From IMG/VR virus record IMGVR_UViG_3300045988_084518: a stretch of 39,269 nucleotides of DNA, one strand, 5' to 3'. A model generated the notes under the pieces. It was not told the origin of the DNA, did no database searches, and saw nothing but the letters and a program-made list of their open reading frames with translations. The stretch is from a virus. How positions within the stretch are numbered: position 1 is the first letter of the stretch; the number at the start of each line of letters is the position of its first letter. This document shows, in pieces, positions 1 to 39,269 of the stretch. Position numbers and translations under genes: made by a program.

Positions 1-25
1 GGTTCGAATCCCTTCGGGTCCACCA
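1..25 (+). tRNA. 3'-terminal 25 nt of a host tRNA- or tmRNA-like gene (5' part lies outside the window)
   Basis: GG-TTCGAAT-CCCTT reads as T-stem/T-loop, CGGGTCC as the acceptor 3' strand, A as discriminator, followed by an encoded CCA. Isotype cannot be determined from this fragment. Confidence 0.6.
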
Positions 26-32
26 TATCACA

Positions 33-55
33 AACCAGCAGAAATGCTGGTTTTT
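33..55 (+). terminator. Intrinsic terminator of the target RNA gene
   Basis: Hairpin CCAGCA-GAAA-TGCTGG (35-50) followed by TTTTT (51-55). Confidence 0.65.
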
Positions 56-130
56 CCTTTATTCATGCGGGTTTTCAGCATTTTTATTATTTGCAAATCT
101 TGCTGTTTCTTGCGGTATTTTTGCGTATAT

Positions 131-150
131 GTGGCACAGTAATGGCACAG
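131..150 (+). repeat. Tandem GTGGCACAG-TA-ATGGCACAG, 11-bp period: putative integrase arm-type sites (left arm)
   Basis: The same 9-mer pair with the same 11-bp period recurs at 39157-39176 near the other prophage end, in the same orientation. Confidence 0.5.
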
Positions 151-182
151 TAAAATACCCCCTCCGTAACTGGAGGGGGTAT
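150..182 (-). terminator. Intrinsic terminator of the late operon
   Basis: 11-bp perfect stem ATACCCCCTCC / GGAGGGGGTAT (155-182) with a 6-nt loop. On the minus strand it is followed by ATTTTA. It lies 5 nt after the stop of the giant gene. Confidence 0.6.
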
Positions 183-186
183 CTCT

Positions 187-3100
187 TTACCACACCTTCT
201 CTGACACTTCGAGTGCCTCGTACAAAAGGTGCTTTTGCTTTGTGCTTGCGCCTGGAACGGCCTTATCGATAGCGGCCTTCTTTTTGCGGCTGGAGGACAG
301 TTGGATTGTCTTCCCATCGCCGTCTTTGTCGCCTGTGATCCCACGGGCTGCGAAGTATGCGGCGTAGTATTGGTCGTAGGTAACGCCCTGTGCGACATAC
401 TCGGCTGCCTTTTCTCCGACATCCTTGTTGTATGTCTTTAGTGCGTACTCTGCACCGAACGCCTTGCGGTTTGCTTCGCGCTTAACAACATCGCTGTCTG
501 CACTTCCGATGCTCTTTGCGGTTTCCTCGTAGGTGCCAACGGTCAACAGGGCTTTTCTATAAATCTCGTTACGCAGCTCCAGCAGGTCACGAGCCTCGCT
601 CATCTTCTCCTTGCGGGTCTTTTCGCCGCTGTTGTAGATTTCCTTGAGCTGCTTCGTGATTTCGGATGCAGCCTTGCTCTGCTTATACAGGTAGGAGTAG
701 GTTGCATCATCGGCTGCTGTCGCAAACTCGGTCTCCTTTACCTGCTTGGCTTCGTCCAGCGCATCATAGAAGTCGCTGCCGAGCCGGTTCTGCCGGACGC
801 TATCAACGACAAACGCCTTTACCACCGCAGGGACATCAGCTTTCTTGGAAAGCGCCGGAAGCAACCAGTCGCCAATAAAGCCGGAATACTGGTCGATCAG
901 GTAATTGACCTTCTTCGGAGAAAGCCCTTCGATGCCGTTCTTCCCGTGTCGTGTAATCTCACCGAGCCAAATGGAGAACGCATCGGTGCTTTCATCGTAC
1001 TGCAGATAATCCGGTTTTTCCTCCATGTAACTGGATACGATGTCGCCGCCGTACCAGTTCTTGTTGGTCCTCATCGCATCAAACCCTGCAAAGATGTTAT
1101 TGGTCCGCGGGTTGTTCGGGGCAAGCTGTTCGATAGCGAAAGACGGATAACCGGCAAACGCGCTGCTTGCAGGTTCCCCTTTCAGCCAGCGCCACATCCG
1201 ATTGGTGAACGCCGTAATAACGGAAGGTTCACGGCCCATCGGAACCTTGATAAACTTATTGTCGCCGATTTTGATGAGGATGTTGCTGTCCTTGATGTAG
1301 TTGGAAAGCTCCTTGTAGTCATCGTCCTCTTTCAGCCCGTCATAAAGCAGACCCATAATGATACCGGGTGCCACGCCGTTGATAAGCAAGCGTGAGATCA
1401 GTTGTCCAATCTCTTTCCAGCCGCGCCGGTCAATGACATTGCGAATGTTCTTGGAAAGGCCCTGCATACCGGGGTTGAAGAAAGGCACAAGGGAAGCGTT
1501 CAGCTTGCGGGCAGCGAAGCCGCCACGCCCGAAGTTCGTTGTGATGTCTGCTGCATTATAGAGCGCCTGCTGCACATCGCCTGTGTCCTCCATCGTGCTG
1601 ATAAATTCAGCAAGTCGGGGGTACTGCTCGACCGCTTCATTGGCAAAGGAGAGGATGTCGATTACTCTATTCAACCCACCAGCCACTTTATCGACTGCAC
1701 CGTTTTTGAAATGGTAGCGGTCGGAAAGCCCCGACTTTGGGTCATAATAGGTAGTTCCTTTTCCGCCCATCGCCTGATAGAGCTGCCAATACTTCCCGTT
1801 CGTTGCGATTTCCTTTACGGCCTTGCCGTAGTTCTTAATGAATGTGGCATTGCTGTAATGGGTAAAGTACAATGCAGACTGTGCATCACGGACAAAATTT
1901 CGCACGATGAATACAGGGTTCCATTGCGTGACCAGCTTCTTGAATGTGCTGTTGATGGAGCGCAATGCTTTCATTCCAAAGGAATTGGATTGCTCAATGG
2001 GTCTAAACCCATCGGCCATTGCTTCACTCATGTGCAGAGTAACCGGTTTGCCATCCACCCAAATGCGCAGCGTGTTCTTGAGGTTCTCTGCGGAATCCGC
2101 ATCAAGGTCAACGAGATCGCCTTCCTCTGTAACACTCTGAATGTATTCCGAGATATCACGGGTAGTATCCATTGCATCTTCATACAGCATATTGCCCAGA
2201 ATGTTCTTTTTGGCTGCGGAGAAGGTCTGCAAGGTCTGCCTGGCAATACTGTCGATCAGCGGCATGATATCCTGGTTGCCACCTTTTGCGGACTTGATGG
2301 TGCTGTTCACCGCAACGATGTTGGGGTTGGAGTAGCCGCCGGAGGTGCTGGGCATATCGCGGTAGGTGGGAACATAGTGCGGATACAGTTCCTTCATGTA
2401 CTGTGCCATATCGGCGCTCACGAGTCCTCCCTGCTTTCGCACCTCCATCAATCCGTCAAGGTAGGCATACACATCCTTTGCCCACTTTTCAAATTCAGGG
2501 TGTGCATCCAGCAGGTCAGCTGCGGCGGCACGGCTATCGTCTGCGGTCACGCTGCTGCCGAACACAGGCTTGTCGAATTGCTTTTCAGCCCATGCCTGGA
2601 ACCGCTTATATTGCTTGGCGGCGGCAATCTGTGCCTCGGTGTAGGCTTTTGTAAGGGCAGTATCCTTGCCTGCGGCTGTGGAAATGTTCTCATCTGTCAT
2701 TTCCGCAAAGCCGTTGACTTCCCTGTTCAGTTTCGCCCGAAGTTCTGCAAGCTGCCGCTGCGCCTTTTCGCGTACACTCATGCGGTCTACATTGTGCTCG
2801 TGCAGCAGGTAGGTGTAAAACTCATCGGTCAAGCCAGCCTTTTTCGCCGGTTCAAATACCTGCATGAGGTTCTTATCGCCGATCTTCTTGCCGTTAAGGT
2901 CATACTGCCCTGCGCCGCCAATGGAATACTGCGCCGCCGCAGATGCCTGCCCGACATTGTTCGCTGCATACATGATTCTGCTGTCGCCGACTTCATTCCC
3001 GAATCGCTCCAGCTCATCCTTGGTATTGACTAACTGGCGCTTAATGGTGCGCCAGTCTTTGGCGACTTGCGCCTTAAAGGTTTCCTTGTCCTTCTTCGGC

Positions 3101-6100
3101 ATTTCGGTCAGAACCTTGGCAACATCTTCCGTAGTGGTGGATTTCTGTTCCGCCGTCCTCAATCTGGCTTTGCTCTTTGCCCGATCCTCCCGCACCACTC
3201 GGTCAATGCGGTCCTGCGTCCTCCGCCGGTTGAATTCGTCCTTTGCTTCGGACAGCTTTTCGTTGTACTTGTCCCGCATCTGCCGATTGTTCGCACGGAG
3301 GTCGGCACGGTATTGCTTGGCAAGTGCATCATATTTCGCCATGAATTCTGCACGGGCCTTTGCTGCCTTCTCTCGCTCTTTAGCCGCTGCTATTTCGGTG
3401 ATGAGTTTCGTCTCTGCATCACGCCAGCGGTCATTCATCTTCGCTTCCGCAGTTGCCTGCTGGCGATAGTCAGCAAGCTGCTGACGGATGTTCTTCACCT
3501 CGGCTTGTGCAGCCTTCAGCTCATCGTTTGCTTTCTCGGTTGCTTCGGAAACAACCCTGTCGATGTCGGCCATGTACTGGGCATCTTCCATGAGGGAGTA
3601 GCGGATGTCTTTGCTTTCTGTCGGAGCGGTATTGTCAATGTTCTTAAATTGACTACTGCCAAACGCCACATACACGTTGGCATTATCATATTTGCCCTCT
3701 ACAATGTATCCGTCATAACCAAGCGTGTTTCGAGCCGCTTCAAGAACGGTTCCGGAACCTGCTCCGCCGTTTGCAATCTCCGCAAGGATTTCGCTATCAC
3801 TATCGCTATATTCCATAGCTGCCTTTACGGTAGCATCCAGCGCACGGTTATACCATGCTTTTGAAGGGTACCCAATACCGCCGGCAGGGTCGTAATTCAC
3901 AAGCACTTCATCACCGGTCGGGTCAACAGCCTGTAAAAGTTTTTTTACTTCTGCCCTTGTCAGCGTAATCTCGCTATCGCTCAACGGCTTTTTGATATCA
4001 AGATACCCCTCAAGGAGTTGTCCGCCGTCCTTTTGGTAGCCCTCTGCCACCGGCTTGTAGTCAGTGAAATAGAAACCTTGCCCCTCGGAGCTGCCATGCT
4101 GGGACATGAAATCGGGGGAAAACTCGGTAAACACCGCCGGACTGCCATGATATACAGGTTTCAACCTGCCCTCTGCGTCAACGACTTTGGAGCCGAAGAA
4201 ATACTCCCGCTGCCCCGCAGAAAGCTCTCTGCCGGTGCTGTCGGTCGTCGGCATTTCCATAAGGGAAAGCTTTTCCTGTGCATTTTTTGCACCGGTTTGC
4301 ATAGAATGGGTATTGACAACATCAGTGTCTTGTGGTACATTGATGGTGTCGAAGTCAACCGCTGTGTTCCGCTCGGGCAATTGGAGCCCGATTCGATGAA
4401 GCAGCCGGTTGGCTTCTTTTTTGCTGTAGCCAAGCAAATTTCCCCGGAGCATTTGATCTGCAAGAAAGTCCCTGCTGTTTTCTTTTCCATACAGACTTGC
4501 CACTCTTGTTACAATATCAAAGCCATTGCTCCGGCTCAAGTGAAGCGCCACAACAACAGGGTTTCCATCGGAATCCGCTGTAGAGGTAACGATGACTGCT
4601 GCATTGGGGACAGTGCCCGATTTCAACAGAAGCACCGGCTTGTCCAGCATTTCCGGAAGTTTCAGCAAAACATTATCGGAAAGGCTGTGCCCATGGGTGT
4701 CAATCGTAGACTTCCTTTGGGCCTTTTCTACTACAGCCTGCATCATTACAATAGGCTCTTTCTTCATGCCGGCTGCCTGCAGATATTCCGATGTGTCATT
4801 GAGATAAAACAAGTCTCCACGCTTAAACCGGCCGGCTTTGTAGTCGGCAAACTGTTCCGCAAACGGGCGGTTGTTTTTCTCCACCGCCTCCTTCATCAGC
4901 GAATAAGATATCTTCCCCGCTTCTTCCGCCTCCGTTCTCCCCTCCATCCCATCAAGCAAAGCCTTCTGCGATTCGGACAGCCTGTTGTAGGCTTCCTGCG
5001 CAGAGGGCTTTCCTTTTAGCTTTTTGAGGATACGGTTCAAAAAACCTTTAATGCCGGTGGCCGCTTCCGTATTTCTTGCGCCTATGTACTCCAGCATATC
5101 CCGGCTGCCCAAAAGATCACCGCTGATATCGGCAGCGACTTCCTCCGCAGCTGCATCCGGGTCAAGCTCAATTCCATTGCGCTCGTACAGTTCGGTTTTG
5201 GCATTCATCATGCCCTTTACCATATCGGCATAGTCGGGGTTCTCTACCAGCGTATCAATCATCCCGGAATACTTGCTATCAGCTACAAGGTCGTGAAACA
5301 TCTCATGCCCGAAAGTAACCATCAGCGGATCGCGGGAATTGATGTTGACATAAATGGTGCCATCCGGTGCGCGATAGCCATTGGTCAGTCGGTACTGCCC
5401 ATTGACCTGCACCGCGCCCTCAAACCACACGATAGTCTTGCCAAGGTATTTCGCTGCATTGTTCACCTCGGCAACAGCTTTCTTTTTACTGCCGAGAATT
5501 TCAGCTTTCTTATAGCCGATCTCGGTATTGCCGCGCACATCGGTATTGGTGATCTCCTTGATACGGCGCTTGCCGTCTACATCGGTAATGGTGTTTTGCT
5601 CAACGGAAAGCCAGCGTTCACGGCTTTCCTGCTCAAGTACATCGGCTTCCGCTTCCGCTTTGGCTTCTAGTTCGGCAGTCGCCCTTTCTGCCGCTTCGGT
5701 CATGCGCTCCGTGTACTCCGCTTCGGATACGACCTGTCTGCCGGTCTCGCCCAGCTTCTTGGTCGTTACCTCGATGGCAGCAACATCCGCAGCAGGGTTT
5801 CCTGTGTACTCGATCCCTGCCAGCTTCGCAAAGGACTCTCTCGCAGCAGGGTCGTTGTAAACCTTCTGCGCTACGCTTTGGTTTGCAGGAGCGCCTTGAA
5901 TTGCGCTGTTGTAGGCGACTTCACCTGTATTGGCAGGATTATCTACCATCTGCACGAAAGCTTGCCCTACGCTATCCTGCGCTGTTTTAACAGCAGATTC
6001 CTCCTGCTTACTGAAAACCTCGGCCATAACCGATTCGGGAGTGGGTTTTACCCCCAATGTTTCCGCAGCTTGGACGATGGCGTTGGCGTTGTTCATCATC

Positions 6101-7560
6101 GCCTTCAGCTCTCGAATGGAAAGCTGTGTGATATCCCCTTGGATTTTGGAGAGGCCGCTTTCCGCATCGAAGGACTGGTTTGCTTCGAAAAGTCTGCCGA
6201 GCATCTGGGGGGTGGGCTTCTTCTGCGCTTCCGCTGCATAGATGGCAGGGGCTGTGCCTTCACCCTTGCCCAAGCCTTCCTCTATCTGCTGCTGGACTGC
6301 AGCGGGGGATTTCTTAAGGGTCTTGCCCAAGCGGTTATAGTTGACGGCTCGTGTCGCTGCGTTTGCACCGCCCAAAACACCGCCTGCGAGAGCGCCGAGG
6401 AGCATATCGTACCAGATGTTGTCCATCTCGTCACTTTCGCCCGTGAGCGCTTTCTCGATGGCATAGTTAACGACATCTTCGGCACCTTCCTCCAAGCCTT
6501 CCTCAAGGGGGACGCGCAGCAATTCGCCGCCGGTAGAAGTAGCCAATGCATAAATACCGGGGGCTTCGGACATCAGCTTTTTGGTTGCGGCTTGCCCCAG
6601 CTTTGTGCCGCCGAGTCTTCCGAACACACCGCCGATCTGCTCTGTGGTGTATGTTGCGGCTCCTGCGCCAAGACCGAGTGCAAATGCGAGATCGCCGTTG
6701 CCGTACTTCTCGTATGCGTCTGCATACTTGTGGCCGAGGGAGGATACCGACATCAGCAAAAGACCTGCCGCTGGTGATTTGGTAATTGCGGTCACAGCCG
6801 CAGGGATCGCCATGCCTGCAAGCGTTCCGGCAGTATCAAGGCCGAGACCTTCGAGAGTGCCTACACTCGCCCTGTCCTTTTCCCGCTTCAGCTCGGCAAC
6901 AGTCTTGTAATCTGTTATCGGCGCAGCGTCTTTCTTGACCACCCCGGAAGCCTCAAGCGCCTCCTTCGGGGAAACGCCCTTGTCCATAAGGTTCTTTGCG
7001 CTGGTTGCGGCTTGCCGATATGCCGCTTCGCCATCGCCCAGGTAGTGAGAGAGAACCCCTGCGCCCTGCATGAACGACTGGCCAAAGTCCTGCAACGAGG
7101 CCAATGTAGCAGTACCGGCCTTAAACTTGTTTTTGCTTGGGTCGTAGTCCTCGGTCGCTTCGATGTTCTTCTGTGTCTTATACTTGGTTTCCGCATTGAC
7201 GGAGTCGGTGTAGATACGGCTTGCAATGCCGAGCTGCTCTGCTTCCTCCTGCTTCATCCCGGCACGATGGTATGCCCCGGCCTTGATAAGGGCATCGTCA
7301 CGCTGCTTCTTCAGCGTATCGACATTCTGTTTCATGGTTTCGCTCTGCTTACGAGAAGAAGCCCCGGCAGGCGCAGCCTGTGCAGGCTGCGTGCCGGGAG
7401 AAAGAACAGTATGCTTAATCTCCTGCGAGCGGTATGGGGCCATTAAGTTTTCCATGTCGCTTGCGGAAACCTTTTTCGGGGAGCTGCCATCGCTGCGTGC
7501 GGTATTGTTGGAGTTTCCGTACATTAGGCCCTGCATTTCTTCGGCTGTTACCTTCCCCAT
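187..7560 (-). CDS. Giant (2457 aa) multi-domain virion-type 'polyvalent' protein: hydrophobic Gly/Ala segments + HExxH metallopeptidase + MuF-C-like segment + ART-like segment + coiled coil + ~1000-aa C-terminal region
   Basis: The ORF is uninterrupted over 7.4 kb. Start placed at ATG 7560 (AAGGAGG 5 nt upstream); the track start at 7644 has no SD. TFGHEMFHD is encoded at about nt 5290-5316. VYHGS...GQGFYFT...GYDGYIVEG...VAFGSSQFKN is encoded at about nt 3630-4160. A K/R/E-rich coiled coil is encoded at about nt 3050-3560. Confidence 0.7.
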   Translation of the reverse strand: MGKVTAEEMQGLMYGNSNNTARSDGSSPKKVSASDMENLMAPYRSQEIKHTVLSPGTQPAQAAPAGASSRKQSETMKQNVDTLKKQRDDALIKAGAYHRAGMKQEEAEQLGIASRIYTDSVNAETKYKTQKNIEATEDYDPSKNKFKAGTATLASLQDFGQSFMQGAGVLSHYLGDGEAAYRQAATSAKNLMDKGVSPKEALEASGVVKKDAAPITDYKTVAELKREKDRASVGTLEGLGLDTAGTLAGMAIPAAVTAITKSPAAGLLLMSVSSLGHKYADAYEKYGNGDLAFALGLGAGAATYTTEQIGGVFGRLGGTKLGQAATKKLMSEAPGIYALATSTGGELLRVPLEEGLEEGAEDVVNYAIEKALTGESDEMDNIWYDMLLGALAGGVLGGANAATRAVNYNRLGKTLKKSPAAVQQQIEEGLGKGEGTAPAIYAAEAQKKPTPQMLGRLFEANQSFDAESGLSKIQGDITQLSIRELKAMMNNANAIVQAAETLGVKPTPESVMAEVFSKQEESAVKTAQDSVGQAFVQMVDNPANTGEVAYNSAIQGAPANQSVAQKVYNDPAARESFAKLAGIEYTGNPAADVAAIEVTTKKLGETGRQVVSEAEYTERMTEAAERATAELEAKAEAEADVLEQESRERWLSVEQNTITDVDGKRRIKEITNTDVRGNTEIGYKKAEILGSKKKAVAEVNNAAKYLGKTIVWFEGAVQVNGQYRLTNGYRAPDGTIYVNINSRDPLMVTFGHEMFHDLVADSKYSGMIDTLVENPDYADMVKGMMNAKTELYERNGIELDPDAAAEEVAADISGDLLGSRDMLEYIGARNTEAATGIKGFLNRILKKLKGKPSAQEAYNRLSESQKALLDGMEGRTEAEEAGKISYSLMKEAVEKNNRPFAEQFADYKAGRFKRGDLFYLNDTSEYLQAAGMKKEPIVMMQAVVEKAQRKSTIDTHGHSLSDNVLLKLPEMLDKPVLLLKSGTVPNAAVIVTSTADSDGNPVVVALHLSRSNGFDIVTRVASLYGKENSRDFLADQMLRGNLLGYSKKEANRLLHRIGLQLPERNTAVDFDTINVPQDTDVVNTHSMQTGAKNAQEKLSLMEMPTTDSTGRELSAGQREYFFGSKVVDAEGRLKPVYHGSPAVFTEFSPDFMSQHGSSEGQGFYFTDYKPVAEGYQKDGGQLLEGYLDIKKPLSDSEITLTRAEVKKLLQAVDPTGDEVLVNYDPAGGIGYPSKAWYNRALDATVKAAMEYSDSDSEILAEIANGGAGSGTVLEAARNTLGYDGYIVEGKYDNANVYVAFGSSQFKNIDNTAPTESKDIRYSLMEDAQYMADIDRVVSEATEKANDELKAAQAEVKNIRQQLADYRQQATAEAKMNDRWRDAETKLITEIAAAKEREKAAKARAEFMAKYDALAKQYRADLRANNRQMRDKYNEKLSEAKDEFNRRRTQDRIDRVVREDRAKSKARLRTAEQKSTTTEDVAKVLTEMPKKDKETFKAQVAKDWRTIKRQLVNTKDELERFGNEVGDSRIMYAANNVGQASAAAQYSIGGAGQYDLNGKKIGDKNLMQVFEPAKKAGLTDEFYTYLLHEHNVDRMSVREKAQRQLAELRAKLNREVNGFAEMTDENISTAAGKDTALTKAYTEAQIAAAKQYKRFQAWAEKQFDKPVFGSSVTADDSRAAAADLLDAHPEFEKWAKDVYAYLDGLMEVRKQGGLVSADMAQYMKELYPHYVPTYRDMPSTSGGYSNPNIVAVNSTIKSAKGGNQDIMPLIDSIARQTLQTFSAAKKNILGNMLYEDAMDTTRDISEYIQSVTEEGDLVDLDADSAENLKNTLRIWVDGKPVTLHMSEAMADGFRPIEQSNSFGMKALRSINSTFKKLVTQWNPVFIVRNFVRDAQSALYFTHYSNATFIKNYGKAVKEIATNGKYWQLYQAMGGKGTTYYDPKSGLSDRYHFKNGAVDKVAGGLNRVIDILSFANEAVEQYPRLAEFISTMEDTGDVQQALYNAADITTNFGRGGFAARKLNASLVPFFNPGMQGLSKNIRNVIDRRGWKEIGQLISRLLINGVAPGIIMGLLYDGLKEDDDYKELSNYIKDSNILIKIGDNKFIKVPMGREPSVITAFTNRMWRWLKGEPASSAFAGYPSFAIEQLAPNNPRTNNIFAGFDAMRTNKNWYGGDIVSSYMEEKPDYLQYDESTDAFSIWLGEITRHGKNGIEGLSPKKVNYLIDQYSGFIGDWLLPALSKKADVPAVVKAFVVDSVRQNRLGSDFYDALDEAKQVKETEFATAADDATYSYLYKQSKAASEITKQLKEIYNSGEKTRKEKMSEARDLLELRNEIYRKALLTVGTYEETAKSIGSADSDVVKREANRKAFGAEYALKTYNKDVGEKAAEYVAQGVTYDQYYAAYFAARGITGDKDGDGKTIQLSSSRKKKAAIDKAVPGASTKQKHLLYEALEVSEKVW

Positions 7561-7570
7561 TTTGCCCTCC

Positions 7571-8338
7571 TTATCCATAGCGGCGGTTCCAAATGTCGGC
7601 TGCCTGCTCACTCGTGTATCCGAGTTTTGCCATTGCCTGTGCAAATGCCCTAATGTCGCCCGTGTCGGTTACCTTTGTGCCGGTTATAGTCTTAACGCCG
7701 GGGGCTTTTGCAACCCCTGCGGAGTAACTGGCCTGTGCGTTCATCTTGCCGGTCTGCGGCTCACGGTTCGCATTCAGCATATCGAGGTAGGCACGGCTCA
7801 CAGCATCGGAGTAGTCGCTGTCACCTTCGGCAAGGCTGCGGTTGTAGCGGTTGTTCAGCTTGACATAGGATGTTTCTGCAAGGCCGCCGTTGATGCCCTC
7901 ACGGGCCAGCTGCCCGGGGAGGTTCTTTAGCGCCATCTCTTTGGCAATGTACGCCCTGCGTGCATTGTCCTCCCGCTGCTGGGCCGCCTGTTTCTGCTGG
8001 GCCTCATACATCTGCTGGTTGTATGCAAGGAGCTGGTCATAGGCAGCGGTCTGTGCATCGAGCTGGGCTTTCAGCGAAGCGAGGTAGCTGTTCCGTTCGC
8101 TTGCGTCTTGGTAGGAATACGGGGTCTCGGTCGTTCTTCCGAGAGACCCTGCTGCGGTTTCAAGGAGGTTGAGCCGAGAGCTGTCGTTTCGCCAGGAATT
8201 CGCCAGGTCTTTCCCAGACAATCCGAGTACGGTTCCTGCCCCGTGCGCCCGAATAGAATTCGATACACCTTCACCAACACGGGGGTTGGGCTTGCTTCCA
8301 CCGTCATTCACCATGTTCATGTTGCTTCTATTCGCCAT
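7571..8338 (-). CDS. Hypothetical late protein (255 aa), Gln/Ala-rich coiled-coil centre; possibly virion/ejection-associated
   Basis: ATG 8338 is preceded by AAGGAGGGG and lies 1 nt after the amidase stop. The gene sits between the lysis genes and the giant gene. No recognisable motif. Confidence 0.5.
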   Translation of the reverse strand: MANRSNMNMVNDGGSKPNPRVGEGVSNSIRAHGAGTVLGLSGKDLANSWRNDSSRLNLLETAAGSLGRTTETPYSYQDASERNSYLASLKAQLDAQTAAYDQLLAYNQQMYEAQQKQAAQQREDNARRAYIAKEMALKNLPGQLAREGINGGLAETSYVKLNNRYNRSLAEGDSDYSDAVSRAYLDMLNANREPQTGKMNAQASYSAGVAKAPGVKTITGTKVTDTGDIRAFAQAMAKLGYTSEQAADIWNRRYG

Positions 8339-8339
8339 A

Positions 8340-9047
8340 TTACCCCTCCTTCGCCGCCGTATCGTACTGTTCGATGGCGGCTAAAATTCTACCACGCAAT
8401 GCCTGTGCGGATGCGTGTTCGGTTCTGTACTTCTCTTTGATTTCTTCCAGCTCGGCCAGAAGTTTGTCACAGTCGGTCTGCGGCTTTTCTTCCTCTTTGT
8501 AGGTCACGCCGAACCAGTCGCATACGCCCTTGCAAAGTGCCTCGGCAATGCGCTTTTTGTTTTGCACAATCCAAATGGCATCCTGTCCGTTGTCATGGAA
8601 TGCGATTTCGGGATAGATGGACAGCATGGGAGTTCTGCCGATCTCGTAAAACTCGTCCTTCTGATAGACCCCTCGGTGGGTGTTCCGGGGGTAAATTTCC
8701 ATCAGTCTGCGGTAGACCATCTGACAGGCCCGGTCGCTGATGCCTCCGGCTCTGCCGTAGCGCAGGACAGTCGGTCCCTGTGCAGTCCCTTCTTTCAAGG
8801 TGGCCGTGCTTGCATTGGTATGGATGGGCATATGGAGGTTGGATTTCCAAGCGATGCTTTCGGCTACTCGCTCCTGCATCGTCTTGTTGGGTGATGCGAC
8901 CATCACATCAAACCCGCAGCGGGTGAGAGCCTCGGCGCAATAAGCGCCGATCTCTACACACACATCATGCTCGTACACGCCGGGGAAGCCGTAGTACGGA
9001 GCATGGGGAGCCGGTCTGCGTTCGGGGGAAAGATACACTTTAGGCAT
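8340..9047 (-). CDS. Endolysin, N-acetylmuramoyl-L-alanine amidase (Amidase_3/MurNAc-LAA type)
   Basis: N-terminus YLSPERRPAP...YEHDVCVEIG...LHMPIHTNAS fits the Amidase_3 pattern. GGAGGTGG RBS. It overlaps the holin stop, the usual holin-lysin order. Confidence 0.8.
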   Translation of the reverse strand: MPKVYLSPERRPAPHAPYYGFPGVYEHDVCVEIGAYCAEALTRCGFDVMVASPNKTMQERVAESIAWKSNLHMPIHTNASTATLKEGTAQGPTVLRYGRAGGISDRACQMVYRRLMEIYPRNTHRGVYQKDEFYEIGRTPMLSIYPEIAFHDNGQDAIWIVQNKKRIAEALCKGVCDWFGVTYKEEEKPQTDCDKLLAELEEIKEKYRTEHASAQALRGRILAAIEQYDTAAKEG

Positions 9048-9366
9048 CTTTCACCACCTCCTCAAGAGGGAATTCCTCCTCTTTGGCCTTTTTCACCATG
9101 CCGGTCGTAGCAGCATCATAAGTGCCACCGGCAGCCAGCGCCACGATAACCGCATTGAGCAGGCACAGGATTACGCCCTGCACCGTCAGCTCGGTGCCGG
9201 TAAACGCTTCTGCGCCGACGAGGATAAGTACGGAAACGATATAGGCCAAGAGGTTAGTGTTGATGTTTCGCAGAGGGGTCTGCTTCAAAAACTGGGTGAT
9301 GATGGTGACCATCATGACTGCACCTGCGTAAGTACCGAGGGATGCCCAAGTTACAAAATCATTCAT
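9040..9366 (-). CDS. Holin (108 aa, three predicted TM helices, charged C-terminus)
   Basis: Hydrophobic stretches AGAVMMVTIITQFL, LLAYIVSVLILVGAEAF and VILCLLNAVIVALAAGG, with a KKAKEEEFPLEE tail. Lies immediately upstream of the amidase. Confidence 0.7.
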   Translation of the reverse strand: MNDFVTWASLGTYAGAVMMVTIITQFLKQTPLRNINTNLLAYIVSVLILVGAEAFTGTELTVQGVILCLLNAVIVALAAGGTYDAATTGMVKKAKEEEFPLEEVVKDA

Positions 9367-9368
9367 TG

Positions 9369-9626
9369 TTATGCTCCTTTCTTCTGCTCAAGGTTGGTTA
9401 CTCTTTTGTTGAGGGATTTGGTTTGTTCCTCCAAGATAGGTATTCTTTCCGCAAAGCCGTTGTGCCGTCTTACCTCTCTTGTCAGCTCGTCCAGCTTTTC
9501 ATTGGTCACGGCTCGCTCGATATCCGCTTTGTGGTCACGCTCCATGTTGCTTTTGTTATTGGTGATGACCACAGCTGCGACCGATGCAATGCCTGTGACT
9601 ATTGCCACAATTACGCTCGGCTCCAT
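9369..9626 (-). CDS. Membrane-anchored coiled-coil lysis accessory protein (XhlA-like core, TM at the N-terminus)
   Basis: N-terminal TM VIVAIVTGIASVAAVVI followed by an H..DIE...L..L...V..HN...RI..LE heptad region. Position is directly upstream of the holin. Confidence 0.45.
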   Translation of the reverse strand: MEPSVIVAIVTGIASVAAVVITNNKSNMERDHKADIERAVTNEKLDELTREVRRHNGFAERIPILEEQTKSLNKRVTNLEQKKGA

Positions 9627-9630
9627 AGGC

Positions 9631-9789
9631 TTATACCCCCGTATACACGGTCTCCACCAGCAAGGTCAACTCGCTGTACTCATCATCGGTCAGACGATTA
9701 CACGCAAAGAATACATCCAGTTTGTTCTGCGCTTCGTCAGCGGTCTTGTAAAACTTCTTCTCAATCAGCTTTTTCATCATCTTATACAT
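9631..9789 (-). CDS. XkdX-like small protein (52 aa)
   Basis: Start moved to ATG 9789 (GGAGG 9 nt upstream). The sequence ...NRLTDDEYSELTLLVETVY resembles the XkdX family, which lies between fibre and lysis genes in Firmicutes phages. Confidence 0.5.
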   Translation of the reverse strand: MYKMMKKLIEKKFYKTADEAQNKLDVFFACNRLTDDEYSELTLLVETVYTGV

Positions 9790-9916
9790 TGTTGATGACC
9801 TCCATATCTTCTTGGTATTTTTCTTCAACTGCATCAGCGATAAGCTGGAGCAGTTCGTTCACTTCGGCTTCCTGCTTTGCTTTTACTTCTTTTGCTTTTT
9901 CAGTGTAATAGCCCAT
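9782..9916 (-). CDS. Small helical protein (44 aa), absent from the ORF track (<60 aa)
   Basis: ATG 9916 lies directly after the TAA of the upstream gene, with GGGGGTG 6 nt upstream. Translates to MGYYTEKAKEVKAKQEAEVNELLQLIADAVEEKYQEDMEVINNV. Its stop overlaps the next start (ATGTATAA). Confidence 0.4.
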   Translation of the reverse strand: MGYYTEKAKEVKAKQEAEVNELLQLIADAVEEKYQEDMEVINNV

Positions 9917-11209
9917 TTAGTTCACCCCCATAATGTTAAGAGCATTGAGCACATCTCGTGTATAGTTCGTGCCGTCAAGAGATTTCCAACCACCAGTAGC
10001 TGTGTCGTAATAATAAGCATTTACCGCTTCGGCAATACCAGCATCATTTCCTATAAACGCATTATTTATGGCAATGTTTATCTGTGCGCTTTTATCATTC
10101 ACAATATCGATACCCGGTCTTGCATCGGAATAATACAAAGCAAGTGTATTCTTGGGCAAATGGAAGTTAAGAGTTAGCTTATATACATTGCTTGAATTAC
10201 CATCACACCCAACAAAGATAAAGCCATCGTCAACAGCACACATCGGCATTGTATAAAAATAGTTTGTAAAACTTCCGATTTGGGATCTGACATCAAACAC
10301 ACTTGTATCAGTTTTTGTATCAAAATCGTAAGAATGTAAATAGCCATCGGATAGAAGATAATACATCTTTTTGTCAAACACAACGCCAGAAGTCGCACCT
10401 ATTGTTTTTCCAATACTGACCTGTGTTCTCATTCTTTCAATCGGGTCAACAATCGAAAACCAATTGTTTGCTGTTGAACCAGATACATTGCTTAAAGAAG
10501 TAGAACCGCCAAAGATATACATCTTATTATTTATGGCACCTTGTGCAGCAAACACCTGTCCGGTGAAACCGTTTATTTTCCCAACGTTTACCACGGTGTT
10601 TGCAACAGTATCTGTTTTGTACAAATCTCCATCGTCGATTGGCGATGAACAATCAGTGCGTACAGAGTATACGTCTGTTCCGATTACTATGGAAACGAAC
10701 GAACCTCTTCCAACAGTTCCGAGATTCTTTACAAGAGTTTCTGTATCAAGGTCATAGCATAAAGCAAAACTTTGATTGTACCACGTTCCAGACACGCCAC
10801 CATAAGAATATAACTTGTTACCAACAATACACATTCCACATTGTGGGTACACGCTGGTAAATGCCGATGGGTTAGTAACCTGTTTAGAATTTAAGTTTAT
10901 CTTAAACGCTTTTCCTGATGGATAATTGTCGGTGGTTGTGCTACTTGAACCACCAGAGAGATACAGCGTATTCGTGCTTTTCCTCCACGCAAGAAGCGCA
11001 CCAACATTTCCAGTAGACGGAACAGAAATATTGAGGTTTTCAAACTCAAAACCGTATGTTAGGTCTTTTGCGCTGCATATAACCCTATCCGGCTTCTTCG
11101 CCAGTGGAACCCACAGCTTACTTGTATCTGTCGGAGGGGTAGAGCCGAAGTCTATGTTCAAATCAGCTCCACCGCCACCCAACGTAATAGGATTTCCTAA
11201 AATACTCAT
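9917..11209 (-). CDS. Kelch-type beta-propeller fibre / receptor-binding candidate, paralog 2 (430 aa)
   Basis: Start moved to ATG 11209 (MSILGNPITLGGGG, parallel to the paralog's MSVIYGNPIITNGGG). Recurrent hhhhGG blades (LYLSGG, LYSYGG, MYIFGG). N- and C-termini are shared with 11234-12544. Confidence 0.65.
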   Translation of the reverse strand: MSILGNPITLGGGGADLNIDFGSTPPTDTSKLWVPLAKKPDRVICSAKDLTYGFEFENLNISVPSTGNVGALLAWRKSTNTLYLSGGSSSTTTDNYPSGKAFKINLNSKQVTNPSAFTSVYPQCGMCIVGNKLYSYGGVSGTWYNQSFALCYDLDTETLVKNLGTVGRGSFVSIVIGTDVYSVRTDCSSPIDDGDLYKTDTVANTVVNVGKINGFTGQVFAAQGAINNKMYIFGGSTSLSNVSGSTANNWFSIVDPIERMRTQVSIGKTIGATSGVVFDKKMYYLLSDGYLHSYDFDTKTDTSVFDVRSQIGSFTNYFYTMPMCAVDDGFIFVGCDGNSSNVYKLTLNFHLPKNTLALYYSDARPGIDIVNDKSAQINIAINNAFIGNDAGIAEAVNAYYYDTATGGWKSLDGTNYTRDVLNALNIMGVN

Positions 11210-11233
11210 ATTCACCCTTTCCGGGGTGAGTAT

Positions 11234-12544
11234 TTAGTTCACCCCTAATATATTTAGTGCGTTCTGCATATCCGCTACATAGCTTTCACCAGTAAGCGAT
11301 TTCCACTTAAGGTCTTTGCTGTCGTAGAGATATGCGTTTGTTAATTGTGCTATGTTGTTGTTGTCCCCAAGGTAGGCGTTGATCACCTTAACCTTAAAGT
11401 CAGTATCTTTGGATTTAAGTGCTGTCCACAAGCCATCGTAACCATAGTCCTCTTGCAGGAACAGGTGGTTGCTGGTGAGGGGAGTGCTGACCGTAAATCG
11501 GTCAATATCAAGGCTATCGCTAAAACCAATTGAACCAGTTAGAAAAATATTATACCCATATAGCCACGTAATACAATATTTTCCCGATTTTGGTCTAACA
11601 GCATCAAGAGTAATGACTTGCTTACTCACAGTATCATAGCGATAGATGGTATTAAACACTGTTCCAGAAACGTTTCTACCACCGAAGATGTAGATATACT
11701 GACCAAAAGCAACTGCATTTGTGTCATACATCACTTGAGGAAGCGTTCCATCGTGAGTCCATGAATTCGAGGTTATATCATAACGATAAATAGCATTACT
11801 CTTTGTGTTACTATAACTGCCCCAATAACCACCAACAACATAGATTGCATTGCCAATACTGCACACGCCAAAGTTAATCATTCCTTGTGGCATATCAGCA
11901 AACTTGCCTGTTTTGTTTTTGGATACGTCAAAATACCTTACATCAGGCCAACAATTACCAGAATTGGCGTATCCCATGGAATAAATTATTGTCCCGTGTC
12001 CGATGATAGTTTGACCTGAATTGGCACTGTTATCCCCAAAACTTACCGATTGATTATAGTGGTAAGCCCTACTTGCTATATCAAAATAACATAGAGAAAA
12101 CACTGAAGTGCCCTGCCCACGAGCGTGCCCCCAGTAGTAAATTTTGTTGTCAATAACCGCCGCACCCCTTGCAACCAAGGCGTTTATACTATAATTGTTC
12201 GTATCCCCTCCATCACATACAATAGGACAGGTAATCGTTTCCCAAGCATTAGTTGCAGTGTCGTAGATTTGCATTTTCGAGTCCGGCGCAGGCACATAGA
12301 TTTTACCACTGTGGTATACAGACGAAGGGCTTGTGATAGCAGGAGTTGAAGGTCTCGTTTGAACTGCGGTTGTCATATATTCGCTACCAATTTGCAAAAT
12401 CGGACTACACTCAACAGCATCAGGCTTTGTTGCCAATGGCACCCAGAGTTTGGTGGTATCAGCGGGAGGATTTGCACCATAGTCTATGTTGAGTTTTACC
12501 CCCCCCCCGTTGGTAATAATTGGGTTACCGTAAATTACGCTCAT
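11234..12544 (-). CDS. Kelch-type beta-propeller fibre / receptor-binding candidate, paralog 1 (436 aa)
   Basis: Blade motifs KIYYWGH, IYVVGGY and IYIFGGR. ATGA overlap with the collagen-like fibre gene. C-terminus NAYLYDSKDLKWKSLTGESYVADMQNALNILGVN matches the paralog. Confidence 0.65.
   Translation of the reverse strand: MSVIYGNPIITNGGGVKLNIDYGANPPADTTKLWVPLATKPDAVECSPILQIGSEYMTTAVQTRPSTPAITSPSSVYHSGKIYVPAPDSKMQIYDTATNAWETITCPIVCDGGDTNNYSINALVARGAAVIDNKIYYWGHARGQGTSVFSLCYFDIASRAYHYNQSVSFGDNSANSGQTIIGHGTIIYSMGYANSGNCWPDVRYFDVSKNKTGKFADMPQGMINFGVCSIGNAIYVVGGYWGSYSNTKSNAIYRYDITSNSWTHDGTLPQVMYDTNAVAFGQYIYIFGGRNVSGTVFNTIYRYDTVSKQVITLDAVRPKSGKYCITWLYGYNIFLTGSIGFSDSLDIDRFTVSTPLTSNHLFLQEDYGYDGLWTALKSKDTDFKVKVINAYLGDNNNIAQLTNAYLYDSKDLKWKSLTGESYVADMQNALNILGVN
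12499..12508 (-). repeat. G10 homopolymer (C10 on the + strand) in codons 13-16 of Kelch paralog 1
   Basis: Read directly: ...ACC AAC GGG GGG GGG GTA AAA... It is the longest homopolymer I found in the window. The paralog encodes the same GGGG with the interrupted codons GGT GGC GGT GGA. Confidence 0.9.
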
Positions 12545-14295
12545 GCTGTTACCTCCGTTATCGTAACCTGTACGGTCATGTCTGCGTTCGGCTTATCGCC
12601 AATGCATTTGGCCGTAATCGTTCCGTTGTTGTTCTCCATCCATATTGCAGATGTGCCGCTATCAATAAGCACGCCGATAGCGGTTGCATCCATTTGGATA
12701 TCTACCTTGCTGTTGGCGGTGATGCCGCTGATGGTAACCGTCTGCGAAAGGTTGCTCCAAGATGCAGTCGGCAAAGTGACCGAAGCTCGCTTGACCTTGC
12801 AAGCATTGATTGCCGTCTGCTGGGCGGTGGAAACAGGCTTGTTCATGTCCGATGTGTCATCGACACTCCCAAGACCCACCTGTGCCTTTGTAACTCCGTG
12901 AGGGTTGGATTTATCGGTCACATGGGTATACGGAGCCTGTTTTACATTATCCACATTGCCGAGGTCAACCTGCGCCTTGGTCACGCCGTGAGGGTTCGAC
13001 TTGTCCGCAATATGGGAAGGAACCGCAGCAAGGGACGAATTGAATGCCGTCTCCGTACCGCTGTACCCGCTTTCTACTGCGGTTTGGTATGCGGACTTGC
13101 CGTCTGCACCGGCAACACCAGCGGGGCCTTGCGGGCCTTCGGGGCCTACTACGCCCTGTGGCCCCTGAATGCCCTGCGGGCCTTGTGCGCCGTCTCTCCC
13201 TGCCGGGCCTGTCGCTCCTTCCTTCCCCTGCGGTCCCTGAATACCCTGCGGGCCTTGCGGACCGATGGGGCCTTGCAATGCGCCGACACTCACCCAATCG
13301 TTTGCGGTCTCGCTCCAGATGTAGCACTCGCCGTTCTCACGGACAAAGTACATCTTGGTATCTCCGTTCGGGATTGCATTCTTGAGAGCCGCTACGGTCG
13401 GATAGCTGTCCTCGATATACAGGCTGGTTCCGTCTTTCCCTGCGGGGCCTACGGGGCCTTGCGGCCCAACAGGCCCTTCAGGGCCCTGCACGCCCCTCGG
13501 CCCTTCCGCACCAGTAGCGCCGGGGTCGCCCTTCTCACCATTTGGGCCTTGGATGCCTTGTACGCCCTGCAAGCCCTGCGGGCCTCTTGCGCCCTGTGCG
13601 CCCTGTGCGCCCTGTATGCCTTGCGGACCCTGCGGGCCTCTCACGCTGACAGACTGCGGAGCAATTGCGGTGTCTTGGATGGTAAAGGACATGATGCCGT
13701 TTGCGTCCACGCTCGGTACGATGACAGGGCCAGTTGCGCCGATGTCGCCCTTGTCGCCTTTCTCGCCCTGTACGCCCTGCGGGCCCTGGTCGCCCTTGTC
13801 ACCCTTCAAACTGGTGATGATGGTCTGCGTGCCATCGTCAGATACAACACCGTTTGTGAATTTCATGCGGCTGCGCTGCGGAGCGATGGTGCCGTCAGGC
13901 TTAACGATGACATGGCCGGAGGAGCCGGTCGCTTCCCATACCACGCCATCTTCACTCGTCTCAAGCACCTTGTCACCGTTGAGCCGGATGTACTTCACAT
14001 TGCCGGTCAGGATCCGCTTTCCCAGCTCCTCCTGTACGGTCGATGCTGCGCCGCTGATGTCCTCTGCGCCCATGCTGGCGGCAGCGGTCAGGGCGTTGAG
14101 CGCATCCACAAGGCTGTTGTACGCAGGGATGACCACCTCACGCACAACAGCTTCTACCGAGTATTGCATCTCGCTGGCAGAAAGGTTCGGGGTGGTATCC
14201 TGACCGATTACACCGACTCTTTCCCCAGCGCTATCAGTAAATACCGCATCCTTGGTATACTCGTTCCCATCGGATGCTTTGATTTTCTCAAACAT
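12541..14295 (-). CDS. Collagen-like repeat tail fibre protein (584 aa)
   Basis: Three long Gly-X-Y runs (for example GPQGPQGIQGAQGAQGARGPQGLQGVQGIQGPNGEKGDPGATG). Duplicated DKSNPHGVTKAQV(D/G)LG(N/S)VD fibre-repeat motif near the C-terminus. Confidence 0.85.
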   Translation of the reverse strand: MFEKIKASDGNEYTKDAVFTDSAGERVGVIGQDTTPNLSASEMQYSVEAVVREVVIPAYNSLVDALNALTAAASMGAEDISGAASTVQEELGKRILTGNVKYIRLNGDKVLETSEDGVVWEATGSSGHVIVKPDGTIAPQRSRMKFTNGVVSDDGTQTIITSLKGDKGDQGPQGVQGEKGDKGDIGATGPVIVPSVDANGIMSFTIQDTAIAPQSVSVRGPQGPQGIQGAQGAQGARGPQGLQGVQGIQGPNGEKGDPGATGAEGPRGVQGPEGPVGPQGPVGPAGKDGTSLYIEDSYPTVAALKNAIPNGDTKMYFVRENGECYIWSETANDWVSVGALQGPIGPQGPQGIQGPQGKEGATGPAGRDGAQGPQGIQGPQGVVGPEGPQGPAGVAGADGKSAYQTAVESGYSGTETAFNSSLAAVPSHIADKSNPHGVTKAQVDLGNVDNVKQAPYTHVTDKSNPHGVTKAQVGLGSVDDTSDMNKPVSTAQQTAINACKVKRASVTLPTASWSNLSQTVTISGITANSKVDIQMDATAIGVLIDSGTSAIWMENNNGTITAKCIGDKPNADMTVQVTITEVTA

Positions 14296-14298
14296 AGG

Positions 14299-16203
14299 TT
14301 ACCCCCTGTACTTCTTCGTTTCTCTGTACTCTACTGCGATGTTCTCGATGCCGAAAGGCTCTGCGTTTGCATTGGAGAAGCGGAAGCGCACCTTGTCGAG
14401 GTTTCGCATATCCAGCTTCCTGCCCAATACCTTCGGGGTCGTATCCGTACTCCATGTCCACTTCGACCAGTCGATATCGTCCCACGAGAAGAATCTCGCC
14501 GTCCTCGCATCCGTAAGAATGTCGATCCACTTCCCGCTGCACATCGCCGCAGCGTTTACGCTCGTCCGAACAAACGCAGACAGCCTGCAGGCAAGGTAAC
14601 GGAAGTGCTTGCTGGAATAGAAGGTCTTTCCATCGATATCGGGAGTCTCCCATTGGCACATAACAGGCTTCATGGTCATCCCGTCCAAGGTATCGTTGTA
14701 GGATGCGGTCGAGGTCTCATCCGTATTGAATTTGCAGACCTTCCCATCCGCTGTGCCGAAATACAAGTCGCCGTTGCTGTCCCATATTACCCTTGCGGGA
14801 ATTCCGGTGAGATAGAAGCACTCGTACTGATAATTGGAGTATGGCTCTCCCTGCTCATAATGCTTCTGTAAGAGGTCGAGGACATACACCCCACTTCCTG
14901 CTGCGATGAAGTAAAAGTCTTTGTGTAGGCAAGCGTATGCGTTCAAAATGTCGTTCTCGGCCAATAGCTTCGGGTTGATGTAGAAGCTGCGGCTCTGCAC
15001 ATATCTTTCGCCCGTCACATCGGATGCGGTCAAGGCAAATATGCCTGTCGAGGAAAGGAACAAAGGCTCGTTATCGGTCGGTACAAAGCTGTGTGCTGCA
15101 ATGGCTCCATGCCCTGTGATGACATTGCCTGTCTTGAAGGCAAAGGTCTCAATTGGGTTGCCCAGCTCGTCTTTGTCGGTTATGGTAGAGCCTGTACGCA
15201 CATAGACTGCGCCTGTGGTTCCGCTTTTGTGCGCTGCGATCCTGTCGCCCACGATGGAGTATCCTACGATGCGCTCGCTGTCCTCGCCCAAGATCGAGTA
15301 GGCCAGGTCGGAGAAGTACGAGAAATCGTTCTGCGCCGACCAGAAGTCACGGTTCTTGAAGTTCGGGTCGCCTGTTACGAACAGTCTCGTGCCGGTCTCG
15401 CCGTAGACGATACAGGTATCACAGTTCGTGATGCGGCTGCGGCTCTCGCTGCGGTCTTTGGATGCGGTGATGTACACATTGTCTGCGCCCGCCAAAGGGG
15501 ATTTGCCCGGAGCGGCTACGAATGTCACGGTGCCGCTGGTGCGGTCTACAGTAAAGTCGGTAGTCTCCACCTTGTCTACGAAGGAACCGTCAGCTTGCAA
15601 TATCTTTGCCGTTACAGGCTCGTTATTCAGGTTTTCGAGGGAAAGTTGGAATACTGTTGCTGCTGCGGTCTTCTCTCCTACATAGAAAGATTCCGTCCAC
15701 TTATCCGACATGAGGTTGATATCCTCATAAGTTGTTCCGCCTGTGCCGTCAGGGTTCTTGTTGATGACGATCCTCGGCACATACGCCGTTTCGGATACAT
15801 TTGCCACCTTGAAGGTTCCGTCATGCGTTACCTTGTAGTAGTGCTTCCCATCCAGCAGATACAACGCCTTGTCGAAGTTCTTCGCTACCGAGAAGGCATC
15901 GTTCATGTCAGAGGAGATGAGTTCTGTACCTGCGTACAGCTTCGTCCCTGCATGGATGATGTCAACGCCGTCAAGGGAGTAATGGCCGTTGATGCGGCCA
16001 TCGTATTCGTTGGTTTTGTAAAAGCCCAAGCGCTTGCGGACTCGACCGGGAGAGGAACGGATCATGTTCTCGCAGTTCGGGCTTCTGCGTGGGTCGATGT
16101 TCGTTGCACCGCTTGAAAAGTCGCAGCCGTAAAAGTCGTTGATGACTACGCTGCCGGTCCCCATCGCTTTGGTGCTCGGAAACCGCATGGAGGAAAATTT
16201 CAT
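14299..16203 (-). CDS. Large structural protein (634 aa), putative tail/nozzle or baseplate-like component
   Basis: AAGGAGGGAG RBS. Position between the head genes and the fibres. No recognisable motif. Confidence 0.45.
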   Translation of the reverse strand: MKFSSMRFPSTKAMGTGSVVINDFYGCDFSSGATNIDPRRSPNCENMIRSSPGRVRKRLGFYKTNEYDGRINGHYSLDGVDIIHAGTKLYAGTELISSDMNDAFSVAKNFDKALYLLDGKHYYKVTHDGTFKVANVSETAYVPRIVINKNPDGTGGTTYEDINLMSDKWTESFYVGEKTAAATVFQLSLENLNNEPVTAKILQADGSFVDKVETTDFTVDRTSGTVTFVAAPGKSPLAGADNVYITASKDRSESRSRITNCDTCIVYGETGTRLFVTGDPNFKNRDFWSAQNDFSYFSDLAYSILGEDSERIVGYSIVGDRIAAHKSGTTGAVYVRTGSTITDKDELGNPIETFAFKTGNVITGHGAIAAHSFVPTDNEPLFLSSTGIFALTASDVTGERYVQSRSFYINPKLLAENDILNAYACLHKDFYFIAAGSGVYVLDLLQKHYEQGEPYSNYQYECFYLTGIPARVIWDSNGDLYFGTADGKVCKFNTDETSTASYNDTLDGMTMKPVMCQWETPDIDGKTFYSSKHFRYLACRLSAFVRTSVNAAAMCSGKWIDILTDARTARFFSWDDIDWSKWTWSTDTTPKVLGRKLDMRNLDKVRFRFSNANAEPFGIENIAVEYRETKKYRG

Positions 16204-16214
16204 GCTCTCCCTCC

Positions 16215-17072
16215 TTACATCATGTATACTGTCTCGATGGTCTGATGCTTCTCCACATCTTCATCGGTCATCGCTCCAACCAGCTCGGCAAATCTTCCTG
16301 TGAGGTACTGGTTGAGGAGCAGCGTCTCGTCAATTCCGCTGGTGGCGTCAATCGCCAGTCGCAGCGGAACCAAAGGTACTGCCTTCGGCTCTACTTCGAT
16401 CTCCGCAGAGCCGGGTGCGCCGGAAAGGGTCGTGTGTCTGTGCTTGTACTGGATGTCAAACTGCCCACGATAGTGATAAGGGATGGCGATGTGGTATTCG
16501 TCCAGCCTCCGATAATCGGAGAAGTCACGGAAGGTCACTCCATCGCCGGAGAACAGGATCTTCACGAGGCCGTTCATCTGCTCCGGCAGCTCGTACCTGT
16601 CCCAAGGTGTGTGTTCGGGAATGTTTTTCGATGGGTAATCATAATACCCTGCATTCCGCACCCAGAAGGGGTACTCGGAAGTGATGCGGATGCTGCCCTT
16701 GAACGACCCCGAAAACCGCTTGAAGGAGTCCTCATCGATGGTCTGTGCGACTCCATCAACAGACATCCTCGCATGGCCTGTAATTTCAAGTGAATATGCT
16801 TTTGCGTCCGCATTGGAGAAGATATACTCCTCGCCGGGATAAAAGCTCTTGCAGGGGAAGAAGCTCCCCTCCATGCATTTGGGGGGCGACTGGACGATGC
16901 TCACGGATTTGATGATGGGGAATTGGGACTCCACCATCGCAACAGCACCGTCCAGCAGGTGTTCCATTCTGTCCTTGTAGTCGGCGATAAAGCCGTTGCT
17001 TGCCGCTGCGCCGTTTACGGTCGCTTCATCCAGCCACCGCAGCGCACCGTTGATGGCATCGTTCTTGTTCAT
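16215..17072 (-). CDS. Structural protein (285 aa), possible head-tail adaptor/connector
   Basis: Position only. Start overlaps the upstream stop region (GGGGTGATTGAATG). Confidence 0.4.
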   Translation of the reverse strand: MNKNDAINGALRWLDEATVNGAAASNGFIADYKDRMEHLLDGAVAMVESQFPIIKSVSIVQSPPKCMEGSFFPCKSFYPGEEYIFSNADAKAYSLEITGHARMSVDGVAQTIDEDSFKRFSGSFKGSIRITSEYPFWVRNAGYYDYPSKNIPEHTPWDRYELPEQMNGLVKILFSGDGVTFRDFSDYRRLDEYHIAIPYHYRGQFDIQYKHRHTTLSGAPGSAEIEVEPKAVPLVPLRLAIDATSGIDETLLLNQYLTGRFAELVGAMTDEDVEKHQTIETVYMM

Positions 17073-17076
17073 TCAA

Positions 17077-17322
17077 TCACCCCATGTATCCTGCTTCTTC
17101 AAGAATCCTGGCGACTTCTTCGGGTACATCTACCCATTCGCCACGCTTGATCTGATAGGTATAGCCGTTGATGCACACAGGCACTACGACATCTTCTTTG
17201 TTCAGTTTGTCCTTCGGCAGACGGATGCGTACCTTCTTGCCCTTGGCGAGTTCTTCGCCGGTCGCTTTTTCTACGATCTCTCCGATCATGTCGGGGTTGT
17301 CAGTCTTTTTGATGTTAGCCAT
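17077..17322 (-). CDS. Small head-associated protein (81 aa), function unknown
   Basis: Lies immediately downstream of the capsid gene. AAGGA RBS. Confidence 0.4.
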   Translation of the reverse strand: MANIKKTDNPDMIGEIVEKATGEELAKGKKVRIRLPKDKLNKEDVVVPVCINGYTYQIKRGEWVDVPEEVARILEEAGYMG

Positions 17323-17343
17323 ATTAAGTCCTTTCTGTAAAAG

Positions 17344-17369
17344 AAGGGAGGGGTGTTACCCCCTCCCTT
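17344..17369 (-). terminator. Hairpin/attenuator just after the major capsid gene
   Basis: 10-bp stem AAGGGAGGGG / CCCCTCCCTT with a 6-nt loop. On the minus strand it is followed by CTTTTA. Such leaky terminators after capsid genes are common. Confidence 0.45.
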
Positions 17370-17377
17370 GTATTTGG

Positions 17378-18307
17378 TTAGGCAGAAGCCATGGACTGGA
17401 TGCAGACCATCGCCAGCTCCTGCAGACGGACAGTAACCGCCATCGCTTTCCAGCCAACGGAACCACGCTGATTAAGCGGGTCCTCGGTGCCGGCGGAGCC
17501 GGTGGGCTTGATGATGATTTCGGGCTTGGAGGAGCCGTTCACATCGACCACGCCGTAAGCGTCCTTGCCTACGATAAGGGTCTTATGCAGGGTACCCGCA
17601 GTAGCGGTCGTTGCATCGGTGGGGCACATGGTGGTCAGAATAAAACGGACACCATGGATACGACCGATCTCGCCCTTCATGATGTTCTCTGCACCATTGT
17701 ACTTGGAGATATCCTGCCACAGGCTGTCGTTCTGCAGGTCGTATGCTACACTGGGATCGCAGAATCCGATGTAATAGCCGCCCTCCAGGGGCTCGGCGTT
17801 GTTGTTGCGCAGGGTGCGCACCGCTTTCTTGATCTCCTCGCTGTTTACCACCTTACCGGCGGCAATAGCGGCAGCGGAAGCAGCGCCGCCAGCAAACTGC
17901 TGGGAAGTGCCCTTGAAGATGACATCCGCACAGCGGGTCTCAAGGGTCTTGGCGGCGTTCTCGCCCATCAGCGCAGCGGACTCCGTGAGGACGGGATCGA
18001 TGCCGACCATGCTGATCTTGTCAGACAGGCGAACCCAGTTGCCCTCCTGCGCCACGGTAGCGGTAACAGCGGTGATGGACAGGTTGTCGCCGTCAGGGGT
18101 CACGCCCTCGGTCAGGGATGCCGCAGGGACGTCAAGGGAGTTGAAGCGGCGGAAGTTGATGGTGTCGCCCTCGTTCTTCGGCATGGGGCGCTTCTGACCG
18201 TACTTGAGGAAGGTCAGATTGGGCAGCAGCCGGGACAGCAGGGTACGATCATAAAAGGTTTTCTGTTCAGCGGTAAGATTACCGTAAGTCTGGGTAGTAG
18301 TAGCCAT
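17378..18307 (-). CDS. Major capsid protein (309 aa)
   Basis: Start at ATG 18307 (the track start is a GTG abutting the SD). Lies downstream of the scaffold gene. N-terminus MATTTQTYGNLTAEQKTFYDRTLLSRLLPNLTFLKYGQKRPMPKNEGDTINFRRF resembles capsid families as I recall them. Confidence 0.75.
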   Translation of the reverse strand: MATTTQTYGNLTAEQKTFYDRTLLSRLLPNLTFLKYGQKRPMPKNEGDTINFRRFNSLDVPAASLTEGVTPDGDNLSITAVTATVAQEGNWVRLSDKISMVGIDPVLTESAALMGENAAKTLETRCADVIFKGTSQQFAGGAASAAAIAAGKVVNSEEIKKAVRTLRNNNAEPLEGGYYIGFCDPSVAYDLQNDSLWQDISKYNGAENIMKGEIGRIHGVRFILTTMCPTDATTATAGTLHKTLIVGKDAYGVVDVNGSSKPEIIIKPTGSAGTEDPLNQRGSVGWKAMAVTVRLQELAMVCIQSMASA

Positions 18308-18322
18308 AGTTTTATACACTCC

Positions 18323-19024
18323 TTAATTTTTTAATTCCCCCCGGAGTGCAGCTTGATACAGCTTTTCAAAGTCTTTGTCCGACATCTTCATGTAGTCGGC
18401 TTCGGTTTCGGGGCTTTCGCCCGTCAGTGCTCCGGGAGATGCTTGTGCGTTGTTGTTGATTCTTCGGAGCGTGTCTTCCTTTGCCTTGTTTGCAGCATCG
18501 TTGGCGAGGTCAAAATAGCTGTTCGCCAAAATTGTGTTGAACGCTGCATCCACGCTGCAGGGCGTCCCCTGCTGGGTGCAGTAGTCCATCAATTCAACCA
18601 CTTGGTCTTTGAGCTTTGTGAATGTCTGCCCTCTTACAGGGTCAGCCTCCAGCTCTCTCATGCGCTCATTGCTCCGCAGGCGGGCAATCTCCGCTTCCAA
18701 GGATTGGTTTCGGTAAGCTGATACGGGGTCGGTTTGGCCGTCCTCGTCCAGCCGCTGCATCGCAACAAAGGCTTCATACTCCGCCTTTGTGGTGATGGGT
18801 CTGTCATTGTCATAATGATTGGTCAGGCCCATGCTGCGTACAAAGTCGTCCACGCTCTTTTGGGATGCTTCTTTGATTCTCCGTGACACACGCTGTGTCT
18901 CGGTCGGTTCTTCCTGTACTGCAGGTTCTTCCTGCTCGACAGGCTCGGTTTCCTCTACTGCGGGAGAGGAGTCGATATCTTCAACGATATCTTCATTAGC
19001 AGCAGTCATGATTTCTTCGTCCAT
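18323..19024 (-). CDS. Scaffolding protein (233 aa)
   Basis: Very acidic N-terminus and a helical middle. Position between the portal and capsid genes. Confidence 0.6.
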   Translation of the reverse strand: MDEEIMTAANEDIVEDIDSSPAVEETEPVEQEEPAVQEEPTETQRVSRRIKEASQKSVDDFVRSMGLTNHYDNDRPITTKAEYEAFVAMQRLDEDGQTDPVSAYRNQSLEAEIARLRSNERMRELEADPVRGQTFTKLKDQVVELMDYCTQQGTPCSVDAAFNTILANSYFDLANDAANKAKEDTLRRINNNAQASPGALTGESPETEADYMKMSDKDFEKLYQAALRGELKN

Positions 19025-19081
19025 AAATTCCTTTCTGTGGCGAGGTTCGGTTTGTTCCGTTTAGCAGCCACTTAAAATTGG

Positions 19082-19258
19082 TTATCCCTCCAAGGGGTTG
19101 GTCACATAGGTCGGTGTCCTGTTGGTGCATTTGGGGTTCTTGCACTCCAGCTGCAGCTTGATAAACGCTTTTGTCTCTGTGTTTGGGGAGGTATCCCCGG
19201 TGAATGTAAGGTATTTGCCGGTGATTCTCATTTCGGCTTTACAGTTTGGGCACAGCAT
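19082..19258 (-). CDS. Small zinc-ribbon protein (58 aa)
   Basis: Start moved to ATG 19258 (GGAGGTGG upstream). Contains CPNC...C..PKC. Confidence 0.45.
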   Translation of the reverse strand: MLCPNCKAEMRITGKYLTFTGDTSPNTETKAFIKLQLECKNPKCTNRTPTYVTNPLEG

Positions 19259-20942
19259 TGTTGCCACCTCCTGTGAACTTGTCCATGACGGTCGGGGCCT
19301 TCGGCACATCCGGCAGCGGAACTCCGCCAATGCCGGAAACGCTCTGTACGCCGTTCACTTCTTCCTCCGGAACGCCAGGCATGCCCACCGCTTGCGGCTG
19401 GGTTTCCCGCATTCGCTTGAACTTCTCCTTAAACGGGGCTACATTCGGGTCGGACAGCTCAATGTACTGGTCGATGGTTATATCCCCTCTGTCAAGCATC
19501 TTGTCCAAGGTGGCCTGTGCCAGCACCGCAGAATACTCGGAGGAAGCGCCGACATCCACCTGCAGGTCAAAGTCGTACATGGCGTAGTCCGTACCCGTAA
19601 ACGCTCTGCCGGATACCTCGTCCCCCATCTCGATGACGATTTCCCGCTTGTCGGAGCAGTATGTTTTGAAAAACTCCATCCAAATGCGACCGATCTCTTT
19701 TACTGCGTGCCAGTATCTACGCTGGATCTCGTTGACCGGGGTCTGCGCTTGGTTTTGCAGGGCGATGATTGCGGAGGCCGCCATGTTTGCACCCAAGGAC
19801 TCGCCGGTCGTTACCTCGGTCGTACCGGTTACTACGCGAGTCAGGTCGATCATGTCGTTGCTGACCTGCGTGGCAGCAGACGAAAACGCCGGAGGCTGCA
19901 GGTACGATATCCCGCCGTTGGAGTAGTCGGTGACGATCTCCCCCGGTTCGTTGGTCAGCGGCTGTCTGATTGCACCCGGCTTTGCCACGATCTTCGGGAA
20001 GCCCATCTGCTGGATGGCCAGCGCCTGCATCCCGTACATAAAATTGATGAGCTTTTGGTTGGGGATAAGCCCCTCGATCTCTCCGATGCCGTAAAAACAG
20101 GCTTTCCGCAGTTTCCAGTTGAGCGCCGCCACAGGGTACAGCTTGATGCGGACGGGGCTGCCCTGCGGGGTAAGCGGTACTGCTTTGCATATCTCCACGC
20201 TGCGGGTCGCTTTATCAAACACGACCTCTCCGTTCTTGCGGTAATACTTGGTCAGCACCGTGACCTTTTCGTTTTCCTTGCCGTCCAGCTCGATTCTCTC
20301 GGCCTGATAGGTGCTTGCGTCCTCAAACTCGTCGGGGCAGATATTTGCCACCTTTTCCGCAGGCAATCCCCTGTCCTTGGCCATCTTGCGTACAGCGCCC
20401 AATTTGAGCCGCTGGGCGATGATGAGGTAGTCCTGTTTCTGCACATCCCGGAGCTGCGGGTTGGCTACAAAAAAATTGAGAGCATCCACGGTTTCCCCGC
20501 GAAGCTCCCCCACATATTTGTCGCCTGTTACGCTGGTGTCCCAGTAAAAGTGCCATATGCCTGTGCCGTTGGTCGCTGCATCGTCACACGCCTCGTTGCA
20601 CAGTTTGTCCATGTCAGCCCTGTCCCAGATCGTCCGTGCGTACTCGGTGCAGTTCTCGGCGGCGTCCTGATGCATCTGGTCAAGGATTTCGTCACCGCTG
20701 GCGCTGCCCTGTCTGTAGACGATGCTGACAGGCTGGTCAAGCACGCTGGAGCGCTTGCTGCGGACGATCATGTCAACGATGTTAAGGACGGGTCTCGGCA
20801 GGTTTTTGGTGCGCTCTGTCGCTTGTGGCCACTGGTCGCCCTCCTTAAATCGCACAAAGGTCGGGAATTTGGTGCTAAAGCCCATCTTGTTGTGGTACGC
20901 TACACCCTCTCGGTATAGCGTCCACAGGGTTACATCACTCAT
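19239..20942 (-). CDS. Portal protein (567 aa)
   Basis: Size and position after terL. ATG 20942 has GGAGG 6 nt upstream. The alternative ATG 20990 would overlap the small coupled ORF. Confidence 0.7.
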   Translation of the reverse strand: MSDVTLWTLYREGVAYHNKMGFSTKFPTFVRFKEGDQWPQATERTKNLPRPVLNIVDMIVRSKRSSVLDQPVSIVYRQGSASGDEILDQMHQDAAENCTEYARTIWDRADMDKLCNEACDDAATNGTGIWHFYWDTSVTGDKYVGELRGETVDALNFFVANPQLRDVQKQDYLIIAQRLKLGAVRKMAKDRGLPAEKVANICPDEFEDASTYQAERIELDGKENEKVTVLTKYYRKNGEVVFDKATRSVEICKAVPLTPQGSPVRIKLYPVAALNWKLRKACFYGIGEIEGLIPNQKLINFMYGMQALAIQQMGFPKIVAKPGAIRQPLTNEPGEIVTDYSNGGISYLQPPAFSSAATQVSNDMIDLTRVVTGTTEVTTGESLGANMAASAIIALQNQAQTPVNEIQRRYWHAVKEIGRIWMEFFKTYCSDKREIVIEMGDEVSGRAFTGTDYAMYDFDLQVDVGASSEYSAVLAQATLDKMLDRGDITIDQYIELSDPNVAPFKEKFKRMRETQPQAVGMPGVPEEEVNGVQSVSGIGGVPLPDVPKAPTVMDKFTGGGNNAVPKL

Positions 20943-20943
20943 A

Positions 20944-21060
20944 TCAATCCTCCGGGCCGTTAAGCCACTCGTTGAATATCTTGGTTGCATACTGCTCCTG
21001 CGCCGTTTGGTCGTCCCCTAACGCCCACAGGATCAGGCGTTTGAGCCATCGTCTTACCAT
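20944..21060 (-). CDS. Possible 38-aa ORF between terL and the portal gene
   Basis: ATG 21060 overlaps the terL stop (ATGGTAA), with AAGGAGGG 8 nt upstream. Its stop lies 1 nt before portal ATG 20942. Translates to MVRRWLKRLILWALGDDQTAQEQYATKIFNEWLNGPED. Confidence 0.3.
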   Translation of the reverse strand: MVRRWLKRLILWALGDDQTAQEQYATKIFNEWLNGPED

Positions 21061-22397
21061 ACCTGATACCCTCCTTGTTCTTCGGTCTGCCGCAGCTCCG
21101 GCGGCAGCTTGTACTTTGTAACCGGCGGCTGTCCCGCATACGGTCTCCCGCTGCAAAAATACCTGATTGCATCAGGTGCATGGGTCAGCTCGTGCGGCTC
21201 TGTCGCTACATCGTTAGGCTTGTGGTCATCATACTGGACCATCGGCAAACAGCGGATGACCTGCTTACAGTTGCGGAAAAACCGAAGCCCTGCGATCCTC
21301 GTCTTGTCGCCGGTTATGATATCTCTGCTGTCCCTCGGCTTGAGCCACTCATGTACATCCTGCCATCCGTTGATGCGGTCGTTGTCCACCTTGACCAGCG
21401 GAATGTCCTGCTCCATAAATATATCTGCTACGCTGCGGCCTGTGTCGTTACGCCTGTTCCACAGGTCGGGCGGCGCAAGCCATTGCTCGATCTTATCGTC
21501 CCCGTTGGCCTCCTTGATCCGCATGGCGGCATCCGATGCAATCAGCCCTGACTCGTATATCTCTCGGTACACATAGCCGTTGCCCTCGCCGTCAATGGCA
21601 ATCCAGTATCCGGCCAACATATCAAGGCCGTAGTCCATCGCAAAGTAGCGTCTCCACCAGTCAGGTATCTCGATGGGGTCTATCACATGGATATCGTCAC
21701 GCCACTCGGCAAAATACTGACCTGCAAACACATTCCAGTCGCCGTCCAGCCATGCTCTCCGCATATCCTCCGGCAGCGTCTCCAGCATCCGTACATATTC
21801 CGGGTCCTTATCAACCAATACCGTGTTGTCGTATACCTTTGCAGGGATAAACTCGTAGTCATCGGGGTTTTCCGCCGCCGTATAGTCACGGTCGATAAAC
21901 AGGCGCTTGACCCACGCATGGCCGACTCCGCCGGGGTTACAAGTCAAATACATCCGATGGGGGAAGTCGTTGGCTCCACGGTTACTGGCCACAAGGTTGT
22001 TGTACATAAACTCGGTAAACTGTGTCGCCTCGTCCAAAAACATTATGTCGTACTCCTGCCCCTGGTACTGCAATACATCAGCCTCGGCGGCGCAGTATCC
22101 AAACCAGATACGACTGCCGTTTGGAAATATCATCGCCTTTTCGGAGTCCCGATAGGTTGCTATGTCGGGTTCTAAAACCTTGCGCAGCTCCAGCACATGG
22201 TTTCGCCACAAATCTCCGTATGTCCGGCGCAGGATCAGTATCTTGATGCCGGCATAATTAACGGCAAGCATGGTGGCCTTGGCTCTCACCACCCAGCTCT
22301 TACCGCCGCCTCTGGCACCTCCGTAACACACCCTGCGCTTTTCCGACAGCAGAAATTGCTCCTGTTTTGGATTTGGTGCGCCTAAATTAACCGTCAT
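21054..22397 (-). CDS. terL: Terminase large subunit
   Basis: Walker A motif CYGGARGGGKSW, MFLDEATQF (Walker B-like) and a C-terminal nuclease-type region. ATGA overlap with the upstream small subunit. Confidence 0.9.
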   Translation of the reverse strand: MTVNLGAPNPKQEQFLLSEKRRVCYGGARGGGKSWVVRAKATMLAVNYAGIKILILRRTYGDLWRNHVLELRKVLEPDIATYRDSEKAMIFPNGSRIWFGYCAAEADVLQYQGQEYDIMFLDEATQFTEFMYNNLVASNRGANDFPHRMYLTCNPGGVGHAWVKRLFIDRDYTAAENPDDYEFIPAKVYDNTVLVDKDPEYVRMLETLPEDMRRAWLDGDWNVFAGQYFAEWRDDIHVIDPIEIPDWWRRYFAMDYGLDMLAGYWIAIDGEGNGYVYREIYESGLIASDAAMRIKEANGDDKIEQWLAPPDLWNRRNDTGRSVADIFMEQDIPLVKVDNDRINGWQDVHEWLKPRDSRDIITGDKTRIAGLRFFRNCKQVIRCLPMVQYDDHKPNDVATEPHELTHAPDAIRYFCSGRPYAGQPPVTKYKLPPELRQTEEQGGYQVW

Positions 22398-22717
22398 TTG
22401 GCATACTCCTTGCCATTGCCCAGAACAATCTCGATTTTGGGTATCTCGCCGCCCAGATCAATCGGCTGATTGGCCTTTCCGTATACTCTATCTAATACGG
22501 TTTCAGCGCACTTTACCCTCGTTTCTGTTTTCTCATTGCTGTTGTTAAGGGTATCCACCAGCAGCTTAACTGCCGCAGGAGTCGCCGCTTTGAGCATCGC
22601 TCTGGCGTCTTCGGGGATTTTCGGTCTGCCGTTTGGGTTCCGGCACTCGCCTTTTTTGGCCGGCTTCAGATTTTCCCACCCTTTGTTGTACCCTTTTTTA
22701 CTTTTGGTATCTGCCAT
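22394..22717 (-). CDS. terS: Putative terminase small subunit (107 aa)
   Basis: Start at ATG 22717 (GGAGGTG 6 nt upstream). Basic N-terminus with NPNGRPK and LDRVYGK motifs. Position upstream of terL. Confidence 0.55.
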   Translation of the reverse strand: MADTKSKKGYNKGWENLKPAKKGECRNPNGRPKIPEDARAMLKAATPAAVKLLVDTLNNSNEKTETRVKCAETVLDRVYGKANQPIDLGGEIPKIEIVLGNGKEYAK

Positions 22718-22789
22718 CTTCGGCACCTCCTTTCCGTTTTTCCCGCCCTATCCCTCCCGGTGTCTACTATGCCGGGCTACCATATCTTA

Positions 22790-23623
22790 TCACCACACAA
22801 CCGTGATACGCTTATCGCCGTGCTTATTGCACCCTAACAGCAATGTCTGTGGCTGCTCTGCATCGCTCTCTGCGCTGGGGAGTAGCATCTTGCGTGCTGC
22901 GTAACCGCCGTAATGCTGCCATGCTGTGCAACTTACCACTACCAATTGCTTTGTAGTCACCTTGTTGTTTTTGCTGTCCACCACGATCTTTTTGGGCTTG
23001 GATACCGTCCCCTTGTGGGTATGGCCTACTATCAATGCATCAATGCCCTCGATCGTGTTTGCAAACCGCTCGTTGCGATTGACTGTTGCGCCTGTATATA
23101 TTCCGCCGCCGGAGCCGTGTGTTACGGCCATCGTGTAGGTCACCAGCGATGAGTCCCTGTTGGTGCGTGTCCCAAGCTGTAGCTTGACAAATGCCACATC
23201 CTCTGCATATCTGTCCTCCAAGTCCAGCTTGCACATGATGTCGCCCATGATATCCTGGTCGGTGTCCTTAACCGTCCTTGCCTCGTGGTTGCCGGATACT
23301 GCGCACAGGATTTTGTTTTTGATCGGTGTCAGCATCTCCACCATCAGCTTTTTTTGCTCCCTCGGTCGCAGATAGTCCTCAAACGGGCTGCCTGCGGCAT
23401 GGCGGGTGTTGTTATTGATTAAATCCCCGCCGAGGATCACATAGGCATCCTCTGCTTCCACACGGCGGCAGAAGTTTTCCCACCCAACTTTGTCATGCAG
23501 GATGCTCCCAAGATGCACATCCGATACGGGATATATCTTTGCGGCCTTTCCCGGCAGCCTGTGGCATATCAAATCCAATGGTTTTACCTCCTTCTGTGCA
23601 ATATGCTGTATTTTCCGTTTCAT
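22790..23623 (-). CDS. Calcineurin-like metallophosphoesterase
   Basis: Ordered motifs DVHLG, GGDLIN, GNHE and GHTH. ATG 23623 lacks an SD; the alternative TTG 23578 has AAGGAGGT 7 nt upstream. Confidence 0.8.
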   Translation of the reverse strand: MKRKIQHIAQKEVKPLDLICHRLPGKAAKIYPVSDVHLGSILHDKVGWENFCRRVEAEDAYVILGGDLINNNTRHAAGSPFEDYLRPREQKKLMVEMLTPIKNKILCAVSGNHEARTVKDTDQDIMGDIMCKLDLEDRYAEDVAFVKLQLGTRTNRDSSLVTYTMAVTHGSGGGIYTGATVNRNERFANTIEGIDALIVGHTHKGTVSKPKKIVVDSKNNKVTTKQLVVVSCTAWQHYGGYAARKMLLPSAESDAEQPQTLLLGCNKHGDKRITVVW

Positions 23624-23638
23624 ATTTGTGAATGTTTA

Positions 23639-23667
23639 TATATAAAAACTATTTACATACCGCACAA
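23639..23667 (-). promoter_or_regulatory. Candidate promoter for the late operon (TTGTGC-17-TATATA)
   Basis: -35 at 23667->23662 and -10 at 23644->23639, read on the minus strand. It overlaps the divergent plus-strand promoter. Confidence 0.4.
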
Positions 23668-23680
23668 TGTGTGGTACAAT
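23652..23680 (+). promoter_or_regulatory. Sigma-A-type promoter of the plus-strand island (TTTACA-17-TACAAT with TGn extension)
   Basis: -35 at 23652-57, a 17-nt spacer, TGg at 23672-74 and -10 at 23675-80, about 60 nt upstream of ATG 23740. Confidence 0.6.
23658..23676. promoter_or_regulatory. Operator-like inverted repeat TACCGCACA-A-TGTGTGGTA
   Basis: 8 of 9 positions pair between the arms. The repeat occupies the spacer of the plus promoter and covers the -35 of the minus promoter. Confidence 0.5.
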
Positions 23681-23739
23681 AAAGACAGTAAGAGGGCAGC
23701 AGCCCAGACCGAGACCGCCCAGCAGCGCAGGAGGATAAT

Positions 23740-24303
23740 ATGAAAATGACAGCGCAGGAGCTTATCAAAGAGTACGACATCTATCTGGCCACCGAATATG
23801 TAGCGGGCAAGGAAGTCGTCACCGGCAATCTTCGCATCGCCAGAGGCGACATAGCTAACCGCCGGGGCGATATCGCCACCATCCGTGATGCAAAGCAGGA
23901 GATCATCGATATCCTGATGGCAGAGCGGGATGCGGCTCAAAAGGCCATCAAGGACCGTGCAGACAAAGTCAATGCGATCCCCGGCCTCGCCGAGATTCTC
24001 GCCGCAAAGCAAGACCTCGCAAACTGGAATCACGAGTTTATGTCCAGCTTCGATGGGGAGGGTGGCGGCGGCGTAGGGGTTCGGGAGAAGCCCAATTACG
24101 ATTTCCCAGCGATGCTCGCCAAGTACCCCAAGGCAAATGCTTACCTGCAGGCAAAGGACTTTGCAGACTCCGACAACATCGCAAAGTCTGAAGCAGGCCA
24201 AAAGGCGCTGGATGCCATCATCAATGGTGATGATTACAACGCAGCAATCGTGACCATGGAGGCCGAGTGGAGCGAGTATTGCACCAAGCACCTTTGGGAT
24301 TAA
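23740..24303 (+). CDS. Hypothetical acidic protein (187 aa), first gene of the plus-strand island
   Basis: GGAGG RBS. Normal amino-acid composition, unlike the Cys/Leu-rich antisense ORF. No recognisable motif. Confidence 0.6.
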   Translation: MKMTAQELIKEYDIYLATEYVAGKEVVTGNLRIARGDIANRRGDIATIRDAKQEIIDILMAERDAAQKAIKDRADKVNAIPGLAEILAAKQDLANWNHEFMSSFDGEGGGGVGVREKPNYDFPAMLAKYPKANAYLQAKDFADSDNIAKSEAGQKALDAIINGDDYNAAIVTMEAEWSEYCTKHLWD

Positions 24304-24315
24304 CCGACCTAATAC

Positions 24316-24331
24316 CCCCGCTTCGGCGGGG
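24316..24331 (+). other. Intergenic GC hairpin with a UUCG tetraloop (copy 1)
   Basis: CCCCGC-TTCG-GCGGGG, located 13 nt after the stop codon. No U-tract follows. Confidence 0.6.
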
Positions 24332-24362
24332 AAACAACCAAAAACACAGGAGGATATATATC

Positions 24363-24584
24363 ATGACAAAGTATGTAAAAACCATCTGGTACGCTGTTAT
24401 GCGAGATCTCGACGATCAGGACTGGGGCACCGGCAGTACCCGCAAGCGTGAGGCCATCGCCATGCGAAACAGGATGCGCAGAGATGGGGACAAGGACGCC
24501 TACATCGTAGTGATCGAGGAGCTGCGAGTCGGCTCCCGCAATGGCCCTGTGCAGGACGCTGTGGCCATCGGCGGCGTCGAGTAA
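24363..24584 (+). CDS. Hypothetical small protein (73 aa)
   Basis: Start at ATG 24363 (GGAGG upstream). Sequence begins MTKYVKTIWYAVMRDLDDQDWGTGS... No recognised domain. Confidence 0.55.
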   Translation: MTKYVKTIWYAVMRDLDDQDWGTGSTRKREAIAMRNRMRRDGDKDAYIVVIEELRVGSRNGPVQDAVAIGGVE

Positions 24585-24590
24585 TCAACA

Positions 24591-24610
24591 TCCCCCGCTT
24601 CGGCGGGGGA
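24591..24610 (+). other. Intergenic GC hairpin with a UUCG tetraloop (copy 2)
   Basis: TCCCCCGC-TTCG-GCGGGGGA, located 7 nt after the stop codon. Nearly identical to copy 1, including the flanking AAAC. Confidence 0.6.
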
Positions 24611-24633
24611 AACCCCATGCCAAGGAGGACATT

Positions 24634-24966
24634 ATGAATATCTATCAAACCATCTGCGAGGACGCACTTGCAAGCCATGGGCGTGACGCATTTGTCAGCG
24701 GCTGGGCCATGTCCGGCGCATTTGAGGGGGGCCCAGATCAGGAGCGCATCGAGATGGTAGGTGCCATCTATGATGCTATGCATCGCAGCGTCAAGGACAT
24801 CGCATCCGCAGCCGGGATGAGCCAGCGCAAGCTGGCCGAGCGGTTCCTGATCCCTTACCGTACCATGGAGAGCTGGTGTGGTGGACAAAGATCCTGCAAC
24901 GATTACACCCGCATCATGATGCAGCAGCTCCTTGGCCTTATGCCAACACCGGAGCAGCTACGCTAA
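24634..24966 (+). CDS. HTH DNA-binding protein (111 aa), terminal gene of the island (Aca-like position)
   Basis: Start at ATG 24634 (AAGGAGG). The C-terminal half, MSQRKLAERFLIPYRTMESWCGGQRSCNDYTRIMMQQLL, is a typical helix-turn-helix. Confidence 0.65.
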   Translation: MNIYQTICEDALASHGRDAFVSGWAMSGAFEGGPDQERIEMVGAIYDAMHRSVKDIASAAGMSQRKLAERFLIPYRTMESWCGGQRSCNDYTRIMMQQLLGLMPTPEQLR

Positions 24967-24968
24967 AC

Positions 24969-25002
24969 AAAAAAGAGCAGGCAGAAATGCTTGCTCTTTT
25001 TT
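24969..25002. terminator. Bidirectional intrinsic terminator
   Basis: 9-bp stem GAGCAGGCA-GAAA-TGCTTGCTC (24975-24996) flanked by A6 and T6. It closes the plus island and, on the other strand, the early operon/tRNA transcript. Confidence 0.8.
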
Positions 25003-25077
25003 GATCCCCATGTAAAATGCCGAAGCCAAAACTGCGGGGGAAGTTTTTTGTCAAGGAGGTTTGTCAAAAGGAGAGAA

Positions 25078-25152
25078 TGGAGCACCCGGTAGGATTTGAA
25101 CCCACAGCCAGCTGATTACAAATCAGCCGCTCTACCATTGAGCTACGGGAGC
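25078..25152 (-). tRNA. Phage-encoded tRNA-Thr (anticodon UGU), 75 nt with encoded CCA
   Basis: Manual cloverleaf: GCTCCCG-TA-GCTC-AATGGTA-GAGC-G-GCTGA-TTTGTAA-TCAGC-TGGCT-GTGGG-TTCAAAT-CCTAC-CGGGTGC-T-CCA. There is a U3:U70 mismatch in the acceptor stem. Confidence 0.85.
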
Positions 25153-25250
25153 AGGTTGCCGGGATAAGCCCGGCGTTGCTGTATGGGCTTCGCCCATTAT
25201 ATATTATAATCTATTTTCCCCTGTTTTTTGTCCCGCATTTGTCCCAAGTT

Positions 25251-25691
25251 TTACAGCTCGGTCACACCGTATCGGCAAATGGTATATCTCTTGATGGCCT
25301 CGTCCATCCTGCGGTACAGCTCCGACCTGCTGATGTGCAGCTCGTCACATAATCTGTCGATGGCATTGTACTCCCGCCGCATGACGGCCACCTCAAGTAT
25401 CCTGCGCTGCTGGTCGGTCAATATCGACAACCCACGATCCATCTGCCGCACTTGCCACTTAACCAGCTCGTGATTGACGGTTAGGTTGTCCCTATTGCAG
25501 ATGGCGTTTATGATGCGCTCCTCGGCGGTCGAGCTGCCGCCCTGTACAGGTGTGGCATCCATTTTGGGCGACCTGATGCCCTCCATTCTGTCGGTCAGCA
25601 TATCGATCTCGTCCTGCAGGCTGTCGATGGCCATCAGCTTTTCGTAATACCTGCCAAGCTCCCTCTTACAGACTTTTTTATAGTCGGTCAT
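25251..25691 (-). CDS. Sigma-70 region-4-like late transcription regulator (DUF1492/ArpU/RinA-like)
   Basis: Coiled N-terminus followed by LTDQQRRILEVAVMRREYNAIDRLCDELHISRSELYRRMDEAIKRY (sigma r4-type HTH). It is the last protein gene of the early operon. Confidence 0.6.
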   Translation of the reverse strand: MTDYKKVCKRELGRYYEKLMAIDSLQDEIDMLTDRMEGIRSPKMDATPVQGGSSTAEERIINAICNRDNLTVNHELVKWQVRQMDRGLSILTDQQRRILEVAVMRREYNAIDRLCDELHISRSELYRRMDEAIKRYTICRYGVTEL

Positions 25692-26023
25692 GTGTCACCC
25701 TCCTCCATCAGCTCTTTGTAGCTTATTCCGTTTGCAAGACCGGGGCTTTCGTTGCTGCCTGTTGCCCGGAAATGGGCCTGCGGGTGGCTGGGGTGCATAA
25801 ACTCGATCATGGCAAAATTGGCAAGGTCAACCAACCATTCTGTATTGCCTGTCTCACGGTACAGCCGCAGCCGTTCCTCTGCGCTGTCTATCGCCTTGGC
25901 CAGCTCCGGGTAGTTTTGGCTTATCCAGCCGTATTTGTAGTGAGATACAATGATACGGTTTTGCATGAGGGAGATAAAATCCTTGCTCCAATCCCGCTGG
26001 ATGATATCGGTTACATTATCCAT
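25688..26023 (-). CDS. Hypothetical helical protein (111 aa); weak resemblance to all-alpha NTP pyrophosphohydrolase-like phage proteins
   Basis: Start at ATG 26023 (GGGAGG 6 nt upstream). The HYKYGW...ERLRLYRETGNTEWLVDLANFAMIEF pattern is the only basis for the function, so that part is a low-confidence guess. Confidence 0.4.
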   Translation of the reverse strand: MDNVTDIIQRDWSKDFISLMQNRIIVSHYKYGWISQNYPELAKAIDSAEERLRLYRETGNTEWLVDLANFAMIEFMHPSHPQAHFRATGSNESPGLANGISYKELMEEGDT

Positions 26024-26315
26024 CTTTGTCCTCCCTGCATTCTCCATAGCTGCAGAAATCCTCCGGCGAAACCTCCATAAAAGTAACACCACAAATCAAG
26101 AAACCATTAGAATTAACCGTTGCATTTTCAAGATATTTGCAGTCCTTACACCGCACCACGACCTCTGCGTCTACGGTTGGCATTTCCTCCACCGCGTCAG
26201 CAAGCGCACAAAAAGTTGCAAATCGTTTTGCAGCTCTTGCGTCAACAAGACATTCTGCCAGGTCGGTCTTTTCGTTAAATTTTTCAATCAAAGCGTCACC
26301 ATCAATCAGCCGCAT
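26016..26315 (-). CDS. Hypothetical Cys-containing protein (99 aa)
   Basis: Start at ATG 26315 (GGAGGTGG). Sequence MRLIDGDALIEKF...CKDCKY...C. The N-terminus is related in pattern to the upstream gene. Confidence 0.5.
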   Translation of the reverse strand: MRLIDGDALIEKFNEKTDLAECLVDARAAKRFATFCALADAVEEMPTVDAEVVVRCKDCKYLENATVNSNGFLICGVTFMEVSPEDFCSYGECREDKDG

Positions 26316-26676
26316 CGTTTCCACCTCCGTCCTTAATGTCCATTTTCGCCCCGCAGTTGGGGCAGCAGTTTGACAGCACAAAATTGTCGTTGCAGTCGTA
26401 TACAGCTTCCTCTTTACAGGAAGAGCAGATATATCCGCCAATCGGGTCATACCCCGCAAGTTCTGGTTGCCACCCAGTCATTTCGCTTTCGCGTACAGGC
26501 TGCCACCGCCCATACACCACCGGCGCAACATCTTCCGTGGGAAGTGCTTTAATGCGGTTTGCCAGTTCTATGCAATCGTCAACAGTGTCAAGGCTATATC
26601 TCCCACCGTCTATTGCATCGTGTCCATACTGTTTGATTAGTGATATTGCTGCTTCCCGGTCTATGTATTCAGCCAT
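26302..26676 (-). CDS. Hypothetical protein with a C-terminal zinc ribbon (124 aa)
   Basis: GGAGG RBS. Contains CSSC...CPNCGAKMD. Confidence 0.55.
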   Translation of the reverse strand: MAEYIDREAAISLIKQYGHDAIDGGRYSLDTVDDCIELANRIKALPTEDVAPVVYGRWQPVRESEMTGWQPELAGYDPIGGYICSSCKEEAVYDCNDNFVLSNCCPNCGAKMDIKDGGGNDAAD

Positions 26677-27055
26677 TGTTATCCTCCTGTTCCAGTTTAA
26701 TATCCCCGCTGCTCACGGCGGATACCATATCGCACATGTGCTTAATTTCCTGTTCGTCAAGGCCTAATATATCCGGCTCCCCATCGCTGTTGATGCCTTC
26801 TTTCAAAAGCACAATGTTACCCAAAATAGGGATGCAATGCCTATCAAACCCGTACAAAAAACTACCGAAAACGTTTATCGGGAGATTACGAAGCATCCCT
26901 TCTTCGTTGACTATCATGCAGTAAGTCTGCTCCAATCGCATCGGGTGCACGATTTCAATCCACCCACCGACAGCATCACCGATGCTCTTGTGTGCAGGCT
27001 TGGAAAACTCCTGCACCCGCATCTCGTTCTTTGTTGTGATTACAATTCCTTTCAT
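26669..27055 (-). CDS. DUF3846-like protein (128 aa)
   Basis: Start at ATG 27055. The VGGWIEIV...MIVNEEG...GNIVLL pattern matches my recollection of DUF3846. Confidence 0.45.
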   Translation of the reverse strand: MKGIVITTKNEMRVQEFSKPAHKSIGDAVGGWIEIVHPMRLEQTYCMIVNEEGMLRNLPINVFGSFLYGFDRHCIPILGNIVLLKEGINSDGEPDILGLDEQEIKHMCDMVSAVSSGDIKLEQEDNNG

Positions 27056-27231
27056 TGCTCTACCTCCCTTTTTCGCTTCACTCGGTAGCATAGTTTTCCG
27101 CACCGTTCACAGACTGCGTAATTTGTGTGGTACTTCCCGCCGTGCCGGTCGCTTCGGCGGCGCGATACCTGAACATACGCATACTTGTTCAGCTTGTGCA
27201 TACCAATTCGGCAAAGAAGCGGCTTTTTCAT
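27052..27231 (-). CDS. Small basic Cys-containing protein (59 aa)
   Basis: Start at ATG 27231 in a TGATG overlap with the upstream stop, GGAGG 7 nt upstream. Contains C...CERCGKLC. Confidence 0.45.
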   Translation of the reverse strand: MKKPLLCRIGMHKLNKYAYVQVSRRRSDRHGGKYHTNYAVCERCGKLCYRVKRKREVEQ

Positions 27232-27602
27232 CACTCTACCTCCTGCATCCAAAACTCGCGGCGGCAGGTGAAACATTTTGTATCGACTATTGCACAGCGC
27301 CCATATTCGTCCCTGTTGGTGGTGAAAATTGTGCACGGGCAGAGTTCCAAACAACCACCTCCGTCAATTTTTGCCTCCGGATACTGTTCCAGAAAAACGC
27401 TCTGCCGTGTCTTGACTGGGTGTTCCTTCGACCATTTTTCAACAATCGCAACAGCATCGGTGGTCTTTGTCCCGTAATTCACAATCACGTCAGAAAACAT
27501 ACAACTTTGGCGATTGATAAGCGCAGGGCACCCAACGCAAGCAACATGCGAGAAAAACCTACACATCCTTCTTGTTTCTTCAAGATATCTTACTGCGTCC
27601 AT
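27231..27602 (-). CDS. Cys-rich hypothetical protein (123 aa)
   Basis: GGAGGTG RBS. Eleven Cys residues, including CVGC, CLELCPC and CFTC. Confidence 0.55.
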   Translation of the reverse strand: MDAVRYLEETRRMCRFFSHVACVGCPALINRQSCMFSDVIVNYGTKTTDAVAIVEKWSKEHPVKTRQSVFLEQYPEAKIDGGGCLELCPCTIFTTNRDEYGRCAIVDTKCFTCRREFWMQEVE

Positions 27603-27808
27603 TCAGCACCTCCAAAGTTCTCAAGATAATAATTCTTTCCGTCCTGCCATCCCTTGTAGTAGGCGGCTTGTTCTCGCTCCGCAGCTTCTTCGGCGGTCAC
27701 TTCCGCCTGTGCCATCGACTGTTGCGCCAATATGTACTCCCAGCCCATGTACCACAGCAGCAGCCCTGCACACACAACGATCAGGATTACCGCAAGCCAA
27801 TGTTTCAA
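27590..27808 (-). CDS. Small membrane protein (72 aa), TTG start
   Basis: N-terminal TM WLAVILIVVCAGLLLWYMGW. The TTG start overlaps the upstream TGA (TTGA). Confidence 0.45.
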   Translation of the reverse strand: MKHWLAVILIVVCAGLLLWYMGWEYILAQQSMAQAEVTAEEAAEREQAAYYKGWQDGKNYYLENFGGAEWTQ

Positions 27809-28407
27809 TATCCTTCCCCCCTAAACCCAAAAAACTTTGTAACCTTGGGGATCGTGTCAAGCAGCTTGCCGTCCACGGTCACCAGCGCAGCGTAGCCACG
27901 GCCAAGCCAGCCCTTGCGCCATATCTCTCTGGCCTCGTAATAGTCGACATTCTCCCTGCGCTCGTTTGTCTTTCCGCAGATTCGGATCTCGATGTCGATT
28001 TTCCCCGGCTTCCGCTTGATGCGGTTCTCAACCTTGTTGTACTTGCCTTCTGAAACGGCCTTCTGGTAGCAGACCTTGGAGCAAAACTTCGCAGCTTCAT
28101 GGCCGAAAAACTTCTTCCCGCAGTATCCGCAGGTCACCTCGACCATTTTTCTTTGTGCGCTTTTCCTTGCGTACTCCGATTTCATCTTTCGCCCGCACTC
28201 TTTGCAGTACATCGCCTTCGGGTTTGCAGTCCCTACAGGCTTACCGCAAATCTTGCACGGCCTGTTTTTATCTCGTTCCACACCGCACTTGACGATGGTC
28301 GATCTGACGGAGCTTTCCTTGATGCCCAAAATCTCTGCGATTTCCTTGTTTGACTTGTTTTCCCGCACCAGTCTTTCAACCAGCGCAATCCTCTCCGCTG
28401 ACGGCAT
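27805..28407 (-). CDS. HTH (LuxR/sigma-r4-like) protein with two CxxC...CxxC zinc ribbons (200 aa)
   Basis: Start at ATG 28407 (GGAGGTGG); the track start is a TTG without an SD. Contains NKEIAEILGIKESSVRSTI, then CKIC...CKEC and CGYC...CSKVC. Confidence 0.55.
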   Translation of the reverse strand: MPSAERIALVERLVRENKSNKEIAEILGIKESSVRSTIVKCGVERDKNRPCKICGKPVGTANPKAMYCKECGRKMKSEYARKSAQRKMVEVTCGYCGKKFFGHEAAKFCSKVCYQKAVSEGKYNKVENRIKRKPGKIDIEIRICGKTNERRENVDYYEAREIWRKGWLGRGYAALVTVDGKLLDTIPKVTKFFGFRGEGY

Positions 28408-28528
28408 CCTCTCCACCTCCTGTCGCTTTTCTGATTCTCTCCACGGCAGCGTTCCACCGCTTGATAAATTCTTCGGCGCTTTGCCCCTCAAAAGTAGGCT
28501 TCTGCCGTTTTATTTCCTTCTGTCCCAT
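28376..28528 (-). CDS. Possible 50-aa ORF coupled to rusA (absent from the track)
   Basis: TAATG overlap with the RusA stop. Translates to MGQKEIKRQKPTFEGQSAEEFIKRWNAAVERIRKATGGGEDAVSGEDCAG. It overlaps the next gene's start by 32 nt. Confidence 0.3.
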   Translation of the reverse strand: MGQKEIKRQKPTFEGQSAEEFIKRWNAAVERIRKATGGGEDAVSGEDCAG

Positions 28529-28869
28529 TAGCGCATCTCCTCGATTGTTATTTCCGTCCTCGGATTTTTTCTGTCGTACTCTCCCCGCAGCCGCAGCTCG
28601 ACATGGTCAAAGCTGTCGTCTGCGATAACGCCTCGGTCGGTCAGGCCATCCATCAGCATCTTGCCGTTATAGTTATCTGGGTCATGCCGATGGCGTGTGG
28701 GAAAGTAGTAGGTGATGGTCACTATGGCCTTGTCCACCGGCTTTTGCTTTTTGCAGTATGCTCGCATCAGGCCAATCCATCTCTGCTTTTCAGCACGGTA
28801 CTCCCAGCCATTCATCCGTCCTGCGTACTTGTTCAGCGATGGTGGGATTTCTGGGATTGTGATTTTCAT
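28528..28869 (-). CDS. rusA: RusA-family Holliday junction resolvase
   Basis: PPSLNKY..., DPDNYNGKMLMDGLTDRGVIADD and a length of 113 aa are typical of RusA. Confidence 0.85.
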   Translation of the reverse strand: MKITIPEIPPSLNKYAGRMNGWEYRAEKQRWIGLMRAYCKKQKPVDKAIVTITYYFPTRHRHDPDNYNGKMLMDGLTDRGVIADDSFDHVELRLRGEYDRKNPRTEITIEEMR

Positions 28870-29681
28870 AAGCCACCAGTACAGACTTCATTCATTGTGA
28901 TTTGATTTTCAAGGTATTCCAAACCCGAAAGCATTTCTTCCTTTGCTCTTTGGTAGAATTCCTTGTCTACCTCAAACCCGTATGCTTTTCTCCCAATTTC
29001 AGCGGCTGCTCGTAATGTGGATCCACTCCCAGCGCAAGGATCTATCACAACATCGCCCTGGTCTGTGAATATTTCAATAAGTCTTTTCAAAACACGAATC
29101 GGTTTTTGCGTTGGGTGTATTTTGGGGTACTCTCTTGCGTTGTCCCGTTCCCACTTGAACCAGTCAAAAACCATGTGGCGCTTTCCGTCTTCTCCAATGT
29201 TCCTGAATTTTGGTAGTTTATCCCTGTACAAAACAACTGCGAATTCAGTTGCACCGACAATTTTCATGTTCGCTTTAAGGACTTGTGGAGAATAATTTTT
29301 CACAAAAAACAATGGGAAACTATTTTTGAATCCGTATTTTATTCCGTATTCAATTACCGTTTGCATTTGGTCAAATGCGCAAAACACGATCATCGCCGGA
29401 GCTGAATTCTTTTCCCTCGGTTCTTTTATAAGCATTTTGCTGCAAAAGTGCATAAACTCTGGTATCTTAAATTTCCCATCAGAATTGAAAAATGCTTTTT
29501 TGGCAAACTTACTTTCACCGTTTGAATTGTCCCCGCCGTTGTACCAGTTTGGATTACTTGCATATGCATCAACACCAATGTTGTACGGAATGTCTGCTAT
29601 TACAAGTTGCGCTTTCGGGATATTGTATCTTTTGTAATTTTGAAAATTATCGTGATATAATTCAGCCGTTACTTTGCTCAT
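28866..29681 (-). CDS. DNA methyltransferase, beta-class N6A/N4C (motif IV before motif I), orphan
   Basis: ADIPYNIG (DPPY-like motif IV) is N-terminal and VIDPCAGSGSTLRAA (motif I) is C-terminal. No adjacent endonuclease. By eye it is AT-richer than its flanks. Confidence 0.85.
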   Translation of the reverse strand: MSKVTAELYHDNFQNYKRYNIPKAQLVIADIPYNIGVDAYASNPNWYNGGDNSNGESKFAKKAFFNSDGKFKIPEFMHFCSKMLIKEPREKNSAPAMIVFCAFDQMQTVIEYGIKYGFKNSFPLFFVKNYSPQVLKANMKIVGATEFAVVLYRDKLPKFRNIGEDGKRHMVFDWFKWERDNAREYPKIHPTQKPIRVLKRLIEIFTDQGDVVIDPCAGSGSTLRAAAEIGRKAYGFEVDKEFYQRAKEEMLSGLEYLENQITMNEVCTGGL

Positions 29682-30259
29682 GCGTTCTCCTCCATCATGC
29701 GCTGTGCTAGCCCTATGTCATAGCTGGGCAGCTGCTTCACCTGTGCTGCTCCCGTCAGCTTTTGGCGCACCTCTGCGGGCATTGCCAGCAGCTTCCGCTC
29801 GCTTTCCGCCCTTGCCCGGTAGGCCCGCAGGAAGTTGGACTGTACCACGCTCTGGACGGTGCCGGCATCCATCATCGCCCACTCACGGAGCTGTGACGGA
29901 TGGCCTACAAGTCGTTGCAGCGTCTCCGGCAATGCAGCAAATTCCTGCTCGCTGCCGTAGCCGCCGTTTCGCAGTGCCTTTGCAATCATCGCCCACGCTT
30001 CGCCTTCCGTCAGCTCGGCTGGCTTGCTGACCTCGCCGATGGATGCGATAATCGCCCCGATGTGCGGAGGGAATCCCTTGCGGTCGCTGGCAATGTGGGA
30101 CTTAACCGCCGCTGCCACAAGGTTAGCCGGGTAGTCTGCAAGCATCTCCGACCACAGGTTCACCACCGCTTCGGCATCCTGCCGTTTCATGTCCCTGTAG
30201 TAGCCGGGGTATGCAGCCTTCAAAATCGACATGATGGCAAGTGTTTCAGAACGGTTCAT
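29678..30259 (-). CDS. G39P-like replicative helicase loader/inhibitor (193 aa)
   Basis: Start at ATG 30259 (GGAGGAGGG). SILKAAYPGYY...VVNLWSEMLADYP...FPPHIGAII matches the SPP1 G39P-type pattern as I recall it. Confidence 0.5.
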   Translation of the reverse strand: MNRSETLAIMSILKAAYPGYYRDMKRQDAEAVVNLWSEMLADYPANLVAAAVKSHIASDRKGFPPHIGAIIASIGEVSKPAELTEGEAWAMIAKALRNGGYGSEQEFAALPETLQRLVGHPSQLREWAMMDAGTVQSVVQSNFLRAYRARAESERKLLAMPAEVRQKLTGAAQVKQLPSYDIGLAQRMMEENA

Positions 30260-30905
30260 GTTGTCCCTCCTCCTGCAGCATTTGCAAAAATACATTGTCT
30301 GTCCCGCCAGCAGACTTGTCGCCTTTCAACGGGTAAACATCCTGCCAGCAGCGCTTAACGCTCTGATCGAGAATAAGTCCCTTGGTGTGGTTGTCCCCCG
30401 GTGCCAGCCGTTCCAGCTCATTCAGGATCATCTTTGCGGCACGGTCAGTGAGGGGCTTTTTGATTTTCTTGCGCATCTCACAAAAGCCGTTCCAGTTCTC
30501 CATCAAGGCTTCCGGGACATCCACACGCCCCCTTGGGGGGGTAGGGGGGGTATTATTCCCAGAGGGAATATTTTCTTTGTCTTTGTCTTTGTCTTTGTCT
30601 TTGTCTTGGCTTTTCTGGGTTTTTGAAAAACCCGCTGGGTTTTTTGGGTTACCTTGGGTTTTCTTCGGCCTACCGCCCTTGGAACCGTTTTCCCTGCTTG
30701 TTTTGGCTCTTCCTTCGCATTCAGCAGCCATCCGGTCTATTTGCAACTTTGCTACCGGCCATATAAAACGCTCGTTTCCCCGGAAATCGGGGGCTGCGCC
30801 CGTCTCTGCATATTTCAGCATAGCCGTGAACAGCCGCCCTCTCTCCGCATCTCCGAGTTCCTCCATGGCATCTGCAAAGTCTGTAAAGACTTTAAGGTAC
30901 TTCAT
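30246..30905 (-). CDS. Replisome organiser / DnaD-like replication initiation protein (219 aa)
   Basis: N-terminus MKYLKVFTDFADAMEELGDAERGRLFTAMLKYAETG. A low-complexity basic linker contains (DK)5. Conserved C-terminal module. Position upstream of the loader. Confidence 0.5.
   Translation of the reverse strand: MKYLKVFTDFADAMEELGDAERGRLFTAMLKYAETGAAPDFRGNERFIWPVAKLQIDRMAAECEGRAKTSRENGSKGGRPKKTQGNPKNPAGFSKTQKSQDKDKDKDKDKENIPSGNNTPPTPPRGRVDVPEALMENWNGFCEMRKKIKKPLTDRAAKMILNELERLAPGDNHTKGLILDQSVKRCWQDVYPLKGDKSAGGTDNVFLQMLQEEGQHEPF
30526..30665. promoter_or_regulatory. Candidate origin of replication inside the organiser gene linker
   Basis: Two G7 runs (30535-41, 30544-50). IR ATTCCC-AGA-GGGAAT (30555-69). 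(CTTTGT)5.5 repeat. 17-nt palindrome GGGTTTTT-G-AAAAACCC (30617-33). TGGGTT iterons at 30616, 30636, 30645 and 30655. Confidence 0.45.
30575..30607. repeat. Hexanucleotide tandem repeat (CTTTGT) x5.5, encoding (DK)5 on the minus strand
   Basis: Read directly from the sequence. Confidence 0.9.
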
Positions 30906-30945
30906 GGGTTGTCCTCCTGTCGCTTTTTACTGGGAAGCGTAACCC

Positions 30946-31341
30946 TCAATTAAAAGGGAGGTCGTTCTCGTCCTCGATTTGTTCAAACTGGTCTGTTTTG
31001 ACCTCTGTGGGCTTTTCTGATGCGCTGGTGGTATTCTTGCTGCCGCCAAACAGAACCTCCTCTGCGATGATTTCTGTGGCCGTGCGCTTGTTGCCGTCCT
31101 TATCCTCATAGCTGCGAACTTCGATGCGTCCGACAATGGTGATAAGGTCGCCCTTGCCGAACCACTGGTTCACGAATTCGGCGGTCTTGTTCCATGTCAC
31201 GATTGGGATGAAGTCTGTTTTCTCCCGGTCGCGGTTTCGGTCTACCGCAATGGTAAAGCTGCACACATTCTTGCCGCTGTTGGTCTGTTTCAGTTCGGGG
31301 GCTTTCGTCAGCCGCCCGTTAAGGATTGCTTTGTTCAGCAT
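30946..31341 (-). CDS. ssb: Single-stranded DNA-binding protein (131 aa)
   Basis: Start at ATG 31341 (GGAGG). OB-fold pattern MLNKAILNGRLTKAPELKQT...TDFIPIVTWNKTAEF... and an acidic tail ending DENDLPF. Confidence 0.9.
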   Translation of the reverse strand: MLNKAILNGRLTKAPELKQTNSGKNVCSFTIAVDRNRDREKTDFIPIVTWNKTAEFVNQWFGKGDLITIVGRIEVRSYEDKDGNKRTATEIIAEEVLFGGSKNTTSASEKPTEVKTDQFEQIEDENDLPFN

Positions 31342-31673
31342 TCTGTTTCCTCCAAATAGTTGGTGTAGAATTCCTCCCGGAACATCGGGATCGTGAAATC
31401 GTAGTTGTCGATACAGGCTTGCTCGCCCAGCCGGTGCAGCCAGTCCATCACCTCGGCACAGCTGTGTGCGTGTGTCAGGTGGCACGGCGTGTGGCACAGG
31501 GAAACCCAAAGGCCCATGCGCTTGCTTTTGCTCCGCATGGCGTTGCCGAAGATTTCATGCCGGTCGAGCTTTACGCCGGAGCGCTGGCACAAAAAGCACT
31601 TGGACGTGTCGGCCTGCACGATGCTCGGAGCGTAACCGTTTCGGTCAAGCTCTGCGCCCCATTCGTTTTTCAC
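31335..31673 (-). CDS. Cys/His-rich protein (112 aa), possibly an HNH-type zinc-binding nuclease
   Basis: GTG start in a GTGA overlap, with GGGAGGTG upstream. Contains CFLC...HEIFG...LCHTPCH. Confidence 0.35.
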   Translation of the reverse strand: MKNEWGAELDRNGYAPSIVQADTSKCFLCQRSGVKLDRHEIFGNAMRSKSKRMGLWVSLCHTPCHLTHAHSCAEVMDWLHRLGEQACIDNYDFTIPMFREEFYTNYLEETEC

Positions 31674-32017
31674 CCGTCACACCTCCCAGCCTGTCCCCAT
31701 TCTCTTCCGATTTGGTTATCGATGATCCTGATTTGCAGTTTAAGGCTGTTGATGGCTTCCAAGTTCGCCTTGTAGACTGCTTCGGCAACATCTCGCTTAA
31801 ACCGTGCTTCTGCAACGCTTGGTATCCCGTAGCAGGTCTTGTCGATCAGGCCGATGGCAACACCTTCGTCTTTCAGCTTTAAGCACTCGGTGCGGAGAAG
31901 GACTTTATAGTCCCGCTCCGCAGCAGCATACTCGCTTCCCGAATTTCGCAAGGTCTTAACGGATGTATTAAGCTGTGCCGATTTCTGTTGTAGCTCGGTC
32001 CACAGGTCAAGCTCCAT
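31670..32017 (-). CDS. Coiled-coil hypothetical protein (115 aa)
   Basis: AAAGGAGG RBS. Helical heptad character. Lies next to the recombinase. Confidence 0.45.
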   Translation of the reverse strand: MELDLWTELQQKSAQLNTSVKTLRNSGSEYAAAERDYKVLLRTECLKLKDEGVAIGLIDKTCYGIPSVAEARFKRDVAEAVYKANLEAINSLKLQIRIIDNQIGREWGQAGRCDG

Positions 32018-32705
32018 TCTTTTCGGCCTCCTTTGCGGCTTTCATACACGGACCGCACAAATGCCGTCCGAACATTTTCTCGGTGTATGGGACAATCTCC
32101 CGGACATACCATGTAGACCCGTCTCTTTTGGTGATCGGGACGATCGGTTTCCCGCAGTCAGCGCAGATTTCCGTGATGTCCTCTCCGGCATCTCCCGGTT
32201 GACCAAAGCTAAATACGATGTTTCCGTTTTTGTCTGCGACCGTCAGGTAGGTGATGCGCTCTCCGGTTACCTCCATTTCGGCTACGGTAAATTTAGCCCA
32301 CTTGTCATTACTGTCTGCTGGTTCAAACTTTCCGTACTCATTCTTTTGGGTATTCATGGGGATGATGATATTTATCCTCGTGTAAAGTTCCCGGCCAATC
32401 CCCCAGTTAAAACAAGCCCTCTTAAAACTGTCGGAGCTTTCGCCCTTTTCCTTTTCGGTGTAACTTTCTGTCCCGCAATCGGCCTTCCACGCCCATCCGT
32501 CATCCGTTCTAATCCCGACACGGCAAAAAAGGTTTCCTTTGCACTCGTAATGTTCGCGCTGCCAGTTCTCCGGCCCAACCGTCTCATCCAAAATACGCAT
32601 ATCGCATCGTGCATCTTTGTAGCACAAAAGCACAGCCCCTCTGCTTGTGTATCGGTCTACACGGAGTTCTACTTCATCCGCCCGAAGCGGTCTAAATTTG
32701 GTCAT
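32007..32705 (-). CDS. Rad52/Sak-type single-strand annealing protein with a C-terminal zinc ribbon
   Basis: YKDARCDMRILDETVGPENWQ...GTESYTEKEKGESSDSFKRACFNWGIGRELY is the Rad52/22 signature. The C-terminus carries CADC...CGPC. Confidence 0.75.
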   Translation of the reverse strand: MTKFRPLRADEVELRVDRYTSRGAVLLCYKDARCDMRILDETVGPENWQREHYECKGNLFCRVGIRTDDGWAWKADCGTESYTEKEKGESSDSFKRACFNWGIGRELYTRINIIIPMNTQKNEYGKFEPADSNDKWAKFTVAEMEVTGERITYLTVADKNGNIVFSFGQPGDAGEDITEICADCGKPIVPITKRDGSTWYVREIVPYTEKMFGRHLCGPCMKAAKEAEKNGA

Positions 32706-32716
32706 TAAAATCCTCC

Positions 32717-32986
32717 TTAATACGGTCGTATATCCTGTTCTGCTTCTTCGAAATACTTGTCTCCATCAAGGTACGCGTCAATCTTCTTGATCTCTCCCGT
32801 CTCGTACTCATCGAGGAGGTCACTGATGTGGTCGTCAATGCACTGGTCACAGGATACGATTTCATCGGTCAAACGGCGCACATAGATGTCTCCGTGAATT
32901 TCCGCTTTGCAGACAGGGCAGTACCGATGCACCCAGTCCATGTAGTCGTCCGGCCAGATGGCATCCGGCACATATATCGGGGTCAT
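32717..32986 (-). CDS. Small zinc-finger hypothetical protein (89 aa)
   Basis: Contains CPVC...CDQC. ATGA coupling to the upstream gene. Confidence 0.5.
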   Translation of the reverse strand: MTPIYVPDAIWPDDYMDWVHRYCPVCKAEIHGDIYVRRLTDEIVSCDQCIDDHISDLLDEYETGEIKKIDAYLDGDKYFEEAEQDIRPY

Positions 32987-33891
32987 GCCTCAATCACCTC
33001 TCCATCCACGAGCTTATAAAACACGCCGGGCTTTATGGTCTCTCCGTCCACCTTTACCGCTCGCACCTCTTTAATGGGGTAAGTATCACCGTTCCAGCCA
33101 CCCCTATCGGTTAGGACAAGCCAGCATCCAATGGCGCCGGATGCCTTACTATCAACTCCGGTGACGATTGCAATAGACTCCTTTCCATCAACAGTGGCTG
33201 CGCTACAGTTGCCGGTGTTGGTGGCTGTGCTCCACTTGCCGGTGTTGGTGGCTGCGCTACGGTAGCCGGTGTTTGTGGCTGCGCTCCACTTGCCGGTGTT
33301 GGTGGCTGCGCTCCACTTGCCGGTGTTGGTGGCTGCGCTACAGTAGCCGGTGTTTGTGGCTGCGCTCCACTTGCCGGTGTTGGTGGCTGCGCTCCACTTG
33401 CCGGTGTTGGTGGCTGCGCTACAGTCGCCGGTGTTTGTGGCTGCGCTACAGTCGCCGGTGTTTGTGGCTGCGCTACAGTTGCCGGTGTTGGTGGCTGCGC
33501 TACAGTTGCCGGTGTTGGTGGCTGCGCTACAGTTGCCGGTGTTGGTGGCTGCGCTACAGTAGCCGGTCTGATTGTCGCTGCTTTCGGCTCTTTCCTTTAT
33601 GTACTCAACCGCAGCTTTTGCAATACCAGCGATACCGATCTCCGCCCGGAGCTTTATTTTCGTTCCGGCTCGCTTGCTGTCGCCTTTTGCTTCGTCCGTC
33701 ACACCGTCAAGATCGGCCTCGAAAAACCGGCTATTTGCAGGGTTGTAATAAGAGAACACATCCAGCGGGTATTCACATCCATGGAAACCTTTATTGCATA
33801 GTTCCGCTTCCCCCTCCACATATTCTTTGCCAAGCTCGAATTGGAAGCCTCGGCATTTCATATCCTTATCGGTGCCTTTGTACACCAACAC
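32983..33891 (-). CDS. DUF7666-like protein with 14 tandem 9-aa xxSAATNTG repeats (302 aa)
   Basis: GTG start with AAAGGAGG 8 nt upstream. N-terminus MLVYKGTDKDMKCRGFQFELGKEY...GFHGCEYPLDVFSYY. Repeat block, then C-terminus ...WLVLTDRG...VDGETIKPGVFYKLVDGEVIE. Confidence 0.6.
   Translation of the reverse strand: MLVYKGTDKDMKCRGFQFELGKEYVEGEAELCNKGFHGCEYPLDVFSYYNPANSRFFEADLDGVTDEAKGDSKRAGTKIKLRAEIGIAGIAKAAVEYIKERAESSDNQTGYCSAATNTGNCSAATNTGNCSAATNTGNCSAATNTGDCSAATNTGDCSAATNTGKWSAATNTGKWSAATNTGYCSAATNTGKWSAATNTGKWSAATNTGYRSAATNTGKWSTATNTGNCSAATVDGKESIAIVTGVDSKASGAIGCWLVLTDRGGWNGDTYPIKEVRAVKVDGETIKPGVFYKLVDGEVIEA
33184..33561. repeat. 27-bp tandem repeat array, 14 units, in-frame coding repeats
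   Basis: Units GCTGCGCT(A/C)CA(G/C)T(T/A/C)GCCGGTGTT(G/T)GTG are contiguous, with no spacers between them. Confidence 0.9.
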
Positions 33892-33905
33892 TTGACATTC
33901 CTCCT

Positions 33906-34256
33906 TTAATCCTGTATAGTTGTGGTGGTGGTTGGGTCTCCGTCTCTGACGGGGGCCTTTCTTTTTTTGTACTCCTCCTGCTGGCGGCGGATGCAGCGCA
34001 GCACCCAGTTGGAAAAGTTCCCGTAGCCCATCTCGATGAGCTGCCGGCGGAATTCCGCCATGTCCACGAAACCGTTTGGAACGCAGACATGGAGGTTATA
34101 CACATCCCGCTTTGGCCGCTTCTTCGAAATCAGCGCCTGTGCTTCCGGTGTCCGCTTAACGCCGTAGTATTCGGGTCGCTTGCACATACTGTCGAGGGGC
34201 TTCGAGTAGCCGGGAAAAACGCTCCTGATGGCTTCGATGCGCTCGTTCTGGTTCAT
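33906..34256 (-). CDS. Hypothetical early protein (116 aa)
   Basis: ATG 34256 in an ATGA overlap with the upstream small ORF. No recognised motif. Confidence 0.5.
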   Translation of the reverse strand: MNQNERIEAIRSVFPGYSKPLDSMCKRPEYYGVKRTPEAQALISKKRPKRDVYNLHVCVPNGFVDMAEFRRQLIEMGYGNFSNWVLRCIRRQQEEYKKRKAPVRDGDPTTTTTIQD

Positions 34257-34363
34257 CCGGGACACACCCCCATCAGGATGACCAACCAGCCGACCATGCT
34301 GGCCAAGGCCGTGAGCATATACAGCGCTTCCTTCAGGAATTCGATCACTTCTTTACGCTTCAT
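34253..34363 (-). CDS. Small membrane peptide (36 aa)
   Basis: ATG 34363 with GGAGG 6 nt upstream. MKRKEVIEFLKEALYMLTALASMVGWLVILMGVCPG contains one TM helix. Confidence 0.4.
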   Translation of the reverse strand: MKRKEVIEFLKEALYMLTALASMVGWLVILMGVCPG

Positions 34364-34592
34364 CTTGCACCTCCGGCAGTTCGGGGAGAGGCGCCCACCA
34401 AGCAACCTCGATGGCGTTCTCGATGGCGTTCTCGGTGCAGTCCTCGTATACATTGAAAAGCTGATGCTTTACAGAGAACGAAATTTGCATGATGGCACCG
34501 GTAGCGGTGCGGCACAGGTAGCTCCCGTCCTTCGAGGGCTTGACCTCGGCTGCGTTGAACCATTGAATGAAAGTGTTGTGGGTGAAATTCAT
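34353..34592 (-). CDS. DUF551-like early protein (79 aa)
   Basis: AAGGAGG RBS. The W..A.EVKPSKDGSYLC...VAWWAPLPELPE pattern matches my recollection of DUF551. Confidence 0.4.
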   Translation of the reverse strand: MNFTHNTFIQWFNAAEVKPSKDGSYLCRTATGAIMQISFSVKHQLFNVYEDCTENAIENAIEVAWWAPLPELPEVQDEA

Positions 34593-34602
34593 ATTATCCT
34601 CC

Positions 34603-34812
34603 TTAACTTAACCATCTTGCGAGGCTTGCTGCCGAAATGAAGTAGTTGCCTCGTTTGCTTGTTCTCTTTAACGGGATGTCGCTGCTCATCAGTTGTCGGT
34701 AGCCCATCCCTGTGTACTGCAGTACATCACTTAATGTGAGTACCTCTTTGCCCGGAAACCTCGTCATGACTGCTTCGAGGTTGTCCCGGTAGCTCTCCTT
34801 TTCTCTTGGCAT
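34603..34812 (-). CDS. Excisionase-like / MerR-type HTH DNA-binding protein (69 aa)
   Basis: AAAGGAGG RBS. Contains LTLSDVLQYTGMGYRQL...YFISAASLARWL. Confidence 0.4.
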   Translation of the reverse strand: MPREKESYRDNLEAVMTRFPGKEVLTLSDVLQYTGMGYRQLMSSDIPLKRTSKRGNYFISAASLARWLS

Positions 34813-34835
34813 TTGTTCCTCCTTTGTGGTATCCT
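34806..34835 (+). promoter_or_regulatory. Candidate plus-strand promoter antisense to the early operon (TTGGCA-18-TGgTATCCT)
   Basis: -35 at 34806-11, TGg at 34827-29 and -10 at 34830-35. It lies just upstream of the RBS/ATG at 34859. Confidence 0.35.
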
Positions 34836-34858
34836 CTCATTGGAGAGGAGGTGAGACG

Positions 34859-35071
34859 ATGAAAACCGTTTATGCAATCGATACGCCATGCTTGCGCGAT
34901 GCCGGTGCCGTTCGCAGATGCTACCTGTACAGCCTGTCCGATGGCGGCATTGACATCCTTGCATCTAATGGCTGCGAGGATTGCTCTGGGAGCCCTCTGT
35001 GTGCCGATTGCGGAATTCGGATTCGCAAGGCTTTTCAAGAGCATCCTGAACGCTTTTCGGAGGTGGTGTAG
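34859..35071 (+). CDS. Possible Cys-rich 70-aa protein encoded antisense within the early region
   Basis: GGAGAGGAGGTGAGACG-ATG. Translates to MKTVYAIDTPCLRD...CEDCSGSPLCADCG... It overlaps the 3' 107 nt of the minus-strand gene 34965-35234, so one of the two may be spurious. Confidence 0.4.
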   Translation: MKTVYAIDTPCLRDAGAVRRCYLYSLSDGGIDILASNGCEDCSGSPLCADCGIRIRKAFQEHPERFSEVV

Positions 35072-35234
35072 CGCCGTTCTGCTCCAACAGCGTAACTGCC
35101 ATGCCAAATGCCTTCGAGTACGGCAGCACACTTCCCTCCAGCTCCTTGGCTACGGTGTTCGCCGCACCGTGGTCGAGGAGTATTTTTGCGTGCCACAGAA
35201 CGAGGTGTGCGAGTTCGAGGTCTTCCTTATTCAT
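34965..35234 (-). CDS. Hypothetical early protein (89 aa), second gene of the cro operon
   Basis: ATG 35234 overlaps the cro stop (ATGAATAA), with GGAGGGAGGAG upstream. The first ~65 aa look helical; the tail looks unstructured. Confidence 0.5.
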   Translation of the reverse strand: MNKEDLELAHLVLWHAKILLDHGAANTVAKELEGSVLPYSKAFGMAVTLLEQNGATPPPKSVQDALEKPCESEFRNRHTEGSQSNPRSH

Positions 35235-35430
35235 CTCCTCCCTCCTTTTCCTTAATGAGCTCGTCCAGCGCAGCCATGAACCGCTGTTCGGCGTTCTTCG
35301 GGCTTCTGTGACCGTTAAGCACCATGCAGACATACGCCTTGGTCACGCCAAGCCTTTCGGCAAGCTGTGTCATGGTCACCCTGTTATTGTGCATCTTGCC
35401 AACCATGTCGCCAGTCCATTGTGCAGGCAT
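35227..35430 (-). CDS. Cro-like XRE-family HTH regulator (67 aa)
   Basis: Start at ATG 35430 (AAAGGAGG 9 nt upstream). Contains VTMTQLAERLGVTKAYVCMVLNGHRSP. Divergent from the cI-like gene. Confidence 0.7.
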   Translation of the reverse strand: MPAQWTGDMVGKMHNNRVTMTQLAERLGVTKAYVCMVLNGHRSPKNAEQRFMAALDELIKEKEGGDE

Positions 35431-35683
35431 CCAAACTGCCCTCCTTTCTTTAATTTTTTGTTGCAAAAGTTTACACAAAGTGATATCATGTTGTTGAGAG
35501 AAACATGAATATTCGGCATCCGTGATGCCCGCTTTGTGTTGCACTTGTTGCCCCATAACCACATTGTACAGTAAACAAACGCAACAATCAATAGAAAAGT
35601 GTTGCCTTCGTTTACTTTCTCCGTTTTGCACAAAAAGGTGGTGTTGCTTTTGTTCTACATTAACTATGTTGCGTTGTGCAACA
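35431..35683. promoter_or_regulatory. Genetic-switch region with 8 copies of TGTTGC/GCAACA and the palindrome GGCATC-CGT-GATGCC
   Basis: TGTTGC at 35459, 35537, 35546, 35600, 35642 and 35667; GCAACA at 35581 and 35678. The palindrome is at 35515-29. Candidate promoters are weak (for example TTGTTG-16-TACAGT at 35545-72 on the plus strand; TGaTATCAC on the minus strand). Confidence 0.55.
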
Positions 35684-35967
35684 AAATAGGCAAGTCCCCA
35701 TCTGCTGTTGCAGAAGAAATGGGGTTTATGCGCTCTGTTGTAACAAGATGGAGCAAGGGCTCCGTACCAAGGCAAGCAACCCTCCAAAAGGTCGCAGACT
35801 ATTTCGGCATCACCGTTGACGAGCTTTTGGGCAAAGAAAAACAGCCCACCGAAGGTGAGCTGTCCGGGATCCGGAAAGACCTTATGGATTTCGCAGATAC
35901 TTTGACAGATGAGAAAATTGAGAAATATCTTCGTCTAATGAAAACTTTAGAATCCGAAGATATTTAA
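35650..35967 (+). CDS. cI-like XRE-family repressor (about 105 aa), non-ATG start
   Basis: HTH KIGKSPSAVAEEMGFMRSVVTRWSKGSVPRQATLQKVADYFGITVDELLG. There is no in-frame ATG upstream of the HTH. TTG 35650 lies 8 nt after AAGGTGGTG; GTG 35638/35641 are alternatives. No S24 peptidase domain. Confidence 0.6.
   Translation: MFYINYVALCNKIGKSPSAVAEEMGFMRSVVTRWSKGSVPRQATLQKVADYFGITVDELLGKEKQPTEGELSGIRKDLMDFADTLTDEKIEKYLRLMKTLESEDI
35923..35965. other. AT-rich hairpin spanning the 3' end of the repressor gene
   Basis: 11-bp perfect arms AAATATCTTCG / CGAAGATATTT plus inner TCTAA/TTAGA pairing. Confidence 0.5.
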
Positions 35968-36068
35968 CAAGCTGCTCGTCAGACATCCGTTCCACCGCTT
36001 TTTTGAATTCCTCCTTTTTCTCCATTGGTGTTCCTCCTCTTTTGTCGATAATTGTCAAATAAAAATCC

Positions 36069-36097
36069 TTCCAAATTCAGCATGTATTTGGTACAAT
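36069..36097 (+). promoter_or_regulatory. Promoter of the accessory lysogeny genes (TTCCAA-17-TGgTACAAT)
   Basis: -35 at 36069-74, TGg at 36089-91 and -10 at 36092-97. Same TGGTACAAT element as the island promoter at 23672-80. Confidence 0.45.
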
Positions 36098-36130
36098 TCA
36101 ATTGTAACAAATTGCATGACCAATGTATAC

Positions 36131-36165
36131 TGACAAATGTTGCGGTTTGGGCGTCAAATTTGTCA
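36131..36165. promoter_or_regulatory. Inverted repeat TGACAAAT-N19-ATTTGTCA in the 5' leader of the HTH-TM gene
   Basis: 8-bp perfect arms at 36131-38 and 36158-65. A related ATTGTCAA lies at 36051-58. Confidence 0.4.
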
Positions 36166-36213
36166 TGCTTTACGGACAAAAGTGCCCGGTAACAAAAAAC
36201 AGGAGATGAGTTT

Positions 36214-36624
36214 GTGAATTTTGACGAAGATAAGAATTGGGAAAACTTTTTGCTGGAGGTAGCCACAAAACGGCAGGAGCAGGGAATGACCCACAAGGAT
36301 TTAGCCGACAATGCCGGAACGGTTGAGAGGACGATCTCCCGGCTGCTTTCGGAGCCGACCAAAAACCCAAGCCTTTTTCTCGTAGCTTCCGTCTGCCAAG
36401 CGCTGCACATATCTCTCGACAAGCATTTTGTTAAGGAAGTCTATAGCAAAGCCGACAGCCAGAGCAGCGAAGAAATGATAGAGGTGCTGAAAGAGCAGGT
36501 GCGCCAGCGCAGGAAGCTGTCCAAAACACTTTTTGCAGTTATTTTTGCCCTGCTGGCAATGATGATTTTATACCTCGTCCTAATCGATGCAAATAACCTT
36601 AACTATGGTTTAATTCGGGATTAA
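36214..36624 (+). CDS. Membrane-anchored XRE-type HTH protein (136 aa; N-terminal HTH, C-terminal TM)
   Basis: GTG start with AGGAG 8 nt upstream. HTH GMTHKDLADNAGTVERTISRLLS. C-terminal TM LFAVIFALLAMMILYLVLI. Confidence 0.65.
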   Translation: MNFDEDKNWENFLLEVATKRQEQGMTHKDLADNAGTVERTISRLLSEPTKNPSLFLVASVCQALHISLDKHFVKEVYSKADSQSSEEMIEVLKEQVRQRRKLSKTLFAVIFALLAMMILYLVLIDANNLNYGLIRD

Positions 36625-36641
36625 GAACAGATGTTCTTTCC
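36623..36641 (+). terminator. Weak hairpin/attenuator after the HTH-TM gene
   Basis: AAGAACA-GA-TGTTCTT followed by TCC. Short loop and poor U-tract. Confidence 0.3.
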
Positions 36642-36692
36642 AAATATAATCGTACCGAATTGGAAGTACAATAAAAAGGACTGATAGAACCG

Positions 36693-37073
36693 ATGAGGAA
36701 AATCGCTATATTTTTGCTTCTGCTTGTATTACTATCCATCCCGGCAGCAGCACACAGCGGCGGTACCGATAAGTATGGTGGCCACATCGATCACTCCACA
36801 GGCGAATATCACTACCACCACGGGTACCCCGCTCATCAGCACGATGGCGGTGTGTGCCCGTATAATTATGTCGATAAATCAGGCAGCACCAGCGGGAGCA
36901 GCGGGAGCGGTAAAGGCAGCGGAAGTGCTGTAAAGGCACCGCCGGCCAAAAAGCAAAGCAAGGACGAGCAAGACAGCGGGTTATCGACAGGCGTATTCGT
37001 AACGCTGTCTATTATAGGCGTGTTTGCGCTCGCCGGAGCGGTTGAGAAGCACATCGGCAAGGGGGACAAGTAA
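36693..37073 (+). CDS. Secreted, membrane-anchored YHYH-motif His-rich protein (126 aa)
   Basis: Signal-like N-terminus MRKIAIFLLLLVLLSIPAAA. HSGGTDKYGGHIDHSTGEYHYHHGYPAHQH. Ser/Gly linker. C-terminal TM GVFVTLSIIGVFALAGA. Confidence 0.65.
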   Translation: MRKIAIFLLLLVLLSIPAAAHSGGTDKYGGHIDHSTGEYHYHHGYPAHQHDGGVCPYNYVDKSGSTSGSSGSGKGSGSAVKAPPAKKQSKDEQDSGLSTGVFVTLSIIGVFALAGAVEKHIGKGDK

Positions 37074-37076
37074 AAT

Positions 37077-37100
37077 ACCGCCCCCGGCAACGAGGGCGGT
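37077..37100 (+). other. Hairpin between accessory genes
   Basis: ACCGCCC-N10-GGGCGGT. No U-tract follows. Confidence 0.35.
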
Positions 37101-37121
37101 TAATAACAGGAGGAGAAAACA

Positions 37122-38015
37122 ATGTTGGACAATGAAAAGCCAAGCGGAAACAATCAAGAGTATGAGAGAGGTTCTGTAGGGATTATAACAGCAAAGACTG
37201 TAAAGGGAAACTTGAAGTTGATTGGTCTTTCAATCGCTGGACTTGTCGTCATCTTTTGCATCGCAGCCTTTGTCGAAGTGAGTGGGATCGTATACGACAT
37301 GATGATAGGCGCAGCAGCAGGCTCCGGGATTTCAATTATCTATGCTGTTTGTAAAATCATCAGCATAACGGCAAAAAGCAAGGTAAAGTTTATCGCCGAC
37401 CTTGAAGAGAAGAAGGTGCAAAAGAACGAGCAGATGGAGAGGGAAGCAAAGGTAAAGGCGGTCGAAGATGCGAGACGGAAATTGCACGACTTGGTCGTGA
37501 TGCAAGGGAAACTAAAAAACTATTGTGAATCCGGCATAATAAGTGAAGCTGAAATGAAGAGTACGAGCGAAAAGCTCACGGTAGACATCGCAGAGGCAGA
37601 GGCCGAATTGAATGCCTTGGAGGAGAGAGTTGAGGAGAAACCACAGCATGTGGGGGAAATTCGAAAGGTAAAAGTCACGCCGATAAGAGTTTCTCCGGGA
37701 AAGTCAACAGATAAGAAAAACGCAACGGCAGAGAGCACAAAGAATAAAAAGAATATTCTAACATATTCGCTTGCCGCTTTGTGCCTTGCCCTCGGCATTT
37801 TGTGCGTTTATCAGGGAATACAGATAGCTGATCTCACGGGGAAGGCGCTCCCGTGGGAGACAAATAGAACTGTTCTCGTTACAGCGTATGGTTATGTGGA
37901 CAGCAGGTATCATAACGGGAATTGCGCCTTGAGCAAAAAGAATGTGATGAGAAAGATGTCGGAAAAGGAAGCCATATCGAGCGGGTATAAAAAGTGCCAC
38001 GCTTGCTTTGGTTGA
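37122..38015 (+). CDS. Three-TM coiled-coil membrane protein with a C-terminal His/Cys domain (297 aa)
   Basis: GGAGGAG RBS. TM helices at about aa 33-55, 60-82 and 213-235. A K/E coiled coil lies between them. C-terminus is YVDSRYHNGNC...SGYKKCHAC. Confidence 0.6.
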   Translation: MLDNEKPSGNNQEYERGSVGIITAKTVKGNLKLIGLSIAGLVVIFCIAAFVEVSGIVYDMMIGAAAGSGISIIYAVCKIISITAKSKVKFIADLEEKKVQKNEQMEREAKVKAVEDARRKLHDLVVMQGKLKNYCESGIISEAEMKSTSEKLTVDIAEAEAELNALEERVEEKPQHVGEIRKVKVTPIRVSPGKSTDKKNATAESTKNKKNILTYSLAALCLALGILCVYQGIQIADLTGKALPWETNRTVLVTAYGYVDSRYHNGNCALSKKNVMRKMSEKEAISSGYKKCHACFG

Positions 38016-38030
38016 TGGAGGCATACGAGG

Positions 38031-39179
38031 ATGCTCTGTAAGAAGTGCAAAAAGGAATTACAGGATGATTGGCTCTACTGCCCTTGGTGCGGTTTGAACG
38101 CAAAAAAGCCGCCAAAGCAGACGATGTACCGCAGGAAGGACGGCCTGTACGAGAAGAAGGTCACGATAGACGGCAAAAGAATAGCGTTTCGTGCCAAAAC
38201 GGAAAGGGAAGTAATCCAGAAAATCGCTGCATATTCAGCTGATGCAAAAAGTGAAACAACAGCTCTGTTCAAGAAGTATGCGGAAGACTTGGAACGGTCT
38301 TGGGACGAGCTTGCATATAACACCCTGCGAAGCTATAAGCCTGCGCTGAAAAGATGTGTCGATTACTTCGGGGATATGCCTGTCGGGGACATCACGCCGT
38401 ATAGCATCTCCCTGTTCCTCTCCAAGATGGCCACCACCTATTCGCAGAAGACGATAAAAAACCACTTGAGCATGATTTCGCAGACGCTCGATCTCGCAGT
38501 CATGAATAATGAGATCGCCACAAACCCCGCATCCATCAAGTATAAGCCGACCGGGAAGAAGCCGGTCAAGCGCAAGGAGGCCGCCGAGCAGTACGCCGAA
38601 GTCATCAGACAATACTGGGGCGAAAGCCTGTACTCATGGCTGGCGTACTTCCTACTGAACACTGGTCTGCGAAAAGGCGAGGCGCTGGCTCTCCAGTACA
38701 GGGACATCGATATGGAGGAAAACATCATCTCCGTTTCCAAGAGTGTGTACTTCATCAGCGATAACCCTTACATCAAGGAGCCGAAGACCTCCGCCGGGAT
38801 ACGGCTGGTTATCCTCCCGCTGTGCGTGAAGGAAAAGCTGAAGCCAGGCAAGCCGAATGATTATATCTTCTCCACGGGTGGGAAACCACTGCACGAGCAT
38901 CAGATCGATGCCGGATGGGATAGGTTCTGCAAGGCTCACGACATGGGCGAATGGATAAAAGGTGCAGGAGGAAAAAACCGATTCAAACCGGCGGTCACCT
39001 TCCACCAGCTCCGGCACTACTACGCCACCAAAGGCTCGGAACTTGGCATACCACGAGAAGTCATGACAGAGCTGATGGGGCATTCCTCTTATATCGTTAC
39101 GGAAAACTACACACATATTCGAAAGGCTGCGCTGCAATCCGCTGCGGAAAAAATCAATGGCACAGAAATGGCACAGTGA
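38031..39179 (+). CDS. int: Tyrosine recombinase / phage integrase with an N-terminal zinc ribbon
   Basis: CKKC...CPWC at the N-terminus. SAM-like core-binding region. Catalytic pattern LRKGEALAL (R), HQLRHYYAT (HxxR), GHSS (H) and ENYTH (Y). Adjacent to attR. Confidence 0.92.
   Translation: MLCKKCKKELQDDWLYCPWCGLNAKKPPKQTMYRRKDGLYEKKVTIDGKRIAFRAKTEREVIQKIAAYSADAKSETTALFKKYAEDLERSWDELAYNTLRSYKPALKRCVDYFGDMPVGDITPYSISLFLSKMATTYSQKTIKNHLSMISQTLDLAVMNNEIATNPASIKYKPTGKKPVKRKEAAEQYAEVIRQYWGESLYSWLAYFLLNTGLRKGEALALQYRDIDMEENIISVSKSVYFISDNPYIKEPKTSAGIRLVILPLCVKEKLKPGKPNDYIFSTGGKPLHEHQIDAGWDRFCKAHDMGEWIKGAGGKNRFKPAVTFHQLRHYYATKGSELGIPREVMTELMGHSSYIVTENYTHIRKAALQSAAEKINGTEMAQ
39157..39176 (+). repeat. 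Tandem ATGGCACAG-AA-ATGGCACAG, 11-bp period: putative integrase arm-type sites (right arm)
   Basis: Same 9-mer pair as 131-150. It lies in the last codons of int, 39 bp from the att repeat. Confidence 0.5.
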
Positions 39180-39214
39180 ATACGAAATCCCTATTGATTG
39201 CTTGGTTTTTTTAT

Positions 39215-39269
39215 GGTTCGAATCCCTTCGGGTCCACCATATCACAAACCAGCAGAAATGCTGGTTTTT
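39215..39269 (+). repeat. attR: copy 2 of the 55-bp direct repeat (orphan tRNA/tmRNA 3' fragment + terminator)
   Basis: Identical to 1-55. It is preceded by phage sequence TTTTTTTAT, which cannot complete a T-stem. Confidence 0.9.

Follow-up and report, generated by a model that had tools for sequence, protein, structure and literature searches.

A cysteine-free giant polyvalent protein with exchangeable cassettes at the end of the late operon of a temperate short-tailed phage

The window analysed here is a viral DNA of 39,269 nucleotides (IMG/VR record IMGVR_UViG_3300045988_084518), taken at its full length. Its last late gene encodes a giant protein of 2457 residues that combines several unrelated effector-type domains (zincin, MuF_C, ART-PolyVal and LPD38) and is a further case of a known polyvalent-protein type. 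We consider it likely, at a probability of about 0.7, that this giant is packaged in the virion of a temperate short-tailed (Pagevirus-like) phage as a chassis that carries a magazine of effectors to be ejected into the host; for presence in the virion, this reading draws on homologs at 20–25% identity that align over the C-terminal module only. In the chassis, which makes up the N-terminal part, a Gly/Ala-rich hydrophobic domain would precede an M48-like zinc peptidase. A variable magazine of effector cassettes would come next, which in the present protein are a PBECR/MuF_C predicted RNase and a predicted H-Y-D ADP-ribosyltransferase (ART), and a helical spacer of ~175 aa would then lead into a C-terminal LPD38 module of ~700–800 aa.

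The giant gene closes the late operon

The gene, its signals and its neighbours are as follows.
187–7560, minus strand: coding sequence for the polyvalent giant (2457 aa; stop codon at 187–189)
7566–7572, minus strand: ribosome-binding site AAGGAGG, 5 nt ahead of the ATG, read off the sequence
151–180, minus strand: terminator-like hairpin ACCCCCTCC / GGAGGGGGT then ATTTTA, closing the late operon, read off the sequence
7571–8338, minus strand: 255-aa ORF without cysteine, directly upstream of the giant gene
8340–9047, same strand as the giant gene: amidase gene
9040–9366, same strand as the giant gene: holin gene
1–55, plus strand: 55-bp contig-end repeat, identical to 39215–39269
1–25, plus strand: tRNA 3′ end with CCA, then a hairpin; likely attP core
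38031–39179: integrase gene; the tRNA 3′ end (1–25) sits between it and the giant gene

A preliminary description of this DNA had proposed a 2457-aa reading frame located after the lysis cassette, and both points hold: the frame is real, lies on the minus strand as the last late gene with a strong ribosome-binding site and a terminator, and is preceded on the same strand by the holin gene, the amidase gene and the 255-aa ORF. The ORF as listed spans 187–7644 on the minus strand (2485 aa) and opens at an upstream TTG. The ATG at 7560, 10 nt past the stop of the upstream gene, yields 2457 aa and the MGKV start that is common to many homologs, and the JGI start call lies 6 codons further upstream (2463 aa). 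P0001 and P0311 match the giant coding sequence at 100%.

The giant gene is contiguous with the genes from terminase to lysis and shares their strand, with gaps of 1–10 nt between the late genes near it. A consensus terminator scan found nothing between the holin gene, the amidase gene, the 255-aa ORF and the giant gene. Directly 3′ of the giant's stop, a 9-bp, GC-rich hairpin is followed by ATTTT (157–180); the scan missed this hairpin at 151–180 because its T-run holds only 4 T. The position past the lysis genes would suit an accessory gene too. Relatives carry a 251-aa ORF in the place of the 255-aa ORF (7571–8338), whose product shows no similarity to gp19 of the Bacillus megaterium podophage Page and is a possible candidate for a partner virion protein.

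The gene had further been assigned to a prophage edge. This is true of integrated relatives, whose last phage gene is the giant, with host genes 236 nt away, whereas the window itself has identical 55-bp ends and is therefore a circularly assembled phage genome and not an excised prophage. The suggestion that the phage lacks a tape measure was borne out: its portal is P22-like, its capsid is Pagevirus-like (MCP and portal 38–45% identical to those of Page), and tape-measure, tail-tube, sheath and chaperone genes are absent from the ORF list and the Pfam matches of the window. Common to this phage and Page are the portal, the MCP, a gp7-like protein, a gp15-like protein and the giant protein.

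The N-terminal chassis carries a conserved zincin-like domain

The N-terminal part of the protein divides into these segments.
aa 1–234, 6859–7560, minus strand: N-terminal region, with two alleles in close homologs (MGKVTAEEMQ vs MDRKTLEQNY)
aa 235–405, 6346–6858, minus strand: conserved Gly/Ala-rich hydrophobic domain, without a Pfam model
aa 406–689, 5494–6345, minus strand: spacer with no domain detected by Pfam on segments
aa 690–885, 4906–5493, minus strand: zincin-like metallopeptidase domain, HExxH...ExxAD, from conservation and an AF2 model
aa 752–756, 5293–5307, minus strand: HEMFH, predicted zinc-binding/catalytic motif, invariant in homologs
E807, 5140–5142, minus strand: predicted third zinc ligand, invariant in homologs

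All motifs quoted in the preliminary description were found in the translation. The Gly/Ala-rich domain, with GLGLDTAGTL at 238, LGLGAGAATY at 295 and MLLGALAGGV at 386, lies near the N-terminus every time across ~70 clusters of giant proteins; the hydrophobicity of its Gly-rich segments is no more than moderate (KD19 about 1.35). Pfam, run on ten overlapping segments of the giant at E up to 5, returned nothing at aa 1–690 and 1320–2050, and a PHROGs search with the giant matched 'unknown function' families alone.

A zinc metallopeptidase had been claimed from the HExxH motif. Alignment A1 (34 sequences, 19–30% identity), in which the Glu stands 51 residues downstream of HExxH, shows no variation at H752, E753, H756 and E807; the distant homologs comprise 67 clusters. 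Among 60 aligned zincin homologs, E807 is kept in 60, A810 in 58 and D811 in 37. In the confident AF2 model of the domain (pLDDT 93.4), a beta-sheet is accompanied by one helix with the active site and another that bears the Glu, and BFVD matches show this fold in 13 pieces of further phage polyvalent proteins. We take HExxH with a downstream Glu in ExxAD context to be the M48/M56 signature.

The peptidase claim thus stands for the invariant motif and fails for a match to MPTase-PolyVal: the HExxH segment exceeds the threshold of no Pfam peptidase model, and MPTase-PolyVal (PF18818) gave no match at E up to 5 with the zincin segment and ten distant homologs. Against Pfam M48 the segment scores weakly (E 0.18), and one zincin homolog, P0207, barely passes (20.6 bits, cut-off 20.3). 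Foldseek of the zincin model against the PDB returned nothing significant (best E 0.17; best peptidase match ZMPSTE24 at an insignificant E of 0.33). Among PDB sequences, neither phmmer nor profile searches found a significant match to the zincin, ART, MuF_C or C-terminal segment, the zincin profile reaching ColG at E 0.038. The domain shares HExxH and a Glu in ExxAD context with the M48/M56 gluzincins (Ste24/ZMPSTE24, HtpX, BlaR1) and differs from them as a soluble domain within a giant phage protein, free of surrounding membrane-spanning helices. Judged by its residues, it is a separate, unnamed, conserved family of predicted gluzincins with an M48-like signature, which resembles MPTase in type but falls outside the Pfam MPTase-PolyVal family.

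Two predicted effector cassettes follow the zincin

Downstream of the zincin lie two cassettes, whose Pfam matches, like that of LPD38 below, were judged against cut-offs of 27–31 bits.
aa 886–1097, 4270–4905, minus strand: cassette 1, a predicted RNase of MuF_C / PBECR type (matched by Pfam at aa 951–1050)
aa 1098–1320, 3601–4269, minus strand: cassette 2, ART-PolyVal (Pfam match aa 1128–1314; H1138, Y1164, D1283)

The MuF-C-terminal-like segment that had been noted as ending in HRIGLQLPERN (at aa 1055) matches Pfam MuF_C (PF18819; E 1.1e-18, 67.6 bits vs a cut-off of 27.6, model positions 3–101 of 103). MuF_C is a predicted BECR-fold RNase and not the MuF head domain (PMC5512222). Phage_Mu_F matched neither the whole protein nor its segments at E up to 5, and the giant is therefore not to be classed as a MuF protein. 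This cassette is swapped out or missing in variants.

The proposed ART segment likewise matches its family well past the threshold (ART-PolyVal, PF18760; E 1.6e-23, 84.5 bits vs a cut-off of 31.2, model positions 1–139 of 140), and its motifs VYHGS, GQGFYFT and GYDGYIVEG begin at 1136, 1160 and 1281. The H-Y-E triad assigned to it needs correction. The family's active site is described as H (strand 1), Y (strand 2) and D (strand 5) (PMC5512222), and in the aligned domains H1138 is conserved in 16/19, Y1164 in 16/22 and D1283, of GYDG, in 21/23, whereas E1288 is poorly kept (6/16). The predicted triad is H-Y-D (H1138, Y1164, D1283).

Cassettes are exchanged at a recurrent peptide motif

Three short motifs mark the borders of the exchangeable region.
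4894–4905, minus strand: junction motif 1, Y886-S-L-M889, opens the MuF_C cassette
4258–4269, minus strand: junction motif 2, L1098-S-L-M1101, opens the ART cassette
3589–3600, minus strand: junction motif 3, Y1321-S-L-M1324, opens the helical spacer and C-terminal part

Across the 120 closest clusters we found at least 9 architectures of the giant, in which cassettes are gained, lost or replaced between junction motifs, the exception being one ~240-aa insertion within the helical spacer in some variants. The swappable cassettes all open with [Y/H/F]-S-[L/V/I]-[M/I]. The DNA at the three junctions is identical at 22–27 of 57 nt and the codons differ, which rules out a DNA-repeat origin; since the DNA is not repeated, the constraint acts on the peptide.

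What the motif does is a separate question. We give about an even chance to the explanation that it is a linker or first-strand element, or a recombination trace, and that the zincin acts on host or cell-wall targets. In the AF2 model the last helix extends, with low confidence, across the motif, and docking is not suggested, which favours such a structural role, as does the absence of the motif beside ART domains outside the giant's family. Regex counts in distant giants are not enriched over shuffles, and in view of these two null results universality is not claimed. A precedent also exists: according to PMC5512222, N4 vRNAP and ArdC-type polyvalent proteins move uncleaved despite a peptidase domain.

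Several observations sit poorly with a mere linker, beginning with the peptide-level constraint just described. Among the 2457 aa the tripeptide SLM is found at exactly three places, all of them cassette borders (shuffle P = 0.004). The motif follows the invariant Glu by 73–112 aa in 16 of 56 distant zincin homologs, with 0.17 motifs per protein in the peak 20-aa bin against a background of ~0.03, and motif and zincin tend to occur together (odds ratio 2.8, P = 0.037).

We keep, as a tentative and somewhat doubtful proposal, that [Y/H/F]-S-[L/V/I]-[M/I]-(D/E) is the cut site of the M48-like zincin that lies just ahead of the first junction, the giant being a self-dismantling effector magazine. 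The peptidase would then free the cassettes, after ejection, from a chassis bound to the membrane or virion, and cassettes could be added, duplicated and exchanged between phages because each would bring its own cut site. The order zincin, linker, (K/R)[Y/F]S[I/L] is seen in ~30% of distant homologs, and a further type of chassis, whose C-terminal module is unrelated, has it as well; if the proposal is true, it may thus serve a large class of polyvalent proteins as a general code for processing. An in-cis zinc peptidase that processes the polypeptide has been proposed for polyvalent proteins (Iyer et al., 2017, J Bacteriol, PMC5512222).

The C-terminal module links the giant to podovirus virion proteins

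The remainder of the protein comprises the following.
aa 1321–1500, 3061–3600, minus strand: charged, Pro/Gly-free alpha-helical or coiled-coil spacer, from composition
aa 1660–2350, 511–2583, minus strand: C-terminal module common to podovirus giant virion proteins, from homology
aa 2051–2076, 1333–1410, minus strand: hydrophobic helix within the C-terminal module
aa 2079–2241, 838–1326, minus strand: LPD38 (Pfam E 4e-35, 122 bits)

The coiled-coil stretch of ~170 aa rich in K, R and E that had been noticed is real: the longest Pro/Gly-free run covers residues 1314–1487 (174 aa), and residues 1321–1500 are 42% charged. The following ~1000 aa, described as holding no recognisable motif, in fact contain LPD38 inside a conserved module of ~700 aa that is a hallmark of podovirus giant internal proteins. 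This module aligns with Page gp20 (E 1e-17 across 630 aa), with the Stx-phage protein discussed below and with six metagenomic giants, and was found in 359 phage records, Ralstonia GP4 and Bcep22-like phages among them. One metagenomic contig of podovirus type, whose capsid and adaptor genes are SU10-like, encodes the module with almost nothing attached, as a protein of 728 aa. Its hydrophobic helix (2051–2076; KD19 above 1.5 in 7/33) is strongly hydrophobic in the giant's subfamily only. Among giants with the same N-terminal chassis, 45 of 71 carry an alternative C-terminal module; we considered that this might be a diverged LPD38 module and rejected it (hhalign probability 0.7%).

Homologs that share the module have been recovered from virions. 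Fifty-one peptides of JC1 gp69 came from CsCl-purified virions, and phi24B gp47 is abundant by MS and invisible in the cryo-EM map, leading its authors to propose an ejection protein.

The same evidence could be read to mean that the giant is a structural ejection or conduit protein, a tape-measure substitute whose enzyme-like modules are inactive passengers or spacers. The C-terminal module is kept along with the core virion genes in both the present phage and Page, LPD38 is the sole recognisable effector domain in Page gp20 and in homologs of 1000–1250 aa, the giant has a long helical spacer, and the phi24B authors suggest a conduit role for gp47. We nevertheless hold a purely structural giant to be improbable, given that the ART keeps its catalytic H, Y and D and the zincin its HExxH and E, and that cassettes are frequently swapped, duplicated and replaced in near-identical phages, a pattern of conflict effectors and not of spacers. 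The solved ejection proteins (T7 gp14-16 and those of P22) share neither sequence nor fold with the C-terminal module by profile search and Foldseek. For the C-terminal module the structure model is of mediocre quality (pLDDT 67), and a Foldseek comparison with the PDB yielded no significant match (best E 0.43), so a conduit role is structurally unsupported. A packaged effector carrier may still contribute to a channel.

The giant's family avoids cysteine almost entirely

The giant contains no cysteine in 2457 residues, compared with 1.29% in 13 neighbouring phage proteins, from terminase to the ORF just upstream of the giant (P about 1.6e-14). Only 4 cysteines occur in 302,110 aa across the 120 close clusters, and the Page-like homologs have none in 70,849 aa.

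Cysteine is likewise missing from many proteins that Gram-positive bacteria secrete, and this feature could also suit a moron-like toxin or lysogenic-conversion gene whose product is released at lysis or secreted against competitors and is not packaged. The gene's location after the lysis cassette, last by the att site and with its own terminator, its toxin-like modules (ART, BECR RNase) and its hypervariable cassette region would agree with that. We give this alternative only a slight chance: the N-terminus does not resemble a signal peptide, the gene has no separate promoter and is joined to the late genes by gaps of 1–10 nt, and what follows it is the terminator and then attP or host genes, with no immunity gene downstream. 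Moreover, homologs sharing the C-terminal module are physically present in virions, and in distantly related podoviruses the module is conserved alongside the head and tail genes.

That the giant is instead a tape-measure or tail-fibre-type protein from a long-tailed phage, as the large size, Gly-rich hydrophobic segments and long helical stretch might suggest (tape measure proteins have all three), is very improbable, as the window lacks genes or Pfam matches for tape measure, tail tube, sheath and chaperone, the portal is P22-like, capsid and portal are 38–45% identical to those of the podophage Page, and the gene lies past the lysis genes and not between tail chaperones and baseplate.

Relation to known systems

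Polyvalent proteins have between two and fifteen effector-type domains, unrelated to one another, on a single chain. The giant agrees with those of Iyer et al. (PMC5512222) in joining several unrelated effector domains (peptidase, ART-PolyVal, MuF-C/PBECR, LPD38), in being encoded with virion genes and in a mosaic architecture among orthologs; it differs in that its peptidase lies outside the MPTase-PolyVal model. Keyword searches of PMC5512222 did not find the Gly-rich N-terminal domain, a cassette-start motif or cysteine avoidance.

The 2793–2811-aa protein of Stx phages (phi24B gp47, 933W type; domains LPD5, LPD1, MuF_C and LPD38) shares with the giant the MuF_C and LPD38 module, freedom from cysteine, a podovirus setting and a position as last gene of the late region, adjoining the att site. 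The two are 22–27% identical over MuF_C and the C-terminal module only, and the Stx protein lacks the ART, the Gly-rich N-domain and YSLM-type junctions and belongs to phages of a Gram-negative host. BLASTP between the HExxH regions of the two proteins matched the motif itself only. The 'DarB-like antirestriction' giants Bcep22 gp75, JC1 gp69 and Ralstonia GP4 are also podovirus proteins with polyvalent cargo N-terminal to an LPD38-type module; their cargo is a lytic transglycosylase, a DarB-like methylase and helicase and LPD3, in place of an ART and an RNase, and at about 4500 aa they are ~2x the length of the present giant.

Page is the closest cultured-phage relative of the whole virion module (identities: MCP 44–45%, portal 38%, gp15-like protein 29%, C-terminal module of the giant 22%). 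Its gp20 (1679 aa) is cysteine-free like the giant, and its gene closes the structural genes. No zincin, ART, MuF_C or Gly-rich domain was detected in gp20 or in the 1000–1250-aa LPD38 proteins of Bacillales prophages, and gp20-type proteins look like a cargo-less minimal form.

Head-packaged, tail-ejected proteins are represented by T4 Alt, T7 gp14-16, P22 gp7/16/20 and N4 vRNAP, and the same mode is proposed for the giant; no similarity of sequence or fold to the giant was detected in T4 Alt, the T7 and P22 ejection proteins or N4 vRNAP. Once ejected, such proteins modify the host, as the ART Alt does, or build a conduit. Alt is an R-S-E ART (PMC5512222), in contrast to the H-Y-D predicted for the giant.

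Proposed course of infection and significance

Seen directly are the structure of the gene, the identities of its domains, the conservation of catalytic residues, the variability of the cassettes, the junction motif, the avoidance of cysteine, the podovirus context and the homology to proteins found in virions. The following course, with packaging, ejection, enzymatic activities, targets and cleavage, is inferred. The giant would be made late and enter the head via its C-terminal module. At infection it may thread through portal and tail, at least partly unfolded, aid the passage of DNA across the envelope and deliver its two cassette enzymes, RNase and ART, to the cell interior, where these enzymes would modify host RNA and proteins so that defence is blunted or the host taken over. 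More speculatively, the in-cis peptidase might cut the [Y/H/F]-S-[L/V/I]-[M/I] junctions and so free the cassettes.

Polyvalent proteins are a predicted major route by which phages deliver anti-defence and takeover enzymes, and almost none has been studied. One phage backbone with at least nine natural cassette combinations is therefore a ready-made comparative system. Three predictions follow from the packaged-carrier reading: that the long-proposed autoproteolytic release of effectors would use defined cleavage sites and the catalytic Glu E753; that the LPD38 module would be a conserved packaging/ejection part, common to Stx-converting phages; and that near-total cysteine avoidance would mark proteins bound to pass the portal channel. 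Were none of the three true, this would be merely another annotated polyvalent protein.

Distribution and host

The combination, size and position of the giant had been called unusual, a judgement that does not survive comparison: gut metagenomes hold hundreds of homologs at 84–100% identity, and in Stx phages, too, such a gene lies at the end of the late operon. The family is abundant in human-gut metagenomes. Host genes flanking one integrated relative matched no named relatives. The host is probably a member of the gut Clostridia (Oscillospiraceae), the sole named hint being one 8-kb contig binned as Angelakisella.

Gene boundaries and phage genome

A single long minus-strand frame (187..7644) lies in this region of the window; in it an ATG at 7560, 5 nt past AAGGAGG and 10 nt past the stop of a preceding 255-aa ORF, opens a product of 2457 aa; many homologs of this giant protein also start with MGKV. 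A GC-rich hairpin followed by ATTTT lies directly 3' of the stop codon. The gene proposed in the preliminary description, which was made from sequence alone, is confirmed, and each motif quoted there was found in the protein at its given place.

The two ends of the window are identical over 55 bp (bases 1-55 = 39215-39269), a repeat with a tRNA 3' end and a second hairpin, which indicates that the phage genome (~39.2 kb) is complete and was assembled as a circle. Features used below are as follows.

Features of the phage genome
1-25: tRNA 3' end with CCA, between the integrase gene (38031-39179) and the giant gene
7571-8338, minus: 255-aa ORF, cysteine-free, no Pfam or PHROG match
9917-12544, minus: Kelch-repeat proteins of 432 and 436 aa, side by side, marked GC dip
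12541-14295, minus: 584-aa protein, four stretches of collagen triple-helix repeats (Pfam E 3e-23)
22790-23623, minus: calcineurin-like phosphoesterase, adjoining the terminase small-subunit region
25078-25152, minus: tRNA-Thr (anticodon TGT), between early and late gene blocks
28866-29681, minus: N6/N4 DNA methylase
32983-33891, minus: DUF7666 protein

The tRNA 3' end, adjoining the integrase gene, is likely the attP core. In integrated relatives, which encode a 2627-aa homolog (contigs up to 125 kb), no phage gene follows the giant gene, and host genes (LysR, XdhC, FeoB, CTP synthase) start 236 nt beyond it. The prophage-edge position first assigned to the gene therefore applies after integration and not to the circular genome in the window.

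The portal matches P22_portal (E 4e-20), and the capsid protein shares 44-45% identity with those of Page, Pony and Pascal, podophages of Bacillus megaterium; Page has counterparts of the portal, MCP, 81-aa head protein, 634-aa virion protein and C-terminal part of the giant protein. Between capsid and lysis genes lie only a 285-aa and the 634-aa protein, the collagen-like fibre and the two Kelch-repeat proteins, with no tail tube, sheath or tape measure among them, as had been proposed for the tape measure. Holin, amidase, 255-aa ORF and giant gene follow in this order, 1-10 nt apart and not separated by any consensus terminator, so the giant gene appears to belong to the late transcript. The 255-aa ORF, in whose place relatives have a 251-aa ORF, may encode another internal virion protein or else a chaperone that serves the giant protein. 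A host is hinted at by name only once: an 8-kb contig from an Angelakisella bin (Oscillospiraceae, Clostridia) matches the C-terminal 897 aa of the giant protein at 95% identity.

Domain map and homologs of the giant protein

Segments of the giant protein
aa 235-405: Gly/Ala-rich, moderately hydrophobic domain without a Pfam model
aa 690-885: HExxH domain (zincin)
aa 886-1097: cassette with MuF_C (E 1e-18)
aa 1098-1320: cassette with ART-PolyVal (E 1.6e-23)
aa 1321-1500: charged helical spacer
aa 1660-2350: conserved C-terminal module with a hydrophobic helix (2051-2076) and LPD38 (2079-2241; E 4e-35)

The protein had been called unusual, yet 745 homologs were found at E <= 1e-5, and the best 120 clusters among these matches are all 83-100% identical and come from human-gut-type metagenomes. 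Some close homologs already bear the name 'Large polyvalent protein associated domain 38', and over the zincin segment the protein shares 99% identity with a UniProt entry annotated 'PolyVal ADP-ribosyltransferase'. What is of note is a motif at the cassette junctions, a zincin family without a name and the avoidance of cysteine. The aa 235-405 domain recurs close to the N-terminus in ~70 clusters of giant proteins. At aa 1-90 (nt range 6859-7560, minus), close homologs have two unrelated leaders, MGKVTAEEMQ... and MDRKTLEQNY..., which recombine independently of the cassette region.

A MuF-C-like segment had been recognized, and MuF_C was indeed matched, while Phage_Mu_F had no match in the giant protein. 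The domain is of RNase type: where Iyer et al., 2017 (PMC5512222) treat MuF_C, it is a BECR-fold predicted RNase, neither a peptidase nor a head domain. Contrary to this, a preprint on phage phi24B (bioRxiv 10.64898/2026.04.10.717836) calls MuF-C a peptidoglycan-degrading 'metallopeptidase domain'; in the 2793-aa giant protein of an Stx phage, HExxH motifs stand at aa 1284 and 1551, separate from MuF_C.

Membership of aa 1098-1320 in the ART-PolyVal family is secure at the sequence level. The H-Y-E active site first proposed holds for H1138 and Y1164, and the acid is D1283: among 25 alignable ART-PolyVal domains, Y-H1138-G, G-x-G-F-Y1164-F-T and G-Y-D1283-G are conserved, whereas the proposed Glu, E1288, is not (6/16). 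This agrees with the H-Y-D site in the account of the family by Iyer et al., 2017 (PMC5512222). In 2627-aa variants, a second ART copy keeps GYDG without that Glu.

A zincin without a curated family

The zinc peptidase had been expected to belong to MPTase-PolyVal; no Pfam peptidase model, that one included, matches the HExxH segment (best, M48 at E 0.18). An exhaustive search of aa 1-900 against 1.84 billion representative proteins returned 119 proteins, and local phmmer with aa 680-890 located the 690-880 region in 67 of these. H752, E753, H756 and E807 are the only invariant positions in a 34-sequence alignment (19-30% identity); A810 is nearly invariant and D811 frequent, giving HExxH...ExxAD, which we take to be the gluzincin signature of the M48/M56 families. 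In the confident AlphaFold2 model (pLDDT 93.4, pTM 0.86), a small beta-sheet is accompanied by the HExxH helix and, further on in the chain, by a helix bearing E807. Foldseek against the PDB gave nothing significant (M48 protease ZMPSTE24 at E 0.33). In a viral structure library, 13 pieces from other phage polyvalent proteins share the fold, all annotated by other domains only (ART, MuF_C, 'nuclease', LPD3, LPD38, LT_GEWL), and distant homologs give sub-threshold or borderline matches to M48, M78 and DUF6782. The segment is, by conservation and predicted fold, a real zincin-type domain, with a predicted MPTase-like role in polyvalent proteins, outside the Pfam MPTase-PolyVal family and without a curated model of its own.

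The C-terminal module and its virion homologs

The last ~1000 aa, in which no motif had been recognized, contain a module known from other giant podovirus proteins. The C-terminal third aligns with Page gp20 (630 aa, 22% identity, E 1e-17) and with the Stx protein (LPD5, LPD1, MuF_C, LPD38), whose gene is the last late gene, as here. Through this module, jackhmmer joins Page gp20, the Stx protein and six metagenomic giants, and tblastn found it in 359 phage records, including Stx, Ralstonia GP4, Bcep22-like Burkholderia ('DarB-like antirestriction'), Vibrio and Achromobacter phages. A search from the Page module gave 71 homologs, mostly of 1000-1250 aa; one of only 728 aa, within a podovirus-type module with SU10-type capsid and adaptor, indicates that the C-terminal module can exist almost alone. 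Its AlphaFold2 model is mostly helical with moderate confidence (pLDDT 67) and matched nothing in the PDB. Among proteins with this module, JC1 gp69 (4515 aa) yielded 51 unique peptides from purified virions, with the second-highest score, and phi24B gp47 is abundant by MS, absent from the cryo-EM map and proposed to be an encapsidated ejection protein (bioRxiv 10.64898/2026.04.10.717836). We conclude that the module is the conserved core, with a predicted part in packaging, ejection or both, and that cargo differing between lineages has been appended to it.

Among 71 giants sharing the N-terminal Gly-rich and/or zincin part, only 6 have the LPD38-type module. Another C-terminal module is shared by 45 (2000-4100 aa; database homologs P0124, P0136 and P0137 among them), with no relation to the first detected (hhalign probability 0.7%). 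It appears to be an alternative chassis by which the same cargo system is delivered.

Swappable cassettes and a junction motif

At least nine architectures (2248 to 3017 aa) occur among the 120 closest clusters, including some in which the MuF_C cassette is lost or replaced and others with a further ART copy, an ART-like cassette of 360 aa, LPD3 or an unassigned cassette of ~530 aa. Every cassette opens with [Y/H/F/L]-S-[L/V/I]-[M/I], mostly with D or E as the next residue. 'SLM' occurs only three times in the window protein (887, 1099 and 1322), each at a cassette start (shuffle P = 0.004). A DNA repeat was rejected as the origin of this likeness: the junctions share only 22-27 of 57 nt and use different codons, so the constraint acts on the peptide. 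P0124, with the alternative chassis, carries the same motif. A similar motif follows the invariant Glu by 73-112 aa in 16 of 56 distant zincin homologs (~5x background), preceded by K/R and a low-complexity linker (GGVKFSIKK, DIRYSIKT, GKGRYSIKY), and the motif is associated with presence of a zincin (odds ratio 2.8, P = 0.037). Outside this giant family the motif was not found beside ART domains and simple counts gave no enrichment. We hypothesize that the peptidase may process the protein in cis at this motif, which would give specific form to the autoproteolysis proposed for polyvalent proteins by Iyer et al., 2017 (PMC5512222); that it is a mere linker carries even odds.

Cysteine avoidance and a proposed model of delivery

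None of the 2457 residues is cysteine, compared with a mean of 1.29% in 13 neighbouring phage proteins, from the terminase to the ORF just upstream (P ~1.6e-14). Cysteine is likewise absent from Page gp20, from the Stx protein and, over 70,849 aa, from the 71 Page-like homologs. Across the 120 closest clusters, 302,110 aa include 4 cysteines, every one of them in the extra ~530-aa cassette of a 3017-aa variant (P0008). Such avoidance fits unfolded passage via the portal/tail channel, or action outside the cytoplasm.

In the best-supported account, the giant protein would be made late and become an internal virion protein, which its C-terminal module would anchor in the head until ejection into the next host; its RNase-like and ART effectors would then target RNA and proteins of that host at an early stage, perhaps after release of the cassettes by the zincin. 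The aa 235-405 domain, the 2051-2076 helix and the ~26-nm helical spacer, which overlaps the longest Pro/Gly-free run (174 aa, 1314-1487), are compatible with a possible role in crossing a Gram-positive envelope. Given the conserved catalytic residues and the exchange of effector cassettes, a purely structural conduit protein is improbable. An accessory toxin that is not packaged would share those effectors; next to the virion data for JC1 gp69 and phi24B gp47, we regard it as still less probable. A tape measure protein, despite the long helix, is highly improbable. The polyvalent interpretation is retained from the preliminary description, with corrections to the ART acid, peptidase family, MuF_C type, C-terminal module and rarity.

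Fibre and Kelch region

The 584-aa collagen-repeat protein is probably the tail fibre. The Kelch genes have a GC content of 0.40-0.45 against 0.52-0.58 in their surroundings, which suggests recent acquisition, and their products, with similar N- and C-terminal ends (MxxIxGNPIT...; ...NALNIxGVN), may be receptor-binding proteins. In relatives (L004, a locus with an integrated relative, 5097-7891), a radical-SAM enzyme replaces the Kelch genes; two genes upstream, a small protein has a faint 'tSAM_targ_Cxxx_rpt' match, and together they would make up a RiPP-like cassette placed among the tail-fibre genes of a phage.

Follow-up and report, generated by a model that had tools for sequence, protein, structure and literature searches.

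Length variation of a poly-G tract suggests slipped-strand ON/OFF switching of a Kelch-repeat gene in temperate phages of the human gut

Poly-G tracts reportedly regulate the receptor-binding protein genes of Campylobacter Fletchervirus phages. In that system, a G tract lies inside the frame of the gene and its length turns translation ON or OFF, each phage encodes more than one receptor-binding protein, and phage populations are phenotypically mixed; the phages are virulent myoviruses, and their Gram-negative host is itself rich in poly-G loci. Other phages switch tropism through invertible tail-fibre segments (Mu Gin and P1 Cin) or, in Bordetella phage BPP-1, through a diversity-generating retroelement. 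The Fletchervirus study (Sorensen et al, 2021; Cell Rep 35:109214) is cited in PMC10877375 and PMC12823448, and the latter also cites the Mu/P1 inversions and the BPP-1 retroelement as alternatives. In the literature that we found, experimentally established poly-G phase variation of phage receptor-binding genes is confined to Campylobacter phages, and this case alone is cited as a possible host-range determinant in a Nature paper from 2025 that deals with the dynamics of gut phages. C. jejuni has poly-G/C contingency loci (Bayliss et al, 2012; PMC3401435) of 7-11 nucleotides with a mode of nine, located early in the open reading frame (ORF), that switch genes ON and OFF by frameshift while the ORF is preserved in OFF variants. 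Contingency loci of T2, T4 and other phages undergo reversible homopolymer frameshifts with a proposed role in bet-hedging (repeats of at least 6 nt; 9 bases in the agt locus; mutants at about 1e-4 to 1e-3 of reads), and such repeats are under-represented in the tail-fibre genes of coliphages (0.77x) (Gomez, Barrick and Waters, 2025; bioRxiv 10.1101/2025.10.21.683753).

Against this known background, the locus described here belongs to temperate phages of the human gut. We analyzed a 39,269-nt stretch of viral DNA, hereafter the window, representing a temperate phage of about 39 kb from human gut metagenomes that encodes a tyrosine integrase and a P22-type portal. Like the Fletchervirus genes, its locus has a G tract inside the frame of a putative receptor-binding gene, with tract length determining translation, and a second such protein is encoded in the same genome. 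Unlike them, it has a single tract per genome, located in a Kelch propeller gene that is paired with a tract-free paralog, and the evidence is comparative only, not experimental. The two phage groups are unrelated, a statement based on a megablast search of 50,697 phage records, in which the only matches were human faecal fragments without annotation and spurious alignments of collagen repeats to mycobacteriophages. With the C. jejuni loci, the tract shares its lengths, its early position and an ORF preserved in OFF variants, but it lies in a virus genome and in the gene for an inferred virion protein rather than in a bacterial surface or restriction-modification gene. It differs from the T2/T4 loci in having a far longer G tract, in lying in a fibre-like gene, and in that differing lengths dominate whole assemblies. 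As in Mu, P1 and BPP-1, the receptor-binding apparatus would be diversified stochastically within a phage population, by a mechanism distinct from both site-specific inversion and mutagenic retrohoming. The window ORFs that we scanned, which did not include every ORF, showed neither an invertase nor a reverse transcriptase.

The host is probably a member of the Bacillota, and remains unresolved. An exact-flank scan of genome contigs gave 0 matches, and a protein-pattern scan of the same contigs gave four loci, three in Bacillota metagenome-assembled genome (MAG) bins and one in a contig labelled Helicobacter pylori, which is probably contamination. The Gram-positive anaerobic host assumed in an earlier sequence-only reading of this DNA is only weakly indicated, by the Bacillota MAG bins. 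When we sought host flanks via the integrase, a 2,457-aa protein and the Kelch protein, all contigs returned were phage-sized (20-50 kb). The prophage is, however, also carried on longer contigs of 116-187 kb, among them ERZ827520.159 and ERZ28576540 scaffold_38. The Logan contig from the window's own sample is circularly permuted.

The tract occupies positions 12499-12508 on the minus strand. The plus strand around it reads ttttaCCCCCCCCCCgttgg, in which the C run corresponds to G10 on the minus strand. It lies in an ATG-initiated minus-strand ORF of 436 aa (11234-12544), which begins MSVIYGNPIITNGGGVKLN, and starts 36 nt downstream from the A of the start codon, so that codons 13-15 are GGG and the last G of the run opens codon 16 (GTA). 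G10 is the longest homopolymer in the window, with runners-up of 7 nt and a next-longest C run of 6. Under an order-1 Markov model, the window should contain about 0.07 G/C runs that reach 10 nt, and the expectation is far below this figure judging by how run counts fall off (C4, 68; C5, 18; C6, 2). The start codon (12542-12544, minus strand) overlaps the TGA stop of the upstream gene in the sequence ATGA, and a Shine-Dalgarno (SD) motif read in the sequence, GGAGG (12552-12556, minus strand), lies 7 nt upstream of the ATG and is conserved in the flanks of relatives. The start and first 12 codons (MS[VI]IYGNPI[IV]T[NS]) are conserved across all relatives.

The gene encodes a Kelch-repeat protein (Pfam Kelch_1, E=3e-20), which we call Kelch-1. 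Its disordered N-terminal tail (residues 1-17), which contains the Gly run, is followed by a conserved N-terminal module (~50 aa); a variable Kelch propeller comes next, and a second conserved module (~80 aa) makes up the C-terminus. An AlphaFold2 model is largely beta strand (mean pLDDT 82), and a fold search with this model returned Kelch beta-propeller domains as its top PDB matches, with no solved phage receptor-binding protein among the PDB matches. Kelch-1 is situated between a lysis cassette and a collagen-like tail-fibre gene (12541-14295, minus strand; 584 aa; Pfam Collagen; PHROG tail protein and tail fibre families), whose stop codon is the one overlapped by the Kelch-1 start. In other phage backbones, only a few genes separate the Kelch-1 gene from a P2 gpI-like baseplate gene upstream of it. 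The match of Kelch-1 itself to the PHROG family "virion structural protein" is only weak, and calling it a fibre protein is an inference, drawn from where the gene lies and how its modules are arranged, rather than a demonstrated fact; that the Kelch proteins are located in the virion and bind receptors is likewise only inferred.

Directly downstream lies a tract-free paralog, Kelch-2 (9917-11209, minus strand), with the conserved start MSILGNPITLGGGGAD at an ATG at 11207-11209 (the ORF listing extends to a GTG at 11215). Kelch-1 and Kelch-2 share their N-terminal (~50 aa) and C-terminal (~80 aa) modules and differ in the central beta-propeller. At the position of the tract, Kelch-2 has a non-slippery counterpart, a Gly run encoded as GGT GGC GGT GGA (11168-11179, minus strand). 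The tract is absent from all Kelch-2 starts in relatives (67/67), whose four Gly codons contain no G run longer than 2 nt, and all complete Kelch-2 copies of the relatives are in frame. The sequence-only reading had described a G10 run in codons 13-16 of a 436-codon Kelch gene as the longest homopolymer of the window, and had noted that the paralog spells the same Gly stretch with mixed codons; the sequence, the Pfam match and the 67 paralog starts bear out each of these points.

Tract length determines whether Kelch-1 can be translated in full. We simulated slips in the window sequence and found that G9 gives MSVIYGNPIITNGGG followed immediately by TAA, a product of 15 aa, while G8 and G11 give products of 27 and 28 aa. 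Slips to G7 (435 aa) and G13 (437 aa) remain in frame. More generally, lengths of 9 or 12 lead directly to TAA, lengths of 8 or 11 reach a stop 12 codons on, and lengths of 7, 10 or 13 place the SD-served ATG in frame with full-length Kelch-1, give or take one Gly in the disordered N-terminal tail. The gene is thus translationally ON or OFF according to the length of the tract. By hand reading of the window sequence, the G9 frame lacks a start codon over the whole interval from the closest stop upstream to the tract itself. We also considered an out-of-frame ATG within a TAT-GGN codon pair as a designed second ON state and rejected it: it has no SD, and it is no commoner in G8/G11 contigs (9/17) than overall (30/66). 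Gene callers nonetheless use this ATG for G8/G11 genomes (MVIQLLP... products). The window has TAC at this site, and the out-of-frame ATG is therefore absent there.

We compared tract length across related phages, as the sequence-only reading had suggested for related prophages. Exact-flank scans yielded 10 viral and 12 metagenomic loci, with gap lengths (window included) of 7 in one locus, 8 in five, 9 in eight, 10 in five and 11 in four. Adding tblastn-confirmed loci gave 66 distinct contigs, in which the tract ranges from G7 to G20 (G7, 5; G8, 10; G9, 27; G10, 14; G11, 8; G13, 1; G20, 1); one contig counted under G10 (L034) reads as an uninterrupted G13. The G9 mode flanked by G8 and G10 matches the mutational equilibrium of C. 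jejuni poly-G loci (PMC3401435). Relative to the conserved ATG, 22 contigs are ON and 44, two thirds of the total, are OFF. A single allele group (the 441-codon allele, at most 1.5% divergence) contains G7, G8, G9, G10 and G11. Only six of the 66 tracts are interrupted, and five of these six are in frame compared to 17 of 60 pure tracts (Fisher p=0.014), which suggests that the DNA frame matters. The outcome that would have refuted the switch, relatives with interrupted Gly codons and no length variation, was therefore not met. The tract is kept across alleles whose proteins are only about 35-45% identical, and across phage backbones of differing gene context. A separate GGA-G7/G8 tract with different flanking codons occurs in a second family of N-terminal sequences, again in both ON and OFF states. 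Three contigs terminate within the tract, and many of the gene-caller products in the protein database have an N-terminus that is frame-shifted or truncated.

Comparing indels between relatives and the window was uninformative because of divergence (70-93%), and we instead used near-identical genome pairs. Between such genomes the tract is the sole indel, with pairs differing by 0-1 mismatches over 2.3-13 kb: G10 versus G9 with 0 mismatches in 12,966 bp (L006/L022), G9 versus G8 with 0 mismatches in 5,784 bp (L010/L013), and G7 versus G9 with 1 mismatch in 3,647 bp (L008/L010). Summed over four pairs, 24.7 kb contain one substitution, and the tract differs in 4/4. A further pair, G11 versus G9 (L009/L017), has 22 mismatches in 4,805 bp. 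In some of the near-identical pairs, both contigs may have been assembled from one and the same sample. Since length changes within a range of 7 to 20 G between otherwise near-identical genomes, the protein is very probably switched by replication slippage.

Could these lengths be sequencing or assembly artefacts, with every phage truly in frame and G8, G9 and G11 representing homopolymer miscalls? Among homopolymers, long G runs suffer most from errors on Illumina, several contigs have a mere 3-4x coverage, and contigs break at the tract. Miscalling would, however, have to produce a wrong consensus in 44 of the 66 assemblies, with some calls off by -2 or -3 nt and with two high-coverage assemblies that are OFF (ERZ1034925, 666x, G9; ERZ1034992, 360x, G8) among those affected, and would have to make an out-of-frame length, G9, the mode. 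Tract lengths are also reproducible: two assemblies of run ERR1190658, the run of the window, both have G10 (a contig of run ERR2737499, L103, has G9) and are 100% identical across 21.3 kb, a third assembly with an identical 2,457-aa protein (ENA ERZ28595485) has G10 as well, and G8 was recovered from two independent sources (L106, NCBI; L107, Logan). Other runs in the same contigs are constant in length, including a C7-TA-C7 pair in a DUF6291 gene (window positions 30535-30550; length kept in 29/29 copies, from 28 viral contigs and the window; 7+7 in 28/29, the remaining copy being a same-length substitution) and an A10/T10 run of the same phage group (10 in 5/5), with the caveat that these controls are not both length- and base-matched to G8-G11. 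We consider an artefact very unlikely. True variation could still be without adaptive role if the tract is a chance run in the Gly-rich linker of a dispensable gene, with OFF contigs as loss-of-function variants. The ON fraction of 22/66 is exactly the 1/3 expected without selection on frame (binomial p=1.0) and also fits a dispensable gene, OFF phages attain very high coverage, and the second paralog could cover the function. What this account does not explain is the state of the gene in OFF genomes. All OFF contigs with a full Kelch gene except one (L005, 321 codons) keep 410-441 codons open downstream of the tract, and this ORF is under purifying selection, with a median dN/dS of 0.21 for OFF-OFF comparisons (n=30) as against 0.19 for ON-ON and 0.18 for mixed pairs. 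Nor does it account for retention of the tract across divergent alleles, backbones and a second N-terminal family, for the avoidance of G runs by all 67 paralog-2 genes, or for the GGG codons themselves: in 15 genes of the window, 17.8% of the Gly codons are GGG, giving three in succession a probability of about 0.005. Neutral slippage thus appears improbable to us.

A different possibility accepts that the tract is polymorphic, but holds that slippage of RNA polymerase or -1/+1 slippage of the ribosome restores the frame in some products, such that tract length sets the amount of Kelch-1. Bacterial RNA polymerases are known to slip on long homopolymers during transcription, and ribosomes could slip with tRNA-Gly on the GGG codons, aided in G9 by the TAA right behind the run. 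In its favor, the commonest state, G9 (27/66), has its stop directly behind a perfectly slippery run; a -1 shift would rescue the G9 frame and a +1 shift those of G8 and G11; and the abundant populations at 666x and 360x coverage are nominally OFF. The tract does not, however, qualify as a programmed ribosomal frameshift site: its length ranges between 7 and 20 where a programmed site would retain a slippery motif of constant length, and we detected no stimulatory RNA structure downstream or elsewhere in the 181 nt around the tract (MFE z-score -0.11). Third-codon positions downstream vary normally, as synonymous sites would, the product common to both frames is only 15 aa and offers no rationale for a two-product design, and the preference of interrupted tracts for the ON frame points to the DNA frame. 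We regard such recoding as unlikely, though it is the alternative that we would dismiss last.

The reading that we favor, and consider likely on comparative evidence without read-level data, is that the G tract acts as a hypermutable contingency locus of the simple-sequence type and switches Kelch-1 ON and OFF. The locus shows the sequence features expected of such an element: a repeat of mutable length (at least about 7 G/C) within an ORF, polymorphic between conserved flanks, that shifts the frame while an intact and selected ORF persists in the OFF state. G7-G20 variation, the tract as sole indel and the selected open ORF of OFF contigs support the slipped-strand switch proposed in the sequence-only reading, and the pattern is the comparative signature of such a locus toggling an accessory, probably receptor-binding, virion protein. 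Tract polymorphism, its frame effects, ORF conservation in OFF genomes and the contrast with the paralog are directly observed here, while we infer the slippage mechanism, reversibility within a lineage, incorporation into virions and an effect on host range. For high-frequency reversible switching in a clonal population there are only indirect hints, namely contigs that break inside the tract and the presence of ON and OFF states within one allele group. Going by what is established for poly-G tracts, slipped-strand mispairing in DNA replication would add or remove Gs, either during phage replication or when the prophage is duplicated along with the host chromosome. Kelch-2 would always be on, and Kelch-1 ON or OFF by tract length. 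The most likely outcome would be mixed virions, all with Kelch-2 and a variable minority carrying Kelch-1 additionally or instead, which may amount to a bet-hedging change of receptor specificity.

More tentatively, and with somewhat less than even confidence, we propose that the conserved 5' end of the gene, from the SD and the MSVIYGNPIITN codons through the poly-G tract to the codons for VKLNIDYG..KLWVPL, forms a portable anchor-plus-switch cassette that travels with interchangeable Kelch propellers between unrelated temperate phages of human-gut Bacillota, whose backbones may include podovirus-like and contractile-tail types. Whatever the fate of that proposal, a polymorphic long G tract is present in a fibre-like gene in dozens of independent human-gut assemblies, beside a paralog that systematically avoids it. 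If switching is confirmed, gene callers systematically mis-annotate such genes, and truncated or frame-shifted N-termini are indeed common in protein databases; phage-host arms races could also be tracked in vivo by metagenomic read pile-ups at one defined site. One nucleotide of slippage could then yield host-range heterogeneity in abundant temperate phages of the gut. If the cassette proposal also holds, many gut phages would combine a constitutive receptor-binding protein with one that is switched stochastically, a family-wide bet-hedging against variable host surface glycans in which the switch is OFF (mode G9) in most natural populations.

We located the G10 tract at positions 12499-12508 (C10 on the plus strand, G10 on the minus strand), beginning 36 nt into the minus-strand Kelch-1 ORF (11234-12544; 436 aa, starting MSVIYGNPIITNGGGVKLN). 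Direct reading of the sequence bears out this placement, and also the claim of the sequence-only reading that the tract is the longest homopolymer of the window: no other run exceeds 7 nt, and the second-longest C run has 6 nt. GGG supplies just 17.8% of the Gly codons across 15 window genes, so codon usage would not predict three GGG in a row before a codon starting with G (P ~0.005). Kelch-1 is read from an ATG at 12542-12544 (-) with a Shine-Dalgarno (SD) sequence, GGAGG, 7 nt upstream. Simulated slips of one nucleotide truncate the protein, as had been predicted: G9 places a TAA directly after the run and leaves a 15 aa product, and G11 yields 28 aa. A G8 tract yields 27 aa, whereas G7 and G13 keep the frame with only one Gly lost or gained. 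The downstream paralog Kelch-2 (9917-11215) does encode its Gly stretch with the mixed codons GGT GGC GGT GGA.

The window comprises the complete genome, ~39 kb, of a temperate phage and derives from human gut metagenome run ERR1190658. Another assembly of that run matches it at 100% identity over 21.3 kb, G10 included, and is circularly permuted relative to the window. Minus-strand genes encode, in order, terminase, P22-type portal, major head protein, a 634-aa virion protein, a collagen-like tail fibre (12541-14295, -) whose stop overlaps the Kelch-1 ATG, Kelch-1, Kelch-2, four small ORFs, an Amidase_3 endolysin, a 255-aa protein, and a 2,457-aa "polyvalent" protein (187-7560, -) with MuF_C, ART-PolyVal and LPD38 domains. 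The gene for this last protein adjoins the tyrosine integrase gene (38031-39179) across the circular junction.

The tract-bearing ORF contains Kelch repeats (Pfam Kelch_1, 3e-20). Its AlphaFold2 model is mostly beta strand (pLDDT 82), with residues 1-17, including the Gly run, disordered; the best PDB matches are Kelch beta-propeller domains, and no solved phage receptor-binding protein is among the fold matches. An alignment of both paralogs with ~200 database homologs (A1) shows conserved N-terminal (~50 aa) and C-terminal (~80 aa) ends flanking a highly variable propeller. These sequences suggest that Kelch cassettes may be exchanged by recombination at the conserved ends. We infer that the Kelch proteins are "fibres" or receptor-binding proteins from this modular architecture, from the position of their genes between tail fibre and lysis genes, and from a second genomic setting, a different type of prophage in which this cassette follows a P2 gpI-like baseplate gene at a distance of a few genes. 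This second arrangement, with an Amidase_2 lysin nearby, is found in the related contigs L106 (NCBI GCA_963597885.1, CAVBQQ010000012.1) and L107 (Logan SRR34699380), whose cassette has the same 5' module with a G8 tract; the Kelch cassette appears to be common to podovirus-like and contractile-tail prophages. A 23.6 kb contig labelled "Helicobacter pylori strain SHZY19 contig_19" (L095, NZ_JAHXLB010000019.1) carries the gut-phage cassette; the tract there, GGTG7, is interrupted and in frame, and the contig's label probably reflects assembly contamination rather than a Helicobacter prophage.

Comparison among related phages, a check proposed by the sequence-only reading, revealed a polymorphic tract. 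Scanning for the exact flanks CCAATTATTACCAAC and TAAAACTCAACATAGA around a variable gap, we identified 10 IMG/VR loci and 12 loci in ENA human-gut assemblies; with the window included, the gap was 7 nt once, 8 nt five times, 9 nt eight times, 10 nt five times and 11 nt four times. A protein-pattern scan yielded a further 72 viral loci. Across 66 contigs with an MS[VI]IYGNPI[IV]T[NS] start, duplicates removed by contig, tracts ranged from G7 to G20 (G7, 5; G8, 10; G9, 27; G10, 14; G11, 8; G13, 1; G20, 1), and one contig counted under G10 (L034) reads as uninterrupted G13. The conserved SD-served ATG is in frame with the gene (ON) in 22 of these contigs and out of frame (OFF) in 44. The G20 contig (L047, IMGVR_UViG_3300045988_094654) represents an extreme expansion at the same site (~2,495-2,514), out of frame, with the 440-codon ORF downstream intact. 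The 90%-identity protein cluster of the window allele includes 436-aa members (G10), 435-aa members (NGGVKLN, equivalent to G7) and gene-caller products truncated to 387 and 346 aa; L103, a cluster member whose DNA we examined, is 96% identical to the window and has G9. A second N-terminal family (MSTIIGN..T[IL]GGGG[AT]K) carries a separate GGA-G7/G8 tract, and here too some members are in frame and others out of frame. Kelch-2 relatives begin with mixed GGT/GGC/GGA codons in 67/67 recovered starts; the longest G run within their four Gly codons is 2, and all complete copies are in frame.

A sequencing or assembly artefact could in principle mimic such variation, but it would require two thirds of assemblies to have a wrong consensus, some of them by -2 or -3 nt, and the most frequent length, G9, is itself out of frame. 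Near-identical genomes differ only at the tract: four pairs of related contigs, L006/L022 (12,966 bp aligned, 0 mismatches, G10/G9), L010/L013 (5,784 bp, 0 mismatches, G9/G8), L008/L013 (2,299 bp, 0 mismatches, G7/G8) and L008/L010 (3,647 bp, 1 mismatch, G7/G9), total 1 substitution in 24.7 kb, and the tract differs in 4/4. The more distant pair L009/L017 (4,805 bp, 22 mismatches) has G11/G9. Some near-identical pairs may be one sample assembled twice, in which case the tract difference reflects within-sample heterogeneity or noise, not between-sample divergence. Control runs in this phage group are constant in length. A C7-TA-C7 run (30535-30550; G7-TA-G7 on the plus strand) encoding TPPTPP in the DUF6291 gene (30246-30905, -) was compared among 29 copies, from the window and 28 related viral contigs: 28 are 7+7, and the other has a substitution with length unchanged; several of these contigs are those with a Kelch tract of G7, G9, G10 or G11. 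A second control, an A10/T10 run that precedes TAAAACAAAC and is absent from the window, is 10 nt in all five contigs with it (L002, L005, L006, L014 and L022; for example, L005 1449-1458). Neither control matches the G tract in both base and length. Tract lengths are also reproducible: G10 in both assemblies of ERR1190658 and a third (ENA ERZ28595485, identical proteins), and G8 in an NCBI MAG and an unrelated Logan run. OFF lengths occur at high coverage (G9 at 666x, G8 at 360x), and we regard an artefact as very improbable. Three contigs end inside the tract, and the break in one circular contig lies ~30 nt away (loci L029/L030, position 1; L096, position 1; and L027/L093, contig IMGVR_UViG_3300045988_107676). 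The site seems to interrupt assembly graphs; heterogeneous reads within a sample would be expected to have this effect, as would a loss of coverage over the G run.

The overall ON fraction of 1/3 is the main argument for a neutral hotspot, a reading we find hard to sustain since the ORF is conserved, the tract is kept in alleles no more than 35-45% identical and in phage backbones that differ in gene context, it recurs in the second N-terminal family, and paralog 2 wholly avoids G runs. Past the tract, the main frame runs open for 410-441 codons in every OFF contig with a full Kelch gene except L005 (321 codons); at a few other loci only the 5' module is shared, fused to a different, shorter body. 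Median Nei-Gojobori dN/dS downstream of the tract is 0.21 for OFF-OFF pairs (n=30), 0.19 for ON-ON pairs and 0.18 for mixed pairs. Judged from sequence comparison, OFF genomes are free of pseudogene decay, and selection on Kelch-1 persists through OFF phases. One allele group of <=1.5% divergence holds G7, G8, G9, G10 and G11, from which we infer that ON/OFF interconversion is much faster than gene divergence; together with persisting selection, this is the comparative hallmark that defines a contingency locus. Transcriptional or translational slippage on the G run might partly rescue OFF genomes, and the TAA of G9 directly follows a perfectly slippery run, but this is unlikely given the unconserved tract length, the normal behavior of downstream synonymous sites and the lack of stimulatory RNA structure around the tract (z = -0.11). 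The tract is not a programmed frameshift site: two features that define one, a fixed tract length and such a structure, are lacking.

The 66-contig distribution, with its mode at G9 flanked by G8 and G10, resembles that of C. jejuni poly-G/C tracts, for which Bayliss et al. (PMC3401435) give a mode of nine with flanks of eight and ten, attributed to insertion bias at G8 and deletion bias at G11. With one third of contigs ON, tract length across samples therefore seems to be governed by mutational dynamics, not constant selection on frame, which suits an accessory, conditionally useful protein. Interrupted tracts (GGTG7, T-G9, GC-G11) are mostly in frame (5/6 versus 17/60 pure tracts, Fisher p=0.014), a possible sign that a stabilised ON state is occasionally selected.

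In gene-caller output, OFF alleles acquire artificial N-termini (MVIQLLPAGGGVKLN, MPTGGVKLN, MLSPLEGGGAKLN) or begin at a truncated start. Such mis-started database proteins include P0029, P0039, P0041, P0058, P0060, P0067, P0071, P0073, P0078, P0100, P0103 and P0107, and further P0003, P0105, P0108, P0116 and P0120, amounting to systematic mis-annotation of this Kelch family in public protein sets. We rejected the out-of-frame ATG/TTG starts (MVIQLLP... or MPTGG... products) as a second ON state: they are without an SD and unenriched in G8/G11 genomes.

The closest known system is the poly-G-regulated receptor-binding genes of Campylobacter Fletchervirus phages, reportedly described by Sorensen in 2021. 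The mechanism inferred here and its logic are the same, whereas phage lineage, protein fold, lifestyle (here temperate) and ecosystem (here human gut, with a probable Bacillota host) differ. No invertase or reverse transcriptase was noted among the window ORFs scanned. The Kelch-1 tract is also in keeping with the broader concept of phage contingency loci (Gomez et al, 2025), in which variants were rare in reads, tail-fibre genes were repeat-depleted, and repeats were shorter than the G tract here. We consider it likely that slipped-strand mispairing at the G run toggles Kelch-1 translation from the SD-served ATG. Polymorphism and frame effects are observed directly; we infer slippage, reversibility within a lineage, virion incorporation and an effect on host range. 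With putative docking modules common to Kelch-1 and the always-on Kelch-2, such toggling would give mixed virion populations that differ in receptor-binding equipment.

Follow-up and report, generated by a model that had tools for sequence, protein, structure and literature searches.

The three-gene island

The window analysed here, the whole of a 39,269-nucleotide stretch from the virus record IMGVR_UViG_3300045988_084518, contains three plus-strand genes whose neighbours on both sides are read from the minus strand, as the initial annotation had described. ORF1 (23740-24303, plus strand) encodes a cargo protein of 187 aa and ORF2 (24363-24584, plus strand) one of 73 aa, neither with an assigned function; the former is acidic (pI 4.8), as had been claimed, and the latter has a pI of 8.1. 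ORF3 (24634-24966, plus strand) encodes a protein that combines an N-terminal helical extension with a C-terminal XRE-type HTH domain and is predicted to be an autorepressor of the Aca-like kind. The sizes given earlier for the first two proteins stand, whereas the HTH protein has 110 aa rather than 111 aa. In ORF1, ORF2, and ORF3 alike, AGGAGG is found 6-9 nt 5' of the ATG.

On one flank of the island lies the metallophosphoesterase gene (22790-23623, minus strand), followed on the same side and the same strand by the genes for the small terminase, the large terminase, and the portal; this divergent metallophosphoesterase/terminase operon begins 29 bp from the -35 element of the island. On the other flank lie a tRNA-Thr gene (25078-25152) and the gene for a DUF1492 (ArpU/RinA-like) regulator (25251-25691), both on the minus strand. 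The sign of the GC and AT skew flips across approximately 23600-25100 only. The GC content is 0.50-0.56 within the island and 0.51-0.57 in its flanks and hence presents no compositional contrast with the backbone. The phage, one of gut bacteria, is temperate, with an integrase gene at 38031-39179, 13 kb from the island. An Rfam scan of the island itself returned no RNA family.

The island is closed by an intrinsic terminator that would act in both directions (24968-25003, both strands; A6 - GAGCAGGCA GAAA TGCTTGCTC - T6). Folding of the plus strand gives -23.6 kcal/mol (z -6.6) and that of the minus strand -19.4 kcal/mol (z -3.8) so that the earlier description of a strong bidirectional terminator agrees with both the A6/T6 flanks of the stem and its stability on either strand. 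At the other end is a promoter of the sigma-A/sigma-70 type (23652-23680, plus strand), which consists of the -35 element TTTACA (23652-23657), a 17-nt spacer, and the TG-extended -10 element TACAAT (23675-23680). It matches the consensus at 10 of 12 positions, in addition to the TG upstream of the -10 element, and the promoter had rightly been called near-consensus and host-type. The inverted repeat that had been placed inside this promoter is a 15-bp palindrome, CCGCACA-A-TGTGTGG (23660-23674), with 6 of 7 arm positions complementary; it fills the spacer and is the predicted site of an ORF3 dimer. A generalised pattern of promoter plus palindrome has one match in the window and none in 100 shuffles, and the operator is the sole such site in the whole window.

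The 5' leader (23681-23739, plus strand), with a transcription start predicted at approximately 23685-23688, has AGGAGG 7 nt before the ATG of ORF1. Its first ~16 nt (AAAGACAGTAAGAGGG) are kept across distant cassettes, including the ribbon-helix-helix (RHH)-regulated cassettes of the related phages L054 and L057.

The predicted regulator and its operator

The earlier assignment of the third gene to an HTH protein was borne out by a Foldseek search with a confident AlphaFold model (pLDDT 92.8), which aligned with 3bs3, HigA, C.AhdI, HipB, Aca1, and lambda cI with probabilities of 0.9-1.0 over 53-79 alignment columns. The modelled fold is of the XRE/Cro-C1 type, a helical HTH in which the recognition helix is followed by the conserved W-x-x-G turn. 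In terms of the model, the closest folds are those of dimeric operator-binding regulators, Aca1 included, although the similarity to Aca1 is at the general XRE level only (E 0.4-0.9). At the level of sequence, Pfam gave sub-threshold matches only (HTH_psq, E 7e-4), with HTH_3 below threshold for ORF3 and weakly matched in the L001 homologue, while ORF3 matches phrog_25567 with an E of 7e-9. A profile of the ORF3 family had no match below E 0.04 among solved protein chains, Aca1 among them. The family has the invariant motif RKLAERFxxPYxTxExW and an almost invariant recognition helix; the extra N-terminal helical part of ORF3 comprises ~45 aa. ORF3 closes the island, and in the sister cassettes inspected the place of its homologue is final or penultimate.

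Of the 50 sources that encode a relative of ORF3, 45 have upstream of it, on the same strand, a promoter whose spacer is palindromic (35 found by a strict pattern, 8 by a relaxed pattern, and 2 by alignment); the strict pattern had no match on the opposite strand of the ORF3 homologues. Among 26 operator variants, symmetry of the inner positions is kept in 58 of 78 cases, where chance would give 25%. The converse search, starting from the DNA motif alone, reached at least 120 viral contigs in one collection. In it, the presence of an ORF3-family gene downstream rose with the quality of the palindrome, from 0/6 for non-palindromic matches through 9/29 and 23/30 to 34/39 for perfect palindromes. 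In the cassette of L005, a homologue of ORF1 is accompanied by a different regulator, of the RHH type, and this palindrome is absent. Comparison of these sequences shows the regulator and the operator to be inherited jointly in dozens of phages, with changing genes between the two. The proposal that the HTH gene could serve as a marker beside other small genes proved practicable, in that relatives of ORF3 accompany variable cargo in dozens of cassettes.

Other regulatory schemes agree less well with the absence of the palindrome from L005 and with the single operator of the window. MerR-type activators use spacers of 19-20 nt so that the 17-nt spacer of the island points to repression and not to activation. 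The palindrome overlaps, with its right arm (GTGG), the -16/extended -10 element common in Gram-positive promoters so that part of the conservation of this arm may be due to promoter function, an explanation that covers neither the left arm nor the symmetry of the inner positions. Two close relatives, L013 and L014, have a degenerate palindrome, with 4/7 and 5/7 arm positions, respectively.

Exchange of cargo and the insertion site

Phages that are ~90-94% identical in the flanks carry different cargo. In L014, which has the same backbone, ORF1 is kept and ORF2 is replaced by an unrelated acidic gene of 61 aa, while the cargo of L012 and that of L015 is one acidic gene, of 61 aa and 68 aa, respectively. 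ORF3 proteins that are 79-92% identical to that of the window serve unrelated cargo: the 187-aa and 73-aa proteins in the window, the 61-aa protein in L012, and the 68-aa protein in L015. The breakpoints of these exchanges lie at the first start codon on the left and at 24583-24589, just before ORF3, on the right. Judging from these alignments, the cargo is exchangeable between a constant promoter/operator and the regulator.

A census of 80 cassettes gave 136 cargo ORFs, which fall into 65 clusters (families) and 51 architectures, with 0 to 6 cargo genes per cassette. The median length of the cargo is 106 aa, and the pI is below 5.5 in 64 of the 136. Some of the families in sister cassettes resemble zinc-ribbon/AP2-type DNA-binding proteins, GerE-like HTH proteins, or collagen-like repeat proteins more than typical inhibitors. 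In the searches made, the cargo of the window and of the 80 related cassettes was similar in sequence to no protein known to act in defence, against restriction, or against CRISPR, and a comparison of the sister-cassette cargo with Pfam and PHROGs gave no anti-CRISPR match.

The initial annotation had recognised neither of the two upstream proteins, and indeed ORF1 and ORF2 have no match in Pfam, PHROG, PADLOC, or NCBIfam. The AlphaFold model of ORF1 (pLDDT 91.5) had no match among PDB folds and a single one among predicted viral structures, to an uncharacterised protein; a profile of the ORF1 family against PDB sequences gave nothing significant. The family is large and phage-associated, with 867 representative clusters at 50% identity, and its homologues are also found in cassettes with other regulators. 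By this measure, it is widespread, fairly conserved, and not fast-evolving. Its longer members include one protein with Phage_Gp111 and another with a sub-threshold DUF3450, neither of which is an informative domain fusion. ORF2 has the motif WYAVxxDxDDxDWGTGS and homologues in other cassettes; an ArdC-like gene is followed by a homologue of 74 aa (53% identity). A 119-aa gene beside the DUF7666 gene of the window, considered as a relative of ORF2, turned out to be unrelated. When ORF2 and 26 other small cargo proteins, joined in a concatenate of 27, were compared with PDB sequences, nothing significant was found; a match of the concatenate to AcrIF24 (E 0.023) is spurious, since it runs across an artificial linker.

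The site of the island is empty in 61 of 76 related phages, which accords with the earlier view of the island as inserted accessory cargo. In L054 and L057, it holds an RHH-regulated cassette closed by the same terminator, and elsewhere it is occupied by non-coding RNA. As these comparisons have it, the site is an insertion hotspot. Cassettes of the same type are found at quite different places in the genomes of other phages; to judge from the genes called around them, the sister cassettes lie where prophages end, with lysis genes on one side and the integrase or host DNA on the other, and those of L007, L009, and L010 adjoin lysis genes or the prophage end. The hosts of the cassette family are Oscillospiraceae and other Clostridia. 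In nucleotide and protein searches of deposited phage genomes, the matches were to unannotated human faecal phage contigs only, and a search of plasmids gave one homologue, annotated as hypothetical, on a Butyrivibrio proteoclasticus replicon.

Proposed autoregulation, known systems, and the possible role of the cargo

The region is rather likely to be an accessory operon that is complete in itself, represses its own expression, and is organised like an acr-aca locus; its strong promoter is probably shut off by the product of its own last gene. Host RNA polymerase with the housekeeping sigma factor would fire the promoter at 23652-23680 once the phage DNA is inside the cell, and the same promoter would fire at a low steady level in the lysogen. 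A single mRNA of ~1.3 kb, ending at 24968-25003, would encode ORF1, ORF2, and ORF3. A dimer of ORF3 would then bind the palindrome between the -35 and -10 elements and block the polymerase, and expression would consequently take the form of a burst followed by a shut-down; we infer the binding of DNA by ORF3, the repression, and the timing from the sequence. ORF1 and ORF2 would be exchangeable cargo, with related phages keeping the promoter, the operator, and the regulator and swapping the genes between them.

The acr-aca operons controlled by Aca proteins are defined by a terminal HTH gene, an inverted repeat in the promoter, and variable genes between the two (PMC9410906, a survey that also mentions the AcrIIA1-regulated anti-CRISPR loci of Listeria). 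The resemblance of the island to the operons of Aca1 (Pseudomonas phage JBD30) and Aca2 (Pectobacterium phage ZF40) begins with a near-consensus promoter that has an inverted repeat in its core (PMC9410906), and it extends to the small HTH gene that closes a run of one to three small variable genes, to the use of different regulator families for the same site or the same cargo, and to the location in accessory hotspots of temperate phages. The HTH fold of ORF3, as modelled, also belongs to the same XRE class as that of Aca1. The island differs in that none of its cargo is, or resembles, a known Acr, in that ORF3 has no significant sequence match to solved proteins and has the additional N-terminal helical part of ~45 aa, in its hosts (Oscillospiraceae and other Clostridia), and in its single operator, which lies exactly in the 17-nt spacer. 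The AcrIIA1-regulated loci of Listeria prophages are likewise accessory loci of Firmicutes prophages, near lysis genes or the prophage end as in L007, L009, and L010. They too have variable genes next to an HTH autorepressor, a role that is predicted for ORF3. In the Listeria loci, the HTH domain belongs to an Acr protein whose gene comes early in the operon, whereas in the island the regulator is a protein by itself and its gene as a rule comes last; the island and loci of the AcrIIA1 type were not found to be related in sequence. The controller (C) proteins C.AhdI and C.Esp1396I, which are among the best fold matches of ORF3, are small XRE-type HTH dimers that bind a palindrome in their own promoter, as is predicted for ORF3, but they are encoded first and control a nuclease gene, while the operon of the island contains neither a nuclease nor a methyltransferase.

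The acr/aca-like layout that had been proposed is well supported because sequence comparison brings out the coupling of regulator and operator, the exchangeable cargo, and the hotspot site. The anti-defence function in the proposal found no support in the sequences of the cargo. We regard action against host defence, or a part in the takeover of the host, as the likeliest role of the cargo and give it a little less than an even chance. No cargo resembles a known anti-defence protein, ORF1 is widespread, and some of the cargo in relatives looks DNA-binding so that an anti-defence function is a reasonable hypothesis rather than an established result. Indeed, the apparent spread and conservation of ORF1 and the basic pI of ORF2 (8.1) run counter to the main reading.

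Another explanation, which we consider rather unlikely, is that the island is a moron expressed from the prophage under autoregulation, with cargo that benefits the lysogen through, for example, phage exclusion or an altered physiology. Like the lambdoid morons of the HK97/HK022 type, the island has its own promoter and terminator, is inserted in a conserved backbone, and is carried by some relatives but not by others; moreover, it is oriented against the late genes, the phage is temperate (integrase at 38031-39179), and the sister cassettes lie at prophage ends, the usual location of morons. However, morons are usually single genes without a dedicated autorepressor or a conserved promoter-regulator frame for varied cargo, whereas the island has a frame that accepts different cargo and a base composition like that of the backbone (GC 0.50-0.56 versus 0.51-0.57). 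Its cargo is small, soluble as judged by eye, and often acidic, with no protein resembling a membrane-exclusion factor seen; ORF1-3 match no defence-system model of PADLOC; and a near-consensus promoter under negative autoregulation suits a burst upon infection no less well than steady expression. Sequence alone does not separate such a moron from the autoregulated acr-aca-like operon.

It is improbable that ORF3 and the cargo instead control the development of the phage itself, for example by acting on the divergent late operon. The metallophosphoesterase/terminase operon starts back to back with the island promoter, and since the terminator cuts this operon off from the DUF1492 regulator and the tRNA, a late promoter may overlap the operator; several cargo families of the relatives are DNA-binding (zinc-ribbon/AP2, GerE-like HTH), and bidirectional regulation is reported for Aca11 and Aca13 (PMC12282945). 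A consensus scan for a minus-strand promoter in the region of the island promoter, however, found none, the same cassette type occurs at quite different places in other phages, and the 61 of 76 relatives that have the same late genes and lack the island argue that it is dispensable for development. Still more remote is a type II toxin-antitoxin system of reverse order (HigBA/MqsRA-like), with an upstream toxin and with ORF3 as both antitoxin and repressor of the promoter. The order of upstream gene(s), XRE-type HTH gene, and promoter palindrome would fit, and HigA, HigA2, and HipB are among the best fold matches of ORF3. But an antitoxin must recognise its own toxin, and here regulators that are 79-92% identical serve unrelated cargo, the number of cargo genes varies from 0 to 6, many of the cargo proteins are acidic, and no toxin family or fold was detected.

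To return to the autoregulated acr-aca-like operon, a bolder and more doubtful extension is that the ORF3 family and its CCAC-N7-GTGG operator form a hitherto undescribed frame in which phages of Oscillospiraceae and other gut Clostridia express counter-defence genes, that many of the at least 65 cargo families, ORF1 included, are new immune inhibitors, and that the UUCG hairpins described below are boundaries of exchange or processing. Descriptions of anti-defence genes are scarce for phages of the gut Clostridia, which are strict anaerobes and hard to culture, and most of the known Aca markers stem from Proteobacteria, Listeria, and Streptococcus. If the anti-defence reading is correct, a 29-bp DNA motif and one small HTH family would provide a search handle, with at least 120 viral contigs in one collection, ~65 families of small uncharacterised proteins would become directly testable, and the operon would supply a compact promoter-repressor pair with autoregulation for use in Clostridia. 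Should the cargo serve the lysogen instead, the same handle would catalogue the lysogenic-conversion genes of gut prophages.

A separate observation, absent from the initial annotation, is that two near-identical GC-rich hairpins with UUCG loops occupy both intergenic gaps of the island. The first (24315-24332, plus strand; CCCCCGC-UUCG-GCGGGG; -13.5 kcal/mol, z -2.95) has no U tract after it. The second (24591-24610, plus strand; UCCCCCGC-UUCG-GCGGGGGA; -18.0 kcal/mol, z -3.25) lies just 3' of the right-hand breakpoints of cargo exchange (24583-24589). The idea that such hairpins are a universal boundary of the cassettes was rejected, the hairpins having been found only in the lineage of the window among 34 cassettes scanned, by a scan that undercounts, since it missed the second hairpin of the window itself. 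Gene cassettes of the integron type were also rejected: in place of attC-like recombination sites there are hairpins of only 18-20 nt, found solely in this lineage among the cassettes scanned, and there is no adjacent integrase, that of the phage being 13 kb away. In relatives, the same hairpin element follows each cargo gene, with compensatory variants.

The plus-strand operon and its surroundings

The phage in the window is temperate, about 39 kb long with a GC content of around 53%, and encodes an integrase (38031-39179), a DNA methyltransferase, a G39P-like helicase loader and a Rad52-like protein. Between about 36.4 and 0.2 kb its genes lie on the minus strand, and a 2485-aa open reading frame (187-7644, minus strand) occupies its late end. 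Within 23.6-25.0 kb, three genes lie on the opposite, plus strand: ORF1 (23740-24303; 187 aa, pI 4.8), ORF2 (24363-24584; 73 aa, pI 8.1) and ORF3 (24634-24966; 110 aa). An AGGAGG precedes each of the three ATG codons by 6-9 nt, and the sign change of GC and AT skew is limited to this stretch. On one side of the island, on the minus strand, are the genes for a metallophosphoesterase (22790-23623; phrog_7339), the small and large terminase and the portal; on the other, also on the minus strand, are tRNA-Thr(TGT) (25078-25152) and a DUF1492 (ArpU/RinA-like) regulator gene (25251-25691).

The operon is headed by a plus-strand promoter, TTTACA-17 nt-TACAAT (23652-23680), which has 10 of 12 consensus positions and a TG 5' of the -10 element, and the whole of its spacer is occupied by the palindrome CCGCACA-A-TGTGTGG (23660-23674). 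A generalised promoter-plus-palindrome pattern had one match in the window and none in 100 shuffles, and no second operator-like site above chance was found in the window. The operon ends in a terminator, A6-stem-GAAA-stem-T6 (24968-25003), whose folding energies are -23.6 (plus strand) and -19.4 kcal/mol (minus strand). All the elements of the island proposed in the initial annotation (three plus-strand genes, promoter, palindrome and terminator) are present in the window, and the genes, tRNA-Thr and strands found match its description of the flanks. The island is a real and well-delimited feature.

Two nearly identical GC-rich hairpins with a UUCG loop, one per intergenic gap, lie at 24315-24332 and 24591-24610; since neither is followed by a U tract, they are not terminators. 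Speculatively, they might act in mRNA stability or processing, keep the regulator gene downstream at a lower level of expression, or serve as short stretches of homology for exchange.

The late metallophosphoesterase-terminase operon begins 29 bp from the -35 element of the island (23624-23740) and is separated from the DUF1492 regulator by the bidirectional terminator. Because this terminator isolates the operon from the regulator, the late promoter must lie within or overlap the promoter-operator region of the island; a consensus scan found none there.

Coupling of the regulator and the operator

The last gene, ORF3, has only sub-threshold HTH matches in Pfam and matches phrog_25567, a family without an assigned function. 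Its relatives are proteins of 110-116 aa from gut metagenomes with the invariant core RKLAERFxxPYxTxExW. In a confident AlphaFold model (pLDDT 92.8), the C-terminal half aligns in Foldseek with HigA, C.AhdI, HipB, Aca1 and lambda cI at probabilities of 0.9-1.0, but at weak E-values of 0.06-1. All five are XRE-type regulators and bind palindromes in dimeric form; no sequence relative of ORF3 was found among solved proteins, Aca1 included.

The same type of promoter recurs 5' of cassettes with an ORF3 homologue despite their different cargo, as in loci L010 (TTGACA-TA-CCACCGAATCGGTGG-TATAAT) and L001 (TTGACG-TA-CCACTCAACGGGTGG-TATAAT) from other phages. In a forward test, 33 viral contigs and seven genomes (Oscillospiraceae, Faecousia, Lachnospiraceae and other Clostridia) encoding a relative of ORF3 were searched, together with contigs found earlier. 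A strict pattern located the promoter in 35 sources, each time on the same strand as the HTH gene and 5' of it, and had no match on the opposite strand. A relaxed pattern added eight sources and alignment two close relatives with degenerate repeats, so that a promoter with a spacer repeat was present in 45 of 50 sources. Each operator arm has three inner positions that vary freely from phage to phage; across the 26 different operators, these positions of the two arms are symmetric in 58 of 78 cases (25% being expected by chance). Half-sites that change together are predicted by a dimeric binding site.

The reverse test started from the DNA motif, independently of the forward test. The strict motif TTGACA-NN-CCAC-N7-GTGG-TATAAT, whose 22 fixed bases make chance occurrence essentially nil, matched at least 120 viral contigs. 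Among matches with enough downstream sequence, an ORF3-family gene followed on the same strand in 34 of 39 when the arms were complementary at 7/7 positions, in 23 of 30 at 6/7, in 9 of 29 at 5/7, and in none of six at 4/7, where only the fixed bases pair. A negative control was provided by L005, which has an ORF1 homologue, a ribbon-helix-helix protein instead of the ORF3-type regulator, and a promoter without the palindrome. The right-arm GTGG overlaps the -16/extended -10 element typical of Gram-positive promoters, so its conservation may partly reflect promoter function, which cannot account for the left arm or the inner symmetry. At the level of sequence comparison, regulator and operator are shown to be coupled, and comparisons that span more than 100 phage contigs support the regulatory architecture.

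For DNA binding, repression and timing, we infer the following scheme as the best-supported model. The host polymerase would fire the island promoter, and a single transcript of about 1.3 kb would carry ORF1, ORF2 and ORF3; an ORF3 dimer would then bind the palindrome in the 17-nt spacer and block the polymerase. On infection, expression would come as a burst and then shut down; in a lysogen, it would stay at a low set level. A 17-nt spacer disfavours MerR-type activation.

The first 15 nt or so past the -10 element (23681-23696; AAAGACAGTnAAGrG) are conserved in distant cassettes, irrespective of regulator type, at the same position in L010, L019, L039, L040, L048, L049 and L054, which suggests a fixed transcript start or a leader element. 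Two operator-bearing promoters on the same strand, 0.7-6.5 kb apart, occur in L034 (135 and 2337), L160, L165, L172, L216 and L240, suggestive of tandem cassettes.

The insertion site and the exchange of cargo

Of 80 viral contigs with the neighbouring metallophosphoesterase, 76 also have the DUF1492 regulator, and in 61 of these the site is empty: the two genes are separated by 367-372 bp that hold nothing but tRNA-Thr and hairpins; the gap in the window is 1627 bp. Seven contigs have a metallophosphoesterase with 94-98% identity to that of the window. The site is occupied in six of them, by ORF3-type cassettes in four and by a different one in two (L054 and L057); in the seventh (L056), the search did not find the regulator. 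The ORF3-type cassette of unrelated phages is located beside terminase genes in L001, and in L007, L009 and L010 it is at the prophage end, flanked by lysis genes on one side and by the integrase or host DNA on the other. This variable occupancy and these other locations indicate that the island is an inserted, mobile accessory unit, which bears out the insertion of accessory cargo initially proposed.

The alternative cassette (L054, about 3985-5000; L057, about 3981-5000; minus strand) lies at the same site as window 23624-25250, between neighbours 94-97% identical. Its promoter, TTGACA-17 nt-TATAAT, carries the palindrome TGTATATACA; the cassette has an 88-aa gene and encodes a 146-aa protein whose N-terminus is of ribbon-helix-helix type. 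It shares the leader start (AAAGACAGTAAAGG) and terminator of the window island and has no tRNA. Other inserts at the hotspot include skipping-rope RNA (Rfam RF02924) between tRNA-Thr and the metallophosphoesterase in L061 (4448-4542) and L113 (4682-4776), with scores of 47-49 bits versus a gathering score of 36.7, and long non-coding inserts in L065 and L066 that match no Rfam family. In L105 (about 4563-5000), some 80 nt, which could be an intron or an insertion, interrupt tRNA-Thr near the anticodon, and the tRNA is no longer called by ARAGORN.

The window backbone is common to four viral contigs, whose flanks show identities of about 90-94%. Between promoter and ORF3, L013 carries the same island, L014 has ORF1 and an unrelated 61-aa acidic gene replacing ORF2, L012 has only that 61-aa gene, and L015 has only another, 68-aa acidic gene. 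Similarity breaks at the first cargo start codon (23742-23745) and returns at 24583-24589, just 5' of the second hairpin and ORF3. In this lineage a hairpin lies 3' of every cargo gene, with compensatory variants such as CCCCCAC-TTCG-GTGGGG in L015. A census of 80 non-identical cassettes, approximate because ORF calling was crude, gave 51 gene architectures, mostly of one to three genes, and 136 cargo ORFs (median 106 aa; pI below 5.5 in 64), which form 65 sequence clusters, including 39 singletons.

The nature of the cargo

ORF1 has no family matches. Its AlphaFold model is confident (pLDDT 91.5) and has no fold match in the PDB and a single one, to an uncharacterised protein, among predicted viral structures. 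In a profile search, its family was common (867 clusters at 50% identity, 559 with E <= 1e-10), conservation lying in the C-terminal half, including a GEGGGGVGVRPKP loop. Just five homologues of ORF2 were found, with the common motif WYAVxxDxDDxDWGTGS. A 74-aa homologue (53% identity) on L053 (1-4225) belongs to a series of small genes located 3' of an ArdC-like gene (ArdcN plus MPTase-PolyVal) and a DUF3846 gene, a setting of the anti-restriction type.

The ORF1 and ORF2 families recur among the cargo, as do, among others, several families of small acidic proteins, a DUF7666/collagen-repeat protein, and cysteine-rich zinc-ribbon/AP2-like proteins matching PHROGs named HNH endonuclease; none matches a known anti-defence protein. 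The cysteine-rich proteins, in or directly after cassettes (L001, 6905-7549; L005, 7031-7675; L010, 4836-6011), have the repeat GQxFGRLxV...W.C.C.CG...V...L..G...SCGC and, in some, an AP2-like C-terminus. DUF7666 is cargo of ORF3-type cassettes in L023, L024, L026 and L028, adjoining an ORF2 homologue in three. The window itself encodes a 302-aa DUF7666 protein (E 3e-30) in its early region (32983-33891, minus strand); the 119-aa gene beside it is unrelated to ORF2.

In the published criteria for acr-aca operons (PMC9410906), small variable genes stand behind a strong promoter that has an inverted repeat in its core, and an HTH autorepressor takes the terminal position; the layout of the island fits them. 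Moreover, the swap of XRE-type and RHH-type regulators at one site resembles the use of different Aca families. However, no cargo of the island or the other cassettes is related to a known Acr, and ORF3 has no sequence relative among solved proteins; the acr/aca-like reading of the initial annotation is well supported for the layout, and an anti-CRISPR locus is at most a candidate reading. On this comparative evidence, the island is a putatively autorepressed accessory operon of acr-aca type, from phages of gut Clostridia. No published description of the ORF3 regulator family and its operator was found; the acr-aca concept itself was expected.

That the cargo acts in counter-defence or host takeover is a tentative proposal, somewhat less likely than not, though the likeliest of the readings considered. 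A moron or lysogenic-conversion module is a less probable reading, though compatible with the sequence. A toxin-antitoxin module, in which regulator and cargo would be partners, is unlikely because unrelated cargo is associated with regulators that share 79-92% identity with ORF3, and a role in phage development is also unlikely because the island is absent from most relatives.

The regulator and its operator offer a direct, testable route to many uncharacterised small proteins in a poorly studied phage group. The sole ORF3 homologue from a cultured organism among the collections searched is a 128-aa protein, annotated as hypothetical, on replicon pCY360 of Butyrivibrio proteoclasticus B316 (L254, 4950-5390; NC_014389.1, about 116634-117070). 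There, CCACCGAAACGGCGG lies immediately 5' of TATAAT and a MobA gene is nearby; this locus could be used as an experimental model.

Follow-up and report, generated by a model that had tools for sequence, protein, structure and literature searches.

Do the three small genes between the repressor and the integrase of this phage form one system, or does the interval combine a conserved gene with exchangeable ones? In the window (the whole stretch of 39,269 nucleotides that was analyzed, IMG/VR virus record IMGVR_UViG_3300045988_084518), three plus-strand open reading frames are flanked by genes for an XRE repressor (35599-35967) and a tyrosine integrase (38031-39179): g1 (36214-36624; 136 amino acids, GTG start), g2 (36693-37073; 126 amino acids) and g3 (37122-38015; 297 amino acids). 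A first-pass annotation had read these genes as a candidate envelope-level exclusion or defense module. Its gene calls hold, as do the flanks, with an immunity-type repressor of 122 amino acids on the plus strand (RepA allele; HTH_3 and HTH_26 matches) on one side and a plus-strand integrase of the IntA type (Pfam PF00589) on the other. The trio had also been described as clearly AT-richer than the rest of the genome. The direction of this difference is right (46.3% GC for the region versus 51.8% for the window), but the contrast is weak, since 8.7% of segments of equal size have the same or a lower GC content; g2 even exceeds the mean of the window with 54.1%.

For comparison, 98 loci were fetched, of which 87 carry g1 and 83 carry both g1 and a recombinase gene (the complete loci). 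The phage belongs to an abundant, uncultured lineage of the human gut. GenBank matches of g1 are confined to uncultured faecal contigs, and g3 has no match among GenBank phages. A scan of GTDB genomes matched one contig only; it is labelled Helicobacter pylori and is probably a contaminant. From the ribosome-binding sites, the Cheo box described below and the hosts of phages that carry homologs, we infer a host among the Firmicutes (Clostridia).

Gene content between the repressor and the integrase

The g1 gene is present in all 83 complete loci, a set defined by g1 and a recombinase gene, at 87-96% identity, and its position is unchanged in the divergent relative L098. Of the other two genes, g2 occurs in nine of these loci and N1, the first half of g3, in 11. 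Most loci have g1 but neither g2 nor any g3 module. Therefore, g1 belongs to the backbone. Its distribution marks it as a fixed gene of the phage lineage, with a predicted regulatory role, and not as a member of the cargo, to which it had originally been assigned. While g1 is constant, the repressor falls into four allelic types (RepA-D) over the 87 loci, and the recombinase gene is of the IntA, IntB or IntC type or encodes a serine recombinase instead.

Between g1 and the integrase gene, at least 16 architectures are seen across the complete loci. They are assembled from around a dozen cassettes for small membrane proteins or lipoproteins, which are unrelated to each other. Nearly all alternative cassettes encode transmembrane (TM) or lipobox proteins. 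The exact arrangement seen in the window is found in one of the 83 loci, which speaks against the trio as a single unit. Within the interval, a GC-rich plus-strand hairpin at 37077-37100 (-17.5 kcal/mol, z = -3.06), which also appeared in the terminator scan, occurs in 84 of the 98 fetched loci (one copy in 83 of them, two copies in the other), always 3' of the first cassette group. Because it lacks a U-tract on the plus strand, it may act as a terminator, a stabilizer or a recombination anchor. Its invariable placement identifies it as a putative cassette boundary, which separates sub-slot 1 from sub-slot 2 or from the integrase gene. The predicted sub-slot 1 extends from the promoter that follows g1 to the hairpin and holds g2, while sub-slot 2 extends from the hairpin to the integrase gene and holds g3.

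Cassettes are exchanged between related phages, presumably via recombination at the conserved flanks, and this exchange reaches into g3 itself. Indeed, g3 is a mosaic, in which N1 or N2 is combined with C1 or C2. Module N1 (37122-37646, plus strand) comprises two TM helices and a charged helical, coiled-coil-like cytoplasmic segment, and it is also encoded by a free-standing gene of 174 amino acids in relatives. In the C-terminal module (37647-38015, plus strand), a Lys-rich linker leads to a third TM helix, which is followed by the external C1 domain (residues 240-297; nucleotides 37839-38012). In relatives, C1 is exchanged for an external coiled-coil module (C2). The conserved hairpin between g2 and g3 and the exchangeable halves of g3 also speak against a co-inherited trio.

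It could still be argued that g1, g2 and g3 constitute one envelope-level defense or signaling module, in which the external metal and Cys domains sense, the coiled coil of g3 transduces and membrane-bound g1 binds DNA. All three proteins are predicted to be membrane-associated, their genes are adjacent on the same strand, g2 and N1 occur together in seven of the nine g2-bearing loci, and a more distant phage encodes YHYH-TM-N1 fusion proteins (P0047 and P0048). Nonetheless, g1 is met with the full range of downstream architectures, the halves of g3 are exchanged independently, and a separate promoter and the boundary hairpin split the three genes. The association of g2 with N1, highly significant per locus (p = 2.6e-6), is lost once each distinct architecture, and not each related locus, is counted (p = 0.30), and is therefore no proof of a functional link. 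Such a module is thus very unlikely. What started as a speculative three-gene system is probably a defined architecture instead, namely the backbone regulator g1 followed by a hypervariable cargo region of two compartments.

Predicted regulatory sequences around g1 and the cargo

The product of g1 carries an HTH_3 domain (PF01381; residues 18-69) above the Pfam gathering threshold (30.4 bits versus a cutoff of 23) and one C-terminal hydrophobic segment (residues 106-124), in agreement with its earlier description as an XRE HTH fused to a C-terminal TM helix. The predicted external tail of 12 residues (IDAxNLxYGLIR) is kept in homologs of 56-65% identity. Membrane-bound one-component regulators include BcrR of Enterococcus, an XRE HTH protein with four TM helices, and the ToxR and CadC types. 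As in these regulators, the N-terminal cytoplasmic DNA-binding domain of g1 joins the membrane anchor directly. Unlike BcrR, g1 has a single TM helix with only this short external tail, and unlike all of them it is a phage protein, whose gene follows that of the repressor and precedes the cargo.

Upstream of g1, the sequence hardly changes from one repressor allele to another. It contains a 27-bp palindrome, ATTTGGTACAATT-c-AATTGTAACAAAT (36086-36112; repeat I5, 92% complementary), made up of two face-to-face extended -10 boxes (TGnTACAAT). The palindrome is identical in 11 of 12 aligned relatives regardless of the repressor type, and the remaining one (L082) differs at five positions. The extended -10 promoter reported before g1 is substantiated: TGgTACAAT (36089-36097) is invariant in the same proportion of relatives (11/12) and its hexamer in all 12. 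A minus-strand promoter-like site is located at 36129-36101. The palindrome is predicted to give overlapping divergent promoters, one for g1 on the plus strand and one for a small open reading frame on the minus strand. This candidate gene of 47 amino acids (35882-36025, minus strand) is preceded by a GGAGG ribosome-binding site and converges on the repressor gene, the 3' end of which it overlaps. It is open in all 87 g1-carrying loci in three allelic types, with a fourth type in L098, and its ribosome-binding site and ATG are invariant in aligned relatives. Searches of Pfam and PDB with it gave no match. It carries an M[ST][PD]EQ motif, in which it is similar to the repressors at their C-terminal tails. 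An analogy of this pairing to SinI/SinR was rejected other than as a lead, as a profile built from the small open reading frames and the repressor tails retrieved no SinI or SinR chain from PDB and the Pfam search did not return SinI.

Further downstream, the leader of g1 contains three operator-like repeats on the plus strand (about TGACAAAnnTGnCCGG; 36131-36186), which include the TGACAAAT/ATTTGTCA inverted repeat. The arrangement TGACAAAT-N19-ATTTGTCA that had been pointed out in this leader does exist (36131-36165) and arises in 0 of 100 shuffled sequences, but of this 8-nt inverted repeat only the core, TGACA...TGTCA, is kept in relatives. In L098, the three repeats stand out more sharply, with GACAAATTTGTC as a perfect palindrome, and elsewhere in the window the motif shows no enrichment. 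Since folding of the leader RNA is no more stable than that of shuffled sequence (z = -0.31), the inverted repeat is read as part of a set of DNA operator-like repeats and an RNA hairpin was rejected.

Transcribed from its extended -10 promoter, g1 would most likely regulate the local promoter pair, its own promoter included. Together with the overlapping divergent promoters and the small open reading frame that mimics the repressor tail, it could make up a second, membrane-coupled switch, by which envelope signals would be conveyed to the lysis-lysogeny decision.

The g1 promoter and leader had been regarded as those of the whole trio. They would not be needed for the cargo, which has a conserved promoter-like site of its own, TTAAGA-18-TATAAT (36621-36650, plus strand), directly 3' of the g1 stop codon. 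This site is kept whichever cassette comes next, including in L098. Its -35 hexamer and spacer are overlapped by a Cheo/LexA-box-like palindrome, AGAACAGATGTTCT (36624-36637), with GAAC-N4-GTTC at 36625-36636. The latter motif is the consensus of the Cheo/LexA box (PMC4234289), which stems from Firmicutes, the presumed host group here. It has two exact matches in the window versus 0.57 expected, one of which is the cargo promoter site. The arms are kept in 86 of 87 loci, and the spacer varies (AGAT, AGTT, AGAG, AAAT). Because the box overlaps the conserved cargo promoter, cargo and integrase are predicted to be under SOS control and not simply constitutive in the lysogen, a prediction founded on a 12-bp motif and its conservation. 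An exact consensus, overlap with a promoter, conserved arms and a free spacer are also features of LexA-controlled prophage functions in Bacillus and Clostridium. In those cases, unlike here, the box precedes a repressor, antirepressor or DNA-repair gene and not cargo and an integrase gene. A 5' stem-loop considered after the cargo promoter is insignificant in the variant of the window (z = 0.02).

The cargo promoter would drive whatever cassettes are present as well as the integrase gene. The gap between g3 and the latter is 15 nt, and co-transcription of the integrase gene with the cargo is probable. In the resting lysogen, little expression would be expected, with an increase once the SOS response sets in. 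A separate promoter with a LexA box therefore questions whether the cargo is expressed in resting lysogens, as had been proposed for the trio. If LexA control is real, DNA damage would co-induce the envelope cargo and the integrase, a timing that differs from classical lysogen-expressed exclusion; the latter becomes less likely if the promoter is tightly repressed.

The predicted surface proteins g2 and g3

Both cargo proteins are predicted envelope proteins based on their hydrophobic segments, as stated before. In g3, these segments lie at about residues 33-51, 62-82 and 212-235, and the protein ends in ...RYHNGNC...KCHACFG. Three TM helices and an external Cys domain had indeed been recognized, but the spacing of the motif is YH-x3-C and not YH-x4-C. 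Against Pfam, PHROG and NCBIfam, g3 yields only spurious low-complexity or coiled-coil matches, and it does not match Ada_Zn_binding (PF02805) directly at E <= 0.1. However, proteins matched by C1 in phmmer (P0101, P0103-P0105; E = 7e-5 to 7e-4) do carry this Pfam domain. Aligned with their repeats by hhalign, C1 reaches 95.8% probability (E = 6.7e-9), and the profile of the repeats in turn finds Ada N-terminal domains in PDB at E of about 0.02. Direct PDB sequence searches with C1 gave no match, and its top Foldseek match, the Ada N-terminal domain 1wpk, is not significant (E = 1, TM-score 0.46). Through these intermediates, and hence transitively, C1 is assigned as a putative diverged Ada-like H-C-C-C zinc domain. 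It shares four ligands in the same order and the C-terminal EA..GY..C..C signature with the N-terminal Zn(Cys)4 domain of E. coli Ada (PF02805). It differs from Ada in having His as its first ligand, in falling short of the Pfam threshold in a direct search, and in its predicted topology, outside the cytoplasm and joined to a TM helix. This predicted location outside the cell makes a role in DNA methyl-phosphotriester repair implausible; g3 would rather present its Ada-like zinc domain to the exterior.

The g2 protein was described as a secreted, anchored protein with a YHYH-type His cluster, which fits its match to NCBIfam YHYH_alt (NF033223; 41.1 bits versus a cutoff of 30, residues 18-42) and its signal-like and C-terminal hydrophobic segments. 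It consists of a predicted signal peptide, the His-rich YHYH_alt domain (H21...Y57) and a Ser/Gly linker that leads to a C-terminal TM anchor, and would expose this His-rich domain, with a putative metal-binding role, outside the membrane. With the YHYH_alt proteins it shares the His/Asp pattern of the family. The search retrieved 733 homologs. In the family, H21, D26, H40, H42, H43, H48 and H50 are invariant, and H31 and C55 nearly so. Its AlphaFold model (pLDDT 62) has no meaningful PDB match in Foldseek, nor do direct PDB sequence searches return one. In 9 of 9 sampled places, YHYH homologs are encoded in or beside the lysogeny module of unrelated temperate phages. Genes within or adjoining the repressor/recombinase module are found, for instance, in Fusobacterium JD-Fnp2, Acetoanaerobium ANDSL2_ph1 and the loci L094/L099, L096, L097, L100 and L101. 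YHYH_alt, a family of hundreds of members with no known function, thus emerges as cargo that recurs in the lysogeny modules of unrelated temperate phages from Clostridia and Fusobacterium.

These features allow for functions other than conflict between phages. Copper "histidine-brace" sites typically involve an N-terminal His, and the invariant H21 is the predicted first residue of mature g2. With seven (nearly) invariant His, an Asp and a Cys within around 40 residues, homologs tethered to the surface by differing means (a TM anchor, a PG_binding domain or a repeat domain), and C1 and Cys-rich cassettes that are likewise of metal-binding types, g2, with or without g3, could be a host-fitness factor acquired by lysogenic conversion, for example for surface capture, buffering or detoxification of Cu or Zn. 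This explanation has a modest chance of being correct, as metal-transport or resistance genes are absent beside g2, a location that recurs inside the lysogeny module, with AbiD as a neighbor in some relatives, rather fits genes of phage-phage conflict, and SOS-linked expression is unusual for a nutritional function.

A second alternative starts from the report of Iyer et al. (2021), who predicted YHYH domains to be metal-dependent hydrolases associated with phage tails (PMC7824862). The JD-Fnp2 homolog bears a peptidoglycan-binding domain, and the predicted SOS control would co-express cargo and integrase at induction. In this scenario, g2 would be a metal-dependent cell-wall hydrolase or remodeler and g3 a membrane scaffold, both used by the phage itself during induction, e.g., for the timing of lysis or to prevent re-adsorption of progeny to debris. 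Yet, g2 matches only YHYH_alt and not Pfam YHYH (PF14240; no Pfam family at E <= 0.1), its conserved domain of around 40 residues is small for an enzyme, and both genes are dispensable in most relatives, which renders this use distinctly unlikely. Moreover, in contrast to the YHYH domain of Iyer et al., g2 stands alone, membrane-anchored and encoded in the lysogeny module, and is not fused to a tail protein.

Possible envelope exclusion and the character of the slot

Our best guess, by analogy, is that g2 and g3 take part in envelope-level exclusion or receptor masking. They would block adsorption or DNA entry of other phages or mask a receptor around induction, in parallel to proteins of the Ltp/Sie type. 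Ltp is a surface lipoprotein that is encoded in the lysogeny module and blocks DNA injection (PMC3952083). Like Ltp and Sie2009 of temperate Firmicutes phages, g2 and g3 are encoded in the lysogeny module, on the strand shared with repressor and integrase (PMC3952083). Located between these two genes and predicted to be anchored in the membrane or at the surface, they agree with the placement of Sie/Ltp proteins, and all are small membrane- or lipid-anchored proteins that are exposed on the outer face and variable among related phages. The differences are that g2 and g3 match none of the PHROG superinfection exclusion families and carry YHYH_alt and putative Ada-like H-C-C-C domains behind a promoter with a LexA box. 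The remark that they match no named defense system is borne out in PADLOC-DB 2.0 (0 families at E <= 1), in which g1 obtains generic HTH matches only.

More broadly, YHYH_alt proteins with an N-terminal His might be widespread prophage surface metalloproteins in phage-phage or phage-host conflict at the envelope, which here would be switched on by the SOS response along with the integrase. That this holds jointly with g1 being part of a membrane-coupled second switch is rather unlikely.

A prophage moron or exclusion slot is an already known type of site. Like moron/defense hotspots with AbiD/AbiF cargo, the slot is a fixed insertion point between conserved genes, with its own promoter-like element, a bounding hairpin and highly variable content. 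Unlike in these hotspots, most cassettes encode small envelope proteins and not cytoplasmic defense enzymes, and shuffling acts at the domain level, inside g3. With at least 12 small envelope-protein cassettes and AbiD, it provides a natural library for exclusion and defense screening. The original placement of the genes in a lysogeny-module cargo slot is thus retained for g2 and g3, and the slot is defense-like in its other occupants. An AbiD abortive-infection gene occupies it in L061, L092 and L093 (PADLOC E = 6.9e-98 for one relative), and the commonest cassette of the relatives, TM182, which is unrelated to g2 and g3, weakly matches the PHROG family "superinfection exclusion" (phrog_4980; E = 6.6e-6).

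Genes and cargo between repressor and integrase

The lysogeny block (35599-39179) lies on the plus strand and most other ORFs of the window on the minus strand. ORF calling placed three genes between the XRE repressor gene (35599-35967) and the integrase gene (38031-39179), at the positions proposed in the first-pass annotation: g1 (36214-36624; 136 aa, GTG start), g2 (36693-37073; 126 aa) and g3 (37122-38015; 297 aa). That annotation proposed the trio as a candidate AT-rich, envelope-level exclusion or defence unit in the prophage cargo slot. The compositional part of this claim is weak: the region has 46.3% GC compared to 51.8% overall, but 8.7% of equal-length windows have the same or a lower value, and g2 reaches 54.1% (vs. 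51.8% for the whole window).

A search with g1 yielded 79 IMG/VR loci, further loci came from searches with g3 and its homologues, and 19 protein modules were placed on all of them by tblastn and tallied. In the sample of 83 loci, which is defined by the presence of both g1 and a recombinase, g1 is found in all 83 with 87-96% identity, and the interval between the two genes shows at least 16 architectures. The repressor gene, of which four allele types exist, is located around 250 nt upstream of g1 in every locus. The order repressor, g1, one cargo gene, integrase also applies to L098, a locus from a more distant phage of which g1 is 65% identical. Conversely, g2 occurs in nine of the 83 loci, the N-terminal half of g3 in 11 and the exact gene combination of the window in a single one; an identical g3 protein is encoded on five contigs in a larger protein collection. 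The constancy of g1 next to a varying interval indicates that g1 is a backbone gene, while g2 and g3 are accessory cassettes. The cargo slot thus holds for the latter two but not for g1, and co-inheritance of the trio is not supported.

The cassettes themselves are diverse. In 39 loci, none of the mapped modules matches the interval, which is ~670-1,000 nt long; those inspected encode either a single-TM protein of 182 aa (L010, L011) or a two-TM protein of 316 aa (L014, L082). A 183-aa lipoprotein cassette is present in 15 loci, and others carry Cys-rich TM or lipobox proteins of ~100 aa (three types), a 174-aa multi-TM protein or multi-TM proteins of 88 and 101 aa. An AbiD/Abi_2 abortive-infection gene (Pfam E = 2.9e-52; PADLOC AbiD E = 6.9e-98) is located directly upstream of the integrase in L061 (4613-5485), L092 and L093 (both 4276-5148). 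Note that L010 (NZ_JAHXLB010000019.1), a 23.6-kb contig labelled Helicobacter pylori SHZY19, is the sole GTDB genome match for the phage; as it shares its lysogeny module with human-gut viral contigs, contamination of that assembly is likely.

Conserved sites flanking g1 and the cargo

Among aligned relatives, the 170 nt upstream of g1 are nearly invariant in phages with different repressor alleles. The extended -10 element reported for this leader, TGgTACAAT (36089-36097), is present and forms one arm of a 27-bp palindrome (36086-36112), whose second arm is a minus-strand extended -10. A promoter scan correspondingly gives a minus-strand promoter-like site at 36129-36101. This site faces a small ORF of 47 aa (36025 to 35882, minus strand) with a strong GGAGG ribosome-binding site, which converges on the repressor gene. 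The small ORF is open in all 87 g1-bearing loci, as three allelic types, with a fourth type in L098. All types overlap the 3' end of the repressor gene, by 71-86 nt, and share the motif xxELxxAIxxM[ST][PD]EQ; they are similar in sequence to the C-terminal repressor tails, including M[ST][PD]EQ. One possibility is that the small ORF encodes an antirepressor or antagonist mimicking the repressor tail; it may also be an antisense regulator. Because PDB and Pfam searches returned no SinI/SinR match, the mimicry is kept as a lead only.

The inverted repeat TGACAAAT-N19-ATTTGTCA (36131-36165) was found again, whereas such a repeat occurred in none of 100 shuffles. It is part of a series of three operator-like repeats, approximately TGACAAAnnTGnCCGG, that spans 36131-36186 and is more distinct in L098, in which GACAAATTTGTC forms a perfect palindrome. 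The motif is not enriched elsewhere in the window, and RNA folding revealed no unusual structure in the g1 leader. As variation in these sites does not follow the repressor allele, their likeliest binder is an invariant factor, for which g1 would be the obvious candidate. The protein combines an XRE-type HTH (PF01381; 30.4 bits vs. a cutoff of 23 in the Pfam profile search) with one strong hydrophobic segment near its C-terminus (residues 106-124), and its PADLOC matches are limited to generic HTH profiles. Tethered to the membrane, g1 probably regulates the divergent promoters upstream of its own gene.

Immediately downstream of the g1 stop codon, the promoter scan identified a plus-strand promoter-like site, TTAAGA-18-TATAAT (36621-36650), that is kept whichever cassette comes next, L098 included. 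Its -35 hexamer and spacer are overlapped by a Cheo/LexA-box-like sequence, AGAACAGATGTTCT (36624-36637), which exactly matches the operator of LexA in Bacillus and Clostridium, GAAC-N4-GTTC (PMC4234289). Only two exact matches occur in the window, compared to 0.57 expected. Of 87 loci, 86 retain both arms, GAAC and GTTC, whereas the four nucleotides between them differ (AGAT, AGTT, AGAG, AAAT), as would be expected for a protein-binding site. The integrase starts 15 nt after g3, and we infer from the sequence that cargo and integrase are transcribed together from a promoter under LexA repression.

A second conserved element, a GC-rich hairpin (37077-37100; -17.5 kcal/mol, z = -3.06 by RNA folding), separates g2 from g3 and has no U-tract on the plus strand. 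It occurs in 84 of the 98 fetched loci, once in 83 of them and twice in L004. The hairpin always follows the first cassette group and is itself followed either directly by the integrase or by g3-type genes. This fixed position divides the cargo into two sub-slots, with g2 in the first and g3 in the second. Candidate roles of the hairpin are those of an attenuator, an RNA stabiliser or a recombination anchor; cassettes are presumably exchanged by recombination at the conserved flanks, i.e., the promoter and the hairpin.

Domain composition and proposed roles of g2 and g3

With a signal-like N-terminus, a C-terminal anchor and a score of 41.1 bits against NCBIfam NF033223 'YHYH_alt' (cutoff 30), g2 fits its initial description as a secreted, anchored YHYH-type protein. 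Its 733 detectable homologues are 93-217 aa long. In an alignment of 88 sequences, H21, G23, D26, G29, G30, G37, Y39, H40, H42, H43, G44, A47, H48, H50 and Y57 are invariant, and H31 and C55 nearly so. Since H21 comes after the A-x-A end of the signal peptide, mature g2, with an ectodomain at residues 21-60, is predicted to start with a histidine. An N-terminal histidine is typical of copper 'histidine brace' sites. AlphaFold produced only a low-confidence beta-hairpin for g2, for which Foldseek found nothing. YHYH domains have been predicted to be metal-dependent hydrolases on phage tails (Iyer et al., PMC7824862), but g2 gives no match with the Pfam YHYH model. Metal handling for the host is a rival explanation for g2 and g3, and a muralytic or lysis-related role for the phage is another. 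The tethers of the homologues differ: where g2 has a TM anchor, the Fusobacterium phage JD-Fnp2 protein has a PG_binding domain and that of Acetoanaerobium phage ANDSL2_ph1 a repeat domain. Nine places on other phage backbones were sampled, and in all nine the YHYH gene is within or adjacent to the repressor/recombinase module and shares the strand of the repressor and recombinase.

The g3 protein has three hydrophobic segments (~33-51, 62-82 and 212-235) and a C-terminal Cys/His domain ending in RYHNGNC...KCHACFG, the spacing of which is YH-x3-C...C-x2-C rather than the YH-x4-C given before. Its homologues pair two alternative N-terminal modules with two alternative C-terminal ones. N1 comprises two TM helices and a charged helical segment, and N2 a multi-TM domain of ~150 aa. 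A Lys-rich linker and a TM helix are common to the two C-terminal modules, of which one ends in the Cys/His domain (C1) and the other in an external helical segment of ~100 aa (C2). N1 is also found as a free-standing 174-aa gene and, in the homologous proteins P0047 and P0048 (~60% identity), as part of a single-ORF fusion with a YHYH protein and extra TM helices. The fusion-bearing phage is more divergent and has a serine recombinase (P0048: L003, 76-1242). Together with the presence of N1 in seven of the nine g2 loci, this fusion hints at a link between g2 and N1, but the co-occurrence, with p = 2.6e-6 per locus, is no longer significant (p = 0.30) when near-identical loci are merged and distinct architectures are counted.

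When 1.8 billion representative proteins were searched exhaustively with C1 (phmmer), only eight matches were obtained. Four remote ones are proteins with tandem 'YH..C....C..C' units, three of them with lipoprotein-like N-termini, and these four reach Pfam Ada_Zn_binding. C1 aligns to the tandem units with 95.8% probability (hhalign, E = 6.7e-9), and a profile of these units ranks the four PDB Ada N-terminal entries first (E ~0.02). For the AlphaFold model of C1 (pLDDT 74), the top Foldseek match is likewise an Ada N-terminal domain, 1wpk, though not significant (E = 1). In our reading, C1 is an Ada zinc domain that has diverged to H-C-C-C and is extracytoplasmic; the putative ligands are H264, C268, C292 and C295 of g3.

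Beyond the architecture, the conservation pattern and the domain assignments, the functions of g1-g3 are proposals. PADLOC found nothing for either g2 or g3, in line with the earlier remark that neither matches a named defence system. Both would work on the outer face of the membrane, and our best guess is exclusion of incoming phage or receptor masking. It draws on a position analogous to that of Ltp-type genes (PMC3952083), on AbiD in the slot of relatives and on the weak resemblance of the commonest cassette to a PHROG sie family. The predicted SOS control would shift the activity of g2 and g3 away from the resting lysogen, to the time of induction or later. The kind of locus is not new, given that variable slots for exclusion, moron or defence genes are well known from lysogeny modules. 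New are the two-compartment slot with a conserved promoter carrying a predicted LexA box, the shuffling at domain level inside g3, the repeated occurrence of YHYH_alt proteins among the lysogeny-module cargo of unrelated phages, and an XRE protein, invariant and membrane-tethered, next to divergent promoters that overlap and to a small convergent ORF.

Other features of the phage genome

With ~39 kb, the window resembles the complete genome of a temperate phage. A 2485-aa ORF (187-7644, minus strand) adjoins the integrase across the window ends; in L003, L004 and L006, MuF_C and ART-PolyVal annotations fall on the opposite-strand ORF that lies downstream of the integrase. The order of genes in relatives points to a complete genome that is circularly permuted. 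In the lowest-GC part of the window (9917-12544, minus strand; 36-45% GC) lie two neighbouring genes for Kelch-repeat beta-propeller proteins (432 and 436 aa), which may be receptor-binding or tail-fibre proteins. A DUF7666 protein (32983-33891, minus strand) contains around 13 tandem copies of a 9-aa 'CSAATNTG[NDKY]'-type unit; L001 and L002 have few copies, so that the copy number is variable. Finally, compared to the same two loci, the window has ~400 extra bases between the Cro-like and Xis-like genes (34813-35226), which hold an ORF starting with MNKEDLELAHL... and constitute a second small variable site in the early region.
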